From: Alphaproteobacteria bacterium
GTDB lineage: Bacteria; Pseudomonadota; Alphaproteobacteria; Paracaedibacterales; CAITNM01
Direction of reading: 5' to 3'
Assembly (NCBI GenBank): GCA_947478955.1
Contig: CANJXJ010000001.1
Location: 1-51,745 of the forward strand
DNA length: 51,745 bases
Shown: positions 1 to 51,745 of the stretch, piece by piece
How positions within the stretch are numbered: the stretch's first letter is position 1
How the letters are laid out: every line of letters begins with the position of its first letter
Notes under the pieces: model-generated
Told to the model about the DNA's origin: nothing
What the model saw: the letters and a program-made list of their open reading frames with translations, nothing else
Databases searched by the model: none
Made by a program: the position numbers and the translations under genes

Positions 1-38
1 AGAACTAAAGGCGCTTAAAAATTAAGCAAATAAGGTGG

Positions 39-227
39 TTAATAACGAAAACAATTCGTTAAATGCCACTCTTTCTCTCTCAAATCCCCCGCGTATTCCT
101 CAAATAAACTAAAATCTTCCCCTAGTCTCAAATTTTGCAGAGGGTTCTCACTTGTTTGCGTGGAACCGTAAGACCCGGTTGATGCCAACAGTAAACATAG
201 GAATAATAAAAAAGAAAGTGGGTGCAT
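39..227 (-). CDS. Small hypothetical protein with a predicted signal peptide
   Basis: Within ORF 39..269. The ATG at 227 gives MHPLSFLLFLCLLLASTGSYGS, a hydrophobic leader. No recognisable domain. Confidence 0.35.
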   Translation of the reverse strand: MHPLSFLLFLCLLLASTGSYGSTQTSENPLQNLRLGEDFSLFEEYAGDLREKEWHLTNCFRY

Positions 228-320
228 TTTATAATTCTTTTGAATATTTATTGTATTACTTATATACAATATTTTTCTTTTAAATAAAAGAATATATTAT
301 CAATCATAGCTGAATTAGGA

Positions 321-755
321 TTAACCTTTATCCTGCATAGATTGCAGCAACCTTTTCATCCCGCGCTGCTTTGGTTTTTTTTTATCAGTGGGCGGCCTTG
401 TATTGCTGATTGAGGCCCCTATAACATTCCCCGCTGCATCGGTAACTTTAATATTTTTAATGTGGGCAATGTTCACGAATTTGTAATAAGTCCTGTAGCG
501 CTGGCCTTTTCGTGTATAAAATGTACGTTTTAGAGTGCCAGTGGGCGTTGTTACCTTTAAAAAAAATTTTGATTTGTCACAATTTTTTAGCTCAACAAAA
601 ATGTAAAATTGCTGATTTTTTATATCTTCCAAAGCAAGTTCATCAACAGGTTCATTATTCTGTATTTTGCTGGTTAAGCATAAACGCTCAAGGATCGGTG
701 CAGCTGAGGCTTCTGTTATAAAAAAACAAAACAGCAAGCTAAACAGTAAGCCCAT
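321..755 (-). CDS. Exported hypothetical protein, DUF2914-like
   Basis: Signal peptide ending ASA-A. The pattern CLTSKIQNNEPVD / FYIFVEL / RYRTYYK / IKVTDAAGNVIG resembles DUF2914 (by recall). Basic C-terminal tail. Confidence 0.5.
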   Translation of the reverse strand: MGLLFSLLFCFFITEASAAPILERLCLTSKIQNNEPVDELALEDIKNQQFYIFVELKNCDKSKFFLKVTTPTGTLKRTFYTRKGQRYRTYYKFVNIAHIKNIKVTDAAGNVIGASISNTRPPTDKKKPKQRGMKRLLQSMQDKG

Positions 756-830
756 TCTTTCTCCTTATATACACATTAATTGCTCAAACATTCAAAAAAG
801 CGATGATCAAGCCTCAAAGATTGTATAGGC

Positions 831-1472
831 CTATGTGGCAGGATACTCAAGTAGTTTTTTTACTAATTCGTTAACGGTGTTAAACCGAGCAAGTAAGGGA
901 CCATCATAGGCATCATTACCTATAGCAATGGCTGCCATATTTAGGTTCTGGGCAAACATCCAGTCAGTGATGCTATCACCTATGTACACAGCTTCATGAG
1001 GTTGTAAGCCAAAATGTTTCAAGGTCATTAATCCCATATCTGGATGAGGCTTATCTTGGGGTGAATCTCCTGACCCAAGAATAAAATCATAGGGTATGTT
1101 AAGCCGTTTAACTTCTTCACGAAGTAATTCACATTTTTTGTTACTGATGATAGCGATCAAATACCCAGATTTTTTTAACGCTTGTAAGGAAGAATGTGTT
1201 CCTTCATACAATCTTACATCATCTTTATTTTCAAAGATTGTTTGATAAAAAATGCCTCGGGCTTCTTCCCACTGTTCGCCAAATAGCTTTGGGAATCCTT
1301 CTCGGGTAGAAAGCTGCGCTCTAATTTTTATTTCTTCTAGTGTTGCTTCTGGCAGTCCAAAATGTTTCAGCGCTGCATTAGAAGCTTTGAAAATAATTGG
1401 CCAAGTATCAACAAGCGTGTTATCCCAATCGAAGAATATGGCTTTAAATGTGTGGTCTCTTAAATTTTTCAT
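831..1472 (-). CDS. HAD-superfamily hydrolase (phosphoglycolate phosphatase-like)
   Basis: Motifs FDWDNTLVD, SNK, KPHP and YIGDSITD. Overlaps the secretin stop. Confidence 0.9.
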   Translation of the reverse strand: MKNLRDHTFKAIFFDWDNTLVDTWPIIFKASNAALKHFGLPEATLEEIKIRAQLSTREGFPKLFGEQWEEARGIFYQTIFENKDDVRLYEGTHSSLQALKKSGYLIAIISNKKCELLREEVKRLNIPYDFILGSGDSPQDKPHPDMGLMTLKHFGLQPHEAVYIGDSITDWMFAQNLNMAAIAIGNDAYDGPLLARFNTVNELVKKLLEYPAT

Positions 1473-3088
1473 TTTAAGGGCCGTGGATCAGTGGTGTATT
1501 CATCCATTAAACGCTGATCCGCTCCATCAATTGCGGCACCATTATCCATAATTGTTGCCTTTAAGACAATCACTAATTCAACAATTGTATCACCTTCAGC
1601 TAAGCTACCGGTCAAATCACGCAATAGGGGTACGCCATCTAACCCCGGCATACCTTGCTTATGCTCAGAAGAGCGAACCTCCATTAACCCACCAAGTATG
1701 GCCATTTCTTTATTATTTAGTCTTAATACCGAATCAATTTCCCGCACTTCAACAACCGGAATAAGTGATGGGGTAGGGGATTTCAGTTTGCTTGGATCAG
1801 TGTTAGATGCGTAGTAAGCAATATCAATAGCGGGATCTGAAACTGTCTGGGTCAGCCTTGAAATACTGGGTCGTAAGAATAAGATAATTTCCCCGGTTTG
1901 CGGATCAATCGATGGTTGCACCATCATAATTAAACCAATGGGCACCGTTTGAATATCGCTAGAAACAGTCGTGCTTTCGCGACTATTTTGTGAATTATAC
2001 ATTTTGTCGTAGTTAAGTTTGAAATAGACCTTATTTTGAGCAACTTTTAAAATAGCAGCTTGGTTATTCATCACGGTAAGGCGCGGGCTTGAAAGGGTTC
2101 GCACAAATCCAAATTCCTGCAATGCATTTGCGATGGCAGAAAACTTAGAGCCATCTGCTCCAAAGCTAACCATATTACCCTGGGAGGTGGTTGGATCCAA
2201 AAAGGCGCTTTTTTTGGCCATGTCACCAAATCGTGCTGCAATATTTAAATCACCTTTTGTGCCAACTGTTTGCCAATTGATGCCGCTGCGATATTCATCT
2301 TTTAAGGTGACTTCAATAATTTTAGCTTCTATTAGAACTTGGCTACAGGCGACATGGCGTAATCGCTCTAGGTATGTTTGCACTTGCTGATGTTGTTTGC
2401 GGTTTGCTCGTAGCGACACAAGCCCTGCCTGGCGATGAATCGAATAGGAACATTTTTCAGTCCCTGACTCAACAATTGACTTTAAGTTTTGCTCCAGTTC
2501 ATCCCAAAAATCATTTTTAGCGGTAGCCTTTAAAGCACTTTTAGAAACGTTATCACCTATGTTGCTTTTTGCAGGGCCAACACTTGAAAACACATCAGAC
2601 GCCACCGCTAGTTGGTTTTCACTTGTTCGAGATAAGTTTAAAAACTGAACGTTATAACTTTGAGAATAAGGGGTGTCCCGTTCTATGCGAATAGCTGTAT
2701 CGATAACGTCGTATCGTAAATTTGCCATTTCACACATCGACTTTATAACTTCAATAAATGGGCGATTTTTAGCGGTAAAAATAATTTTAGAATCAATTGT
2801 ATGATCTAGCTGTAAATCAACACCCGCTTGACGAGCCAGTTCCATAAATACATTTTTTAAGGAAATGCTCTCAGAGACTGAAATAGAAACAGGTTGATAC
2901 ATTATTTTAGGCAGTGCCGGCGCTTCTTTTTTTTGCAGAATTTTTTTAACTAAGGGAGGTGGTACAGAATCAGCTGGTTGCGCTAGTTCTTTTGCCTCTG
3001 CTTTGTCAACTTTTGGCATAAGCGGTTCATGATCAACTAATTCTCTGCAGCCAACTAATAGGAAGAATAATAAAAGAAATGTTGGCAA
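1469..3088 (-). CDS. Lipoprotein secretin, MshL-like (type II secretion / type IV pilus family)
   Basis: TTG start, lipobox LLVGC, STN-like N-terminal domain, and secretin motifs QVLIEAKIIEV, LSSPRLTVMNNQ and ILGGLM...PGLDGVPLL. Confidence 0.9.
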   Translation of the reverse strand: MPTFLLLFFLLVGCRELVDHEPLMPKVDKAEAKELAQPADSVPPPLVKKILQKKEAPALPKIMYQPVSISVSESISLKNVFMELARQAGVDLQLDHTIDSKIIFTAKNRPFIEVIKSMCEMANLRYDVIDTAIRIERDTPYSQSYNVQFLNLSRTSENQLAVASDVFSSVGPAKSNIGDNVSKSALKATAKNDFWDELEQNLKSIVESGTEKCSYSIHRQAGLVSLRANRKQHQQVQTYLERLRHVACSQVLIEAKIIEVTLKDEYRSGINWQTVGTKGDLNIAARFGDMAKKSAFLDPTTSQGNMVSFGADGSKFSAIANALQEFGFVRTLSSPRLTVMNNQAAILKVAQNKVYFKLNYDKMYNSQNSRESTTVSSDIQTVPIGLIMMVQPSIDPQTGEIILFLRPSISRLTQTVSDPAIDIAYYASNTDPSKLKSPTPSLIPVVEVREIDSVLRLNNKEMAILGGLMEVRSSEHKQGMPGLDGVPLLRDLTGSLAEGDTIVELVIVLKATIMDNGAAIDGADQRLMDEYTTDPRPLK

Positions 3089-3228
3089 CGTGTGTATCCA
3101 GTTTAAACTCTACTCATTAAGTGAAGCAAAACTCTTAATGCTTGGCTAGAGAGTCTCGGTAATGAGTTTTAAAAATAAAAATCTATCCATTAAACGTTAT
3201 AACTACTTACCATAGCGCTACATAAACA

Positions 3229-3257
3229 TTGCTTGAACAAAGAGTTTTTTGTAGACT
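3229..3257 (+). promoter_or_regulatory. Putative sigma70 promoter of prfA
   Basis: TTGCTT-N17-TAGACT ending 27 nt upstream of the ATG. Confidence 0.45.
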
Positions 3258-3284
3258 ACGCCTACGTATATTTTAGAGAGCTTT

Positions 3285-4364
3285 ATGTCATTCGAGGTTA
3301 AATTAGACCGGTTAGTAACCCACCATCAGGAGTTGCAAGACCAGTTGGCATGCCATGACATGAAGGATACAAAAGATTTTGCGCGTCTTTCCAAGGAATA
3401 CAGTGATCTAACTGAGATAGCCGGTGTTGTTTTACAATTGCGTAAAAAACAACAAGAGAAGCTAGATTTAGAAGCGCTGCTTAGTGATAGCTCATTAGAT
3501 GCTGACATGAAAGCCATGGCTCAGCTTGATTACGATTCATTATTTAATGAATTGCCGGAACTTGAACAAAAGATAAAAGTCTTGTTGCTGCCTAAAGATG
3601 CTGATGATGAGCGTAACGCTATTTTGGAAATTCGGGCTGGTGCTGGCGGTGATGAAGCTGGTTTATTTGCGGCGACTTTATTTCGTATGTACCAACGCTA
3701 CGCAGCAAATCAAGGCTGGAAATTTGAAATTATTGCCATGAGCGATACTGGCCTTGGGGCCATTCGTGAAGCAAGCGCCACTATTGCCGGTAAAGGCGTG
3801 TTTGCTCGGTTGAAATTTGAATCGGGTGTGCACCGGGTGCAACGGGTTCCAGAAACAGAATCAAGCGGTCGTGTGCATACATCAACGGCAACGGTAGCCG
3901 TTCTTCCAGAAGTGGAAGAGGTTGATATTCAAATTGATGAAAAAGACCTACAGATTGATGTATACAGGGCTTCAGGTGCCGGTGGTCAGCACGTTAACAC
4001 AACTGACAGCGCAGTACGTATAACCCACATTCCAACAGGAGTCATTGTTACTTGCCAAGATGAACGTTCCCAACATAAAAATAAAGCAAAAGCCATGAAA
4101 ATTTTGCGCGCGAGAATCTATGAAGCAGAACGTCAGCGCAAAGATGATGAGCGGTCCGCAAGCCGTAAAGGCCAGGTGGGAACAGGTGATAGGTCTGAAC
4201 GTATTCGTACTTATAACTTCCCCCAAGGACGAGTTAGCGATCACCGGATTAACTTAACCCTTTATAAAATTATGCAAATTGTTGAAGGTGAAGCATTAGA
4301 TGAATTAATTGATCCACTAATTTCTAATGACCAAGCAACTCGATTATCTGAAGCAATTGATTAA
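3285..4364 (+). CDS. prfA: Peptide chain release factor 1
   Basis: GGQ motif (GAGGQHVN), PET tripeptide (RVPETE) and [10 protein letters not shown]. Confidence 0.98.
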
Positions 4365-4376
4365 ACGGAGGACACT

Positions 4377-5123
4377 ATGGCAGGACATTCCCAATTTAAA
4401 AATATTATGTACAGAAAAGGCGCGCAAGATGCTAAGCGTGCTAAAATGTTTGCAAAAATTGCACGAGAAATTATAGTTTCTGTAAAGTCAGGGGGGGCTG
4501 AAGCTTCTTCAAACCCAAGACTTCGTGCAGCCTTGGCTTCTGCCCGTGGCGCTAACATGCCGCGTGATAACATTGACAGAGCTATTAAAAAAGCTAGCGG
4601 TGGTGATGATTTAAGTAACTATGAAGAAGTGCGCTATGAAGGTTATTGCATAGCTGGAGTGGCGGTTATTGTTGAAGCGCTTACGGATAACCGCAACCGT
4701 ACGGCTTCGGAAGTGCGCTCTACTTTAAGCAAAAATGGTGGAAATTTAGGGGAAACCGGAAGCGTTGGTTTTTGTTTTGAGCGTTTAGGCATGCTGCATT
4801 TTGACGCCTCAAAATTTGGCTTTGATAAAGTGTTTGAAGCAGCGGTTAATGCAGGTGCTGATAACGTGGAAACGATTGATGACATTAATGAGGTTACTTG
4901 TCCCATGGAAGACTTTGCAGCGGTGCGTGATGCGCTAATTGGGACCTTAGGTGATCCAAGGGAAGCAAAAATTATGTGGAGGCCATTAAACACAATTGTA
5001 GTTAATGAAGATCAAGCTAAAACCCTATTTAAAACAATAGATACTCTAGAAGATAGTGACGACATACAAAACGTTTACACGAACGTTGAGATACCGGAAG
5101 ACATCTTAAAAAAATTGGAGTAG
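4377..5123 (+). CDS. yebC: YebC/PmpR family protein
   Basis: MAGHSQFKNI, YEGY and TDNRNRT motifs. SD GGAGG upstream. Confidence 0.97.
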   Translation: MAGHSQFKNIMYRKGAQDAKRAKMFAKIAREIIVSVKSGGAEASSNPRLRAALASARGANMPRDNIDRAIKKASGGDDLSNYEEVRYEGYCIAGVAVIVEALTDNRNRTASEVRSTLSKNGGNLGETGSVGFCFERLGMLHFDASKFGFDKVFEAAVNAGADNVETIDDINEVTCPMEDFAAVRDALIGTLGDPREAKIMWRPLNTIVVNEDQAKTLFKTIDTLEDSDDIQNVYTNVEIPEDILKKLE

Positions 5124-5300
5124 CCTTTTTTGTGGAAGTTTTCCCTTTAGAATTTTCCCTGGCAGGAGTTTGGGGTTTTTAAAGGCCTAATTATTGAGGT
5201 TTTTCATGAACTCTACGCTCTTTAGTTTTAAATTCTTAAAAAAATACTCGTTGTAACAGCCATTGGTATTTTGCCTAGTCAAATGGCATTGTTTTGTGGT
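5082..5300 (+). repeat. Direct repeat copy 1 (yebC 3' end + intergenic + signal-peptide coding region)
   Basis: CCGGAAGACATCTTAAAAAAATTrGAGTAGCCTTTTT ... CTAATTATTGAGGTTTTTCATGAA ... TGGCATTrTTTTGTGGT, shared with 5962..6153. Confidence 0.9.
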
Positions 5301-5879
5301 GGGCCTGTTGCTTTAGCTACTTTACCAGTTAATAGTGTTAATCTTCTTCCTCCACGTGTAAAAAGAAGCTCAAGTTGCCCAAGTTCTAATGAGTTCACTA
5401 TCACTACTGTAACCAAAAGACGTACACATTTTGAAGCTCCTGCTGCAGGATTGGCGGGGGGAAGTACACCGGTGCATAAACCAGCTGCAGCAGGAGAAGT
5501 TATCAAGCCTGCATTGGCACACTTAGGTTCAACAAAACTTCTCGGCGAACCTTCTCTGCCAGCGGCACCTGCAACAGTAGCGCAAGTTAGTGGTCAAATT
5601 TCCCCTGGGCCTTCTAGTGCTGCACTTGCTACTCTAGAATTAAGGGGCACTGTAATGTCAGATGCGTTGTGTGGAAAGCCAGCTCCAGCAGAAGTTAGGA
5701 TTCCTTTCGAACCTTCTAGTGCTTCTGAACGAAGAGCGCGAATAGCATACAGTTTAGCCGGTAATCCGTGGGCAGCTAAAATGGTACTTTCTCTCGCTGA
5801 GCACAAAGTGATAGAAGTAGTGCGTACTAGTGCTACAGGACCTTTTTCTAGCTCACCCTCATGCGTAGAGCTTGCCTAG
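5206..5879 (+). pseudogene. Secreted Pro/Ala/Ser-rich orphan, paralog 1; frameshifted at the A7 tract (pseudogene or phase-off allele)
   Basis: The ATG at 5206 after GAGG hits TAA after 16 codons. Adding one A at 5238..5244 fuses it to ORF 5271..5879, giving MNSTLFSFKFLKKILVVTAIGILPSQMALFCG..., which matches the leader of paralog 2. Confidence 0.7.
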
Positions 5880-5890
5880 CTTCGTTTAAC

Positions 5891-5938
5891 AAAATTAGCT
5901 ACCTGCATTGACAGAAACTAATTGTCGGTAGCTATTTT
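5891..5938 (+). terminator. Hairpin after paralog 1, possible terminator
   Basis: AAAATTAGCTACC...GACA/TGTC...GGTAGCTATTTT inverted repeat just after the stop. Confidence 0.45.
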
Positions 5939-5961
5939 GACCTAGCTAAATTTTTATCCGT

Positions 5962-6153
5962 AACGTAAAAAATTCCGGAAGACATCTTAAAAAAATTAGA
6001 GTAGCCTTTTTGGTGGAGGTTGCTTCTTTAAAATTTTTCCTGCTGAATGTGGGGTTTTTAGAGGTCTAATTATTGAGGTTTTTCATGAATTCTAAGTTAC
6101 TAAAAAAAACATTAGTAATTGTTGCCCTTAGCCAATTGGCATTATTTTGTGGT
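5962..6153 (+). repeat. Direct repeat copy 2, including a relic of the last ~12 codons of yebC
   Basis: ATTCCGGAAGACATCTTAAAAAAATTAGAGTAG encodes IPEDILKKLE*, identical to the YebC C-terminus. Confidence 0.9.
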
Positions 6154-6598
6154 GATGATTTTTTTGATAGTGCGTCGGTACGATCACCTATCTTGACTAA
6201 TGGTACATCGTCTATAGTGCAACCATCTCTAATTGCCATGGATACTAATCCAGATTCAGATGTGGCGCCTGCAGCTGCCTTACCAAGAGCACTCAAGCCT
6301 TTGCAAATTAGGCGAAGCGTTTCAGAGGGCGGCTTGCCCTCGACAGACAAGCCAAAAATATTAACTCTGGATTTATCCAGTGGAGCGAGAGAAGCGGCAA
6401 TAGAGATGTGTATCTCCTACATCGACAGCACTTTTGGCTATAAGAAACATATTATTAGCGCAGTATCCAGGGGTAGCTTTTTATATGCTTGCACCACCAG
6501 TTCAAAGACATATTTTAGATGTGTTTCACACCCTTTCCGGTGCAACAAGTGCAGCTCGTTTTGGGGGAATAATAGATAAGTGTAAAGAGATCGCATAG
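6085..6598 (+). pseudogene. Secreted orphan, paralog 2; probable frameshift near 6402-6440
   Basis: ATG at 6085 after GAGG gives MNSKLLKKTLVIVALSQLALFCG. The in-frame stop is at 6579, but the +1 frame 6404..6598 encodes a C-terminus resembling paralog 1 (LAQYPGVAFYML ... CKEIA* vs LAGNPWAAKMVL ... CVELA*). Confidence 0.6.
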
Positions 6599-6609
6599 AC
6601 TGTGCTGCT

Positions 6610-7758
6610 TTACGGTGTCCTTTTATAAACAGGTACAAGCACGACTAATAAAATCAGCCACCAGCTTTGCCAAATACTAATGCCCGTTGCCGCCACGCAA
6701 AGGGCACTTCCCCAAAAAGCTATTGTATAGCTGGTAGATTTTGCGTAATAGTTATGCCAATAAACAATCCACATTATGCAGGCAAGCGCCACCCCAATAG
6801 CTCCCAGCTCAAGCCATAACTGCAACATAAAATTATGAGGATGCAAGCACATTTCAGGGGAGCTTAAGACTATCTTTTCAGACCCGTTTAAAATGATGAT
6901 GTCGTCGCCGTTAACGACAAGAAAACGATAACGAGAGCTTCCAAAGCCAAACCCAGTCCAAAAACGTTCAAAAAGTTGTTTCGTGACTGAATGCCAAATG
7001 AAGAGTCGGTGGGTGTAGCTAGGATCAAGTGTAGCTGACCACTGTATGTATTGCTCAGGAGATAGGATTCGAAAAATAAAGGGCAATATTCCCCAAACAA
7101 CTGGCATCCCATAGATAAACATGACCCTTAAAAACCTAGGTAGCGCTTTATGCATAATTAAAGTTCCTGATCCTAAAAGGATACCTAGTGCTGCAGCGTC
7201 ACTTGAACAACGTCGCATAATCAAAAAGAGTAATATGAGAATGCCGGCTTGTACCCATTTTTTGAAATGGTGCAGACTCATCCAAATGGCTAGACCGCAA
7301 GCTACGCAGCCGTGAATTAATGCTTGAGATACTTGCTGATCAATTACAGTGTGCAGTTGCCAACCATATTCAAGGCTAATTGCAAAAATCCCTAGACACA
7401 TTGCGAGTAATAAACCAGCTGTTGATACGGTATGTTGAAACTGTTGGCGTAGATGAGGGTTAAAATTATTATATCGGTTCAACCACAACCAGCCACCTAG
7501 CATCACTGCCGTAACCTTGGCGTACATATATAAGGCTTTAGGTGGGTCCACTGCCCAGAGTGTGCTAATGGCACACCAGGCGATGAATAGTATCAGTAGG
7601 GGATTTGTTATGTTATATAAATCTTGTTTCCTAAATTGGAAAAGGCAGACCCCAGCCAAACCTACAAAAGGATAGATGTTTCCATGGGGCAGCGGTAAGC
7701 ATAAAAAAACTACAAGAAAAACCAGGATTTTATAAGGCCAATAATTTTGAGAATGCAT
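6610..7758 (-). CDS. O-antigen ligase (WaaL/Wzy_C) family membrane protein
   Basis: Multi-pass hydrophobic protein with RLFIW, GFGFG and HPHNFMLQLWLELGAIG motifs. Confidence 0.85.
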   Translation of the reverse strand: MHSQNYWPYKILVFLVVFLCLPLPHGNIYPFVGLAGVCLFQFRKQDLYNITNPLLILFIAWCAISTLWAVDPPKALYMYAKVTAVMLGGWLWLNRYNNFNPHLRQQFQHTVSTAGLLLAMCLGIFAISLEYGWQLHTVIDQQVSQALIHGCVACGLAIWMSLHHFKKWVQAGILILLFLIMRRCSSDAAALGILLGSGTLIMHKALPRFLRVMFIYGMPVVWGILPFIFRILSPEQYIQWSATLDPSYTHRLFIWHSVTKQLFERFWTGFGFGSSRYRFLVVNGDDIIILNGSEKIVLSSPEMCLHPHNFMLQLWLELGAIGVALACIMWIVYWHNYYAKSTSYTIAFWGSALCVAATGISIWQSWWLILLVVLVPVYKRTP

Positions 7759-7828
7759 AATATAACAATGTGTGATTGCGAATGATGTGAAAACTTGATA
7801 CGTTTAGCAAAAGTATGACTCTACATTT

Positions 7829-9586
7829 ATGGCAGAAAAGCAAACCTTGCAAAAGCCCCTAGCAACAAGATTAGTTCACGAACACCTTGCACCCTACAAA
7901 TACCGCTTTGGACAGGCGTGTTTCTTTATGTTGTTAACCGCAGCTTCAACTGCCGCATTACCATTTTTATTGAAGCCAGTTATGGATGATGTTTTTACCA
8001 GCAGTGACCCAAAGCTACTTTTTACCTTTTGTGGGGCAGTGCTTGCGGCTTTTGTGATCAAAGGTTTTGCATCCTATGGCGAAACTGTCACCATGACCCG
8101 TATTGGCCAAAGCATTATTTCAGATATTCAAAATCGAGTGCTCGCCCACATGATGAGCCTTGATTTGGAATATTTTCACAAACGCAATAGTGGTGAATTG
8201 TTATCGCGTTTTACCAATGATGTCTCGCTGATGCGCAATAGCGTTGCCAACACGGTTATTGGTATTGGGCGTGATAGTTTTACCCTTGTATTCTTGGTTG
8301 CAGTCATGTTTTATCAAGACTGGCTTTTAGCATGTCTGTCGTTCTTTATTTTTCCTGCAGCATTTTTACCAATTATTCGTATTGGTCGTCGTATGCGCAA
8401 AGTTACCTTTAATGCTCAAGAAGAAATTGCCCGCTTTACCAAGCAGCTAACCCAAATTTTTCAAGGTATTCGTGTAATTAAAGCCTACTCAACGGAAAAT
8501 TATGAAGCAAATCGCGCTAAAGTACAGATTGAAAAAATCTACAAGCTTGTGGTTAAAACCTCTCGGGTTAGATCTCTGAGCCATCCCATTATTGAGAGCA
8601 TGGGTGGAATTGCGATTATTTCTGTAATTGCATATGGTGGCTGGCAAGTGATGCACCACAGCCGTACGATCGGTGAATTTATGTCATTTATCGCGGCACT
8701 TATTCTAGCTTATGAACCGTTGAAACGCTTAAGCAACCTTAATGCTAACCTTCAAGAAGGGTTAGCGGCTGCAGATCGGGTGTTTGAAATCATTGATGCT
8801 AAGAGTACCATACTTTCACCAGTTGAACCCAAGCGCCCCGCCAAAGTACAAGGACGCATCGAATACAAAGATGTACATTTTGCTTATGGTCCTAAGAAAA
8901 AAGCCTTGGATGGGATTAGCTTTGTTGCGCAAGCTGGTAAGTGCATAGCCCTTGTTGGGGCCAGTGGGGCAGGGAAGTCAACCATTATCAACCTTATTCC
9001 CCGGTTTTATGATGTTAATGCCGCTGAAATCATTGTGGATGATGTGAATGTAAAAGACTGGGAAATTAGTTACTTAAGAAAGCAAATCGCTTTGGTAAGC
9101 CAAGAAATTGCACTGTTTGATTTAAGCGTGTTTGAAAACATAACCTATGGTTGTGAAGATTTTTTAAATGAGGATGTTTACAGTGTAGCCAAATCAGCAG
9201 CAGCACATGATTTTATTGAGAAGCTTCCCCAAGGCTACAATACAATTGTGGGTGAGAATGGGGTTAGCCTTTCAGGTGGGCAGCGGCAACGGTTAGCTAT
9301 TGCGCGCGCCATGTTAAAAAAAGCGCCAATTTTACTGCTTGATGAAGCAACCTCTGCCCTTGATACAGATTCCGAAAGACATATTCAATCTGCTTTGAAA
9401 AAGCTTATGGTGGGGCGCACAACTATCATGGTGGCTCATCGTTTATCAACGGTTATTGATGCTGACCATATTTATGTTTTAGACAATGGCAAAATTATTG
9501 AGTCAGGATCGCATCAAGAACTGTTGCAATTAGGCAAACAGTATGCTCACCTATGGCATAGACAAGCGCAAGGCTTGGAGTCGTAA
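7829..9586 (+). CDS. msbA: Lipid A export ABC transporter
   Basis: Six-TM exporter domain plus Walker A GASGAGKST, LSGGQRQR, LLLDEATSALD and AHRLST. Confidence 0.85.
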   Translation: MAEKQTLQKPLATRLVHEHLAPYKYRFGQACFFMLLTAASTAALPFLLKPVMDDVFTSSDPKLLFTFCGAVLAAFVIKGFASYGETVTMTRIGQSIISDIQNRVLAHMMSLDLEYFHKRNSGELLSRFTNDVSLMRNSVANTVIGIGRDSFTLVFLVAVMFYQDWLLACLSFFIFPAAFLPIIRIGRRMRKVTFNAQEEIARFTKQLTQIFQGIRVIKAYSTENYEANRAKVQIEKIYKLVVKTSRVRSLSHPIIESMGGIAIISVIAYGGWQVMHHSRTIGEFMSFIAALILAYEPLKRLSNLNANLQEGLAAADRVFEIIDAKSTILSPVEPKRPAKVQGRIEYKDVHFAYGPKKKALDGISFVAQAGKCIALVGASGAGKSTIINLIPRFYDVNAAEIIVDDVNVKDWEISYLRKQIALVSQEIALFDLSVFENITYGCEDFLNEDVYSVAKSAAAHDFIEKLPQGYNTIVGENGVSLSGGQRQRLAIARAMLKKAPILLLDEATSALDTDSERHIQSALKKLMVGRTTIMVAHRLSTVIDADHIYVLDNGKIIESGSHQELLQLGKQYAHLWHRQAQGLES

Positions 9587-9607
9587 AACTATAAAAAGGA
9601 GAACATT

Positions 9608-10162
9608 ATGTCAATTCATGTAGCTGGCCATCAAATGGATGTTGGTGATAGTTTAAGCACCTTTATCCAAACAGAATTAAAAGCTCTGTTAGACAAGTAC
9701 GTTGGGGAAACACATGAATCACAGGTTCATCTTAGTAAAGACCATCATGAATTTGTAACAGACCTTGCTGTTCACGTGAGTAAAAATCTTGTAGTGCATA
9801 GCAAAGGGCGCGATAGCGATGCTTACAAAAGCTTTAGCGATGCCTTAGCAAAACTGGAAACTCGCGTAAAAAAATATCGTTCCAGATTACGTGACCGCAA
9901 GCGCCATGATGCAGTTGGTGTTTCAGCAAATTACTTTGTGGTTAACCATGCAGCAGAAGATAGCGGAGCAGATACCCCTGTTGTGGTTGCTGAAATGACC
10001 CATGACATTCACCACCTGACTGTCAGCGAAGCGGTAATGAAGCTGGATTTAGCTGATTCACCGGTTGTGATGTTTAGAAATGCTGGCAATGATCAATTAA
10101 ACGTTGTCTACCGCCGTAAAGACGGAAACGTTGGTTGGATTGATCCAAGCAAACATGTTTAG
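9608..10162 (+). CDS. hpf: Ribosome hibernation promoting factor (long form)
   Basis: MSIHVAGHQMDVGDSL start and C-terminal LTVSEAVMKLDL...NVVYRRKDGNVGWIDP. Confidence 0.93.
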   Translation: MSIHVAGHQMDVGDSLSTFIQTELKALLDKYVGETHESQVHLSKDHHEFVTDLAVHVSKNLVVHSKGRDSDAYKSFSDALAKLETRVKKYRSRLRDRKRHDAVGVSANYFVVNHAAEDSGADTPVVVAEMTHDIHHLTVSEAVMKLDLADSPVVMFRNAGNDQLNVVYRRKDGNVGWIDPSKHV

Positions 10163-10171
10163 TAAATGCGT

Positions 10172-10207
10172 ATCGCTAATAACCGGAGTTAATCGGTTGT
10201 TAGCGAT
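10172..10207 (+). terminator. Stem-loop after hpf
   Basis: ATCGCTAATAACCG / CGGTTGTTAGCGAT, a 14-bp stem with one wobble. No clear U-tract. Confidence 0.55.
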
Positions 10208-10256
10208 GTGATCTAAAACTACTTTCCGGCCTTAACATTATTTTTCGCCGCGGCGC

Positions 10257-10285
10257 TTGAAATTTTAAATTTTGCGCTATATACC
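10257..10285 (+). promoter_or_regulatory. Putative sigma70-type promoter of the fliD-like gene
   Basis: TTGAAA followed by GCTATATACC at suitable spacing. Confidence 0.35.
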
Positions 10286-10308
10286 TACGTAACCAAATAA
10301 TAGGAAGC

Positions 10309-11121
10309 ATGGTTATGAACGTAGGAGTAAACGGTTCTATCCTTGGCAAGGCTCAGCTTGCTAAGAGTATTGATATAAATGCAATCCTCGAATCGTTAGT
10401 ACAAAACAGTTCTTACTCACACAAAATAGCAACTGATAAAGCTACTCAAATCACAAATACTACAAAAATCACTGCATTCTCAAATTTAAAAACTGACGTT
10501 ATAGCTGTAAAGACCTCGCTAAATGCCCTAGCTGATGCCGTTACTACGCAAGAAAGGAAGGATAAGCTTAATGCCTTTGTAAATGCTTATAACAAGGTTG
10601 TGGGAGATATTAAAACTGGAGATGCATATAATGTAGAAACCAGATTGGCAGGGCCTTTAATGGGGAGTAGGGAAGTAAGAATCCTTCACGATGCACTTAG
10701 CAGAGCTAAAAACACTTCAATAGATGCTAACTCCTTAACCAATATGGGTGTTTCAGTTGGGGCGAATGGGTTGCTTACTGTTGACTCAAATAAAGTGGAC
10801 GATGCTCTGACTAATCATCTTTCTAGCTTTACCACTTTGTTGGGGGAGGCTCGAGTAGGAAATGCGGCCGGTACAGGTCTTGTTGGTGCTTTTAATACAG
10901 TTGTTAATAGTGCAACAAACGTAGCATCGGGTTTTTTGACAAGTCATATAGAAGGGTTAGATAGACAGAACGTACTCCTAGGTACCGATATTAGCAACCA
11001 ACAACGTCATCTAGACCAGTATACAAAACAGCAACTCACAAAACTCGTTTATATGGAAAATAGCGTTTCTAAATCTAATTTCGATCAACAGTTGTTGGAG
11101 CACATGTTTTCAAAAATATAA
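10309..11121 (+). CDS. fliD: Short flagellar filament cap (FliD/HAP2)-like protein
   Basis: IDINAILESLV (FliD N-terminus), FVNAYNKVV, GPLMG, LTNMGVS...NGLLTVDSNKVDDAL, and a C-terminal coiled coil. Confidence 0.75.
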   Translation: MVMNVGVNGSILGKAQLAKSIDINAILESLVQNSSYSHKIATDKATQITNTTKITAFSNLKTDVIAVKTSLNALADAVTTQERKDKLNAFVNAYNKVVGDIKTGDAYNVETRLAGPLMGSREVRILHDALSRAKNTSIDANSLTNMGVSVGANGLLTVDSNKVDDALTNHLSSFTTLLGEARVGNAAGTGLVGAFNTVVNSATNVASGFLTSHIEGLDRQNVLLGTDISNQQRHLDQYTKQQLTKLVYMENSVSKSNFDQQLLEHMFSKI

Positions 11122-11149
11122 TAAACACACAGCAAAGCGTTCTTGGCTT

Positions 11150-12358
11150 CTATCTTTGTGCTTTTGAATCAATCGCAGGGCGTAGCAAAATTAAAAGTAT
11201 TAAAGCAAACAGGGCAATTATGCCACTGCCCATAAACGTTACAAATTGGTCGTACCGATCTGCAAGGGAGCCGCCAATAAAGCCAGCCAGTAACAAGCCA
11301 ATAGAGTTAATGAGATAGTAAAAACCAATACCTGTTCCGCGTAAATCTTCGGGAATTTGATCGGCAATAATGCATAAGAACATGTCTTGGCTCATACCAA
11401 TTTGAATACCCCACAAAGCTACCCCTATAAGCATAACGGGTAGGCTACTGGAAAATCCTAAAAAGGCATCAGCGACAATAAGTATCACAAAGCTTAACGC
11501 TAAAAATCCATAGCGCCCTAGACGATCTGAAAGTAACCCCACGGGATATGAAAAAAGGGAATTTGTGCAATTATACAAAATGAGAATGCCATGCGCAAAA
11601 CTAGGATCCATACCAAAACTATGGGTGGCATGGAGCACAAGCATAGACTCTCCAATGCGTGAGCTCATAAACACCATAGCAACAATCATTAACAACCAAT
11701 AAGGCTTGCCTAAACGTGCTAAATCTTTAAGGTGTAATGGATGCCGGATAGGCTTTTTATCAGCAGTGACTTCTTTTTCATGAGGGTCATTAACAAAAAT
11801 TAGTAGTAAGAAAAACCCAATGGACGCAGGGATACTTGCCCACATAAAGACTTGTTGAATATTTTGATTGGCCAAAAACATGGCGACAATGCCCAATATA
11901 CCCCCAATGAATGAACCTGCGGTTGCCATGGCATTACGCAGCCCAAAGCACGCCCCTTTTGCTCCTTCAGGGGATAAATCACCCACCAAGGCATCTCGAG
12001 GGGTTGATTGCATGCCATTTCCTAAGCGATCAAACAGTCTAGCAATAATCACCATGGGTACAGTTGCGAACAACGCAAAGAGAGGGCGTGATATGGTCAC
12101 CATGGCAAATCCAATCACCATTACCTTTTTTGGGCGGCGCAGATAATCACTGATGAGGCCGGAAAGAAGTTTCATGACAAAGGCCATTGCCTCAAAAAAA
12201 CCTTCAAGCATAACAATAAAGCCAGTGCCCGCACCAAGAATTTGTTTTAGATACAATGCGACAACACCAAAAACCATAACGGTAGAGATGTTAAGTAGCA
12301 TACTGGCAAAGCCAATAGCCCAGATAGAAACAGGAATTTTAGACTTTGTAATATTCAT
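11150..12358 (-). CDS. MFS transporter
   Basis: About 12 TM segments. MFS motif A twice (GLISDYLRRPK, GLLSDRLGR), plus DRLGNG...PRDAL. Confidence 0.92.
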   Translation of the reverse strand: MNITKSKIPVSIWAIGFASMLLNISTVMVFGVVALYLKQILGAGTGFIVMLEGFFEAMAFVMKLLSGLISDYLRRPKKVMVIGFAMVTISRPLFALFATVPMVIIARLFDRLGNGMQSTPRDALVGDLSPEGAKGACFGLRNAMATAGSFIGGILGIVAMFLANQNIQQVFMWASIPASIGFFLLLIFVNDPHEKEVTADKKPIRHPLHLKDLARLGKPYWLLMIVAMVFMSSRIGESMLVLHATHSFGMDPSFAHGILILYNCTNSLFSYPVGLLSDRLGRYGFLALSFVILIVADAFLGFSSSLPVMLIGVALWGIQIGMSQDMFLCIIADQIPEDLRGTGIGFYYLINSIGLLLAGFIGGSLADRYDQFVTFMGSGIIALFALILLILLRPAIDSKAQR

Positions 12359-12399
12359 AAAACCAAACAGTAAAATGAAAGATTAAACTACCAACTGGA

Positions 12400-12436
12400 A
12401 AATAAAAAAACAAGCGTAAAGCTTGCTTTTTTATTT
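12400..12436 (-). terminator. Intrinsic terminator after rpoC
   Basis: AAATAAAAAAACAAGC-GTAAA-GCTTGCTTTTTTATTT, with A/T tracts on both sides. Confidence 0.65.
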
Positions 12437-12452
12437 AATTTAGTACATCCGC

Positions 12453-15400
12453 CTAAGCGACAGACTGCTCTTGTTCTTTTTCTTTAGGTGCAGCCTGAGC
12501 AAGTAGAACTTTATCGCGATTTTGAGCTGTTGCCTTCATACGACGCATCGCACTTCCGGTACCAGCTGGAATCAATCGGCCCACAATCACATTTTCCTTC
12601 AGGCCAGCCAACCCATCAAGCTTTCCAGAAACAGATGCCTCGGTTAATACGCGAGTTGTTTCTTGGAATGATGCCGCTGAAATGAATGATTTCGTATGCA
12701 GTGACGCCTTTGTAATACCCTGAAGGACAGGTTGCCCAGTCGCTGGACGCTTGCCTTCTTTTATAAGGGTATTATTTGTCAGGTCAAAGATAACGCGATC
12801 AACATGGTCGCCGACAATGAAATGGGTATCTCCAGCATCATAGACTTCAGTTTTTTGAAGCATTTGACGTACGATAACTTCGATGTGCTTATCGTTAATC
12901 GCAATACCTTGCAAACGGTAAACCTGTTGAATTTCACTGACCAAGTATACAGCCAAAGCTTCAACGCCCATTACACGCAAGATGTCATGAGGCACAGGGT
13001 TTCCTTCAACAATAAGGTCACCTTTTCTGACATAATCGCCTTCTTGAATAACAATGTGTCGACCACGTGGAACTAAGTATTCCGCTGGTTGTAGGCTATC
13101 ATTTTCAGGAATAACAACAATGCGACGCTTTGCCTTGTAGTCTTTACCAAATTCAATTTTTCCATCGAATTCAGCAATGATTGCAGCATCTTTTGGATGA
13201 CGTGCTTCAAATAACTCAGATACCCTTGGCAAACCACCCGTAATGTCACGAGTTTTTGATGTTTCACGAGGAATACGCGCAATAACTTCACCAGCTGGGA
13301 CTTTAGAATTATTTTCAACAGAAATAATTGCATCAATTGGTAAGAAGTATCGCGCTTCAAGACCGTTCGACAATTTGATTGGATTCCCTTTTGCGTCGCG
13401 CATGCTAATCATGGGGCGAAGCTCAGCACTAACCCTTGAAGATTTCGCATCAATAACGGCACGGCTTGAAATACCTGTAGACTCGTCGATGACTTCGCGC
13501 ATTGTAACGCCTTCTTGTAAGTCAACGAAATGAGCAATACCTTCTTTTTCTGTTATTACAGGAATTGTATAAGCATCCCATTCAGCAATTTTTTGTCCTT
13601 GTTTAATGGTTTCGCCTTCTTTTACCAAAAGCTTCGCACCATATTGGATGCGATAATGAACACGCTCACGATTTTGATCGTCAAGAACGATGACCTCACC
13701 GTTACGAGATAGTACAACAGTTTGACCTGATGCATTATCAATCGCGTTAATGTTTTTGTATTTAATTTTACCTGGCATTGAGCTTTCGGTGCTTGATTGC
13801 TCAGCACTTCGTTGTGCAGCACCACCCATGTGGAACGTACGCATCGTAAGCTGAGTACCCGGCTCACCAATTGACTGAGCAGCAATAACACCAACCGCTT
13901 CACCAACGTTAACAGCCGTACCACGTGCTAAGTCACGTCCATAGCATTTAGCACAAATAGCTGTTTCCATTTCGCAAGTTAATACTGAACGAATCTTCAC
14001 TTCATGGATGCTAGCGTCACTAATAAGTTCAACTGTATCTTCAAGAATCATTTCTCCAGCAGGAACAATAATCTTACCAGTTAATGGATGAACAATGTCT
14101 TCCGAAGCTGTGCGTCCTAAAATACGGTCTGTTAACGGAACAACAGTATTTGCCCCTTCAACAACTGATCGCATATGAATACCTTGAATAGTACCGCAAT
14201 CATCAGCAACGATAATGCAATCTTGCGCAACGTCAACCAAACGACGGGTTAGGTAACCAGAGTTAGCTGTTTTTAATGCCGTATCTGAAAGTCCTTTACG
14301 CGCACCATGGGTTGAAATGAAGTATTCAAGAACGTGCAATCCTTCTTTAAAGTTTGAAATGATCGGCGTTTCCATAATGTCACCGGATGGCCGTGTCATC
14401 AAACCACGCATACCCGCCATCTGACGCATCTGCGTAACCGAACCACGTGCCTTTGAGTGAATCATCATGTAAACCGCATTAAATGGTTCTCCAGGGCGAT
14501 TTTTAGACATTGCTTGTAACATGGCGTCACCGACTTTATCGGTACATCTGCCCCAAGCGTCCACAACTTTGTTGTATTTTTCACCTTGAGTAATTAGACC
14601 ATCTAGGTACTGTTGCTCATATTCTGCAACCGCAGATTTTGTTTGAGTAATCAATACTTCTTTTTCTTTTGGAACAATCAAGTCGTCCTTACCAAAGGAA
14701 ACACCGCTCTTAGTCATATAGTGGAAACCTAACGACATAATACGATCCACAAAGATAACGGTTTCTTTTTGGCCGCAGTGACGATATACCATATCGACGA
14801 GCGAGCTGATTTCATTTGAAGTCATTACTTGGTTAATTAGCTCATAAGGCATTTTGAAATGCTTTGGCAAATAATTGCCAAGGAACATACGGCCAGGCGT
14901 TGTATCTACCCGTTGATATGTAACACTTCCATCTTCATGATAAACTGGCACACGTGCTTTTATTTTTGAATGAATATGTAAGTAGTCTTGTGATAAAGCA
15001 TGCTCAACTTCAGCGATATCTGAAATAAGGCCGCCTTCACCAGGCATACCATCTGCCATCAAGCTTAGGTAGTAAATTCCAAGCACAATATCTTTTGAAG
15101 GGACAATAATTGGGCGTCCGCTAGAGGGGCTGAGGATGTTGTTTGTTGACATCATCAGCACACGCGCTTCAAGCTGTGCTTCTAAAGATAATGGTATATG
15201 TACTGCCATTTGGTCTCCGTCGAAGTCAGCGTTAAAGGCTGTACAAACAAGCGGATGCAACTGGATAGCTTTACCTTCAATAAGCACAGGCTCAAATGCC
15301 TGAATACCTAATCTGTGAAGAGTTGGTGCGCGGTTTAGCAATACGGGATGCTCGCGAATAACATCTTCAAGGACGTCCCAAACTTCAGGGCGCTCTTTTT

Positions 15401-16610
15401 CAACCATTCTTTTAGCAGCTTTTAAAGTGCTGGCCAGGCCATAGCGTTCTAGTCGCGCATAAATAAAGGGACGGAATAATTCCAATGCCATCTTTTTTGG
15501 AAGACCACATTGATGCAATTTTAATTCAGGACCAACAACGATTACTGAACGTCCAGAATAGTCAACACGTTTACCAAGAAGGTTTTGACGGAAACGACCC
15601 TGTTTACCTTTAAGCATATCTGCCAATGATTTTAGCGGACGCTTATTTGTACCAGTAATTGCGCGACCACGACGGCCATTATCAAATAGTGCATCAACTG
15701 ATTCTTGAAGCATACGCTTTTCATTACGAATAATGATTTCAGGTGCACGAAGTTCAATAAGTCTCTTTAGACGATTGTTTCTATTGATGACACGACGATA
15801 TAAGTCATTCAAATCTGACGTCGCAAAACGTCCCCCATCAAGTGGAACCAATGGACGTAGCTCTGGTGGAATGACAGGAATAACTTCCATGACCAAACAT
15901 TCAGGCGGCGTATTTGACTCAAGGAATGCCTCAAGGAGTTTTAAACGCTTTAGAATTTTTTTACGACGAATTTCAGATGAACTTTCTGAAAGTTCAATAC
16001 GAAGTCTTTCACTTTCTTTCTTTGGCTCAATTTTGCGCAGCATTTCACGCAAAGCTTCAGCACCAATACCAGCACGGAAGGCTTCCTCGCCGTACTCGTC
16101 TTGTGTATGCATGAATTCTTCTTCGGTCAGCAACTGCCCATAGGACATTGATGTCATGCCAGGATCAAGTACAACGTAACTTTCAAAATACAGAATTTTT
16201 TCAAGGTCTTTTAAGGCCAAATCAAGCAGCATTCCTGCACGGCTTGGTAGAGATTTTGTAAACCAAATATGCGCAACAGGAGCAGCTAATTCAATATGCC
16301 CCATGCGGTCACGACGAACTTTGCTTAAGGTTACTTCAACGCCACACTTTTCACAGATTACACCGCGATACTTCATGCGCTTGTATTTTCCGCATAAACA
16401 TTCATAGTCTTTTACTGGACCAAAAATACGTGCGCAAAATAGTCCATCACGTTCTGGCTTAAATGTACGATAATTAATCGTTTCGGGCTTTTTTACTTCC
16501 CCGTATGACCAAGAACGAATACGTTCTGCTGTTGCAATAGTAATACGAATTGCATCAAAATCTGGAAGAACATCCATTGCGTTGAAGCTTCGTTTAATCT
16601 CTCGGTTCAT
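12453..16610 (-). CDS. rpoC: RNA polymerase beta' subunit
   Basis: [12 protein letters not shown] active site and zinc finger CLCGK...CEKC. Confidence 0.99.
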
Positions 16611-16653
16611 GCCGTACTCCCGAACAAAATGTCAAAAATTAGATTTAGTAAAA

Positions 16654-16677
16654 TGTGGAGAGCCTAGGCTCTCCACA
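16654..16677. repeat. Perfect 24-bp palindrome between rpoB and rpoC
   Basis: TGTGGAGAGCCTAGGCTCTCCACA, followed by TTTT on the coding (minus) strand. Confidence 0.85.
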
Positions 16678-16682
16678 CCAAG

Positions 16683-19600
16683 TTATTCAAACTGCTCAAA
16701 TGCCACATTGAGGCCAAGTGAACGAAGCTCTTTTACAAGAACGTTAAAGGACTCTGGAATGCCTGTTTCCATGTTGTCATCTCCACGAACAATGGCTTCA
16801 TATACCTTCATACGACCAACAACGTCGTCTGATTTTACGGTCAGCATTTCTTGCAGAGTATAAGCAGCACCATAAGCTTCAAGAGCCCAGACTTCCATTT
16901 CTCCAAAACGTTGGCCTCCAAACTGCGCTTTACCGCCGAGTGGCTGCTGCGTAACAAGACTGTATGGACCAATAGAACGTGCGTGAATCTTATCATCAAC
17001 CAAGTGATGGAGTTTCAACATATAAATGTATCCGACTGTAACCTTACGATCAAAAGGCTCACCCGTTCTACCATCAAATAGGTCAACCTGACCAAACGTT
17101 GGTTGGTTGGCGTAGATTAAAGCATTATTTATTTCTTCATGGGTTGCACCATCGAATACAGGAGATGCGATTGGAACACCCTTTCGAAGATTCCCTGCCA
17201 TTTCCATAAGCTGGTCATCATCTAATAACTTAATATCTTTCTGATCTTTTTTATCAGTATAAATATCTAATAACTTGGCGCGAATATCCTTAACCGCAAG
17301 TTCATTGTCATGATATTTTACAATCATGTCGTTAATTTGGCGTCCCATACCAGCAACCGCACCACCTAAATGGGTCTCGAGAATTTGTCCCACGTTCATA
17401 CGTGAAGGCAAACCAAGTGGGTTCAAGATAATATCGACCGGTGTTCCATCTTCAAGGTGTGGCATGTCTTCCATTGGAACAACTTTTGACACAACACCTT
17501 TGTTACCATGGCGACCCGCCATCTTATCACCTGGCTGAAGCTTACGCTTTACAGCAATAAAGACTTTTACTGATTTCAAAACCCCCGGTGGCAATTCATC
17601 ACCACGGCGTAATTTTTCAACCCTATCTTCGAATGTCGCTTGAAGTCTAGCGCATGAACCGTCAAATTCGGTTTTCATGTCTTCTATTTCTTCCATCACT
17701 TTTTCATCAGAAACAATAATTTTCTTTTGCTCAGCTGGATGAAGCTCTGCAAGCATTTCAGCGGTAATTTCTTTGCCTTTGGTTAAGCCTTTAGGACCAG
17801 ATGAGAATTTATTGCCAATCAGTAGTTCTCTTAACCGGCTTGAGAAGCTACGCTCCAAAATTGCACGTTCCGCTTCACGGTCTTTTGCAAGGCGGTCAAT
17901 TTCTTGACGCTCCAACGCAATAGAACGCTCATCCCGTTCAATACCACGACGAGAGAAAATACGTACCTCAACAACTGTACCAGAAACTCCTGGTGGGACA
18001 CGCAATGAGCTATCACGCACATCAGACGCTTTTTCACCAAAAATAGCGCGTAAAAGTTTTTCTTCAGGAGTAGAAGGCGCTTCACCCTTAGGGGTAACCT
18101 TACCAACTAAAATATCTCCTGGATTAACTTCTGCACCAACATAAACGATACCAGCTTCGTCCAAATTACGCAGGCCTTCTTCCCCAACGTTTGGAATATC
18201 GCGGGTAATATCTTCATTACCAAGCTTCGTATCGCGAGCCATTAATTCAAATTCTTCAATATGAATTGATGTAAAGACATCGTCTTGAACGATACGTTCA
18301 GAAATAACAATTGAGTCCTCAAAGTTATAACCTTGCCAAGACATAAACGAAACGAGAACGTTACGGCCTAATGCTAATTCCCCAAGCTCAGTTGCTGGGC
18401 CATCGGCAATAATATCACCACGTTTTACTACATCCCCCTTTTTAACAAGAGGACGTTGGTTAATACAGGTGCTCATGTTGGAGCGTTGGAATTTCAATAG
18501 ATTGAAAATATCAACACCAGATTTGTTATCACTGTCTTTTTCGGTAACGCGAATCACAATACGTTTACCGTCGACTTGATCAACTACACCATCACGTTTT
18601 GCTGTAATAACAGCGCCTGAATCTTTTGCAACAATGGCTTCCATACCAGTTCCAACCAATGGAGCTTCTGCTCTTAGAAGAGGAACAGCCTGACGTTGCA
18701 TGTTTGACCCCATTAACGCACGGTTCGCATCGTCATTTTCCAAGAAAGGAATTAAGGACGCCGCAACAGAAACAAGCTGTTTGGGTGAAACGTCAATATA
18801 ATCCACGTTTGTACGAGGGAAAATTCCTGTGTCGCCTGTTTTACGGCAGGTTACAAATTCTTCAACAATGTTGCCATCTTCGTCAATTTCAACACTGGCT
18901 TGACCGATAATATAACGGCTTTCTTCCAATGCATTCATGTAGACAACTTCATCAGTTACCTTACCATCACGAATTTTACGGTATGGACTTTCAATAAATC
19001 CGTACTTATTTACGCGAGCGTAAGTTGCCAATGAGTTAATCAATCCAATGTTTTGACCTTCAGGTGTTTCAATCGGACAAATACGACCATAGTGGGTTGG
19101 GTGAACGTCACGAACTTCGAAGCTTGCGCGATCACGAGATAAACCGCCAGGTCCTAATGCTGACAGACGACGCTTGTGCGTAATTTCAGAAAGAGGATTG
19201 GTCTGGTCCATAAATTGAGATAGTTGTGAGGATCCGAAGAATTCACGAATTGCCGCGGCAACTGGCTTGGCATTCACTAAGTCATTTGGCATAACTGTAT
19301 CAATATCAACTGATCCCATGCGCTCACGAATGGATCGCTCCATACGAACCAAGCCAACGCGGAACTGATTTTCTAATAATTCACCAACAGAACGTACGCG
19401 TCGGTTTGCAAGGTTATCGATGTCATCGATTTCACCTTTGCCATCGCGTAACTCTAGCAATGTGCGAACCATGGAAACAATGTCGGCTTTATTGAGAACT
19501 CTCACGTCATCGGGCGTATCCAATCCCAAACGTGCATTCATTTTAACGCGGCCAACTGCGGATAAATCATAACGTTCAGCATCGAAGAATAATGCCCTAA

Positions 19601-20852
19601 ATAGTGCTTCGCCACCTTCTACGGTTGGTGGTTCACCTGGGCGCAAAGCGCGATAAATATCCATCAACGCTTCATCACGATTTTGGTTTTTATCGGTTTG
19701 CAATGTGTTAAGCAAATACGCACCGATGTTAACATGGTCTATGTTTAACAAATCGAATGATTTAACTTTTTGCTCATTCAAAATTTCCATTGTGTCAGCA
19801 GAAAGTAAATCGCCTGCTTCAATGTAGACTTCGCCTGTTTCAACATTAATGTAATCGTTAGCTAAATAGCTGCCATATAAATTTTCATCGGAAAAAGCAA
19901 TTTGCTTAAGGCCCTCAGTCTCTAATTTTTTTGCAAGACGTGGAGTAATTTTTGTATTAGCTTCAACCGCTACTTCACCGGTTTCAGCGTTGATAATATC
20001 ATGGGTTGGCTTAGCACCCTTCCAACGATCAGAAACATACTCAGTAACCCAAAGTTTTTTATTTCTTGTATAGGTCACTCTTTCATAAAAGGTATGAATG
20101 ATCTCTTCACGAGACATGCCCATAAGATCTTTTGGATCTAAATCTTTTTTAGCCTTTTTAGCTTTTTCTTTTTCTTGTTCTGTGTAAGCACTATCAAGTG
20201 CCATTAACAAAGTTGTAACAGGAAGTTTGCGACGACGATCTACACGAACGCATATTTGGTCTTTTGGATCAAATTCGAAATCGAGCCAAGAACCACGGTA
20301 TGGTACAATTCGTCCAGCATAAAGGATTTTACCAGATGCATGAGTTTTACCCTTATCGTGGTCAAAAAATACGCCAGGGCTTCTATGCATTTGGGAAACA
20401 ATAACGCGCTCAATACCATTCACGATAAACGTACCGCGATCGGTCATTAAGGGGGTGTCGCCAATATAGACATCTTGTTCTTTAATGTCACGAATCGAGC
20501 GTGAGCCAGAATCACCATCGACATCCCATACAACAAGACGGAATGTAACCTTAAGGGGAGCTGCATACGTTAATCCACGCGTGCGGCACTCTTCCTCGTC
20601 AAATTTTGGCTTTTCAAAGTCATAGTGGAAAAATTCTAAATGGGCTTTCCCGGAATAATCCTTGATAGGAAAAATGGAATTGAAAACCTCTAAAAGCCCT
20701 GTATTGTCACGCTTTTCATGGCGGACATTAAGCTGCAAGAATGCTTCATAAGAATTCTTTTGCAAGGCAATGAGATTTGGTAATGGTGCAACTTCTTGAA
20801 TGCGACCAAAATTTTTACGAAATCGCTTACGACCAGTAAATGAGCGAACCAT
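16683..20852 (-). CDS. rpoB: RNA polymerase beta subunit
   Basis: [30 protein letters not shown] and GGQRFGEME. Confidence 0.99.
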
Positions 20853-21007
20853 GCGCTAAACTCCTACACGATAAAACGGGTGCTAAAAAAAAGACATGCG
20901 AAAATTTTTTGTATAAATCGTTTGAAAATACTATAAAGCGCATACCTAACACAAATAACTTTGTTTTAAATAAAATTTATAAATCAGATAGTCCCAAAGA
21001 CTAGCCT

Positions 21008-21052
21008 AAAAAAATACGCTCAGCAAGCTCCTTCATAGAAACCACTGAGCGT
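21008..21052 (-). terminator. rplL-rpoB attenuator-like terminator
   Basis: ACGCTCAG...CTGAGCGT stem followed by ATTTTTTT on the minus strand, directly after the rplL stop. Confidence 0.6.
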
Positions 21053-21057
21053 CAAGA

Positions 21058-21429
21058 TTATTTTACAGAAACTTTAGCTCCAGCATCTTCTAGCTGCTTC
21101 TTAAGTTTGTCTGCTTCGTCTTTAGAAACACCTTGCTTAACTGGTTTTGGCGCACCTTCAACAAGATCTTTAGCTTCTTTTAAGCCAAGACCAGTGATCG
21201 CACGAACTTCTTTAATTGCATTAATTTTGTTCGCGCCGCCATCTTCAAGAATAACGTCAAATTCAGTTTGGACTTCTGCAGCTTCTGCATTCGCAGCAGC
21301 AGGAGCAGCAACTGCAACAGCAGCTGCGGCACTTACGCCCCAAGTTTCTTCTAGTAATTTTGAAAGCTCTGCAGCTTCTAATACTGTTAATGCTGATAAG
21401 TCATCAACTATTTTTTTTAAGTTAGCCAT
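21058..21429 (-). CDS. rplL: 50S ribosomal protein L7/L12
   Basis: [23 protein letters not shown]. Confidence 0.99.
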
Positions 21430-21460
21430 TTATATTCTCCTAATTTTGTCTCGCTATTGA

Positions 21461-21967
21461 TTAACCATTTGATTTTGCTGAGATTACCCTTGCAACTCGA
21501 GCACCAGGCTCTTGAAGCAATATCGCCAACTTTGTAGCTGGCGTACTAATAATCGCAATAAGCTTACTACGCAATTCATCAAGTGATGGCAACGTAGCCA
21601 AAGCTTTTACTTCAGCTTGTTTCAGAACTTGTCCATTAAGGCATGCTCCTACAACTTGGATCTTGTCATTTTTGTTTGCAAATGTGACAAGCGCTTTAGC
21701 TGCAGCAACTGGATCTGCTGAATAGGCCAACGTCGTTGGGCCCACTAGCATTTCTGTTAAACCTTCTAGCTTTGTTCCTTTTACGGCAATCTGAGCAAGG
21801 GTGTTTTTTAAAACCTTAAATTCTGCATTTGCAGCACGCATTTCACGACGCAGTTTTGTTACTTCATCAACGTTTAAACCCGTTTGACGAGCAACAACTA
21901 CTAGAGATGATGCCTCTAGTCGCTGGCGCATATCGGCTACCAATGCTTCCTTTTGCATACGGTCCAT
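21461..21967 (-). CDS. rplJ: 50S ribosomal protein L10
   Basis: KVLKNTLA and LATLPSLDELR; synteny. Confidence 0.98.
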   Translation of the reverse strand: MDRMQKEALVADMRQRLEASSLVVVARQTGLNVDEVTKLRREMRAANAEFKVLKNTLAQIAVKGTKLEGLTEMLVGPTTLAYSADPVAAAKALVTFANKNDKIQVVGACLNGQVLKQAEVKALATLPSLDELRSKLIAIISTPATKLAILLQEPGARVARVISAKSNG

Positions 21968-22022
21968 TGTTATACTCCTTCACTCGTTACTTTATTGAAA
22001 CAGAAAGGGAAGAGCTAATGCG

Positions 22023-22100
22023 CAAGCCCTTGCTGTCTATGCAGGCAGTTTTCACTATTAAACGGTTTCCCGAACCCACAGTCTTGGACAGGATAGGCTC
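22023..22100 (-). promoter_or_regulatory. L10 leader (autoregulatory RNA)
   Basis: Minus strand reads GTCCAAGACTGTGGGT...TTAA...CCTGCATAGACAG between rplA and rplJ. A GAAA-tetraloop hairpin lies at 22110..22132. Confidence 0.75.
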
Positions 22101-22138
22101 CTGTTCCTAATCCCATAGGTTTCCCTATGGGAATACTA

Positions 22139-22816
22139 TTATTCAACCGAAAATTGTAGGCCTGGGCCCATGGTTGAACTTAAAGTCAATTTTTTGATGT
22201 AGGTGCCTTTAACGCCAGCTGGGCGCGCTCTTGTGATTACATCAAGCAATGCCTTAATATTTTCTTCTAGCGCCTTTTCAGCAAAACTAGCTTTGCCAAC
22301 GCGGGAATGCACAACGCCTGCTTTTTCAGTGCGGTATTCAATCTGTCCGCCTTTAATTGCAGACAACGCAGCAGCCACGTCCATGGTAACAGTACCAAGT
22401 TTCGGATTTGGCATTAGCCCACGAGGACCTAATATTTTAGCAACCTTACCTACAACACCCATCATATCTGGGGTGGCAACGCATTTATCAAAAGGAATTT
22501 CTCCTTTTAAAATTTGATCAACAAGTTCTTCCGCACCAACAAGGTCAGCTCCTGCTTTTTTAGCTTCTTCGGCCTTTGGACCGCGAGCAAAAACAGCGAC
22601 CTTATAAACCTTACCTGTACCGTGAGGCAAACTTAAGACGCCGCGAATATTTTGCTCCGCTTTTTTAGCATCTACGTTAAGGTTGATAGCAATCTCAACC
22701 GTTTCATCAAACTTTGCGGTTGCATTGGTCTTTACCAATTTAACGGCATCACTTAGTGAGTACGTTTTGTTAGCATCTACAGTTTTGAGTGCATTTTGAA
22801 TACGCTTACCTGTCAT
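22139..22816 (-). CDS. rplA: 50S ribosomal protein L1
   Basis: [23 protein letters not shown] and SSTMGPG. Confidence 0.99.
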
Positions 22817-22819
22817 AAC

Positions 22820-23251
22820 TTACGCCCCCACAACTTCTAAGCCCATTGAACGAGCAGAACCAATAAGCATTTGGCAAGCCGCATCAAGATCATGAGCGTT
22901 TAAGTCTTTCATTTTTATTTCTGCAATTTCGCGAATCTGATCCATTGTTACTTTTCCAACAATTTCACGACCTGGCGTTTTTGTGCCCTTTTGAAGGCCT
23001 GCAGCTTTTTTCAAAAAGAATGTGTTTGGGGGTGTCTTTGTGACAAACGAAAAGGTACGATCAGCGTACACTGTTATCACAACTGGCAACGGCGTTCCAG
23101 GCTCAACCCCTTGGGTTTGCGCGTTGAAAGCCTTACAAAATTCCATGATATTCAAACCGCGTTGACCCAATGCTGGACCAATTGGCGGAGATGGGTTAGC
23201 TTTTCCAGCGGGCACCTGGAGCTTAATATAGCCCGTAATCTTTTTTGCCAT
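22820..23251 (-). CDS. rplK: 50S ribosomal protein L11
   Basis: [18 protein letters not shown]. Confidence 0.99.
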
Positions 23252-23305
23252 AATTCCTCACTAAATTGAGCTGTGGTGCGGCTAGGCAGCCTTCCACAGA
23301 TTTAC

Positions 23306-23842
23306 TTATTGTTTTTCGACCTGACCAAATTCAAGCTCAACAGGTGTTGGCCTTCCAAAAATCATGACCGAAACCTTCAAGCGACCTTTGTCCTGGTCAA
23401 CTTCTTCAACGAAACCGCTGAAAGAAGTAAAGGGCCCGTCGCAAACGCGAACTTGCTCTCCTACTTCGTATACCACATTATGCTTGGGCTTTTCAATAGA
23501 ATCTTGGACTTGCTGCAGAATTCGCTTTACTTCTGATTCGCCAATTGGGCTTGGTTTGCCTTTAGCGCCTAAGAAACTAGATACTCTTGGGATATCACGC
23601 ACTAAATGCCATGTTCTGTCATTAAGTACCATTTTCACAAGTACGTAACCTGGGAAAAAATTTTTCTCAGCATTAACCTTCTTGTTGCCTTTGCGAATTT
23701 CCACAACTTCTTCTGAAGGCACTAAAATTTGCTCAAACATGTCGCTTAAGGAATGCTTTTCAGCTTGCTCACTAATAAGCTGGGAGACTTTTTTTTCAAA
23801 TCCTGAGTATACGTTCACCACGTACCACTTGGCAGTTAACAT
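23306..23842 (-). CDS. nusG: Transcription elongation factor NusG
   Basis: [19 protein letters not shown] and KOW motif DGPF...[10 protein letters not shown]. Confidence 0.98.
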
Positions 23843-23848
23843 AATATT

Positions 23849-24058
23849 TTATCCAATAATTAGATGTAATAAACGATAAATAATTTGGTCTACAACCAGA
23901 AAATACGCCGCTGCTATAATTGCAAATATAAACACAACCACCGTTGTAACCCGTGTTTCCTTGCCTGTCGGCCAGGTCACCTTGCGGACTTCCTGACGAA
24001 CTTGAGCAATAAACTCAGGGATTTTTTTTGTAAGTGGTATCTTGGTTTGATCTGTCAT
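23849..24058 (-). CDS. secE: Preprotein translocase subunit SecE
   Basis: EVRKVTWPT plus one TM segment; synteny. Confidence 0.96.
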   Translation of the reverse strand: MTDQTKIPLTKKIPEFIAQVRQEVRKVTWPTGKETRVTTVVVFIFAIIAAAYFLVVDQIIYRLLHLIIG

Positions 24059-24162
24059 AAAGCGTTTCCTTAAAACACAGCGGCAAAATGCTTTGTCTGT
24101 CTAAACAGACTTATTAGCAATTTGTATAAGATTCGTGGGAAAATGTCCACAGAAAAACAACT

Positions 24163-24239
24163 TGGCAGGAGTGGAGGGTCTCGAACCCCCAGCCTTCGGT
24201 TTTGGAGACCGACGCTCTAGCCAATTGAGCTACACTCCT
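24163..24239 (-). tRNA. tRNA-Trp (CCA)
   Basis: AGGAGTGTAGCTCAATTGG...TCGGT CTCCAAA ACCGA...GTTCGAG...CTCCTGCCA. Confidence 0.97.
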
Positions 24240-24305
24240 AGAAATTACCTTTCAGCAATCATTCTTGTTTTAGATTAAGGATGAATTTTTGTCCAGGAAA
24301 ATATC

Positions 24306-24334
24306 TTGCATTTTCTCAAGGGAGCAGCTATATA
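24306..24334 (+). promoter_or_regulatory. Putative promoter of tRNA-fMet
   Basis: TTGCAT-N17-TATATA just upstream of the tRNA. Confidence 0.5.
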
Positions 24335-24347
24335 TAGTTTACCTTAT

Positions 24348-24424
<77 letters not shown>

Positions 24425-24432
24425 ATTAAGTT

Positions 24433-25002
24433 TCAAGCAGTTTTTCGTGAAACATTTAAGCAAACATCTCCACTGAAATGTACAACGGATTCTTCCGATT
24501 GAATTTCATAAGCGTTTGCCGTAATGGTGTTTTCATGGTGGCAGGCTTTTATACCTTGATCACCCGCAATGTCTTGAGTTTGCGTATTGAGCACCGCATG
24601 TTCAGTTGTGGCTTTAAGCCCGGAATGATGATCAAAATTAACTTTTTCAAAAAAGTGAACTTCTCGATTAGCTTCATAATAAGACGCCTGGTTTGATTTT
24701 AATGATGAAGGACCAGCTGGCTTTTCAAAGGTACCAACCGGATTGTTCAATGTTATTTTATCGCTTGCTTGCACAGCCTCATGGGCGTTCACAAGCAACC
24801 GCGCTTGGGTTGAAGGATTATGAGATACTAATTTTAGCATTTTTGCTTGGGTTTTATTGGTAACCGAAACCGAAGCTTCTTTTACCTGAGTCGTTTCTGA
24901 CACCACATCTTTCGATGAGCCTTCTGTCAGTAAAAATAAGCTTATACCTACTATTGCGACCGGGAAAAAATACCGGAATACGCGATTAGTTTTACGACGC
25001 AT
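24433..25002 (-). CDS. lptC: LPS export protein LptC-like
   Basis: Basic N-terminus, single TM segment, then beta-jellyroll pattern (ITLNNP, LKATTEHAVLN, ITANAYEI, VHFSGDV). Confidence 0.7.
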   Translation of the reverse strand: MRRKTNRVFRYFFPVAIVGISLFLLTEGSSKDVVSETTQVKEASVSVTNKTQAKMLKLVSHNPSTQARLLVNAHEAVQASDKITLNNPVGTFEKPAGPSSLKSNQASYYEANREVHFFEKVNFDHHSGLKATTEHAVLNTQTQDIAGDQGIKACHHENTITANAYEIQSEESVVHFSGDVCLNVSRKTA

Positions 25003-25067
25003 ATACCCTCAAAAAAAATTGGCCCAATTTAATGATAGCGCAGAAAAATTAATAAAGCCCTAAGTAT

Positions 25068-25152
25068 TGGTGCCCCCGGGGAGACTCGAACTCCCACGTC
25101 CTAGGACAACAGATTTTGAGTCTGCCGCGTCTACCAGTTCCACCACAGGGGC
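25068..25152 (-). tRNA. tRNA-Leu (CAA)
   Basis: GCCCCTGTGGTGGAACTGGTAGAC...GCAGA CTCAAAA TCTGT, long variable arm, ending ...GGGGGCACCA. Confidence 0.96.
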
Positions 25153-25264
25153 GCTAGGTGATAATACTCGTTTTTTAAAAATCGTCAAAGAAAATCTGAA
25201 AAAGATTGAACCATTTTTGAATTTAGGCTGGAATTAACGGATAAATCAATTTACGGAACTTGAA

Positions 25265-25852
25265 ATGAAGAAAGTTATTTTTTTAAGCATGCTAATGGTA
25301 TTTTCTTTTTTGGAGGCTAGCACTCTTGTTGCTCACGCTTTATCTGATAACCCTTGGGGGAGAAAGGCTAACCCTCGCACTTTCCCTCCTTTGCTTGAAA
25401 ATGTTGATGCTTCTGATAGAAAACCCGCTTGGTGGGGTTTTCCCATTCTACCAACCAGTTGCCCCCAAAATGTTGCTGGTCTTTTTGATAGAATAGGAAC
25501 AAGGGTAAGTTCTTCAGCCATATTAGACAGGGTGAGTTCTGCATCGACTAATGCCTTAGATAAAACGCACCAAAATAAAAAGCTTGCCCAGGCCCTTTTT
25601 GGGGTAGAGCTTCCAAAGCGTGAGTCAAAGCTCTCAAAGCCTGTGGACATAAAAGTTAGGGCATCCCAACACACCACACCATATAGAATTCAAACAGAAG
25701 AAAGGCGCAACAGAATAGCTGCAGGTAAACACTTAAGAGGTTATCAACATGCTAGCGTTTCATTTCCCTTTAGCAAAAGAACTGGCCGCCCAACCCCACT
25801 GTCTAAAAAATATAATAATCAACCGAGATATAAACCAACAGGGCGTAACTAA
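25265..25852 (+). CDS. Secreted hypothetical protein with a very basic C-terminal half
   Basis: Signal peptide MKKVIFLSMLMVFSFLEA-S. No recognisable domain. K/R-rich tail. Confidence 0.65.
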   Translation: MKKVIFLSMLMVFSFLEASTLVAHALSDNPWGRKANPRTFPPLLENVDASDRKPAWWGFPILPTSCPQNVAGLFDRIGTRVSSSAILDRVSSASTNALDKTHQNKKLAQALFGVELPKRESKLSKPVDIKVRASQHTTPYRIQTEERRNRIAAGKHLRGYQHASVSFPFSKRTGRPTPLSKKYNNQPRYKPTGRN

Positions 25853-25893
25853 CACGCTTTACAATAGCTAGAGCTTTGGGCTAAAACCTTAAC

Positions 25894-26580
25894 ATGCGTG
25901 TACTCCATTATTATCCATTATGTCCATATTCTCGCAAGGTGCGTTTGTGCCTTGCTGAGAAGAAATTAGATTTTTCCCAAGAGACAACAAACTTTTGGGA
26001 AAAAAAACCAGAGCTAACAAATCTTAATCCCTTGGGGCATGTGCCCGTATTGATTGATTTGAATGGTTCTATTTTGACTGACAGCACGGCAATTGTAGAG
26101 TACCTAGAAGAAGCATACCCAGACCGTAAGTTATACCCGGAAGAGCTTTTAGCCCGAGCCGAAACCCGTAGGTTAATGGCTTGGTTTGATACTCGTTTTG
26201 CCCAAGAAGTAAGCTTGGTGATTTTGTGGGAAAAAGTAATTAAACGCCTGGCATCAAAAAGTGCCGGTCAATCATGCCCTGGTCCTGATTCCAATCTTAT
26301 TCGAAACACCAAAATTACAATGGTGAATCATCTAGAGTATTTGGCTTGGCTAATCGATAGGCGCAATTGGATTGCTGGAGATCATTTTTCCATTGCCGAT
26401 ATTACAGCAGCTGCGCACATTTCAGTGGTTGATTATTTTGGTGATATTAACTGGGAAAAATTTGAATCAGTTAAAAGCTGGTTTATGCGGATTAAGTCAC
26501 GACCAAGCTACCGTGGATTTTTCAGTGATAGGGTTCCAGCTATTGCACCAGCACCACATTATACTGAGTTGGATTTTTAA
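25894..26580 (+). CDS. fzlA: GST-family FtsZ-binding protein FzlA
   Basis: PLCPYSRKVRLCLAEK, NPLGHVPVL, KSRPS and the diagnostic C-terminus PAPHYTELDF. Confidence 0.8.
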   Translation: MRVLHYYPLCPYSRKVRLCLAEKKLDFSQETTNFWEKKPELTNLNPLGHVPVLIDLNGSILTDSTAIVEYLEEAYPDRKLYPEELLARAETRRLMAWFDTRFAQEVSLVILWEKVIKRLASKSAGQSCPGPDSNLIRNTKITMVNHLEYLAWLIDRRNWIAGDHFSIADITAAAHISVVDYFGDINWEKFESVKSWFMRIKSRPSYRGFFSDRVPAIAPAPHYTELDF

Positions 26581-26583
26581 CAC

Positions 26584-28659
26584 CTACGTCCCCTCATAAA
26601 AAGAAACACACCAAGGCCTAGTTCCAAAGTAAGTTTTCAAAAAATAAAACCGCAAAGGGTTTTTGTACACAGCCACGCCACCTTCGTATTGAATAATATT
26701 TCTATCGATGACTTTTGGAATGCGAAATCCGTGTTTCTTTAATGTACGCTCATATCCAAAAGTAATCACGGCATCAACCTTGGCGCCTTCATTCATAATG
26801 TCGTGTAAGTATTCTATGCCCTCTTTAGGGGAAGTAATTAAGACCAGGTTAGGGGATTGGAAATGGTGGTATTCCTGTTCCCATTTTTGCTGCTGACTAG
26901 CCCCCCATTCTTGCCCCCAAATATCAATTGTAAAAGCATTGCGTTTAGCATTATCAGAAACATATACTACGCCTTCATGAAGGAAGGCCATGATATCATT
27001 TTGCTGGCTGATATAAGCAAAGGGAAGTTCAAAGCTTCGCCACAAGATAATCCCCAAAGCTATGGGAATCATTCCCAGCCACCGCCATGCTTTTTTCCAT
27101 AAGCATACCCACAACATACCAAAACTGAATATAACTAAGGCATGGGAAGGTACAGCCTTAACTTGTATGGCAGCGCCAGGCAACAACGCTATTTTTTGGG
27201 CAATCAGGCACAATAAATTCAAGCTTTTTTCCCATAACCAAAAAAGAATATCGCTTCCTCCGAACGCTAGGAAAAGCACGCTAAAAAGCCCTAAAGGCAT
27301 GACAAAAAATCCTACCAAGGGAATTGCTAATAAATTTCCCAAAATTGCTTGAGCGGTAAATCGCTGAAAAAATGCCATGCTATAGGGCGTTGTTGCAAGG
27401 GATGCAATAAGGGTGGTCATGAAAATTCCAAAAACTCCCCATAAAACCTTTTTAAGGCCTAAAAAATTGCTAGAATGTTGAAATACTTTTTCTTGTAAAA
27501 CGTGCCAGGCTGATTCGTAAAATGCTAGTAATCCTAGCACTGCTGCAAATGACAGCTGAAAGCTTGCTGACAATAAACTTTGGGGAGAAAACATCAGTAC
27601 TACAATTGCTGCTAAGGCGAGGCTTCGCATCGAAAAAGCCGTGCGATCTAAACATACCGCCAGCATCGCCAGGGTGATCATAATAAATGACCGTTGAACT
27701 GGAATACCAAAATTGGCGAGGCCCATGTAAAACATGCTGGCAATTACTGCCAAACAAGCAGCAACTTTTTTAGGGGAAAATGCCATAGAAAATGCGGGCC
27801 ATAAGCACATTAAACGGCGCAGCAATAAAAATACAAGACCGGCTACCAAGCTTAAATGCAGTCCTGAAATTGCTAGCACATGGGCAAGCCCAGCATCAGC
27901 AAATGACTGGCGTAATTTATGGGAAATATAGCTACGATCGCCCGTCACCAGTGCAGATGCTATCGCGCCGTAAGGTTCTTTTAAATGGGATAATAATTTT
28001 TTAGTAAGGGTATGACGATACTGGGAAAATGGCTTAGCCGCAGCTCGTTGGTGATTTAAGATTTCACCCATGCGTGCTGTGCCACCAATGCCTTGAAGGT
28101 ATGCTGCTCGTCGTGCAAAATATCCGTGTAAACTGCTTGGCATTGGAATAGGATAAATGCTTGCATCAACTTTTAGCTGGTCATGAATTTGCAATTCTTG
28201 AGCTAACTCTCCTGAAATATTTAAACGAAGCTTTGCAGAATAATTTGTATCGTTAATTTTTACCCGGTCTAAAATAATCCTGTAGGTGCCATCATCTTTG
28301 TAAGGGTGATTTTCAATAGACTCTATGCGTCCAGAAATATCTGCATTTTCTTGAGTGGTCTTAAACATCTGCGTGGTATTAAAGTGTACGCGTACCCCTA
28401 TCAGGCAAAAACCAACACTAAACCCTGCAATGATACAGAAACCTAGGCCTGTGCTGGGGTTTTTGTATATCCATAAAGCTGCAATTATCCCCAGAAGAAA
28501 TATAAAAATGTAAACCCAAGCGTTAGGTTCCTGATCCAAATTAAAGTAGGTGCCAATGCCAAAAATTAATCCAACTGGAAACCAGTGAACCCACCTTGAG
28601 TACTCCGCAAAATAAGCGGTTAACAATTTTAATTTTAAATTTTCTATGAGTGCGTACAA
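26584..28659 (-). CDS. comEC: ComEC/Rec2 competence DNA channel
   Basis: GLAHVLAISGLH, VQRSFIM, SFQLSFAAV and GNLLAIP. TTG start. Confidence 0.93.
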   Translation of the reverse strand: MYALIENLKLKLLTAYFAEYSRWVHWFPVGLIFGIGTYFNLDQEPNAWVYIFIFLLGIIAALWIYKNPSTGLGFCIIAGFSVGFCLIGVRVHFNTTQMFKTTQENADISGRIESIENHPYKDDGTYRIILDRVKINDTNYSAKLRLNISGELAQELQIHDQLKVDASIYPIPMPSSLHGYFARRAAYLQGIGGTARMGEILNHQRAAAKPFSQYRHTLTKKLLSHLKEPYGAIASALVTGDRSYISHKLRQSFADAGLAHVLAISGLHLSLVAGLVFLLLRRLMCLWPAFSMAFSPKKVAACLAVIASMFYMGLANFGIPVQRSFIMITLAMLAVCLDRTAFSMRSLALAAIVVLMFSPQSLLSASFQLSFAAVLGLLAFYESAWHVLQEKVFQHSSNFLGLKKVLWGVFGIFMTTLIASLATTPYSMAFFQRFTAQAILGNLLAIPLVGFFVMPLGLFSVLFLAFGGSDILFWLWEKSLNLLCLIAQKIALLPGAAIQVKAVPSHALVIFSFGMLWVCLWKKAWRWLGMIPIALGIILWRSFELPFAYISQQNDIMAFLHEGVVYVSDNAKRNAFTIDIWGQEWGASQQQKWEQEYHHFQSPNLVLITSPKEGIEYLHDIMNEGAKVDAVITFGYERTLKKHGFRIPKVIDRNIIQYEGGVAVYKNPLRFYFLKTYFGTRPWCVSFYEGT

Positions 28660-28671
28660 GTTTACCTACCC

Positions 28672-28910
28672 TAGTTTCCCTCTGGCGTGACCAGAGGGCC
28701 TAGTTCTATAGAATTACTTGATCAATATAGAGTGAAAGTATTAACAAAAATGCAGGATGTTGAAGATACTCACTGTACCTTACGGTCAAGCCGTAGGGAA
28801 ACTAAAGAAGATAAATACTTCTAGCTTTCCTCGAGCTCAACTCTCCAGTTTTCCTCGGGCTTAATCCCAGGACCTCTTTTTAGTTTTCCTCTGGCTTGGC
28901 CAGAGGAGCC
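28672..28910. repeat. REP-like cluster 1: five family-B palindromes
   Basis: Copies at 28672 (+), 28776-28804 (-), 28822 (+, partial), 28846 (+) and 28881 (+). Consensus AGTTTYCCTnnGGCTTGACCnnAGG. Confidence 0.85.
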
Positions 28911-28923
28911 ACCCTACGCCTCC

Positions 28924-29184
28924 TTAAGCAGCTGTTTCTTCAGTTAAAAATGGTTTCATGGAAACTGTTCCATCAGCATTTTCAAGAATCTGCTCAACCT
29001 TCAAGCGTGCGTTTTTAAGCTTTGCATCGCAATGATTTTTTAAGCCAATGCCTCGTTCAAATGTTTTGACCGCTTCGTCCAAAGGGCACTTTCCTTCTTC
29101 TAGGCGACGCACCAACGATTCTAACTCACCCAAAGCTTCTTCGAAACTTAATTTTTCAACTGCTTGCATAAACCTTGTGCGCAT
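28924..29184 (-). CDS. xseB: Exodeoxyribonuclease VII small subunit
   Basis: LSFEEALGELESLVRRLEEG...FERG...L..ARLKV. The start may be the ATG at 29169. Confidence 0.95.
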   Translation of the reverse strand: MRTRFMQAVEKLSFEEALGELESLVRRLEEGKCPLDEAVKTFERGIGLKNHCDAKLKNARLKVEQILENADGTVSMKPFLTEETAA

Positions 29185-29237
29185 TTTTTATCAATGGTTT
29201 TACTTAGCCTAACTTCGTGTCAAAACTCAAGAATAAT

Positions 29238-30023
29238 TTAAATTATTCCGTTTTCACTCAAAAAAGTGGCGTACCCAGAACCAAGCAAGGGTGAAAAGAA
29301 GCTTGGTGAACGACAAACAGCTGCATTAATGGGAGAGCATAAAAGATCCTGAAAAATTTCACGCGCTGGTACAGTTAGTAAAATATGGCGAGTAATAACA
29401 GTTCTTCCGCCATAGCCTACAATGCTGAAGTAATCTTCCATACGGGTATGATCTAGTCCAGCAATTGCAAAATTGTTGGGTGATGCAACTCCATCATGCA
29501 AATGCACTGAGCTTGTAGTATTCAAAAGTCCTGTGCCATCTCCGCGGCATACAAGTGCTGTAACACCTGCGTAATTTCCTCCCATAGCAGGGAAAAAATC
29601 TGAAAACCCATGAGAACGCAACAGTATTTGTGTTCCATTCCATGGATTATCTTGAACGTTAAGGTATAGCTGGCATGTAGTGCCTGCTGCATCAAGTCGT
29701 GCCCTAATAAATTCTGGAAGGATCTCCCGGACATTGTCAGGATTATACCTTGCAACAAGGGGGTGAGAAGCATAAGAAGGAGCGTCATCCCCCAGCACAT
29801 CAGTTGGGTTGTATGGATGACAGTTAACCGCCAAAGGTGTGCTTACCCCAGGATATAAAGTTCCATGGCACCCTACGTTTGTACGGCGGTTGCCCATAAT
29901 GGTGTCAATAAGGGGAAGTTCAGAAAAATATGCCTCATCAGCAGCAGGAACAAGGGCTGCTGAAAAAGCTGAATTTGTGTAAATTGAAGTAATAATTAAA
30001 ATAACTACATTTAAAATTTTCAT
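29238..30023 (-). CDS. Secreted hypothetical protein, lysine-free mature chain
   Basis: Signal peptide ending AFSA. 261-aa ORF with SD-like AGGT upstream. The only Lys is residue 2. Confidence 0.8.
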   Translation of the reverse strand: MKILNVVILIITSIYTNSAFSAALVPAADEAYFSELPLIDTIMGNRRTNVGCHGTLYPGVSTPLAVNCHPYNPTDVLGDDAPSYASHPLVARYNPDNVREILPEFIRARLDAAGTTCQLYLNVQDNPWNGTQILLRSHGFSDFFPAMGGNYAGVTALVCRGDGTGLLNTTSSVHLHDGVASPNNFAIAGLDHTRMEDYFSIVGYGGRTVITRHILLTVPAREIFQDLLCSPINAAVCRSPSFFSPLLGSGYATFLSENGII

Positions 30024-30073
30024 TTATGCTACCTGCAATATTTATATTGTAAGTAAACGATATGAAAAAAAAA

Positions 30074-30088
30074 TTAAAATATAGTTAA
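30074..30088. promoter_or_regulatory. Possible CtrA box
   Basis: TTAA-AATATAG-TTAA about 50 nt upstream of the Lys-free gene. AT-rich context weakens the call. Confidence 0.25.
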
Positions 30089-30228
30089 GGTAAAATACCC
30101 ACAAAGAATAATTTTATTATTTGTGTGGGGCAGAAAGTGTGGTTAGGCAAAATTAATAATAATTTGGGTGTCAAGAAGAGGGACTGTTTTAATTTCTATG
30201 CAGGGCCATCTCCATGAAAAAAATCTTT

Positions 30229-30505
30229 GTCATTCCCCCGGAGGCGGGAATCCTGTTACTATGCTAGGAAGGATGAGTGCCTGAGCCGCTTGATGGTGAG
30301 ATGCTTATGCTCCACAAACCATATGATGTATGGTTTCCCTGGATCCCCGCCTCCGCGGGGATGACACTTATGTTCTTGGATCCTCTGGTTACGCCCGAGG
30401 AAAACTAGGGAGCTGTGCTTCCCGTAGTTTCCCTACGACTTGATCGTAGGGTCCAGTGAATGATGTCTATGTTCTTGGGTCCTGGGATCAAGTCAGAGGA
30501 AAATT
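30229..30505. repeat. REP-like cluster 2: inverted family-A pair plus three family-B copies
   Basis: A: GTCATTCCCCCGGAGGCGGGAATCC (30229-30253) and inverted GGATCCCCGCCTCCGCGGGGATGAC (30341-30365). B: 30378-30408 (-), 30425-30456 (+) and 30477-30505 (-). Confidence 0.88.
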
Positions 30506-30551
30506 CCCGGCATTGAACTGTATTCTTGTCCTCTCTAATCCCGAACGGGGA

Positions 30552-32210
30552 TTAAAACGTTTCATTCTTCACAAAGTGCACATCAGTAACTGGCTTTTTA
30601 CCAAACCGTTGATTGCATTCGTGCCTAACCGCTCGTTGGATGGCTTCTATATAATTTTTTTCTTTGCCCTGATTATGACGCATGGCTTGGCGAATAATAC
30701 CATGCATATCTTCGCTTAGACGTTCTGCCTCTTCACCAGCTTCCACAAGTCCATAAGAGCTCACCACCGGTGTGCCTTCGAGTTGGTAAATATTATCCAC
30801 CGGAATGCTTAAGAATATAATTCCTTGAACAGAAAGTTTATGACGTTCTTTCAAGATGGGGCTTTGCATGTTAACCAGGCATTTGCCATCAATGCCCCAG
30901 CGTCCTGAGTCGACAGTCTCTATTATTTTAGGGGCGCTGCCTGCCAATTCAATAAGTGTACCATTAGCAGGAACTAAAACTTGATCAATGCCATTTGCCA
31001 ATCCCAGCTCAGCCTGGGCATACATATGGCGCGCTTCGCCATGCACTGGAATTAATGCTTTTGGTTTAACCCAGCTATACATGGCCCGTAAGTCTTCTTG
31101 AGCAGGGTGACCCGATACATGTATGTCTTCTTCATGGGAAGTAATCACGCGAATGCCTTGATGGATCAGTCGGTTTTGCATAGAGGCAATAGTACGTTCA
31201 TTTCCAGGAATAACCCTTGAAGAAAATATAGCGGTATCGCCCTTATCAAGAGATATTATGTGGTGGTCACGTTGTGCTACCCGCGCTAACGCCGAACGAG
31301 CTTCTCCCTGAGAACCAGTGCTAATAAACAGCACCTTATCACGGGGCATATCCATAGCCTGTTCAGCGGGTATAAACCCCGGTAATCCTTTTAAGTACCC
31401 AGCGTGCGTAGCGGCGCGAATCATTTTTTCTAATGACCTGCCCACTAATGCTACTTTTCTGCCATTTTTTTGAGCAACAACAGCAATAGATTCCACTCGT
31501 GCCACGTTTGATGAAAAACAGCACACAGCAATACGGCCATCTGGAATTTGGGCAATAAGTTTTTCCATTTCAACGCGTACATCACCTTCGGATCCGGTTG
31601 ATCCTTTGTCAAAGACATTGGTAGAGTCACAAATCAGCGCCAAAACGCCTTCTTTTCCAATTTCCTTTAAGCGATTTTCATTGGTGGCTTCACCTAAAAG
31701 TGGCTGCGGGTCAAGTTTCCAATCCCCTGAATGGAGCACGCATCCAAGATCAGTGCGAATTGCCAGCGCATTTGGTTCAGGAATTGAGTGAGTTAAAGTG
31801 ATATATTCAATATCAAACGAGCCAATTTGCACCCTGCCTGAAAGCGGCACTTCAATAATATTTACCTGTTTTGCCCAGGATTTCTCTTCTAGCTTTTGCC
31901 GCAGTACTTGGGCGGTAAACGGCGTGGCATAAATAGGGCATTTCAAATAAGGCCAAAGATACGGCACTGCCCCAATATGGTCTTCATGGGCATGGGTTAA
32001 GACTAACGCTTTAATATTGTCCGCATGTTCTAATATGGCTGAGGGGTCAGGCATAATAATATCAATGCCTAGGCGATCACCAAAGGTAATACCACAATCG
32101 ACAATGATCCATTCCTTATTGTGACCAAAAAGGTTGAGGTTCATACCGATTTCACCGGCGCCACCAAGGGGCAAAAACCAGAAGTTAGTCTTCTTAGGGG
32201 TACTTAACAC
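30552..32210 (-). CDS. rnj: Ribonuclease J
   Basis: PLGGAGEIGMN, THAHEDHIGA, HSIPE, STGSQGE, HVSGH and PVHGE. Confidence 0.96.
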   Translation of the reverse strand: MLSTPKKTNFWFLPLGGAGEIGMNLNLFGHNKEWIIVDCGITFGDRLGIDIIMPDPSAILEHADNIKALVLTHAHEDHIGAVPYLWPYLKCPIYATPFTAQVLRQKLEEKSWAKQVNIIEVPLSGRVQIGSFDIEYITLTHSIPEPNALAIRTDLGCVLHSGDWKLDPQPLLGEATNENRLKEIGKEGVLALICDSTNVFDKGSTGSEGDVRVEMEKLIAQIPDGRIAVCCFSSNVARVESIAVVAQKNGRKVALVGRSLEKMIRAATHAGYLKGLPGFIPAEQAMDMPRDKVLFISTGSQGEARSALARVAQRDHHIISLDKGDTAIFSSRVIPGNERTIASMQNRLIHQGIRVITSHEEDIHVSGHPAQEDLRAMYSWVKPKALIPVHGEARHMYAQAELGLANGIDQVLVPANGTLIELAGSAPKIIETVDSGRWGIDGKCLVNMQSPILKERHKLSVQGIIFLSIPVDNIYQLEGTPVVSSYGLVEAGEEAERLSEDMHGIIRQAMRHNQGKEKNYIEAIQRAVRHECNQRFGKKPVTDVHFVKNETF

Positions 32211-32219
32211 GAAAATTCC

Positions 32220-33194
32220 TTAAATTGTCTTTAAAAATATAACAGATGATCCACGGTATCCATTTAAAAAATCGCTAGATGACACAGATTTTGAACCGGG
32301 TCTTTGCAGTATTTTAAGCTGTATTGCTCCTATTTTGCAAGAAATTAACAGCCTATGGTCATGGGTTGCAATCCACGTGCCTGGTGAGAAGGGAATTGAT
32401 TGAGAGGTACAGAGGGGCAGGGTATCATTTACACTTTCTGCTACACTTTCTGCATCCAGAATTTTTATTTGCTCGCCATCTAATGTAGCTGTTGTTCCGG
32501 GCCACGGCGTTAGTGCGCGAATTTTGCGCAAAATTACATCGGCATCCTCATCAAAATTTAAGGCACTTTCTTCTTTGCGAAGCTTATGGGCATATGTGAT
32601 CCCCTCTATGGGCTGAACCGTTGATTGAATTTGCCCCGACAAGATATCAGGCAAACATTCAATCAATGCTTGGATGCCAAGTGCAAGCATTTTATCATGA
32701 AGCATTTGACTTGTTTCATCTGCTTCGATGGGTGTTTGTTTGATGTGCAGCATGGGGCCGGTATCAAGCCCTGCATCCATTTGCATAATTGTAATACCTG
32801 TTTTTGCATCTCCCGCTTCAATGGCACGATGAATGGGCGCAGCACCACGCCAGCGCGGCAATAGGGATGCATGGATGTTTATACAACCAAGTTTTGGTGC
32901 ATCTAAAATCTGAACAGGCAATAATAACCCGTAGGCTGCCACAATTGCTAAGTCAGCGTTTAGTTTGCTAAATATTTCTTGTTCCTGTGGGGATTTCAAG
33001 CTTGCAGGCGTGTACACGGGGATGCCTTGCTCTTGCGCAAACTGATGCACAGGCGATAAAGCTTCTGCATGGCCTCTTCCCTTGGGACGAGGGGGTTGAG
33101 AATATACAGCAATAATCTCATAGCCTTTTTCAACTAAGGCTTGTAAAGGTGCAAGGGCAAATTCCGGCGTGCCCATAAAAATAATTCTGGCCAT
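32220..33194 (-). CDS. fmt: Methionyl-tRNA formyltransferase
   Basis: Start reset to MARIIFMGTPEFA. Motifs NIHASLLPRWRGAAPI and MDAGLDTG. Confidence 0.96.
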   Translation of the reverse strand: MARIIFMGTPEFALAPLQALVEKGYEIIAVYSQPPRPKGRGHAEALSPVHQFAQEQGIPVYTPASLKSPQEQEIFSKLNADLAIVAAYGLLLPVQILDAPKLGCINIHASLLPRWRGAAPIHRAIEAGDAKTGITIMQMDAGLDTGPMLHIKQTPIEADETSQMLHDKMLALGIQALIECLPDILSGQIQSTVQPIEGITYAHKLRKEESALNFDEDADVILRKIRALTPWPGTTATLDGEQIKILDAESVAESVNDTLPLCTSQSIPFSPGTWIATHDHRLLISCKIGAIQLKILQRPGSKSVSSSDFLNGYRGSSVIFLKTI

Positions 33195-33308
33195 AACTTC
33201 TTGTTGGCAATTTTGTACATAGTATAGTGTTCCGTTATCCATCAGCAAAGGATAATGATTTATGTCCGCATATGAAGTTTTGATTGAGCAAATTTGCATT
33301 TCTCCGGT

Positions 33309-33443
33309 GTCATCCTCGCAGAGGCGGGGATCCAGTGAAATTAACCCTTATGAACTTCAGAAGAATAGCCTCTCACCCCAAAGTGTCTCACATACTCATT
33401 CTTGCAATTATACTAACGGGATTCCCGCCTCCGCGGGAATGAC
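33309..33443. repeat. REP-like cluster 3: inverted family-A pair (REPIN-like)
   Basis: GTCATCCTCGCAGAGGCGGGGATCC (33309-33333) and GGATTCCCGCCTCCGCGGGAATGAC (33419-33443), separated by an 85-nt spacer. Confidence 0.88.
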
Positions 33444-33543
33444 AAGGACTTTTTATAAGGTAGCCCTAAAGTAATGATTGAGTGCCCTGGTAATTTTTCA
33501 CAAACAGCGTAGAATAAAGGGGAATAAGTATTTGAATTTGCCC

Positions 33544-33915
33544 ATGGCTCTTGACGCATATTTCCCCATTTTAGTTTTCTTGGCAGTAGCATTTGGTTTT
33601 GCAACGCTGTTGCTAAGCTTTTCCTGGCTTAGGGGAAAGCGTAATCCTTACCCCCAAAAAAATGCTCCCTATGAATGTGGTTTTGATTCGTTTGATGCGC
33701 CTGAACAAAACGCTCGCCGGCAGTTTGATGTGCAATTTTATTTAGTCGCCATTCTTTTTATTATTTTTGACCTAGAAATCGCGTTTTTATTTCCTTGGGC
33801 CATTTCCCTAGAAACTATTGGTTGGCCAGGTTTTTGGTCAATGATGATTTTTTTGAGTGTTTTAACAATTGGATTTGTGTATGAATGGCGCAAGGGCGCG
33901 CTTGATTGGCGATAG
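33544..33915 (+). CDS. nuoA: NADH-quinone oxidoreductase subunit A
   Basis: Start reset to MALDAYFP. Motifs [20 protein letters not shown] and [10 protein letters not shown]. Confidence 0.97.
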
Positions 33916-33930
33916 GGTGTAACAAAGGGT

Positions 33931-34473
33931 ATGACAACAACACGACTTGAAGATTTAAAGGCCTATTTGCCCCATTCCCTGCACAATGAAAAAGAGCTGT
34001 TTCAATCGGTTAATAAAGAACTTTCAAACAAAGGCTATATTTTAACTAAGCTTGATCAGATGGCAGCGTGGGCCCAGAGTGGTTCTTTATGGCCAATGAC
34101 GTTTGGGCTAGCCTGTTGTGCTGTTGAAATGATGCACAGTGCAGCAAGCCGTTATGACCTTGATCGCTTTGGTCTTGTGTTTAGGCCAAGCCCCAGACAA
34201 TCAGATGTAATGATCGTAGCAGGGACCCTTACAAATAAAATGGCACCAGCCTTGCGTAGGGTTTATGACCAAATGCCAGAACCCCGTTGGGTAATCTCCA
34301 TGGGAAGCTGTGCTAATGGCGGTGGCTACTACCATTATTCCTATTCCGTAACCCGCGGCTGTGACCGTATTGTTCCGGTCGATGTTTATGTTCCCGGCTG
34401 CCCACCCACGGCCGAAGCATTGGTGTATGGCATTATGCTGTTGCAGCAAAAAATTACCGGCAAAATTGGGTAG
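33931..34473 (+). CDS. nuoB: NADH-quinone oxidoreductase subunit B
   Basis: [16 protein letters not shown] and VPGCPP. Confidence 0.98.
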
Positions 34474-34482
34474 AGCTTTCCT

Positions 34483-34718
34483 TAGTTTTCCTCTTGCTTG
34501 ATCGTCCCGCTCCAGTTTCCCTACGGCTTGACCGTAGGGTCCATATCTATAATTTCTGGATCCTGGGATCAAGCGAGAATGACACGGAGTAGAAGTAGAA
34601 TGAGAGAAGGCCAGAAAGCCAGAAAGAAGGTCATCATTGTGAGGGCTGCAAGCCCGTGGCAAGCCAGTGAGTAACATCATTAAGGTAATACTTGTCATTC
34701 CCGCGGAGGCGGGAAGCC
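34483..34718. repeat. REP-like cluster 4 between convergent nuoB and lptB
   Basis: B partial at 34483, B at 34513-34543, A/B hybrid at 34558-34583 (-), third type at 34633-34667, and A at 34694-34718. Confidence 0.85.
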
Positions 34719-34741
34719 AGTAGAAAAAGATGCCGACGTCA

Positions 34742-35464
34742 TTAAAGCGAAAAATTCTCGCCCAAATACACACGCCTGACATCAGGGTGATTAATAATAT
34801 GTGCTGGGTCACCTTCGGTAAGCACCTTGCCTTCTGCAATAATGTACGCTCTGTCTACAACGTCTAGGGTTTCACGCACATTATGGTCAGTAATCAAAAT
34901 GCCGATATTATGGCTTTTCAGGCGCATAATAATGTCTTTAACATCTTGCACCGCAATCGGGTCAATACCAGCTAGTGGTTCATCTAAGAATAAAAAATCT
35001 GGCTTAATCGCAAGACATCGGGCAATTTCAACCCGTCGCCGTTCACCGCCTGAAAGAGCAACCGAAGGAGCTTCTCTTAAATGGGTAATCCCAAATTCAT
35101 CGAGTAGTTCTTCTAGGCGTTCTTGTTGGTGGTCAGGGTCAGATTCCACACGTTCAAGGGCTGCGCGAATATTATCCTCCACATTTAGCCCGCGAAAAAT
35201 TGAGGCATCTTGTGGCAAGTAGCTAATCCCCATGCGCGCTCGCTTGTACATAGGCGCATTGGTAATATCATCACCATCCAAAAAGATACGGCCTGAATCC
35301 GCCATGATTAATCCTGTAATGATCGAAAAACATGTTGTCTTTCCAGCACCATTTGGACCAAGCAAACCAACGGCTTCGCCTGAACTCACGCTCAGGTCAA
35401 TACCCTTTAGCACCATGCGCTTTTGAAAGGTCTTCGTTAATTTTTGAGCTTTAAGGGTTCTTAT
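34742..35464 (-). CDS. lptB: LPS export ABC ATPase LptB, probable ATA start at 35464
   Basis: GPNGAGKTT, YLPQDASIFR, LSGGERRRVEIAR, ITDHNVRE and VYLGENF. The frame is open 16 codons upstream of the ATG at 35416. Confidence 0.95.
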   Translation of the reverse strand: MRTLKAQKLTKTFQKRMVLKGIDLSVSSGEAVGLLGPNGAGKTTCFSIITGLIMADSGRIFLDGDDITNAPMYKRARMGISYLPQDASIFRGLNVEDNIRAALERVESDPDHQQERLEELLDEFGITHLREAPSVALSGGERRRVEIARCLAIKPDFLFLDEPLAGIDPIAVQDVKDIIMRLKSHNIGILITDHNVRETLDVVDRAYIIAEGKVLTEGDPAHIINHPDVRRVYLGENFSL

Positions 35465-35985
35465 TGTTTATCTTCCTTCTGTTTTGGATACACAACGCAG
35501 GTCACTTGATCTTCTTGACTTGCTTGCATTGTAAAAACATGTGTCCCAATGTCAAGGTTAGCTTCCCTACCATGGACTTCATTTTTCTCTTGAATAAGGT
35601 GTACATCATCTCCTGTGCACACAGCAACGTTTGTATCGAAATGATGAATACACTTCGTAGCGTATAGCTTAGTCTCGCCATATTCAATTTCAACACTGCC
35701 TTCAGCTATAGCTTCTGTTAAGTTCCCTTTATCATCAAATTCCGCATGCAGCTCATTAGATTTTAAAGTCACAAGAGAATCCTTAACCTTATACGATAAT
35801 CTTGCATTACCTGAGGCGTCAGCATGTTTGTGTGAGGTATCATAGCGCATGTTATCAGCTTTGATTTGGATATCATTCGCAGGGCTTTTTGCCGGCTCTT
35901 CACAAACACACACGTTTATGGAAAGGGCCATGGTTGTCGTCAATGTAACACTAATAAGACTTCGCATATTCACAAAACTCATCAC
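35461..35985 (-). CDS. lptA: LptA/OstA family periplasmic protein
   Basis: Signal peptide, IQIKADNM, ASGNA and IAEGSV; overlaps lptB. Confidence 0.8.
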   Translation of the reverse strand: MMSFVNMRSLISVTLTTTMALSINVCVCEEPAKSPANDIQIKADNMRYDTSHKHADASGNARLSYKVKDSLVTLKSNELHAEFDDKGNLTEAIAEGSVEIEYGETKLYATKCIHHFDTNVAVCTGDDVHLIQEKNEVHGREANLDIGTHVFTMQASQEDQVTCVVYPKQKEDKQ

Positions 35986-36020
35986 CCTGAATGTATTTCA
36001 CGGTCTAAACCATTTTCATT

Positions 36021-36048
36021 AGTGTAGCGGGAAACTCAGGGTTTTCAA
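36021..36048 (-). promoter_or_regulatory. Putative sigma70 promoter of lptAB
   Basis: TTGAAA-N16-TACACT on the minus strand. Confidence 0.5.
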
Positions 36049-36053
36049 CTCTA

Positions 36054-36551
36054 TCAATCCAATCGAAAAGAAATAGGAATTTCAAATGATACTTCTTTGC
36101 TGCTAGGGCTGAATTTCCAGGTTTTTATAGTTGCTTGCAATTCTTCTTCGAATAATTCCTTACTTCCTTCAATAGTGATCACTTCAATATGTTCTACATT
36201 CCCAGCCATATTCACTAAAAGCTTTACCGAAAACTCGCCTTCTTGACCATTAGCTTTGGCGTTAGGTGGGTAAGCTGGGGCAGGGTTATACCTAACTGAT
36301 GGCACAAAAGGCGCAACTTCTGTTGTTGATTGATTAACCTCAGCGCTACTGTGCTTCTTCACTTTATCACTCACCTTTTTGTGGGAAGCGACATGAACCT
36401 TTTCCTCTACACCCTTAGGTGACGTTAGTAAAGTTACTGAAAAGTGCGGAAGTTCCTGTTGTTGAGGGCTTTGAATATATTGCCTAATAGAAAAAGCAAG
36501 CAGCCCATGAATGCACGCAGAGCTTATGCATAAATATCGCATCTTTACCAC
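36054..36551 (-). CDS. tonB: Energy transducer TonB
   Basis: TM segment with SACIH and the TonB C-domain PAYPPNAK...EG...WKF.P...IPISFRL. The start may be the ATG at 36542. Confidence 0.88.
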   Translation of the reverse strand: MVKMRYLCISSACIHGLLAFSIRQYIQSPQQQELPHFSVTLLTSPKGVEEKVHVASHKKVSDKVKKHSSAEVNQSTTEVAPFVPSVRYNPAPAYPPNAKANGQEGEFSVKLLVNMAGNVEHIEVITIEGSKELFEEELQATIKTWKFSPSSKEVSFEIPISFRLD

Positions 36552-38326
36552 GTTATGCTTACTCCTGTATTAATCTGGAATCCCGGACTTCTGTACCCAT
36601 GAGGGCTTTCAATATGACGAGCAAGGGCATTTTCAACACCCATAAACCATATTGCTTGCTCTTTAAACTTGTATTGGAAATCACCAAAAAATACTGGATA
36701 ACCACCACGCTTGGTGCCCAAAGTACTTTGTTCAAAATCTGGTTGCATTTGATTCCCAGTATAGCGCCAACCCAAGCTTGACGAAACGTCTTCCTTTTCA
36801 TAAAAAACCCTACCATTTGCTGTCACTTTCGGAATGTTCATTAAGGCCTTTTTAGGCTTAAGACTTACCGATTCTGTATACATACATGATAGTTCAGTTC
36901 CAAAAGCGCCAACTTTATTCTTCCAACCAAGCTCAAAACCCTTTTGGCTAGCCTTGTTAAGGTTTTCATACCTATTGTTTCGATACGTAATTTGGTGTTT
37001 ATACTCAGTCCTAAAAACAAGCATACTAAATGTACCTAGATGCGTTTTTTGAGCAACTCCTAAATTACCTCCATAGGCCGTTTCATTTTTCAAATTGGTA
37101 TTGCCGTATTTTTTGTCATTTAGCATATACAAATCCGGTAGTCGAAACCCTGTGCCCAGGTGAGCAGAAAATTCAGTATCAGCATACCTTGTTAACACAC
37201 TTGAACTTAGTGCATGCATTTGCTTGAAATGATTAGCTTTATGGATGCGTACCCAATTTTTCCAAGTTAAGGTGCTTTTGCTTAAATGAATCCCCTGGGC
37301 AAAAGCATACTCATCATTTTGCTTATGAACAGATCCTGAAGAGTGCGCTGCACTGTGATGATGTTCAATAACAGGTTCAAAAATTAGCGCATCATACTTA
37401 AACTTTATCCCAACCTTTGCTTTGGTATTTTCAAAACTATAAGGAATGCTATTGGTTTGGTAAGGAGAAAAATCCTGCGCATGGACTTTGGTGTATAAGG
37501 TTTTAAAATAGGGCTGAATGGTCTCAGGTGCTCCTTCCAGCTCAAGCGCGTAAATTTGTAAGGTTCTTTTTGACCGGGCATCATATGGACTAACCAACTT
37601 TATATTACTGCCTGTAGTACCTGCTTTAACAAGACCCACTTGCAAAACCGTTTTGACATGATGACTTTCAAAACCAAGTTGATTTAGGAAATATTGTTTC
37701 TGTGTTTTTGGCTTTTTCAATGTCGGATATTTATCTTGATATCTTTTCGGGATGGAATTTTTCCCCTGAAATGAATCGCTTTCTATATGTTGTTGTAGTG
37801 AAAATCCATTGGTTTTTTTTCGCCACCATACATGACCACTTTGAGCATAATTCCCGGCGCTTAACTTAATACCACCACCTTGATTATCTGGCATAGAAAA
37901 GGGAATGACATTCACCACGCCGCCAATAGCGCCATTACCATATTCAGCACAATGTATTCCTTTTATGACCTCAACCTTGCCAGTGGAAAATGGCATTAAA
38001 GCCGCATCCGTTTCTGTTTCACTAATACTAAGTCCTGCCCAAAGCACTTTAGTATACTTTGATCCAGCTCCTTGAATGCTTATAGTCGTTAGCTGCCCAG
38101 GATTACCACTGGTTGTAGTTGTCACGCCTGGAATATTTTTGAGCTGTTGTTCTTCAAAACCAGAAGATAGTGTGTAATCAGTATTTAGTGCTTCAATGAA
38201 TTGCCATTTAGGCAGGGAGACATCCTTTTTGGTCGTCACCACAATAGGTGCCAAAACGACAGTTGATGCAGCAAAAATTGATGCTCCAACTTGGGCTGTA
38301 AAAATAATGCATAAAAATAAGCGCAA
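36545..38326 (-). CDS. btuB: TonB-dependent receptor, probable cobalamin transporter
   Basis: TTG start at 38326 after GGAGG, TonB box PIVVT, plug VEVIKG...YGNGAIGGVVN, GFRLP..L, terminal W. The B12 riboswitch upstream supports the substrate. Confidence 0.8.
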   Translation of the reverse strand: MRLFLCIIFTAQVGASIFAASTVVLAPIVVTTKKDVSLPKWQFIEALNTDYTLSSGFEEQQLKNIPGVTTTTSGNPGQLTTISIQGAGSKYTKVLWAGLSISETETDAALMPFSTGKVEVIKGIHCAEYGNGAIGGVVNVIPFSMPDNQGGGIKLSAGNYAQSGHVWWRKKTNGFSLQQHIESDSFQGKNSIPKRYQDKYPTLKKPKTQKQYFLNQLGFESHHVKTVLQVGLVKAGTTGSNIKLVSPYDARSKRTLQIYALELEGAPETIQPYFKTLYTKVHAQDFSPYQTNSIPYSFENTKAKVGIKFKYDALIFEPVIEHHHSAAHSSGSVHKQNDEYAFAQGIHLSKSTLTWKNWVRIHKANHFKQMHALSSSVLTRYADTEFSAHLGTGFRLPDLYMLNDKKYGNTNLKNETAYGGNLGVAQKTHLGTFSMLVFRTEYKHQITYRNNRYENLNKASQKGFELGWKNKVGAFGTELSCMYTESVSLKPKKALMNIPKVTANGRVFYEKEDVSSSLGWRYTGNQMQPDFEQSTLGTKRGGYPVFFGDFQYKFKEQAIWFMGVENALARHIESPHGYRSPGFQINTGVSITW

Positions 38327-38417
38327 TGAATTGCCTCCACAGGTTCGCAACATATAAGCGCGTCACCCATGGGCTACCCTTCTGATCTCTCCCCGAAATC
38401 TAGAAAAAGTGACACTC

Positions 38418-38559
38418 TTTTTGCCGGTCTCCTGGCTTGTTGTTCATAGCTGCATTTCTGCCTTCCCAGATTCCTCCAGTGGCATAAAACGAAATGCGCT
38501 CCCAACTCACAGTTGCGGGGGCAGCTTCGGATTTTGACCGAATTCCCGAACACAAAAAG
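38418..38559 (-). ncRNA. Cobalamin riboswitch
   Basis: GGGAATTCGGTCAAAATCCGAAGCTGCCCCCGCAACTGT ... GCCACTG ... GGGAAGGC ... AGCCAGGAGACCGGC (B12 box). Confidence 0.95.
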
Positions 38560-38614
38560 TTATTTGAGTTTATATAGAAAAAAAGTGACCGTCAAACGAG
38601 TTTAAACTCAACAA

Positions 38615-39805
38615 CTAACAATATTGCCCGGCTATGTATCCCGATGACCAGGCCCATTGAAAATTATATCCACCAAGCCATCCAGTAACATCAACAACTT
38701 CACCAATGAAGAATAACCCAGGAACTTTGGTGCTCTCCATGGTTTTGGATGATAGCTCTTCAGTATCTACACCACCCACGGTTACCTCAGCTTTTTGATA
38801 GCCTTCACTGCCATCAATAATAACTTTAAATTTGTGGATATCATCAGCCATATTAAATAGTGTAGCCTTCTTAAGGTCGGTAATCGCCCGTCCATAATCA
38901 GGGTGGGTGGCCATCACTTCCACAAAACGATTGGGGAAATAATTTTTCAAAAAATTAGCAACTATTTGTTTGCTGTTTTTGTGATTTGTAAATTCGTGCC
39001 TCAAATCAACTTCGGGCAATAAATTAATTGTAATTTCTTCCTTAGCAAATTTTTCTAAGTACGATGATATTTGCAAAATAGCCGGACCACTTAACCCGCG
39101 GTGGGTAAATAAAATATTCTCACAAAACTCGACACCTTTATAAGAAACAACTGAATGTTGTGAAACGCCACTAAGTTGAGTAAAGGTAGGAAGGATTGAT
39201 GGCTCAACCTTTAATGGAACCAAGGCGGGTTTTGTTGCCAGCACTTTAATACCAAATTGGCGGGCAATAATATAGCCAAAATCAGAAGCGCCAATTTGCG
39301 GAATTGATAAACCGCCCGTCGCGATAATAACCGACGCAGCATGAATTACACCATTTGTTGTTGTAAGGATAAACTGATCCTTTTTTTCAATTGATGTAAC
39401 GCAGCAATTAAGGCGCACATCAACTTGCCCGCTCTGGCATTCATCGAGCAGCATATTAATAATTTGCTTAGATGATCCATCACAAAATAATTGTCCCAAT
39501 GTTTTTTCATGATAGGCAATATTGTATGATTCAACGAGCTTAATAAAATCATGCTGGGTATATCGTGCTAATGCAGACTTTGCAAAATGCTTATTACGGC
39601 AGATATAGTTTTTAGGCGATGCAAATAGATTCGTAAAGTTACTGCGCCCTCCACCCGAAATACGGATTTTCTCTCCAATCTTAGATGTATGTTCAATAAG
39701 CATAACGCGCCGTCCGCGTTTGCCGGCAGTGGCTGCGGCCATAAGCCCGGCCGCACCAGCACCGATAACAACAACCTCAGTTTGTATTATTGATGCCAAT
39801 CTCAA
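38615..39805 (-). CDS. BaiN/YhiN (HI0933) family flavoprotein
   Basis: GAGAAG, KIRISGGGRSNFTN, LFTHRGLSGP and GWLGGYNFQWAWSSG. Confidence 0.93.
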   Translation of the reverse strand: MRLASIIQTEVVVIGAGAAGLMAAATAGKRGRRVMLIEHTSKIGEKIRISGGGRSNFTNLFASPKNYICRNKHFAKSALARYTQHDFIKLVESYNIAYHEKTLGQLFCDGSSKQIINMLLDECQSGQVDVRLNCCVTSIEKKDQFILTTTNGVIHAASVIIATGGLSIPQIGASDFGYIIARQFGIKVLATKPALVPLKVEPSILPTFTQLSGVSQHSVVSYKGVEFCENILFTHRGLSGPAILQISSYLEKFAKEEITINLLPEVDLRHEFTNHKNSKQIVANFLKNYFPNRFVEVMATHPDYGRAITDLKKATLFNMADDIHKFKVIIDGSEGYQKAEVTVGGVDTEELSSKTMESTKVPGLFFIGEVVDVTGWLGGYNFQWAWSSGYIAGQYC

Positions 39806-40449
39806 GCTGCCATATCTGTGTCTATTAGATACTTACCCTTTAGGTACAGCGCCTTGTTAATATCACGCAACCGTAACTCTATGTATCCGGAATTAAATTC
39901 TTGAAGCGCCATTCCTTTTGTTGCTTTTTCAACTTCATTCAAAAAAACTTCTTTAGGCATAGTGTTATCTTTAGCTTCTAGTTCCAGAAAGGTTCCAAAA
40001 TCTGCAAATTCATCTATGGCTATAATGAACATATCATCTTCGTAGGTTCTACGATTTTTATCTAAGGTCGCAAGAGTTTCTAAATTGTTGCTCCTTAAAA
40101 ACCCATCATAGGTGTAAGGAGTTGGACACTTAATAGATATCATTTTTGCTAAGGTTTCAAACATATGAATTGAGGAAGATTCAAAAGGCAAAGCAACATT
40201 GTACTCATGGCAAACCGTGTGATCAGTTACATTTTTTATTCCTAAATGATCTGGGTTAAATTTAAAATCGAGCGATTGTTCATTGCGTATTCTAATAAAG
40301 ATCCCATCTTGGTAAAACAATCCATCTGGGGTATCTAAATATTGGTCAACAACTCTCTTAGATGAAAAAAAATGTTTATCTTTCAAAAATTCATCCAAGT
40401 TACTGTTCAGTACTTGGAACTTTTTTTCCATTTCAATTGGATTACTCAT
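39802..40449 (-). CDS. CYTH (triphosphate tunnel) domain protein
   Basis: ExExK (IEMEKKF), DQYLD, IRIR, KNRRTY, GTFLELE and GYIEL. Confidence 0.85.
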   Translation of the reverse strand: MSNPIEMEKKFQVLNSNLDEFLKDKHFFSSKRVVDQYLDTPDGLFYQDGIFIRIRNEQSLDFKFNPDHLGIKNVTDHTVCHEYNVALPFESSSIHMFETLAKMISIKCPTPYTYDGFLRSNNLETLATLDKNRRTYEDDMFIIAIDEFADFGTFLELEAKDNTMPKEVFLNEVEKATKGMALQEFNSGYIELRLRDINKALYLKGKYLIDTDMAA

Positions 40450-40460
40450 GTGTGATCCTT

Positions 40461-40495
40461 AAAATTAAAGGCGACTAACCTTGAAGTAGCCGCCT
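40461..40495 (-). terminator. Intrinsic terminator after the rhodanese gene
   Basis: AGGCGGCTA...TAGTCGCCT followed by TTAATTTT on the minus strand. Confidence 0.55.
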
Positions 40496-40518
40496 CTTAA
40501 ATTGTTTTTGATCTTATT

Positions 40519-41022
40519 TTAAGCTTTAGGCTTATCAACAGGCTTTTTGTTTTCAGTCCATTCTTTAATGCCGCCTGCATAATGGCAGATATTTGTGTAT
40601 CCCATTCCTACAAGACGTTCAGCTAAAGTAGTGCTTGCTGGGCAGCTTACGCTCCCGCAGTACACAACAATCATGGCCGTTTTATCTTTTAATTTTGACT
40701 GAATATCTTTGTCATCAGCATTTGCTGCAAGGAAAATGGCTCCTTTTATGGTTTCATCGCCACTACCACGCGCATCAACAATAGTTGCACTTGAAAGCAT
40801 ACTTTCAACTTCAGCCATGGTTTTTTCTGTAATTGCAACGGGTGTAGGTTTAGGTTCCTCTTTTTTTACAGAATCAGCTGCCGTTGTTTTGCTTAAAGCC
40901 ATATCTGCATCTGTTTTTTTAGTAGCCGTTTCGGTCTTAGTTGATGCCGAAAGATCAGCGCCTAAAATAGCCACTACCGCTAAACTAATTGATGAAAGTA
41001 AACGAATCATCATCATATTCAT
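40519..41022 (-). CDS. Exported rhodanese-like protein
   Basis: Signal peptide, IVDAR, IKGA, VYCGSVSCPAS and YAGGIKEW. Confidence 0.88.
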   Translation of the reverse strand: MNMMMIRLLSSISLAVVAILGADLSASTKTETATKKTDADMALSKTTAADSVKKEEPKPTPVAITEKTMAEVESMLSSATIVDARGSGDETIKGAIFLAANADDKDIQSKLKDKTAMIVVYCGSVSCPASTTLAERLVGMGYTNICHYAGGIKEWTENKKPVDKPKA

Positions 41023-41111
41023 AAAATTCCCCTGTGGTTAATAGTTTGATTCATTAGCATTAGAAGATAAAATGACGTTAAAATCAACATAATAGAAAAA
41101 TTTGGACTGTT

Positions 41112-42623
41112 GTGAATCGTAAAGTTGTGCTGTGTATCCTTGATGGCTGGGGAATAGAACCAAACGACATGTTTAATGGCATTAAAGCTGCTAAGCATTG
41201 GCCAGACATTTTGCAAAAATATCCCCATACTCAATTACAAGCTTCCGATCACTATGTAGGCCTTCCCGATGGGCAGATGGGCAATAGTGAAGTGGGTCAC
41301 ATGACCATAGGCCTTGGTCGAGTGCTTCTCCAAGACTTGCCAAAAATAGACCAAGCATTTTCCAGCGCGATTATTAAAAATAACGAAAAAATTCTAAAAG
41401 CTATCGAGCAGCTTCAGCGTACTAAAAAGCCCTGTCATCTTATGGGGTTGTTGTCTTCAGGCGGGGTGCATTCCCATATGAATCACATGATTGAGGCGGC
41501 AAAATTATTGGCTGATGCTGAAATACCTGTCTATGTGCACGGATTTTTAGATGGGCGTGATACGCCCCCTAAAAGTGCCGCGGGTTATGTGGATACATTT
41601 TTAAAAGCAATCAGCAATTATCCAAATATTCATCTGGCTTCTTTAGGAGGGCGCTACTTTGCCATGGACCGTGATAACCGATGGGATAGGATTCAGCTTG
41701 CTTATAAAGCAATCGTTCAAGCAGATGTACCTAAATTTTCCAATGCTGCCCAGGCTATTGAAAGCTCATATAGTAATAATATTACTGACGAGTTTATTCT
41801 CCCCTCTATTCATGAGGGCTACCCTGGAATGCATGATGGTGACGGGCTTTGGATGATAAATTTCAGGTCAGATCGCGTTCGGCAACTTTTGCGAAGCCTT
41901 TTGGTGCAAGATTTCTCTATGTTTAACCGAGAAAAAATCATTCAGTTTGGCCCCACCTTAGCAATGAATGAATATGCTGATGACCTTACTCCGTTGATTC
42001 CCTCAATCTTTATAAAAGACGCGGTTGACAAGAGCTTGGGAGAAATACTTTCAGCCCAAGGGCTAAAACAGTTAAGGATAGCAGAGACTGAAAAATATGC
42101 CCATGTTACTTTTTTTCTAAATGGTGGTCGAGAAACTTCTTTTCAGGGGGAAGAAAGGGTAATGATCCCATCTCCTCAAGTTGCCACGTATGATTTGCAA
42201 CCGGAAATGTCGGCAGAGGAAGTGACAAAAACCGTAACCCAAGCTATGGAACGTAATGACCTTAGCCTTATCGTTGTGAACTATGCGAATACTGATATGG
42301 TAGGTCATACAGGCGTTATAGAAGCTATTCATAAAGCCGTTGCATGTGTTGACCTTTGTGTAAAAAATTTAGAGCAAAAAGCTATAGAAAATAATTGGAC
42401 CTTACTAATAACTGCAGACCATGGGAATGCGGAATGTATGCGAGAAGGTGATGCACTAACTCCTCATACCGCCCATACCTGCAACCCAGTGCCCTTTGTC
42501 TTAGTGAATGGTGATGCCAAAAATTTAAAGGCTGGCACTCTTGCTGATATTTCCCCAACAATTTTAAACATCATGGGAATCGATCAACCAAAAGAAATGA
42601 CAGGAAAATCATTGCTGTGTTGA
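41112..42623 (+). CDS. gpmI: 2,3-BPG-independent phosphoglycerate mutase
   Basis: ILDGWG, GQMGNSEVGH, AETEKYAHVTFF, DMVGHTG and TADHGNAE. Confidence 0.98.
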   Translation: MNRKVVLCILDGWGIEPNDMFNGIKAAKHWPDILQKYPHTQLQASDHYVGLPDGQMGNSEVGHMTIGLGRVLLQDLPKIDQAFSSAIIKNNEKILKAIEQLQRTKKPCHLMGLLSSGGVHSHMNHMIEAAKLLADAEIPVYVHGFLDGRDTPPKSAAGYVDTFLKAISNYPNIHLASLGGRYFAMDRDNRWDRIQLAYKAIVQADVPKFSNAAQAIESSYSNNITDEFILPSIHEGYPGMHDGDGLWMINFRSDRVRQLLRSLLVQDFSMFNREKIIQFGPTLAMNEYADDLTPLIPSIFIKDAVDKSLGEILSAQGLKQLRIAETEKYAHVTFFLNGGRETSFQGEERVMIPSPQVATYDLQPEMSAEEVTKTVTQAMERNDLSLIVVNYANTDMVGHTGVIEAIHKAVACVDLCVKNLEQKAIENNWTLLITADHGNAECMREGDALTPHTAHTCNPVPFVLVNGDAKNLKAGTLADISPTILNIMGIDQPKEMTGKSLLC

Positions 42624-43522
42624 GATATTTCTTGTTCATCATTTTTATCTCCACGCTTAAATGTGAAGTTCACATCGAGCTCTTTGACCAAGCACAAAAA
42701 TGGCATAACATCCAACAGCAACTCGCTATGTTGTATAGTCAGTACCATAAAATAAATGGCAACAGGCTTCTTGATAATCAAGAATTTTTTAACATTCAAC
42801 AACAGTTGGGAGCGATATACCTTGCGCAAAAACGCTATCAACTTGGGTTTGGCACAGCTTTGCTTCCATCGACAAAAGCGGTGCATAACTATGTCAGGAA
42901 AAAGACATTCCTTACTTTAAAGACAAAAGAGCTTATGCCTTTGTATAAGCAATATGTACTCGAATATCAAAAAAAATATGGCCGTGGAGAATTTGAGCGG
43001 ATTCAAAAATCTATTAAACAGCTAGAAGCATTGAATGTGCTACATGTAAAACTATTTGAACAATTACAACAGGAATATAAAAATATACGCTGGGTAGATA
43101 GCTCAAAAATGGATGATATTTCTTCCATTGAAGCCCATATAAAAAAGCTGCCCATAGGGGAGGTGGGTAAAAAATCAAGCCATCTATTAAATTGGATAAC
43201 CCCCGTGGCAGGGATTCAAGAAACTTCCTCTAAAATGTTATGGAAACCTCTTGCCGGATCTTTAGTGCTTTCGCCAGATGCTGGCGCTGTAACATCAATT
43301 GGGCGCTTAGAAGGTGCCATTGTTGTTTTCATTAAACAGCATCATTTTACCTATATTATTACAGGGCTAAATCGTTGCTGTGTCAATATTGGAGATAAAT
43401 TAAGGCAAGGAGAGCCTCTAGGGTTTTGTGCTGATACAGATCCTTGCTTAGTTGAACTACAGTTATGGCGTGATGATATTGCTTTGGATCCTGATCCCTA
43501 TCACAAGGTCATCCAATTATGA
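42617..43522 (+). CDS. EnvC-like murein hydrolase activator (degenerate M23 domain)
   Basis: Helical N-terminus plus M23-like C-terminus (PVAG, VLSPDAGAV, VNIGDKLRQGEPLG, LDP). Occupies the canonical gpmI-envC-ctpA position. Confidence 0.7.
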   Translation: MLRYFLFIIFISTLKCEVHIELFDQAQKWHNIQQQLAMLYSQYHKINGNRLLDNQEFFNIQQQLGAIYLAQKRYQLGFGTALLPSTKAVHNYVRKKTFLTLKTKELMPLYKQYVLEYQKKYGRGEFERIQKSIKQLEALNVLHVKLFEQLQQEYKNIRWVDSSKMDDISSIEAHIKKLPIGEVGKKSSHLLNWITPVAGIQETSSKMLWKPLAGSLVLSPDAGAVTSIGRLEGAIVVFIKQHHFTYIITGLNRCCVNIGDKLRQGEPLGFCADTDPCLVELQLWRDDIALDPDPYHKVIQL

Positions 43523-44607
43523 AGCTATCTCTTCTGCTCTTTTTGCTATTGGCCAGCTGTTCAAGCCCGTATCAAGATTTACATGACAGCTTAGATGAAG
43601 CCTTAACTATTATTAATGAATTTTCCCCAGAAAAACCTGAGCCTGAAAAACTTCGTCAAGGAATGTTGCAGGGATTAATTCAAGGAATTGACCCCCATGG
43701 GCTGTACCTAAGTGAAGTGCAGAAAAAAAACCTAGTGGAAAGTATTGAGGGAGGAGACTTAAAACTAGGAGTGCTTATTACCAACCATGAAGATGGATTA
43801 CAAGCTAAAAAAGTTTTTGAAAAATCACCTGGAAACGTAGCAGGCATTAAAGATAATGATATTTTAATTGAGTTTGATGGTGTCTCTCTAAAAAATATTA
43901 AGTTGGATGACTTTTTACCACTGATAAAAGAAAAAAAATCGTACCCGGTTACTCTTTTAAGAGGTAATAGAAAAATTACCACCAGCATTACGCCAGGCCA
44001 GTTCAAGTCTCCAAGTGTCGAGCTAAAATGGTTTGATAATGTTGCGTGTCTAAAGTTTGGCTGTATTGGCAAAGATGCTGCTAATGAAGTTCACGATCAG
44101 TTGCAAATCATCAAAGCTTACAAGAAATTAAAGGGTCTTATCCTTGATTTACGTGATTGTCCTGGAGGCAGTTTTGAAGCGGGAATCGATATAACCAGTC
44201 AATTTTTAGATGGGGATGTTGTCGTTGAAATGCAAAAAAAAGAAGAATTTTTAAAATTTTGCTCAAACGAACACGATATTTTAAATAAACTTCCTCTCTT
44301 AGTGTTGCAAAATAAAAACACATGTTCAGCAGCAGAAATTATTGCAGCAGCATTAAAAGCCCATAAGCGCGCAACATTAATTGGTGAAAATACCGCAGGA
44401 AGTGCTACTGCCAAGAGGGTAGTGCCTTTTATAAATCGCAAAGATGGTTTAATTTTAACAATAGCTTTTTTAAATGATCCATTTGGAAAAAGGATTGGCA
44501 AAAACGGAGTAGAACCAGATATAGTGAAAAAAGAAATAAAAATACCAAAAAGCCAAAAAAGCGATTTGTATATAGCAGAAGCTTTGAAACTTTTAAACTC
44601 AAAATAG
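43519..44607 (+). CDS. S41 carboxy-terminal protease (CtpA-like) lipoprotein
   Basis: Lipobox LLASC, DPH, PDZ domain, ILDLRDCPGG, TCSAAE and GVEPD. Confidence 0.88.
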   Translation: MKLSLLLFLLLASCSSPYQDLHDSLDEALTIINEFSPEKPEPEKLRQGMLQGLIQGIDPHGLYLSEVQKKNLVESIEGGDLKLGVLITNHEDGLQAKKVFEKSPGNVAGIKDNDILIEFDGVSLKNIKLDDFLPLIKEKKSYPVTLLRGNRKITTSITPGQFKSPSVELKWFDNVACLKFGCIGKDAANEVHDQLQIIKAYKKLKGLILDLRDCPGGSFEAGIDITSQFLDGDVVVEMQKKEEFLKFCSNEHDILNKLPLLVLQNKNTCSAAEIIAAALKAHKRATLIGENTAGSATAKRVVPFINRKDGLILTIAFLNDPFGKRIGKNGVEPDIVKKEIKIPKSQKSDLYIAEALKLLNSK

Positions 44608-44621
44608 CGAAGGGGACAATA

Positions 44622-45287
44622 ATGAATCATTTTCCTGCATTAAGTAAAGAATCAGCAAGATTGTGTGAATCGGACTACTTACACATGACTGGTTTAAATG
44701 AAAAAAGCTTGATTGAGCTAACGGGGCTAGCTTGCGCAAAGGAAATTTTAAATTATTATGGCCCGTTTTATACCGACCATATTGTTATTTATGCGGGGCC
44801 GGGAAAAAATGGCGGTGATGGAGTCTCTACAGCATTATTCCTTGCACCATACACTAAAAAAATCAGTATATGTATGCCGGTTAACCCATCGCAAGATATT
44901 TTAAAAATTAACATATCCAACGTTCATAATTTTTACCCCAATATTGAAATCACAGATTGCCCCGTTACTGGTGATATATACATAGATGCTCTCTTTGGCA
45001 TTGGCCTTTCAAGAAAGCCAGAAGGGATTTTTGAACAGCTTATTAAATCGATGAATGAACAACCTAATCCCGTTATTTCAATTGATATCCCAAGTGGCAT
45101 GGATGCAAATACCTCATTAAGCCTGGTCGAAGCCGTCAGTCCTAATTTAACGCTTGCGATAGGATGTTTGAAACCTATTCATCAACATGTGAAAGCAGAA
45201 ATGATTTGTGGTGAAATTATTTGTCTTGATGTGGGATTTCCTAATCAGCTAATAGAAAAATATGCTGAAATACAAAAGGTTGCATGA
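44622..45287 (+). CDS. nnrE: NAD(P)H-hydrate epimerase (YjeF_N), stand-alone
   Basis: GPGKNGGDG, DALFGIG and IDIPSG. Confidence 0.85.
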   Translation: MNHFPALSKESARLCESDYLHMTGLNEKSLIELTGLACAKEILNYYGPFYTDHIVIYAGPGKNGGDGVSTALFLAPYTKKISICMPVNPSQDILKINISNVHNFYPNIEITDCPVTGDIYIDALFGIGLSRKPEGIFEQLIKSMNEQPNPVISIDIPSGMDANTSLSLVEAVSPNLTLAIGCLKPIHQHVKAEMICGEIICLDVGFPNQLIEKYAEIQKVA

Positions 45288-45323
45288 TAGCATAGCTTAG
45301 AACGCTAAAGCTCAGGCTTAAAA

Positions 45324-45962
45324 ATGATACTGTATTCTTTTCCTAGCTCCCCTTTTGGTTGCAAAGTTAAGGCTGTTATTTTGGTCTGTGATCAGGCAGA
45401 AAATATTACGATTGAAGAATTTCATCCCTGGCAACCTGATGCATTTTTCCGTGAATTAAATCCTTTAGGCAAAATCCCTGTTTTAAAAATAAATTCTAAA
45501 GAAGCAATTTTTGATTCGTCTGTGATTTGTGAATATATCATGGATAAATCTGGGAATACTCAAGCACTTATGCCAGAGAAATTTAAATCTTTAAAAATAC
45601 AAGCCTTAGTTGATGGTATGGCAGATGCAGCTGTTTCAATGAGATATGAGCGTTTTTTTCGCCCCAAACATTCACAGTGCGATGATTGGTACGACCGTCA
45701 GTGCCTGGCGTTGACATATGGATTGCACTATCTTAATTCTCATTTGGAAATAACCTTGAGCCAAAAAATATTATTTGAAAATTTATGCGTAAGCACATTT
45801 CTATCATACATTGATCTCCGTTTTCCAGAAGCGCCATTTCGAAAAAATTACCAAACACTGTATTGTTGGTATGATGAGTATATGCAAAACCATCCATTTT
45901 TAGAGTCAACTAAAGCAAAAGATCATCCTATTCCTTCTAATATAATGCGTTTGCAAAAGTGA
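45324..45962 (+). CDS. Glutathione S-transferase family protein
   Basis: SPFGCKV, NPLGKIPVL, FDSSVICEY and YIDLRF. Confidence 0.9.
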   Translation: MILYSFPSSPFGCKVKAVILVCDQAENITIEEFHPWQPDAFFRELNPLGKIPVLKINSKEAIFDSSVICEYIMDKSGNTQALMPEKFKSLKIQALVDGMADAAVSMRYERFFRPKHSQCDDWYDRQCLALTYGLHYLNSHLEITLSQKILFENLCVSTFLSYIDLRFPEAPFRKNYQTLYCWYDEYMQNHPFLESTKAKDHPIPSNIMRLQK

Positions 45963-46690
45963 TTTTTAAGCCACCCCTAGTACAAACTATTATTAATTTT
46001 TTACTTCCACCACAATGCGCGTTGTGCAGAGAAATAACAAAACAGCCTTACACTTTGTGTAGCGATTGTTGGCTAAAACTTAAATTTATCACATCACCAA
46101 AGTGTTCTATATGTTGTGTGCCACTAGAAAATGTGGATCATGATATGCCCTGTGCTGATTGCTTAAAATTTCCTCCTATTTTTTCTAAAGCCTATGCTCC
46201 CCTTGTATATAATGATTCAGTAAAAAAGCTGGTATTACGCTATAAAAATTATGACGGGTTGCATCTAGGTCCTATGTTTTTGCAATGGATGCAACGTTCT
46301 ATTCCGCAAGACATTCATATCATTGTGCCTGTACCTCTACATTGGTGGCGTTTTTTTACGCGCCAATATAACCAGGCTGCCGAGCTTGGAAAATTGATTG
46401 CAAAGCATACTAATGTCGCAATCAATCCCAATCTTCTAAAACGCGTAAAGGCAACTGCATCTCAGGGGCGTAAAAGCAAATTCTTGCGTTATGAAAACCT
46501 AAAGGATGCATTCGTTGTAAGGGATACTAAAAATATTTTGAAAAAATCAAATGTACTATTGATTGATGACGTGCTTACAAGTGGGGCAACAGCAAATGCA
46601 TGTGCTCAAGTTTTATTATATGCTGGTGCTGCCAGGGTAGATGTATTAACTATAGCCAGAGCTGTGAAAGATAATCATGGAACACCTTAA
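45959..46690 (+). CDS. comF: ComF family protein (zinc ribbon + PRTase)
   Basis: Multiple CxxC, PVPLH, RQYNQA and LIDDVLTSGAT. Confidence 0.93.
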   Translation: MIFKPPLVQTIINFLLPPQCALCREITKQPYTLCSDCWLKLKFITSPKCSICCVPLENVDHDMPCADCLKFPPIFSKAYAPLVYNDSVKKLVLRYKNYDGLHLGPMFLQWMQRSIPQDIHIIVPVPLHWWRFFTRQYNQAAELGKLIAKHTNVAINPNLLKRVKATASQGRKSKFLRYENLKDAFVVRDTKNILKKSNVLLIDDVLTSGATANACAQVLLYAGAARVDVLTIARAVKDNHGTP

Positions 46691-47951
46691 AACATTCAAA
46701 CGCTTATTTGATGTGGGCACAACCCTTACAGGTATTGGTATGCGTGTGGGGGCTCAGGAATATTTAGGTGTCAACATTGATGAAGCAGCTTATGCACAAA
46801 AACTACGTCAATCATTTGGAGGACTTAAGGGGCCTTTTATGAAGATGGCTCAATTTTTGGCAACAGTGCCCGATGCTCTGCCACCAGAATTTGCTGCTGA
46901 GTTCATGACGTTGCAATCGAATGCCCCATCAATGGGGGAGAGCTTTGTAAGACGCCGTATGGTTGGTGAGTTAGGCGTTAATTGGCGAGATTTATTCCAG
47001 GATTTTTCCCTAAAAGCAGCCCATGCTGCATCACTAGGGCAAATTCACAAAGCAATAGGTAGTCAGGGCGAGCACTTAGCTGTGAAATTACAATACCCTG
47101 ATATGGAAGCTACTGTTGGTGCTGATCTAAAACAGCTAGATATGGTTTTGGGAATTTATCAATCTTTTAACAAATCAATATATACCCAAGACATAGCAAT
47201 GGAAATTCGTGATCGTTTATACGAAGAGTTAGATTACACTTTAGAAGCAAGGAACCTGGAGCAATTTAGAGGTATTTTTGAGAATCAGTTTGATTTTGTT
47301 ATCGTGCCAAAAATATACTCAGAACTTTCTACCAAGCGCCTTTTAACGATGCAATGGGTAGATGGAAAGCATGCTCTTGAATATGTTTTGAGTTCTAGTG
47401 ATGTTCGCAATGAATTAGGGCGAAAATTATTTTTAGCTTGGTATTGGCCACTCTATCGTTTCAACGTATTGCATGGCGACCCTCATCCGGGAAATTATTT
47501 GATACTCGAAGACGGTAGAGTTTGTTTGCTAGATTTTGGTTGTGTGCGAAGGTTTGAAAAGCCCTTTTTACAGGCTGTAGTCGATTTATATGTGGCTCTT
47601 CGAGATAACAAGCCTGACCTGGCGATAGACGCCTATGAACGTTGGGGATTTAATAACATCTCAAATGAACTAATCGATGTATTAAATCAATGGGCGAAAC
47701 TTTTATACGAACCATTGCTAGAAGATAAAATTCGGCCTATCCAAGATGCAAATGGGGGCAAAAAAGGCTGGGAAACAGCTCGAAATGTCCACAAAAAACT
47801 ACATGCCTTAGGCGGGATAAAGCCTCCCCGAGAATTTGTGTTTATGGATCGCGCTGCAGTTGGCATAGGATCTGTTTTAATGCGGATTGGTTCGGAACAA
47901 AACTGGCATAGAATTTTTGAAGAAATTATAGATGGTATTTATACGCAATAA
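46677..47951 (+). CDS. ABC1/UbiB (COQ8-like) atypical kinase
   Basis: LKGPFMKMAQ, AASLGQIH, AVKLQYP, EELDY, DPHPGN and LDFG. Confidence 0.92.
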   Translation: MEHLKTFKRLFDVGTTLTGIGMRVGAQEYLGVNIDEAAYAQKLRQSFGGLKGPFMKMAQFLATVPDALPPEFAAEFMTLQSNAPSMGESFVRRRMVGELGVNWRDLFQDFSLKAAHAASLGQIHKAIGSQGEHLAVKLQYPDMEATVGADLKQLDMVLGIYQSFNKSIYTQDIAMEIRDRLYEELDYTLEARNLEQFRGIFENQFDFVIVPKIYSELSTKRLLTMQWVDGKHALEYVLSSSDVRNELGRKLFLAWYWPLYRFNVLHGDPHPGNYLILEDGRVCLLDFGCVRRFEKPFLQAVVDLYVALRDNKPDLAIDAYERWGFNNISNELIDVLNQWAKLLYEPLLEDKIRPIQDANGGKKGWETARNVHKKLHALGGIKPPREFVFMDRAAVGIGSVLMRIGSEQNWHRIFEEIIDGIYTQ

Positions 47952-47988
47952 AAAAGCCCAGCAAATAAAACGCAGCTGGGCTTAATTT
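47950..47988. terminator. Bidirectional terminator
   Basis: AAAAAGCCCAGC...GCTGGGCTTAATTT between convergent genes. Confidence 0.65.
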
Positions 47989-47997
47989 AAAAGGTTG

Positions 47998-49002
47998 CTA
48001 TCTAGTTGGCATAGGCAACGGTGCAAGATTTCCTGCATTTGTTGGGCCCACCGGACCAGGAGCTGTAGCGTATGGATCAACAGAGCCAGGTGCTGTAGGC
48101 ATTGTAGTAAGATTTCCTGCGCTTGTATGAGCTGCTGTCGGAGCTAATTGTGCTGTTGCAGAGAATCCATCGTTAGCTGGCAAATTAGCAGCTTCTGGAG
48201 TTTGTTCTGCTTTTCTTGCAACATTAGCATCTTCAATGAAGATTAGACCTAATACAATAAGAACCTTTATAGCTGCTGCACTGATAAAGATAATATAATT
48301 ATTTGATTGGTTAATTAAGTCAAATTCACCCTTAACAACAGCTGTAAGAATCATTCCAATAACGAAAGCTTGTGTCATTAGAGTGAACACGCTGGTTTCT
48401 TGAGCGAAAAACTTTATCCCAATTATCCATCCAACAATGATCGCTAACATAACAACATAGCGTCCACGGTGAGAGTACAGGTCCCCAAAATGCTTCAAAA
48501 GAGCTATTTCTTCTAAGAAAATCTCAAAAACAGCTAACATACAGACCAAGCCAATTGCATAAAAGCTGGCTTTTGAAAGAGCTGGGAATGAGCTAACCAA
48601 GGCAATTAACATTGCACAAAGTATTCCCATGTGAAGATAAAATACAAAAAGACTAGGTTCTGCTTTTACCTTTGTTCTATCTAGCGCTACTTTTTCTAAG
48701 GCATACATTGCGCAAAAAGCTACAAGGAATGTTGTAAACACCACAAACATTAAATGATGCTCTGCCTTTAAGAACTCAATATTCGTGTGGGCGGCAACAT
48801 GGCTTATTTTAGCAATTACATCTGGAACCATGAATACAAAGACTGCAGTCAAGGCCATCCCTCCACCAATAGATGATACTTTTGACATATTAAATCCGGG
48901 GAGCTCTCTTATAATAGGCAAGGCCATTGGTATAAGTAGCAGGATCATAACTGCTATTGCAGTTGCTAGAAAGTTTGGGTCTGAGGTACAAGTCATATCC
49001 AT
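47998..49002 (-). CDS. Multi-pass membrane protein, ZIP-transporter-like, with a Pro/Ala/Thr-rich tail
   Basis: About 8 TM segments. SIGGGMALTAVFVFMVPD and AFVIGMIL..V...E resemble the ZIP fold. Confidence 0.55.
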   Translation of the reverse strand: MDMTCTSDPNFLATAIAVMILLLIPMALPIIRELPGFNMSKVSSIGGGMALTAVFVFMVPDVIAKISHVAAHTNIEFLKAEHHLMFVVFTTFLVAFCAMYALEKVALDRTKVKAEPSLFVFYLHMGILCAMLIALVSSFPALSKASFYAIGLVCMLAVFEIFLEEIALLKHFGDLYSHRGRYVVMLAIIVGWIIGIKFFAQETSVFTLMTQAFVIGMILTAVVKGEFDLINQSNNYIIFISAAAIKVLIVLGLIFIEDANVARKAEQTPEAANLPANDGFSATAQLAPTAAHTSAGNLTTMPTAPGSVDPYATAPGPVGPTNAGNLAPLPMPTR

Positions 49003-49101
49003 AGTAATAACACCACGTAAGTTAATAAGGTTTATACTAATAGTATTTCACGAAGAATTAGCTGTAGTAAAGCCCCCAAATAACATGATATGTATTAAGG
49101 C

Positions 49102-50007
49102 ATGCAAATAGACCTGTTTCTTGAATCCCAGGCCGCTGATCGTAACGCTTCTTTAAATACTTTAGAAGCATATGGAAGAGATTTGAACGATTACGCAAAA
49201 TGGTACATCAAGCCATTAACAGAATCTTTAACTAGTGACATTGAATCCTATATACAATATTTATTTTTTAAAGAATTTAAGGTCAGCACGGTTAACAGGC
49301 GAATTTCATCGCTCAAGCAATTTTATCTATTCTTATTTAATGAAGGCATTATCTCTACTAACCCTTGTTTGCATATTAAAACCGCAAAAGCGCCAAGCAC
49401 TCTTCCTAAAGTAATTTCATCTAATCAAATGGGGAGTTTTTTAGATTTTTTAAAAGATTCAAAAGAGCCCTTGCACATAAGATTGAAGGCTATATTGGAA
49501 TTATTGTATGCTTCGGGTCTTAGGATTAGCGAACTTATAAGGCTGCCTGTACATTGCATTGTAAAAGGCGCCACGCAGCCTATGATTTTAGTAAAAGGCA
49601 AAGGTAATAAGGAACGCTTGGTGCCCTTAAATGACACAAGTGTTGAAGCTTTATTGGCCTATTTAAAAGTTAGAGAATTTTTTGTAAGTGGTATAAAAAG
49701 CTCAACTTTCCTTTTTGCTTCCAGAAGTAAAGAGGGGTGTCTTACCCGTCAACGAGTGGGGCAACTTATAAAAGAAGTTGCTCTAGAATTTGGATTGGAT
49801 CCTTCCTCAATTTCACCCCATGTATTTAGGCATAGCTTTGCTACACATCTTTTGCAGGGTGGGTCTGATTTGCTAACAATTCAAAAATTACTTGGCCACA
49901 GTGACATTGCAACTACCCAGATTTATACCCATGTTATGCCCCTATCGGTCTATCAGCTTGTAGAGCAACATCACCCCATCGCTAAAAAAATTAATAAAAA
50001 AACTTGA
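49102..50007 (+). CDS. xerD: Tyrosine recombinase XerD
   Basis: NTLEAYGRDL, ELLYASGLRISEL, GKGNKER, SPHVFRHSFATHLL and LGH...TTQIYTH. Confidence 0.88.
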   Translation: MQIDLFLESQAADRNASLNTLEAYGRDLNDYAKWYIKPLTESLTSDIESYIQYLFFKEFKVSTVNRRISSLKQFYLFLFNEGIISTNPCLHIKTAKAPSTLPKVISSNQMGSFLDFLKDSKEPLHIRLKAILELLYASGLRISELIRLPVHCIVKGATQPMILVKGKGNKERLVPLNDTSVEALLAYLKVREFFVSGIKSSTFLFASRSKEGCLTRQRVGQLIKEVALEFGLDPSSISPHVFRHSFATHLLQGGSDLLTIQKLLGHSDIATTQIYTHVMPLSVYQLVEQHHPIAKKINKKT

Positions 50008-50032
50008 AATCAGTAAATAAAATACCTACCTT
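50004..50032 (+). promoter_or_regulatory. Putative promoter of rimP-nusA
   Basis: TTGAAA-N17-TACCTT. Confidence 0.45.
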
Positions 50033-50059
50033 ACGGGATAAGATCTAAGGAAGTTTGAT

Positions 50060-50533
50060 ATGCAGCTAACAGATTCTCTTCATGAAAAATTTGATTCCAT
50101 TATTAATCCAATGGGATATGGGGTAGTACGTGTGCAGATAACAGGCATGACACGTAAAACTCTACAGGTTATGATTGAAAGATTAGATGAGCAGCCAATT
50201 AACGTAGATGACTGCGCACACGTCAGTAGAACCCTTTCTGTGCACTTAAATGTAGATGATCCTATCGCAGGATCTTATGTTTTGGAAATCTCATCCCCTG
50301 GTCCTGAAAGACCTATTACGCAACCAAAAGATTATAAACGTTTCCTTGGGCTAGAAATTATGTTAAAAACAATATTGCCTGTTGAAAATCGTAAGAATTT
50401 CCAAGGAGTTTTAGAAAGCGCTTCCGATGAAAGCATTTCTTTGCACCTAAAGCACCCCCTTGATAGTGGATCAGATCGTATCGACATTCGCTATGGCGAC
50501 ATTCGCCAGGCAAATTTGGTTAGTTCTATTTAA
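50060..50533 (+). CDS. rimP: Ribosome maturation factor RimP
   Basis: LQVMIE, VDDCAHVS and YVLEISSPG; upstream of nusA. Confidence 0.95.
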   Translation: MQLTDSLHEKFDSIINPMGYGVVRVQITGMTRKTLQVMIERLDEQPINVDDCAHVSRTLSVHLNVDDPIAGSYVLEISSPGPERPITQPKDYKRFLGLEIMLKTILPVENRKNFQGVLESASDESISLHLKHPLDSGSDRIDIRYGDIRQANLVSSI

Positions 50534-50557
50534 AAGAAAGATTAATGTAGGGACACC

Positions 50558-51745
50558 GTGGCAAGCAGAAAATTAAAGCCTGTGGAAAACGCAATTCAGC
50601 ATCCAAGACATGAGCTACTTCAAGTGGCTGATGTGGTGGCGCGTGAAAAAGGTATCGATCGCGAAGAAGTAATTGTCGCGATGGAACTTGCAATGCAGCG
50701 TACTGCAAAACAAAAATATGGCATGGAACATGACATTCGCGTTAACATTGACCGAGAATCGGGGCATGTGCAGACGGTTCGTTGTCTTACCGTTGTTGAG
50801 GTTGTTGAAGATCCTGTTAATCAAGTAACCGTTGAGATGGCTGCATTAGACTATCCGGATGCAAAAATTGATGATCTTTTAGAGGAAGAGCTTCCTCCTC
50901 TTGAATTTGGTCGTATCGCTGCGCAAAGTGCCCGCCAAATTATCTTTCAAAAGGTTCGTGATGCGGAACGCGCGCGTCAATATGAAGAGTTTAAGAACCG
51001 TATTGGGGATGTGGTTAACGCGCTGGTCAAGCGGGTTGAATTTGGAAATGTTGTTGTTGATCTTGGAAAAGCCGAAGGTATTCTTCGTAAAGATGATCTA
51101 ATCCCACGTGAAAGTTATCGCGTTGGTGATCGAGTTCGCGCAATTATTCATGATCTTAAGCCTGATTCACGCGGTCCAATGGTTGTGTTATCAAGGTCGC
51201 ATCCTAAGTTTATGGCTAAACTTTTTGAGCAAGAAGTTCCAGAAATTTACGATAATATTATTGAAATTAAAGCTATTGCCCGGGATCCAGGCAGCCGCGC
51301 AAAGATGGCTGTTTATACATCAGATCCAAATCTTGATCCTGTTGGATCATGTGTGGGAATGCGCGGTAGTCGTGTACAAATTGTCGTTAATGAACTTCAA
51401 GGTGAAAAAGTAGACATCATCACGTGGACAAACAATCCAGCGACTTTTGTTGTGAATGCCCTTGCCCCTGCAGAAATTTCTAGGGTGGTTATTGATGAAG
51501 AACAGCACCGTATTGATGTGGTTGTCGCAGAAGATCAGCTAAGTTTAGCTATTGGCAGGCGTGGTCAAAATGTGCGCCTTGCTGCCCAGCTAACGGGTTG
51601 GAAAATTGATATTATTACTGAGGATGATGACGTAGCGCGTCGTGCCAAGGAAAATGAAGGGAAGATGCTTTTGTTTACCGAGGCATTAGATATAGATGAG
51701 ATGTTTGCTCAACTATTGATTTCTGAAGGATTTGAAACTATTGAA
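50558..51745 (+). CDS. nusA: Transcription factor NusA (3' truncated by the window; missing from the ORF track)
   Basis: GTG at 50558 opens ...ELLQVADVVAREKGID..., FGRIAAQSARQ, ARDPGSRAK, DPVGSCVGMRGSRV and LAIGRRGQNVRLA. Confidence 0.97.
   Translation, partial: MASRKLKPVENAIQHPRHELLQVADVVAREKGIDREEVIVAMELAMQRTAKQKYGMEHDIRVNIDRESGHVQTVRCLTVVEVVEDPVNQVTVEMAALDYPDAKIDDLLEEELPPLEFGRIAAQSARQIIFQKVRDAERARQYEEFKNRIGDVVNALVKRVEFGNVVVDLGKAEGILRKDDLIPRESYRVGDRVRAIIHDLKPDSRGPMVVLSRSHPKFMAKLFEQEVPEIYDNIIEIKAIARDPGSRAKMAVYTSDPNLDPVGSCVGMRGSRVQIVVNELQGEKVDIITWTNNPATFVVNALAPAEISRVVIDEEQHRIDVVVAEDQLSLAIGRRGQNVRLAAQLTGWKIDIITEDDDVARRAKENEGKMLLFTEALDIDEMFAQLLISEGFETIE

What the first reader, a model, noticed from the sequence alone, without database searches (positions are those of the whole stretch)
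5082..6598. Tandem cassette array behind yebC: each unit is yebC 3' end + intergenic leader + signal peptide + variable cargo
Seen: about 200 bp (5082-5300) recurs at 5962-6153, including a relic still encoding IPEDILKKLE* of YebC, the GAGG-ATG region and a leader ending SQxALFCG. After that the two ORFs diverge in a low-complexity middle, then resemble each other again at the C-terminus. Inference: an expandable array of secreted, fast-evolving paralogs anchored on a core gene end. It could arise by unequal crossover or by integration that regenerates the yebC terminus, and would suit effector or antigen diversification. This is the best candidate for an undescribed system in the window.
Basis: partly seen in the sequence, partly recalled or inferred. 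Interest (0 to 1): 0.75.

Follow-up and report, generated by a model that had tools for sequence, protein, structure and literature searches.

The report
Two-gene tandem behind yebC, not array
Behind the core gene yebC lie two neighbouring orphan genes for exported proteins that share a copied start region but not their bodies, and both are frame-broken; this looks like a small lineage-specific duplication, not a new cassette system.

Summary
The repeat is real. Window 5091-5301 recurs at 5972-6154. It holds the last 33 nt of yebC (31/33 alike), an 80-nt leader (66/80) and a signal-peptide coding stretch (57/65 plus indels). The genome has exactly two copies. Independent contigs from four studies bridge the tandem junction, so it is not an assembly artefact.

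The "expandable cassette array" reading is not supported:
- There is no third unit.
- No contig shows an excision or empty-site joint.
- No recombinase lies nearby.
- Nine of 13 sister species have yebC abutting the convergent Wzy_C gene, one has a single unrelated-looking signal-peptide ORF there, and three have another gene order.

The mature parts show no detectable similarity as protein or DNA. The claimed C-terminal resemblance is no better than shuffles. The cargos are ORFans.

Both units are frame-broken here. Unit 1 has an A7 tract inside its signal peptide. Unit 2 has an extra base near 6405, and codon usage shows its real tail is the 6404-6598 frame. Other populations carry different breaks in unit 2.

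Best reading: an older lineage-specific tandem pair of a fast-evolving secreted ORFan, whose 5' export module was homogenised later, now decaying or possibly switching on and off. Interest is low to moderate.

The parts
4377..5123 (+). yebC (YebC/PmpR family regulator, 248 aa). Its last 33 nt (5091-5123) are the first part of repeat copy 1.
   Evidence: NCBIfam NF001030, E=1.2e-99; ORF list.
5091..5301 (+). Shared 5' module, copy 1: yebC end (5091-5123), leader (5124-5205), signal-peptide coding part (5206-5300).
5157..5181 (+). Terminator-like hairpin plus T run inside leader 1 (probably the yebC terminator). GAGG lies at 5196-5199.
   Evidence: Consensus scan only. The leader fold is not better than shuffles (z=-0.08).
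5206..5256 (+). Start of unit 1. The ATG frame reads MNSTLFSFKFLKKYSL-stop. The A7 tract at 5238-5244 breaks the frame. A -1 shift there joins to ILVVTAIGILPSQMALFCGG..., which completes a signal peptide.
   Evidence: A7 with no gap in contigs of X1, X3, X6 and X8. Database members of the ORF1 cluster all start after the break.
5232..5879 (+). Unit 1 long open frame (listed as ORF 5271-5879, 202 aa). The mature part is rich in Ala, Ser and Pro and holds the motif KRRTHFE.
   Evidence: Codon-frame score 0.249 against 0.24+-0.06 for genome genes. No Pfam or PHROGs family. Atlas model pLDDT 0.37.
5891..5938 (+). Hairpin in the spacer between the units (12-bp stem with a bulge, long loop, ends in TTTT). 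Likely end of the unit 1 transcript.
   Evidence: Fold of 5877-5975: z=-3.34, 0 of 200 shuffles fold as well.
5972..6154 (+). Shared 5' module, copy 2: non-functional yebC relic (5972-6004), leader (6005-6084, hairpin plus T run at 6038-6059, GAGG at 6075-6078), signal-peptide coding part (6085-6153) with the A8 tract at 6102-6109.
   Evidence: One contig of run X6 lacks one A of this tract (depth 3.2).
6085..6579 (+). Unit 2 ORF as it stands in this genome (164 aa from the ATG). It holds the motif IRRSVSE. Its tail after about 6405 is in a frame that does not look coding.
   Evidence: Codon-frame score: N part 0.191, tail 6406-6576 -0.19.
6404..6598 (+). The probable original C-terminal frame of unit 2. 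It is reached if one base near 6403-6406 is absent.
   Evidence: Codon-frame score 0.15. A contig of run X8 lacks one base at 6405 (depth 2.3).
6610..7758 (-). Convergent Wzy_C (O-antigen ligase-like) membrane protein gene. It is the right border of the 1.49-kb insert.
   Evidence: Pfam PF04932, E=1.3e-10. In 9 sister species it abuts yebC.

Best explanation
This is a small, lineage-specific pair of tandem genes, not a cassette system. A gene for a fast-evolving, mostly disordered exported ORFan sits in the gap between the convergent stop codons of yebC and a Wzy_C gene. That gene is present in two lineages of the genus and missing from one clade.

In the lineage of this genome the gene exists twice, head to tail. 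The duplicated segment started 33 nt inside yebC. So each copy carries a yebC-end relic, a terminator-like hairpin, GAGG, the ATG and the signal peptide.

The two 5' modules differ at 16 of 113 aligned non-coding bases (14%), while the mature parts are unalignable. The module copies therefore share a much younger ancestor than the cargos. The most likely cause is an older tandem duplication followed by homogenisation of the 5' module (gene conversion), or a later copying of the module alone. This step is inferred.

In the sampled populations the pair is being inactivated. Unit 1 is broken at an A7 tract in its signal peptide in all four runs. Unit 2 is broken by an extra base near 6405 (in G000, X1 and X3) or by loss of one A of its A8 tract (X6). 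It is unbroken only in X8, which covers both break sites on low-depth contigs.

Shown: the anatomy, the copy number, the distribution among species, the frame breaks, the coding-like composition and the lack of relatives. Inferred: the order of events, export through Sec, and decay as opposed to switching.
For: - Two copies only. The junction is bridged in runs of four studies with no joints.
- Of 13 same-genus genomes, 9 have yebC followed within about 40 nt by the convergent Wzy_C gene. One (G013) has a single 469-aa signal-peptide ORF there and no yebC relic. Three have another downstream gene or a contig end.
- rpoB tree of 13 rows: the 8 'empty' genomes that have rpoB form one clade (SH-aLRT 98). 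G000 and G013 lie outside it, so a single loss or a single gain suffices.
- The unit 2 signal peptide resembles that of G013 (31 of 5000 shuffles reach the score). The leaders do not (195 and 547 of 2000 shuffles), so leaders decay at genus scale.
- Module identity is 31/33, 66/80 and 57/65, against cargo similarity at shuffle level.
- Both cargos score as coding: 0.249 and 0.191, against 0.24+-0.06 for genome genes.
- Frame breaks. All three members of the ORF1 database cluster start after the A7 break.
- No recombinase nearer than about 42.5 kb among all 45 ORFs of 110 aa or more.
Against: - A simple 'duplicate then diverge' history cannot give 14% divergence in a non-coding relic and leader next to unalignable cargo. 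A second event (conversion or module copying) has to be assumed and was not observed.
- The 3' ends of the two units are not alike. Unit 1 has a 92-nt spacer with a hairpin, while unit 2 ends about 11 nt before the Wzy_C stop.
- Homology of the two cargos rests only on one short motif chosen after the fact: RR[ST]x[SF]E. It has 2 hits in 1746 ORFs of the genome, both of them here, and it is also present in the G013 protein.
- Three different frame breaks in two genes across four near-identical populations could reflect switching or selection for loss, not neutral decay.
- The variants in X6 and X8 rest on single contigs at depth 3.2 and 2.3.
Confidence: 0.6

Rival explanations
1. The pair is a contingency (phase-variable) pair. 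Two exported or surface proteins share one expression and export module. Each is switched on or off by slipped-strand changes in the A7/A8 tract that encodes the Lys-Lys of the signal peptide n-region, so the cell shows one, the other or neither.
For: - Both units have the tract at the same place. Unit 1 is A7 (out of frame) and unit 2 is A8 (in frame).
- One population (X6) has unit 2 with one A fewer.
- The cargo of unit 1 is still an intact 215-codon frame with normal codon usage despite the break.
- The architecture (conserved 5' UTR and signal peptide, divergent mature part) is that of known variable surface-protein families (PMC2268961, passages read).
- A homopolymer next to a signal peptide switches NanH3 in Gardnerella (bioRxiv 10.1101/2020.09.16.300947, passages read).
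Against: - Unit 1 is A7 in all four runs and in all database members, so no 'on' allele of unit 1 was seen.
- The one tract variant is a single contig at depth 3.2.
- The second break of unit 2 (near 6405) is not in a repeat tract.
- A or T runs of 7 (1108) and 8 (323) are commonplace in this genome.
- The G013 gene has only A5 there.
- Contigs cannot show minority lengths.
Confidence: 0.2
2. A foreign allele was inserted. A DNA fragment from a related strain that carried a different cargo at the same yebC-Wzy_C site was taken up. It was integrated using the shared 5' module as homology (Campbell-like, or homology-facilitated illegitimate recombination). This left both alleles in tandem, with the donor's yebC end as the relic.
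For: - There is a sharp switch from 82-94% identity to no similarity exactly at the signal-peptide cleavage region.
- The module is younger than the cargos.
- A ComEC-family competence gene lies in the window at 26587-28659.
- The site holds different cargo in G013.
Against: - No strain or metagenome contig with only one of the two cargos, or with another cargo behind this module, was found. The leader pattern gave 0 hits in genome contigs and in metagenome contigs, and the protein searches gave only self hits.
- The relic is closest to this genome's own yebC.
- The model needs an illegitimate join.
Confidence: 0.12
3. One reading: a cassette array built by site-specific integration that regenerates the yebC terminus (integron-like or island-like), able to gain and lose units.
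For: - A direct repeat starts inside the 3' end of a core gene.
- Unit number behind yebC is 0, 1 or 2 among species.
Against: - There is no integrase or recombinase next to the locus. The nearest is a 301-aa XerC/D-like gene at 49102-50004.
- There are only two units.
- No joints appear in four runs.
- The repeat is a 211-nt promoter-proximal and coding module, with no inverted-repeat recombination site at the unit ends. The leaders do not fold better than shuffles.
- The G013 unit has no relic repeat.
Confidence: 0.05
4. The tandem structure, or the frame breaks, are an assembly or sequencing artefact.
For: - The genome is a 69-contig metagenome assembly.
- Homopolymers are error-prone.
Against: - Independent contigs from four studies reproduce the junction.
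- Two of them (X1, X3) match with 0 differences over 1965 and 1406 nt, including the A7 tract.
Confidence: 0.02

Closest known systems
Mycoplasma variable surface lipoprotein families (Vsp of M. bovis, Vpma of M. agalactiae, Vlp of M. hyorhinis)
   Same: Clustered genes whose 5' untranslated region and signal-peptide coding region are conserved while the mature parts differ. Homopolymer tracts are involved in on/off control in some of them (PMC2268961, Introduction passages read via 'find').
   Different: - Those are families of several to many lipoprotein genes with a lipobox, internal tandem repeats and, for Vsp and Vpma, a dedicated Xer-like recombinase.
- Here there are two genes, no canonical lipobox (ALF-C, judged by eye from a recalled consensus), no tandem repeats and no adjacent recombinase.
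- The tract lies in the coding region, not in the promoter.
Borrelia lipoproteins with an upstream homology box and OspE/F-like leader peptides (Elp/Erp) (recalled, no call)
   Same: Nearly identical upstream DNA plus leader peptide is fused to unrelated mature proteins. The similarity stops at the leader's end, and the pattern is explained by recombination.
   Different: Those are plasmid-borne multi-copy families in a spirochaete. Here there is a chromosomal two-gene tandem wedged between core genes, with a relic of the upstream core gene.
Contingency genes switched by repeats in or next to the signal-peptide coding region (Gardnerella NanH3 poly-C; Neisseria Opa CTCTT repeats, the latter recalled)
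   Same: A repeat tract close to the signal peptide makes the annotated protein lose its signal peptide in some genomes (bioRxiv 10.1101/2020.09.16.300947, passages read). Unit 1 here is annotated in exactly that way.
   Different: Within-population length variation is demonstrated there. Here only one low-depth variant was seen, and the tracts are short (7-8 nt) and ordinary for this genome.
Integron cassette arrays, and genomic islands that integrate into a gene's 3' end and regenerate it (general knowledge, recalled)
   Same: A direct repeat begins inside the 3' end of a core gene, and the content behind that gene varies among relatives.
   Different: There is no integrase, no attC-like or att-like short core, no flanking of a mobile element, only two units, and no excision product seen.

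Membership tests
Integron-like cassette array | Adjacent integrase gene (tyrosine recombinase) with an attI site | tested here: not met
   All 45 ORFs of 110 aa or more in the window were scanned. The only recombinase is a XerC/D-like gene at 49102-50004, about 42.5 kb away.
Integron-like cassette array | Each cassette ends in a structured recombination site (attC, imperfect inverted repeats) | tested here: not met
   The unit boundary at 5972 lies in plain yebC-end sequence. The leaders fold no better than shuffles (z=-0.08 and -0.43). The spacer hairpin at 5891-5938 occurs only once.
Integron-like cassette array | Variable number and order of cassettes among close strains; free circular cassettes | tested here: inconclusive
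   Four runs from four studies all show the same two-unit state with no joints. These are contigs, which hide rare forms.
Island integrated at a gene's 3' end | Short direct repeats (attL/attR) flank a mobile element that encodes its integrase | tested here: not met
   The repeat is 211 nt and includes the RBS and signal peptide. The 881-nt unit encodes only the ORFan.
Variable surface-protein family with a shared 5' UTR and signal peptide (Vsp/Vpma/Vlp-like) | Several genes with a conserved 5' UTR and signal peptide and divergent mature part | tested here: met
   Met for two genes only. There is no third member in the genome.
Variable surface-protein family with a shared 5' UTR and signal peptide (Vsp/Vpma/Vlp-like) | Lipoprotein lipobox and internal tandem repeats in the mature part | tested here: not met
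   The peptide ends ..ALFCG, with F at -1, which does not fit the recalled consensus L-[AS]-[GA]-C (by eye). Tandem Repeats Finder gave 0 rows for 4900-6800.
Variable surface-protein family with a shared 5' UTR and signal peptide (Vsp/Vpma/Vlp-like) | Reversible high-frequency switching (recombinase or slipped-strand tract) | tested here: inconclusive
   There is one tract-length variant in one low-depth contig. Unit 1 is fixed at A7. Raw reads were not available.
Sec-type signal peptide | Basic n-region, hydrophobic core of 10-17 residues, small residues before the cleavage site | tested here: inconclusive
   By eye, unit 2 reads MNSKLLKK / TLVIVALSQLALF / CG. Unit 1 shows the same only after a -1 shift. 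No signal-peptide predictor was on hand, and export is not shown.
Any known protein family for the cargos | Significant match to a curated profile or to any database protein | tested here: not met
   - Pfam and PHROGs gave none.
- The word-based search of 5.77 billion proteins gave only self hits.
- HMMER over 1.84 billion representatives gave the self hit and one artefact, P0003, a 4622-aa translation of a simple repeat with 11 weak stretches.

The most novel reading that the evidence does not exclude
The pair is a minimal antigen-switch locus in a small-genome freshwater alphaproteobacterium. Its best named YebC relative is the amoeba symbiont Ca. Paracaedibacter symbiosus at 67% identity. 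In this reading, two disordered exported proteins with one shared promoter, RBS and signal-peptide module are toggled by the A7/A8 tract. Unit 1 might also be read through at its A AAA AAA heptamer by -1 slippage. Each protein carries an RR[ST]x[SF]E motif that looks like a site for a basophilic eukaryotic kinase, so these would be host-facing factors under diversifying or loss-favouring selection.
Probability: 0.12. Interest if true: 0.55.

Novelty: new member of a known kind. Interest (0 to 1): 0.25.

Why it matters
If the ordinary reading holds, the value is mainly corrective. A striking-looking 'core-gene relic plus leader plus signal peptide' repeat turns out to be a two-copy, species-specific duplication of an ORFan that is being inactivated. 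It is not a new mobile or diversity-generating system.

It is still a clean small example of two things:
- An expression and export module (here starting inside the upstream gene) is kept or copied as a block while the exported part changes beyond recognition.
- ORFan exported proteins turn over (gain, duplication, frame breaks, loss) between near relatives in small-genome, probably host-associated alphaproteobacteria.

If the switching reading holds, it would be a rare case of contingency-type variation outside classical pathogens.

Tried and rejected
- Pattern scans with the 24-nt conserved leader core gave 0 hits in genome contigs and 0 in metagenome contigs. So no extra strains could be compared that way. 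Records near the window's own genome may be left out of these collections.
- A search for more genes with this signal peptide in the own genome (tblastn with short queries and a six-frame regex) found nothing beyond the two units.
- Internal repeats in the G013 469-aa protein: a periodic motif of about 41 aa seen by eye scored 20-33 in 14-aa windows, inside the range of shuffles (25-37).
- An HMM built from those seven segments did not pick up ORF1 or ORF2 among 8699 six-frame segments of the genome. The best hit was unrelated, at E=0.19. The middle of that long list was cut from view. So cargo homology through a shared repeat is not supported.
- ESM Atlas gave no feature hits. The ORF1 model has pLDDT 0.37. 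The G013 model has pLDDT 0.54 with a weak HEAT-like structural row (TM 0.27 by query, 0.52 by row). This is a lead only.
- The HMMER hit P0003 (E=1.1e-14) was rejected as an artefact of a 4622-aa repetitive translation.
- Leader RNA structure is no better than shuffles.
- The sigma-70 scan found 2 promoter-like sites against 3.2 expected. The one at 5086-5115 lacks its first hexamer in unit 2. So the promoter of unit 2 is not located.
- Downstream of yebC in 18 loci of more distant relatives (3 same-genus genomes without the Wzy_C neighbour, G007, G008 and G012, and 15 from other families of the order) there is no signal-peptide ORF. Several have a RuvC-like gene (named from recall) or other genes.
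- The search of earlier findings returned nothing.
- RNA runs X19 and X20 held small shares of the stretch (0.08 and 0.06).
Full report
WHAT IS THERE

Between the stop of yebC (4377-5123, YebC/PmpR family) and the stop of a convergent Wzy_C-family gene (6610-7758 on the minus strand) lies 1.49 kb with two same-strand ORFs. A direct repeat joins them. Window 5091-5301 recurs at 5972-6154.

By segment:
- The last 33 nt of yebC including the stop are 31/33 identical. The second copy is a functionless relic that still reads IPEDILKKLE-stop.
- The leader from stop to ATG is 66/80 identical, with 2 gap columns.
- The signal-peptide coding part is 57/65 identical, with 34 gap columns.

The leader similarity is far above chance: 0 of 2000 shuffles reach the score. 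Each leader holds a terminator-like hairpin with a T run (5157-5175 and 6038-6054; consensus scan only) and GAGG 6 nt before the ATG. The repeat does not extend further into yebC (315 of 2000 shuffles reach the score). It stops right after ..ALFCG, at the end of the leader peptide.

The rest of the two units shows no similarity:
- BLASTP finds only the signal-peptide end.
- Smith-Waterman scores of the mature parts are matched by 1384/2000 and 760/2000 shuffles.
- Cargo DNA is matched by 144/300 shuffles.

HOW MANY, AND IS IT REAL

The own genome is a freshwater metagenome assembly (1.64 Mb, 69 contigs, 96.6% complete). It has only these two copies. Searches with short peptides and a six-frame regex found no third gene with this leader peptide.

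The stretch occurs in runs of 12 studies. I laid four runs from four studies:
- A 1965-nt contig of X1, possibly the source sample, covers 4721-6685 with 0 differences.
- A contig of X3 covers 4790-6195 with 0 differences.
- Contigs of X6 (5902-6133) and X8 (5911-6061) bridge the 5971/5972 junction.

No joint (excision, empty site, other copy number) was reported. Contigs drop rare variants, so this shows that the two-unit form is present. It does not show that other forms are absent.

READING FRAMES

Unit 1 starts at ATG 5206. It runs MNSTLFSFKFLKKYSL-stop, because its A tract (5238-5244) has 7 A. The long frame (5232-5879) continues ..ILVVTAIGILPSQMALFCGG.., so one more A, or a -1 shift, would give a complete signal peptide. 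In the ATG frame the tract is an A AAA AAA heptamer. That is the shape of a -1 slippery site (recalled knowledge). It follows automatically from loss of one A and is no evidence of design.

Unit 2 starts at ATG 6085, has 8 A (6102-6109) and is in frame to 6579.

A codon-frame score trained on 641 long ORFs of the genome (mean 0.24, sd 0.06; off-frames about -0.79) gave:

| Stretch | Score |
|---|---|
| Unit 1 long frame | 0.249 |
| Unit 2, N-terminal part | 0.191 |
| Unit 2 tail as it stands (6406-6576) | -0.19 |
| Alternative frame 6404-6595 | 0.15 |

So both cargos look like real coding sequence. Unit 2 carries a one-base insertion near 6405 in this genome.

The populations agree with that. 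X8 lacks one base at 6405 (one contig, depth 2.3), which fuses the two frames. X1 and X3 match the window. X6 lacks one A of the unit 2 tract (one contig, depth 3.2). Unit 1 is A7 in all four runs. All three database members of its protein cluster start after the break or are cut.

A or T runs of 7 (1108) and 8 (323) are common in this genome.

RELATIVES

Of 13 same-genus genomes:
- Nine (G001-G006, G009-G011) have yebC followed within about 40 nt by the convergent Wzy_C gene. That is an empty site.
- G013 has one 469-aa ORF with a signal-peptide-like start in exactly this gap. It has no yebC relic repeat.
- G007 and G008 have a different downstream gene. In G012 the contig ends 130 nt after yebC.

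An rpoB DNA tree was built from 13 rows. G009 was left out because it has no rpoB match, and G007 because only a 135-aa fragment was found. The tree puts the eight empty genomes in one clade (SH-aLRT 98). G000 and G013 lie outside it in an unresolved fork, and G008 and G012 lie further out. This is a one-gene quick tree with a midpoint root. One loss, or one gain, is enough to explain the distribution.

The G013 signal peptide resembles that of unit 2 (31 of 5000 shuffles). Its leader does not resemble either leader (195 and 547 of 2000). Its mature part gives only weak pairwise hits (E=0.009 and 0.31). In 18 loci of more distant relatives (the same-genus G007, G008 and G012 plus 15 from other families of the order), no signal-peptide ORF follows yebC.

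WHAT THE CARGOS ARE

- They match no Pfam or PHROGs family.
- The word-based search of 5.77 billion proteins returns only the window's own proteins.
- HMMER over 1.84 billion representatives returns the self hit and P0003. P0003 is a 4622-aa translation of a simple repeat whose 11 weak stretches add up, so it is an artefact.
- The G013 protein has no relative in the 61 other genomes of the order.
- Atlas models are poor: pLDDT 0.37 for ORF1 and 0.54 for G013, with a weak HEAT-like row for G013.
- ORF1 is rich in Ala, Ser and Pro.

The only shared feature I found is the motif RR[ST]x[SF]E. It has 2 hits in 1746 ORFs (519,924 aa) of the genome, and they are exactly ORF1 and ORF2. G013 has RRSHSE. 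The motif was defined after looking, so it is a hint of distant common descent. Its likeness to a basophilic-kinase site is recalled and untested.

HOW IT MOST LIKELY AROSE (inference)

The non-coding relic plus leader differ at 16 of 113 aligned bases (14%). The cargos are at shuffle level. Leaders are not conserved at genus scale, since G013 is unalignable. So the two module copies share an ancestor much younger than the split of the cargos. Plain duplication followed by divergence does not explain this.

The simplest history has three steps:
- An older tandem duplication of an approximately 880-nt segment that began 33 nt inside yebC.
- Near-neutral, very fast change of the exported parts, as seen between G000 and G013.
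- Later homogenisation of the 5' module by gene conversion, or a later copy of the module alone placed in front of the second gene.

The hairpin in the spacer (5891-5938, z=-3.3) suggests that unit 1 ends its own transcript. Unit 2 would then need a promoter within the relic or leader. That could explain why the relic is kept, but no convincing promoter was found.

A take-up of a foreign allele by recombination at the shared module is a live alternative. A ComEC-family gene is in the window, but no donor-like allele was found.

Site-specific cassette integration is unlikely. No integrase lies nearby; the only one in the window is a XerC/D-like gene at 49102-50004. There is no att-like or attC-like structure, no tandem arrays, only two units, and no joints.

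WHAT IT DOES (inference)

The products are probably Sec-exported, largely disordered proteins of a small-genome alphaproteobacterium. FzlA is in the window. The best named YebC relative is Ca. Paracaedibacter symbiosus at 67% identity, which is a lead and not a placement.

In the sampled populations both genes are broken, at three different places across four near-identical populations. I read this as inactivation in progress (probability 0.6). A contingency-type on/off pair is the main rival (0.2).

COMPARISON WITH KNOWN SYSTEMS

The architecture of a conserved 5' UTR and signal peptide with a divergent mature part is known from three places:
- Mycoplasma Vsp, Vpma and Vlp families (PMC2268961, Introduction passages read).
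- Borrelia 'upstream homology box' lipoproteins (recalled).
- Homopolymers beside signal peptides that switch genes, such as Gardnerella nanH3, and mislead annotation in the way seen for unit 1 (bioRxiv 10.1101/2020.09.16.300947, passages read).

This locus shares the layout. It lacks the family size, the lipobox, the internal repeats, the recombinase and demonstrated switching. I did not search the literature for this particular locus beyond, and I make no claim that it is unpublished.

VERDICT

The repeat, the relic and the leader peptide are real. The C-terminal likeness is not, and there is no array.
The genes are fast-evolving exported paralog-like genes behind yebC. They are not an expandable or integrative system.
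- Novelty: a new member of a known kind.
- Interest: 0.25.

Noticed in passing
L047:1193-2602 (G013): A single 469-aa ORFan sits in the same yebC/Wzy_C gap. It has a signal-peptide-like start, an acidic Ser/Thr/Pro-rich first half with two short DNA repeats about 95 nt apart, the motif RRSHSE, and a helical-looking second half with a motif of about 41-aa period seen by eye (not significant). The Atlas gives a weak HEAT-like structural row.
   Followed up: partly
window 1472-3088 (-): A 539-aa secretin. It is closest to the MSHA-pilus MshL model (E=4.5e-60, below the curated cut-off) and also matches GspD and PilQ models. It is a possible export route in this small genome.
   Followed up: no
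window 10309-11118 (+): A 270-aa ORF matches only the C-terminal part of flagellar cap FliD models (E about 1e-11, far below the cut-offs). It is either a short FliD-like protein or a remnant.
   Followed up: no
window 324-755 (-), 25265-25849 (+), 29241-30023 (-), 34204-34839 (-), 48001-49002 (-): Five further ORFs of 144-334 aa have no NCBIfam or Pfam match. The window holds several ORFans besides the two studied. Two more ORFs, 35464-35985 (-) and 42617-43519 (+), also gave no Pfam match but were not run against NCBIfam.
   Followed up: no
window 49102-50004 (+): A 301-aa tyrosine recombinase with an N-terminal SAM-like domain (XerC/D-like). It is the only recombinase in the window, about 42.5 kb from the locus.
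   Followed up: partly
window 6656-6732, run X8: One X8 contig matches with 8 differences. It then runs on into sequence like the Wzy_C gene of the 'empty-site' sister species, by eye. So a second species of the genus seems to live in the same sample.
   Followed up: no
P0003 (database protein, 4622 aa): A 'protein' made of near-identical units of about 60-100 aa, evidently a translated DNA satellite. It reached E=1.1e-14 against a low-complexity query by summing 11 weak stretches, which is a trap for automated homology calls.
   Followed up: yes
L021, L022 (G007, G008), just after yebC: In the outlying species of the genus, a 126-aa ORF (MNHTERLKN...) follows yebC on the same strand, in place of the convergent Wzy_C gene. 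The gene order at this site has changed within the genus.
   Followed up: no
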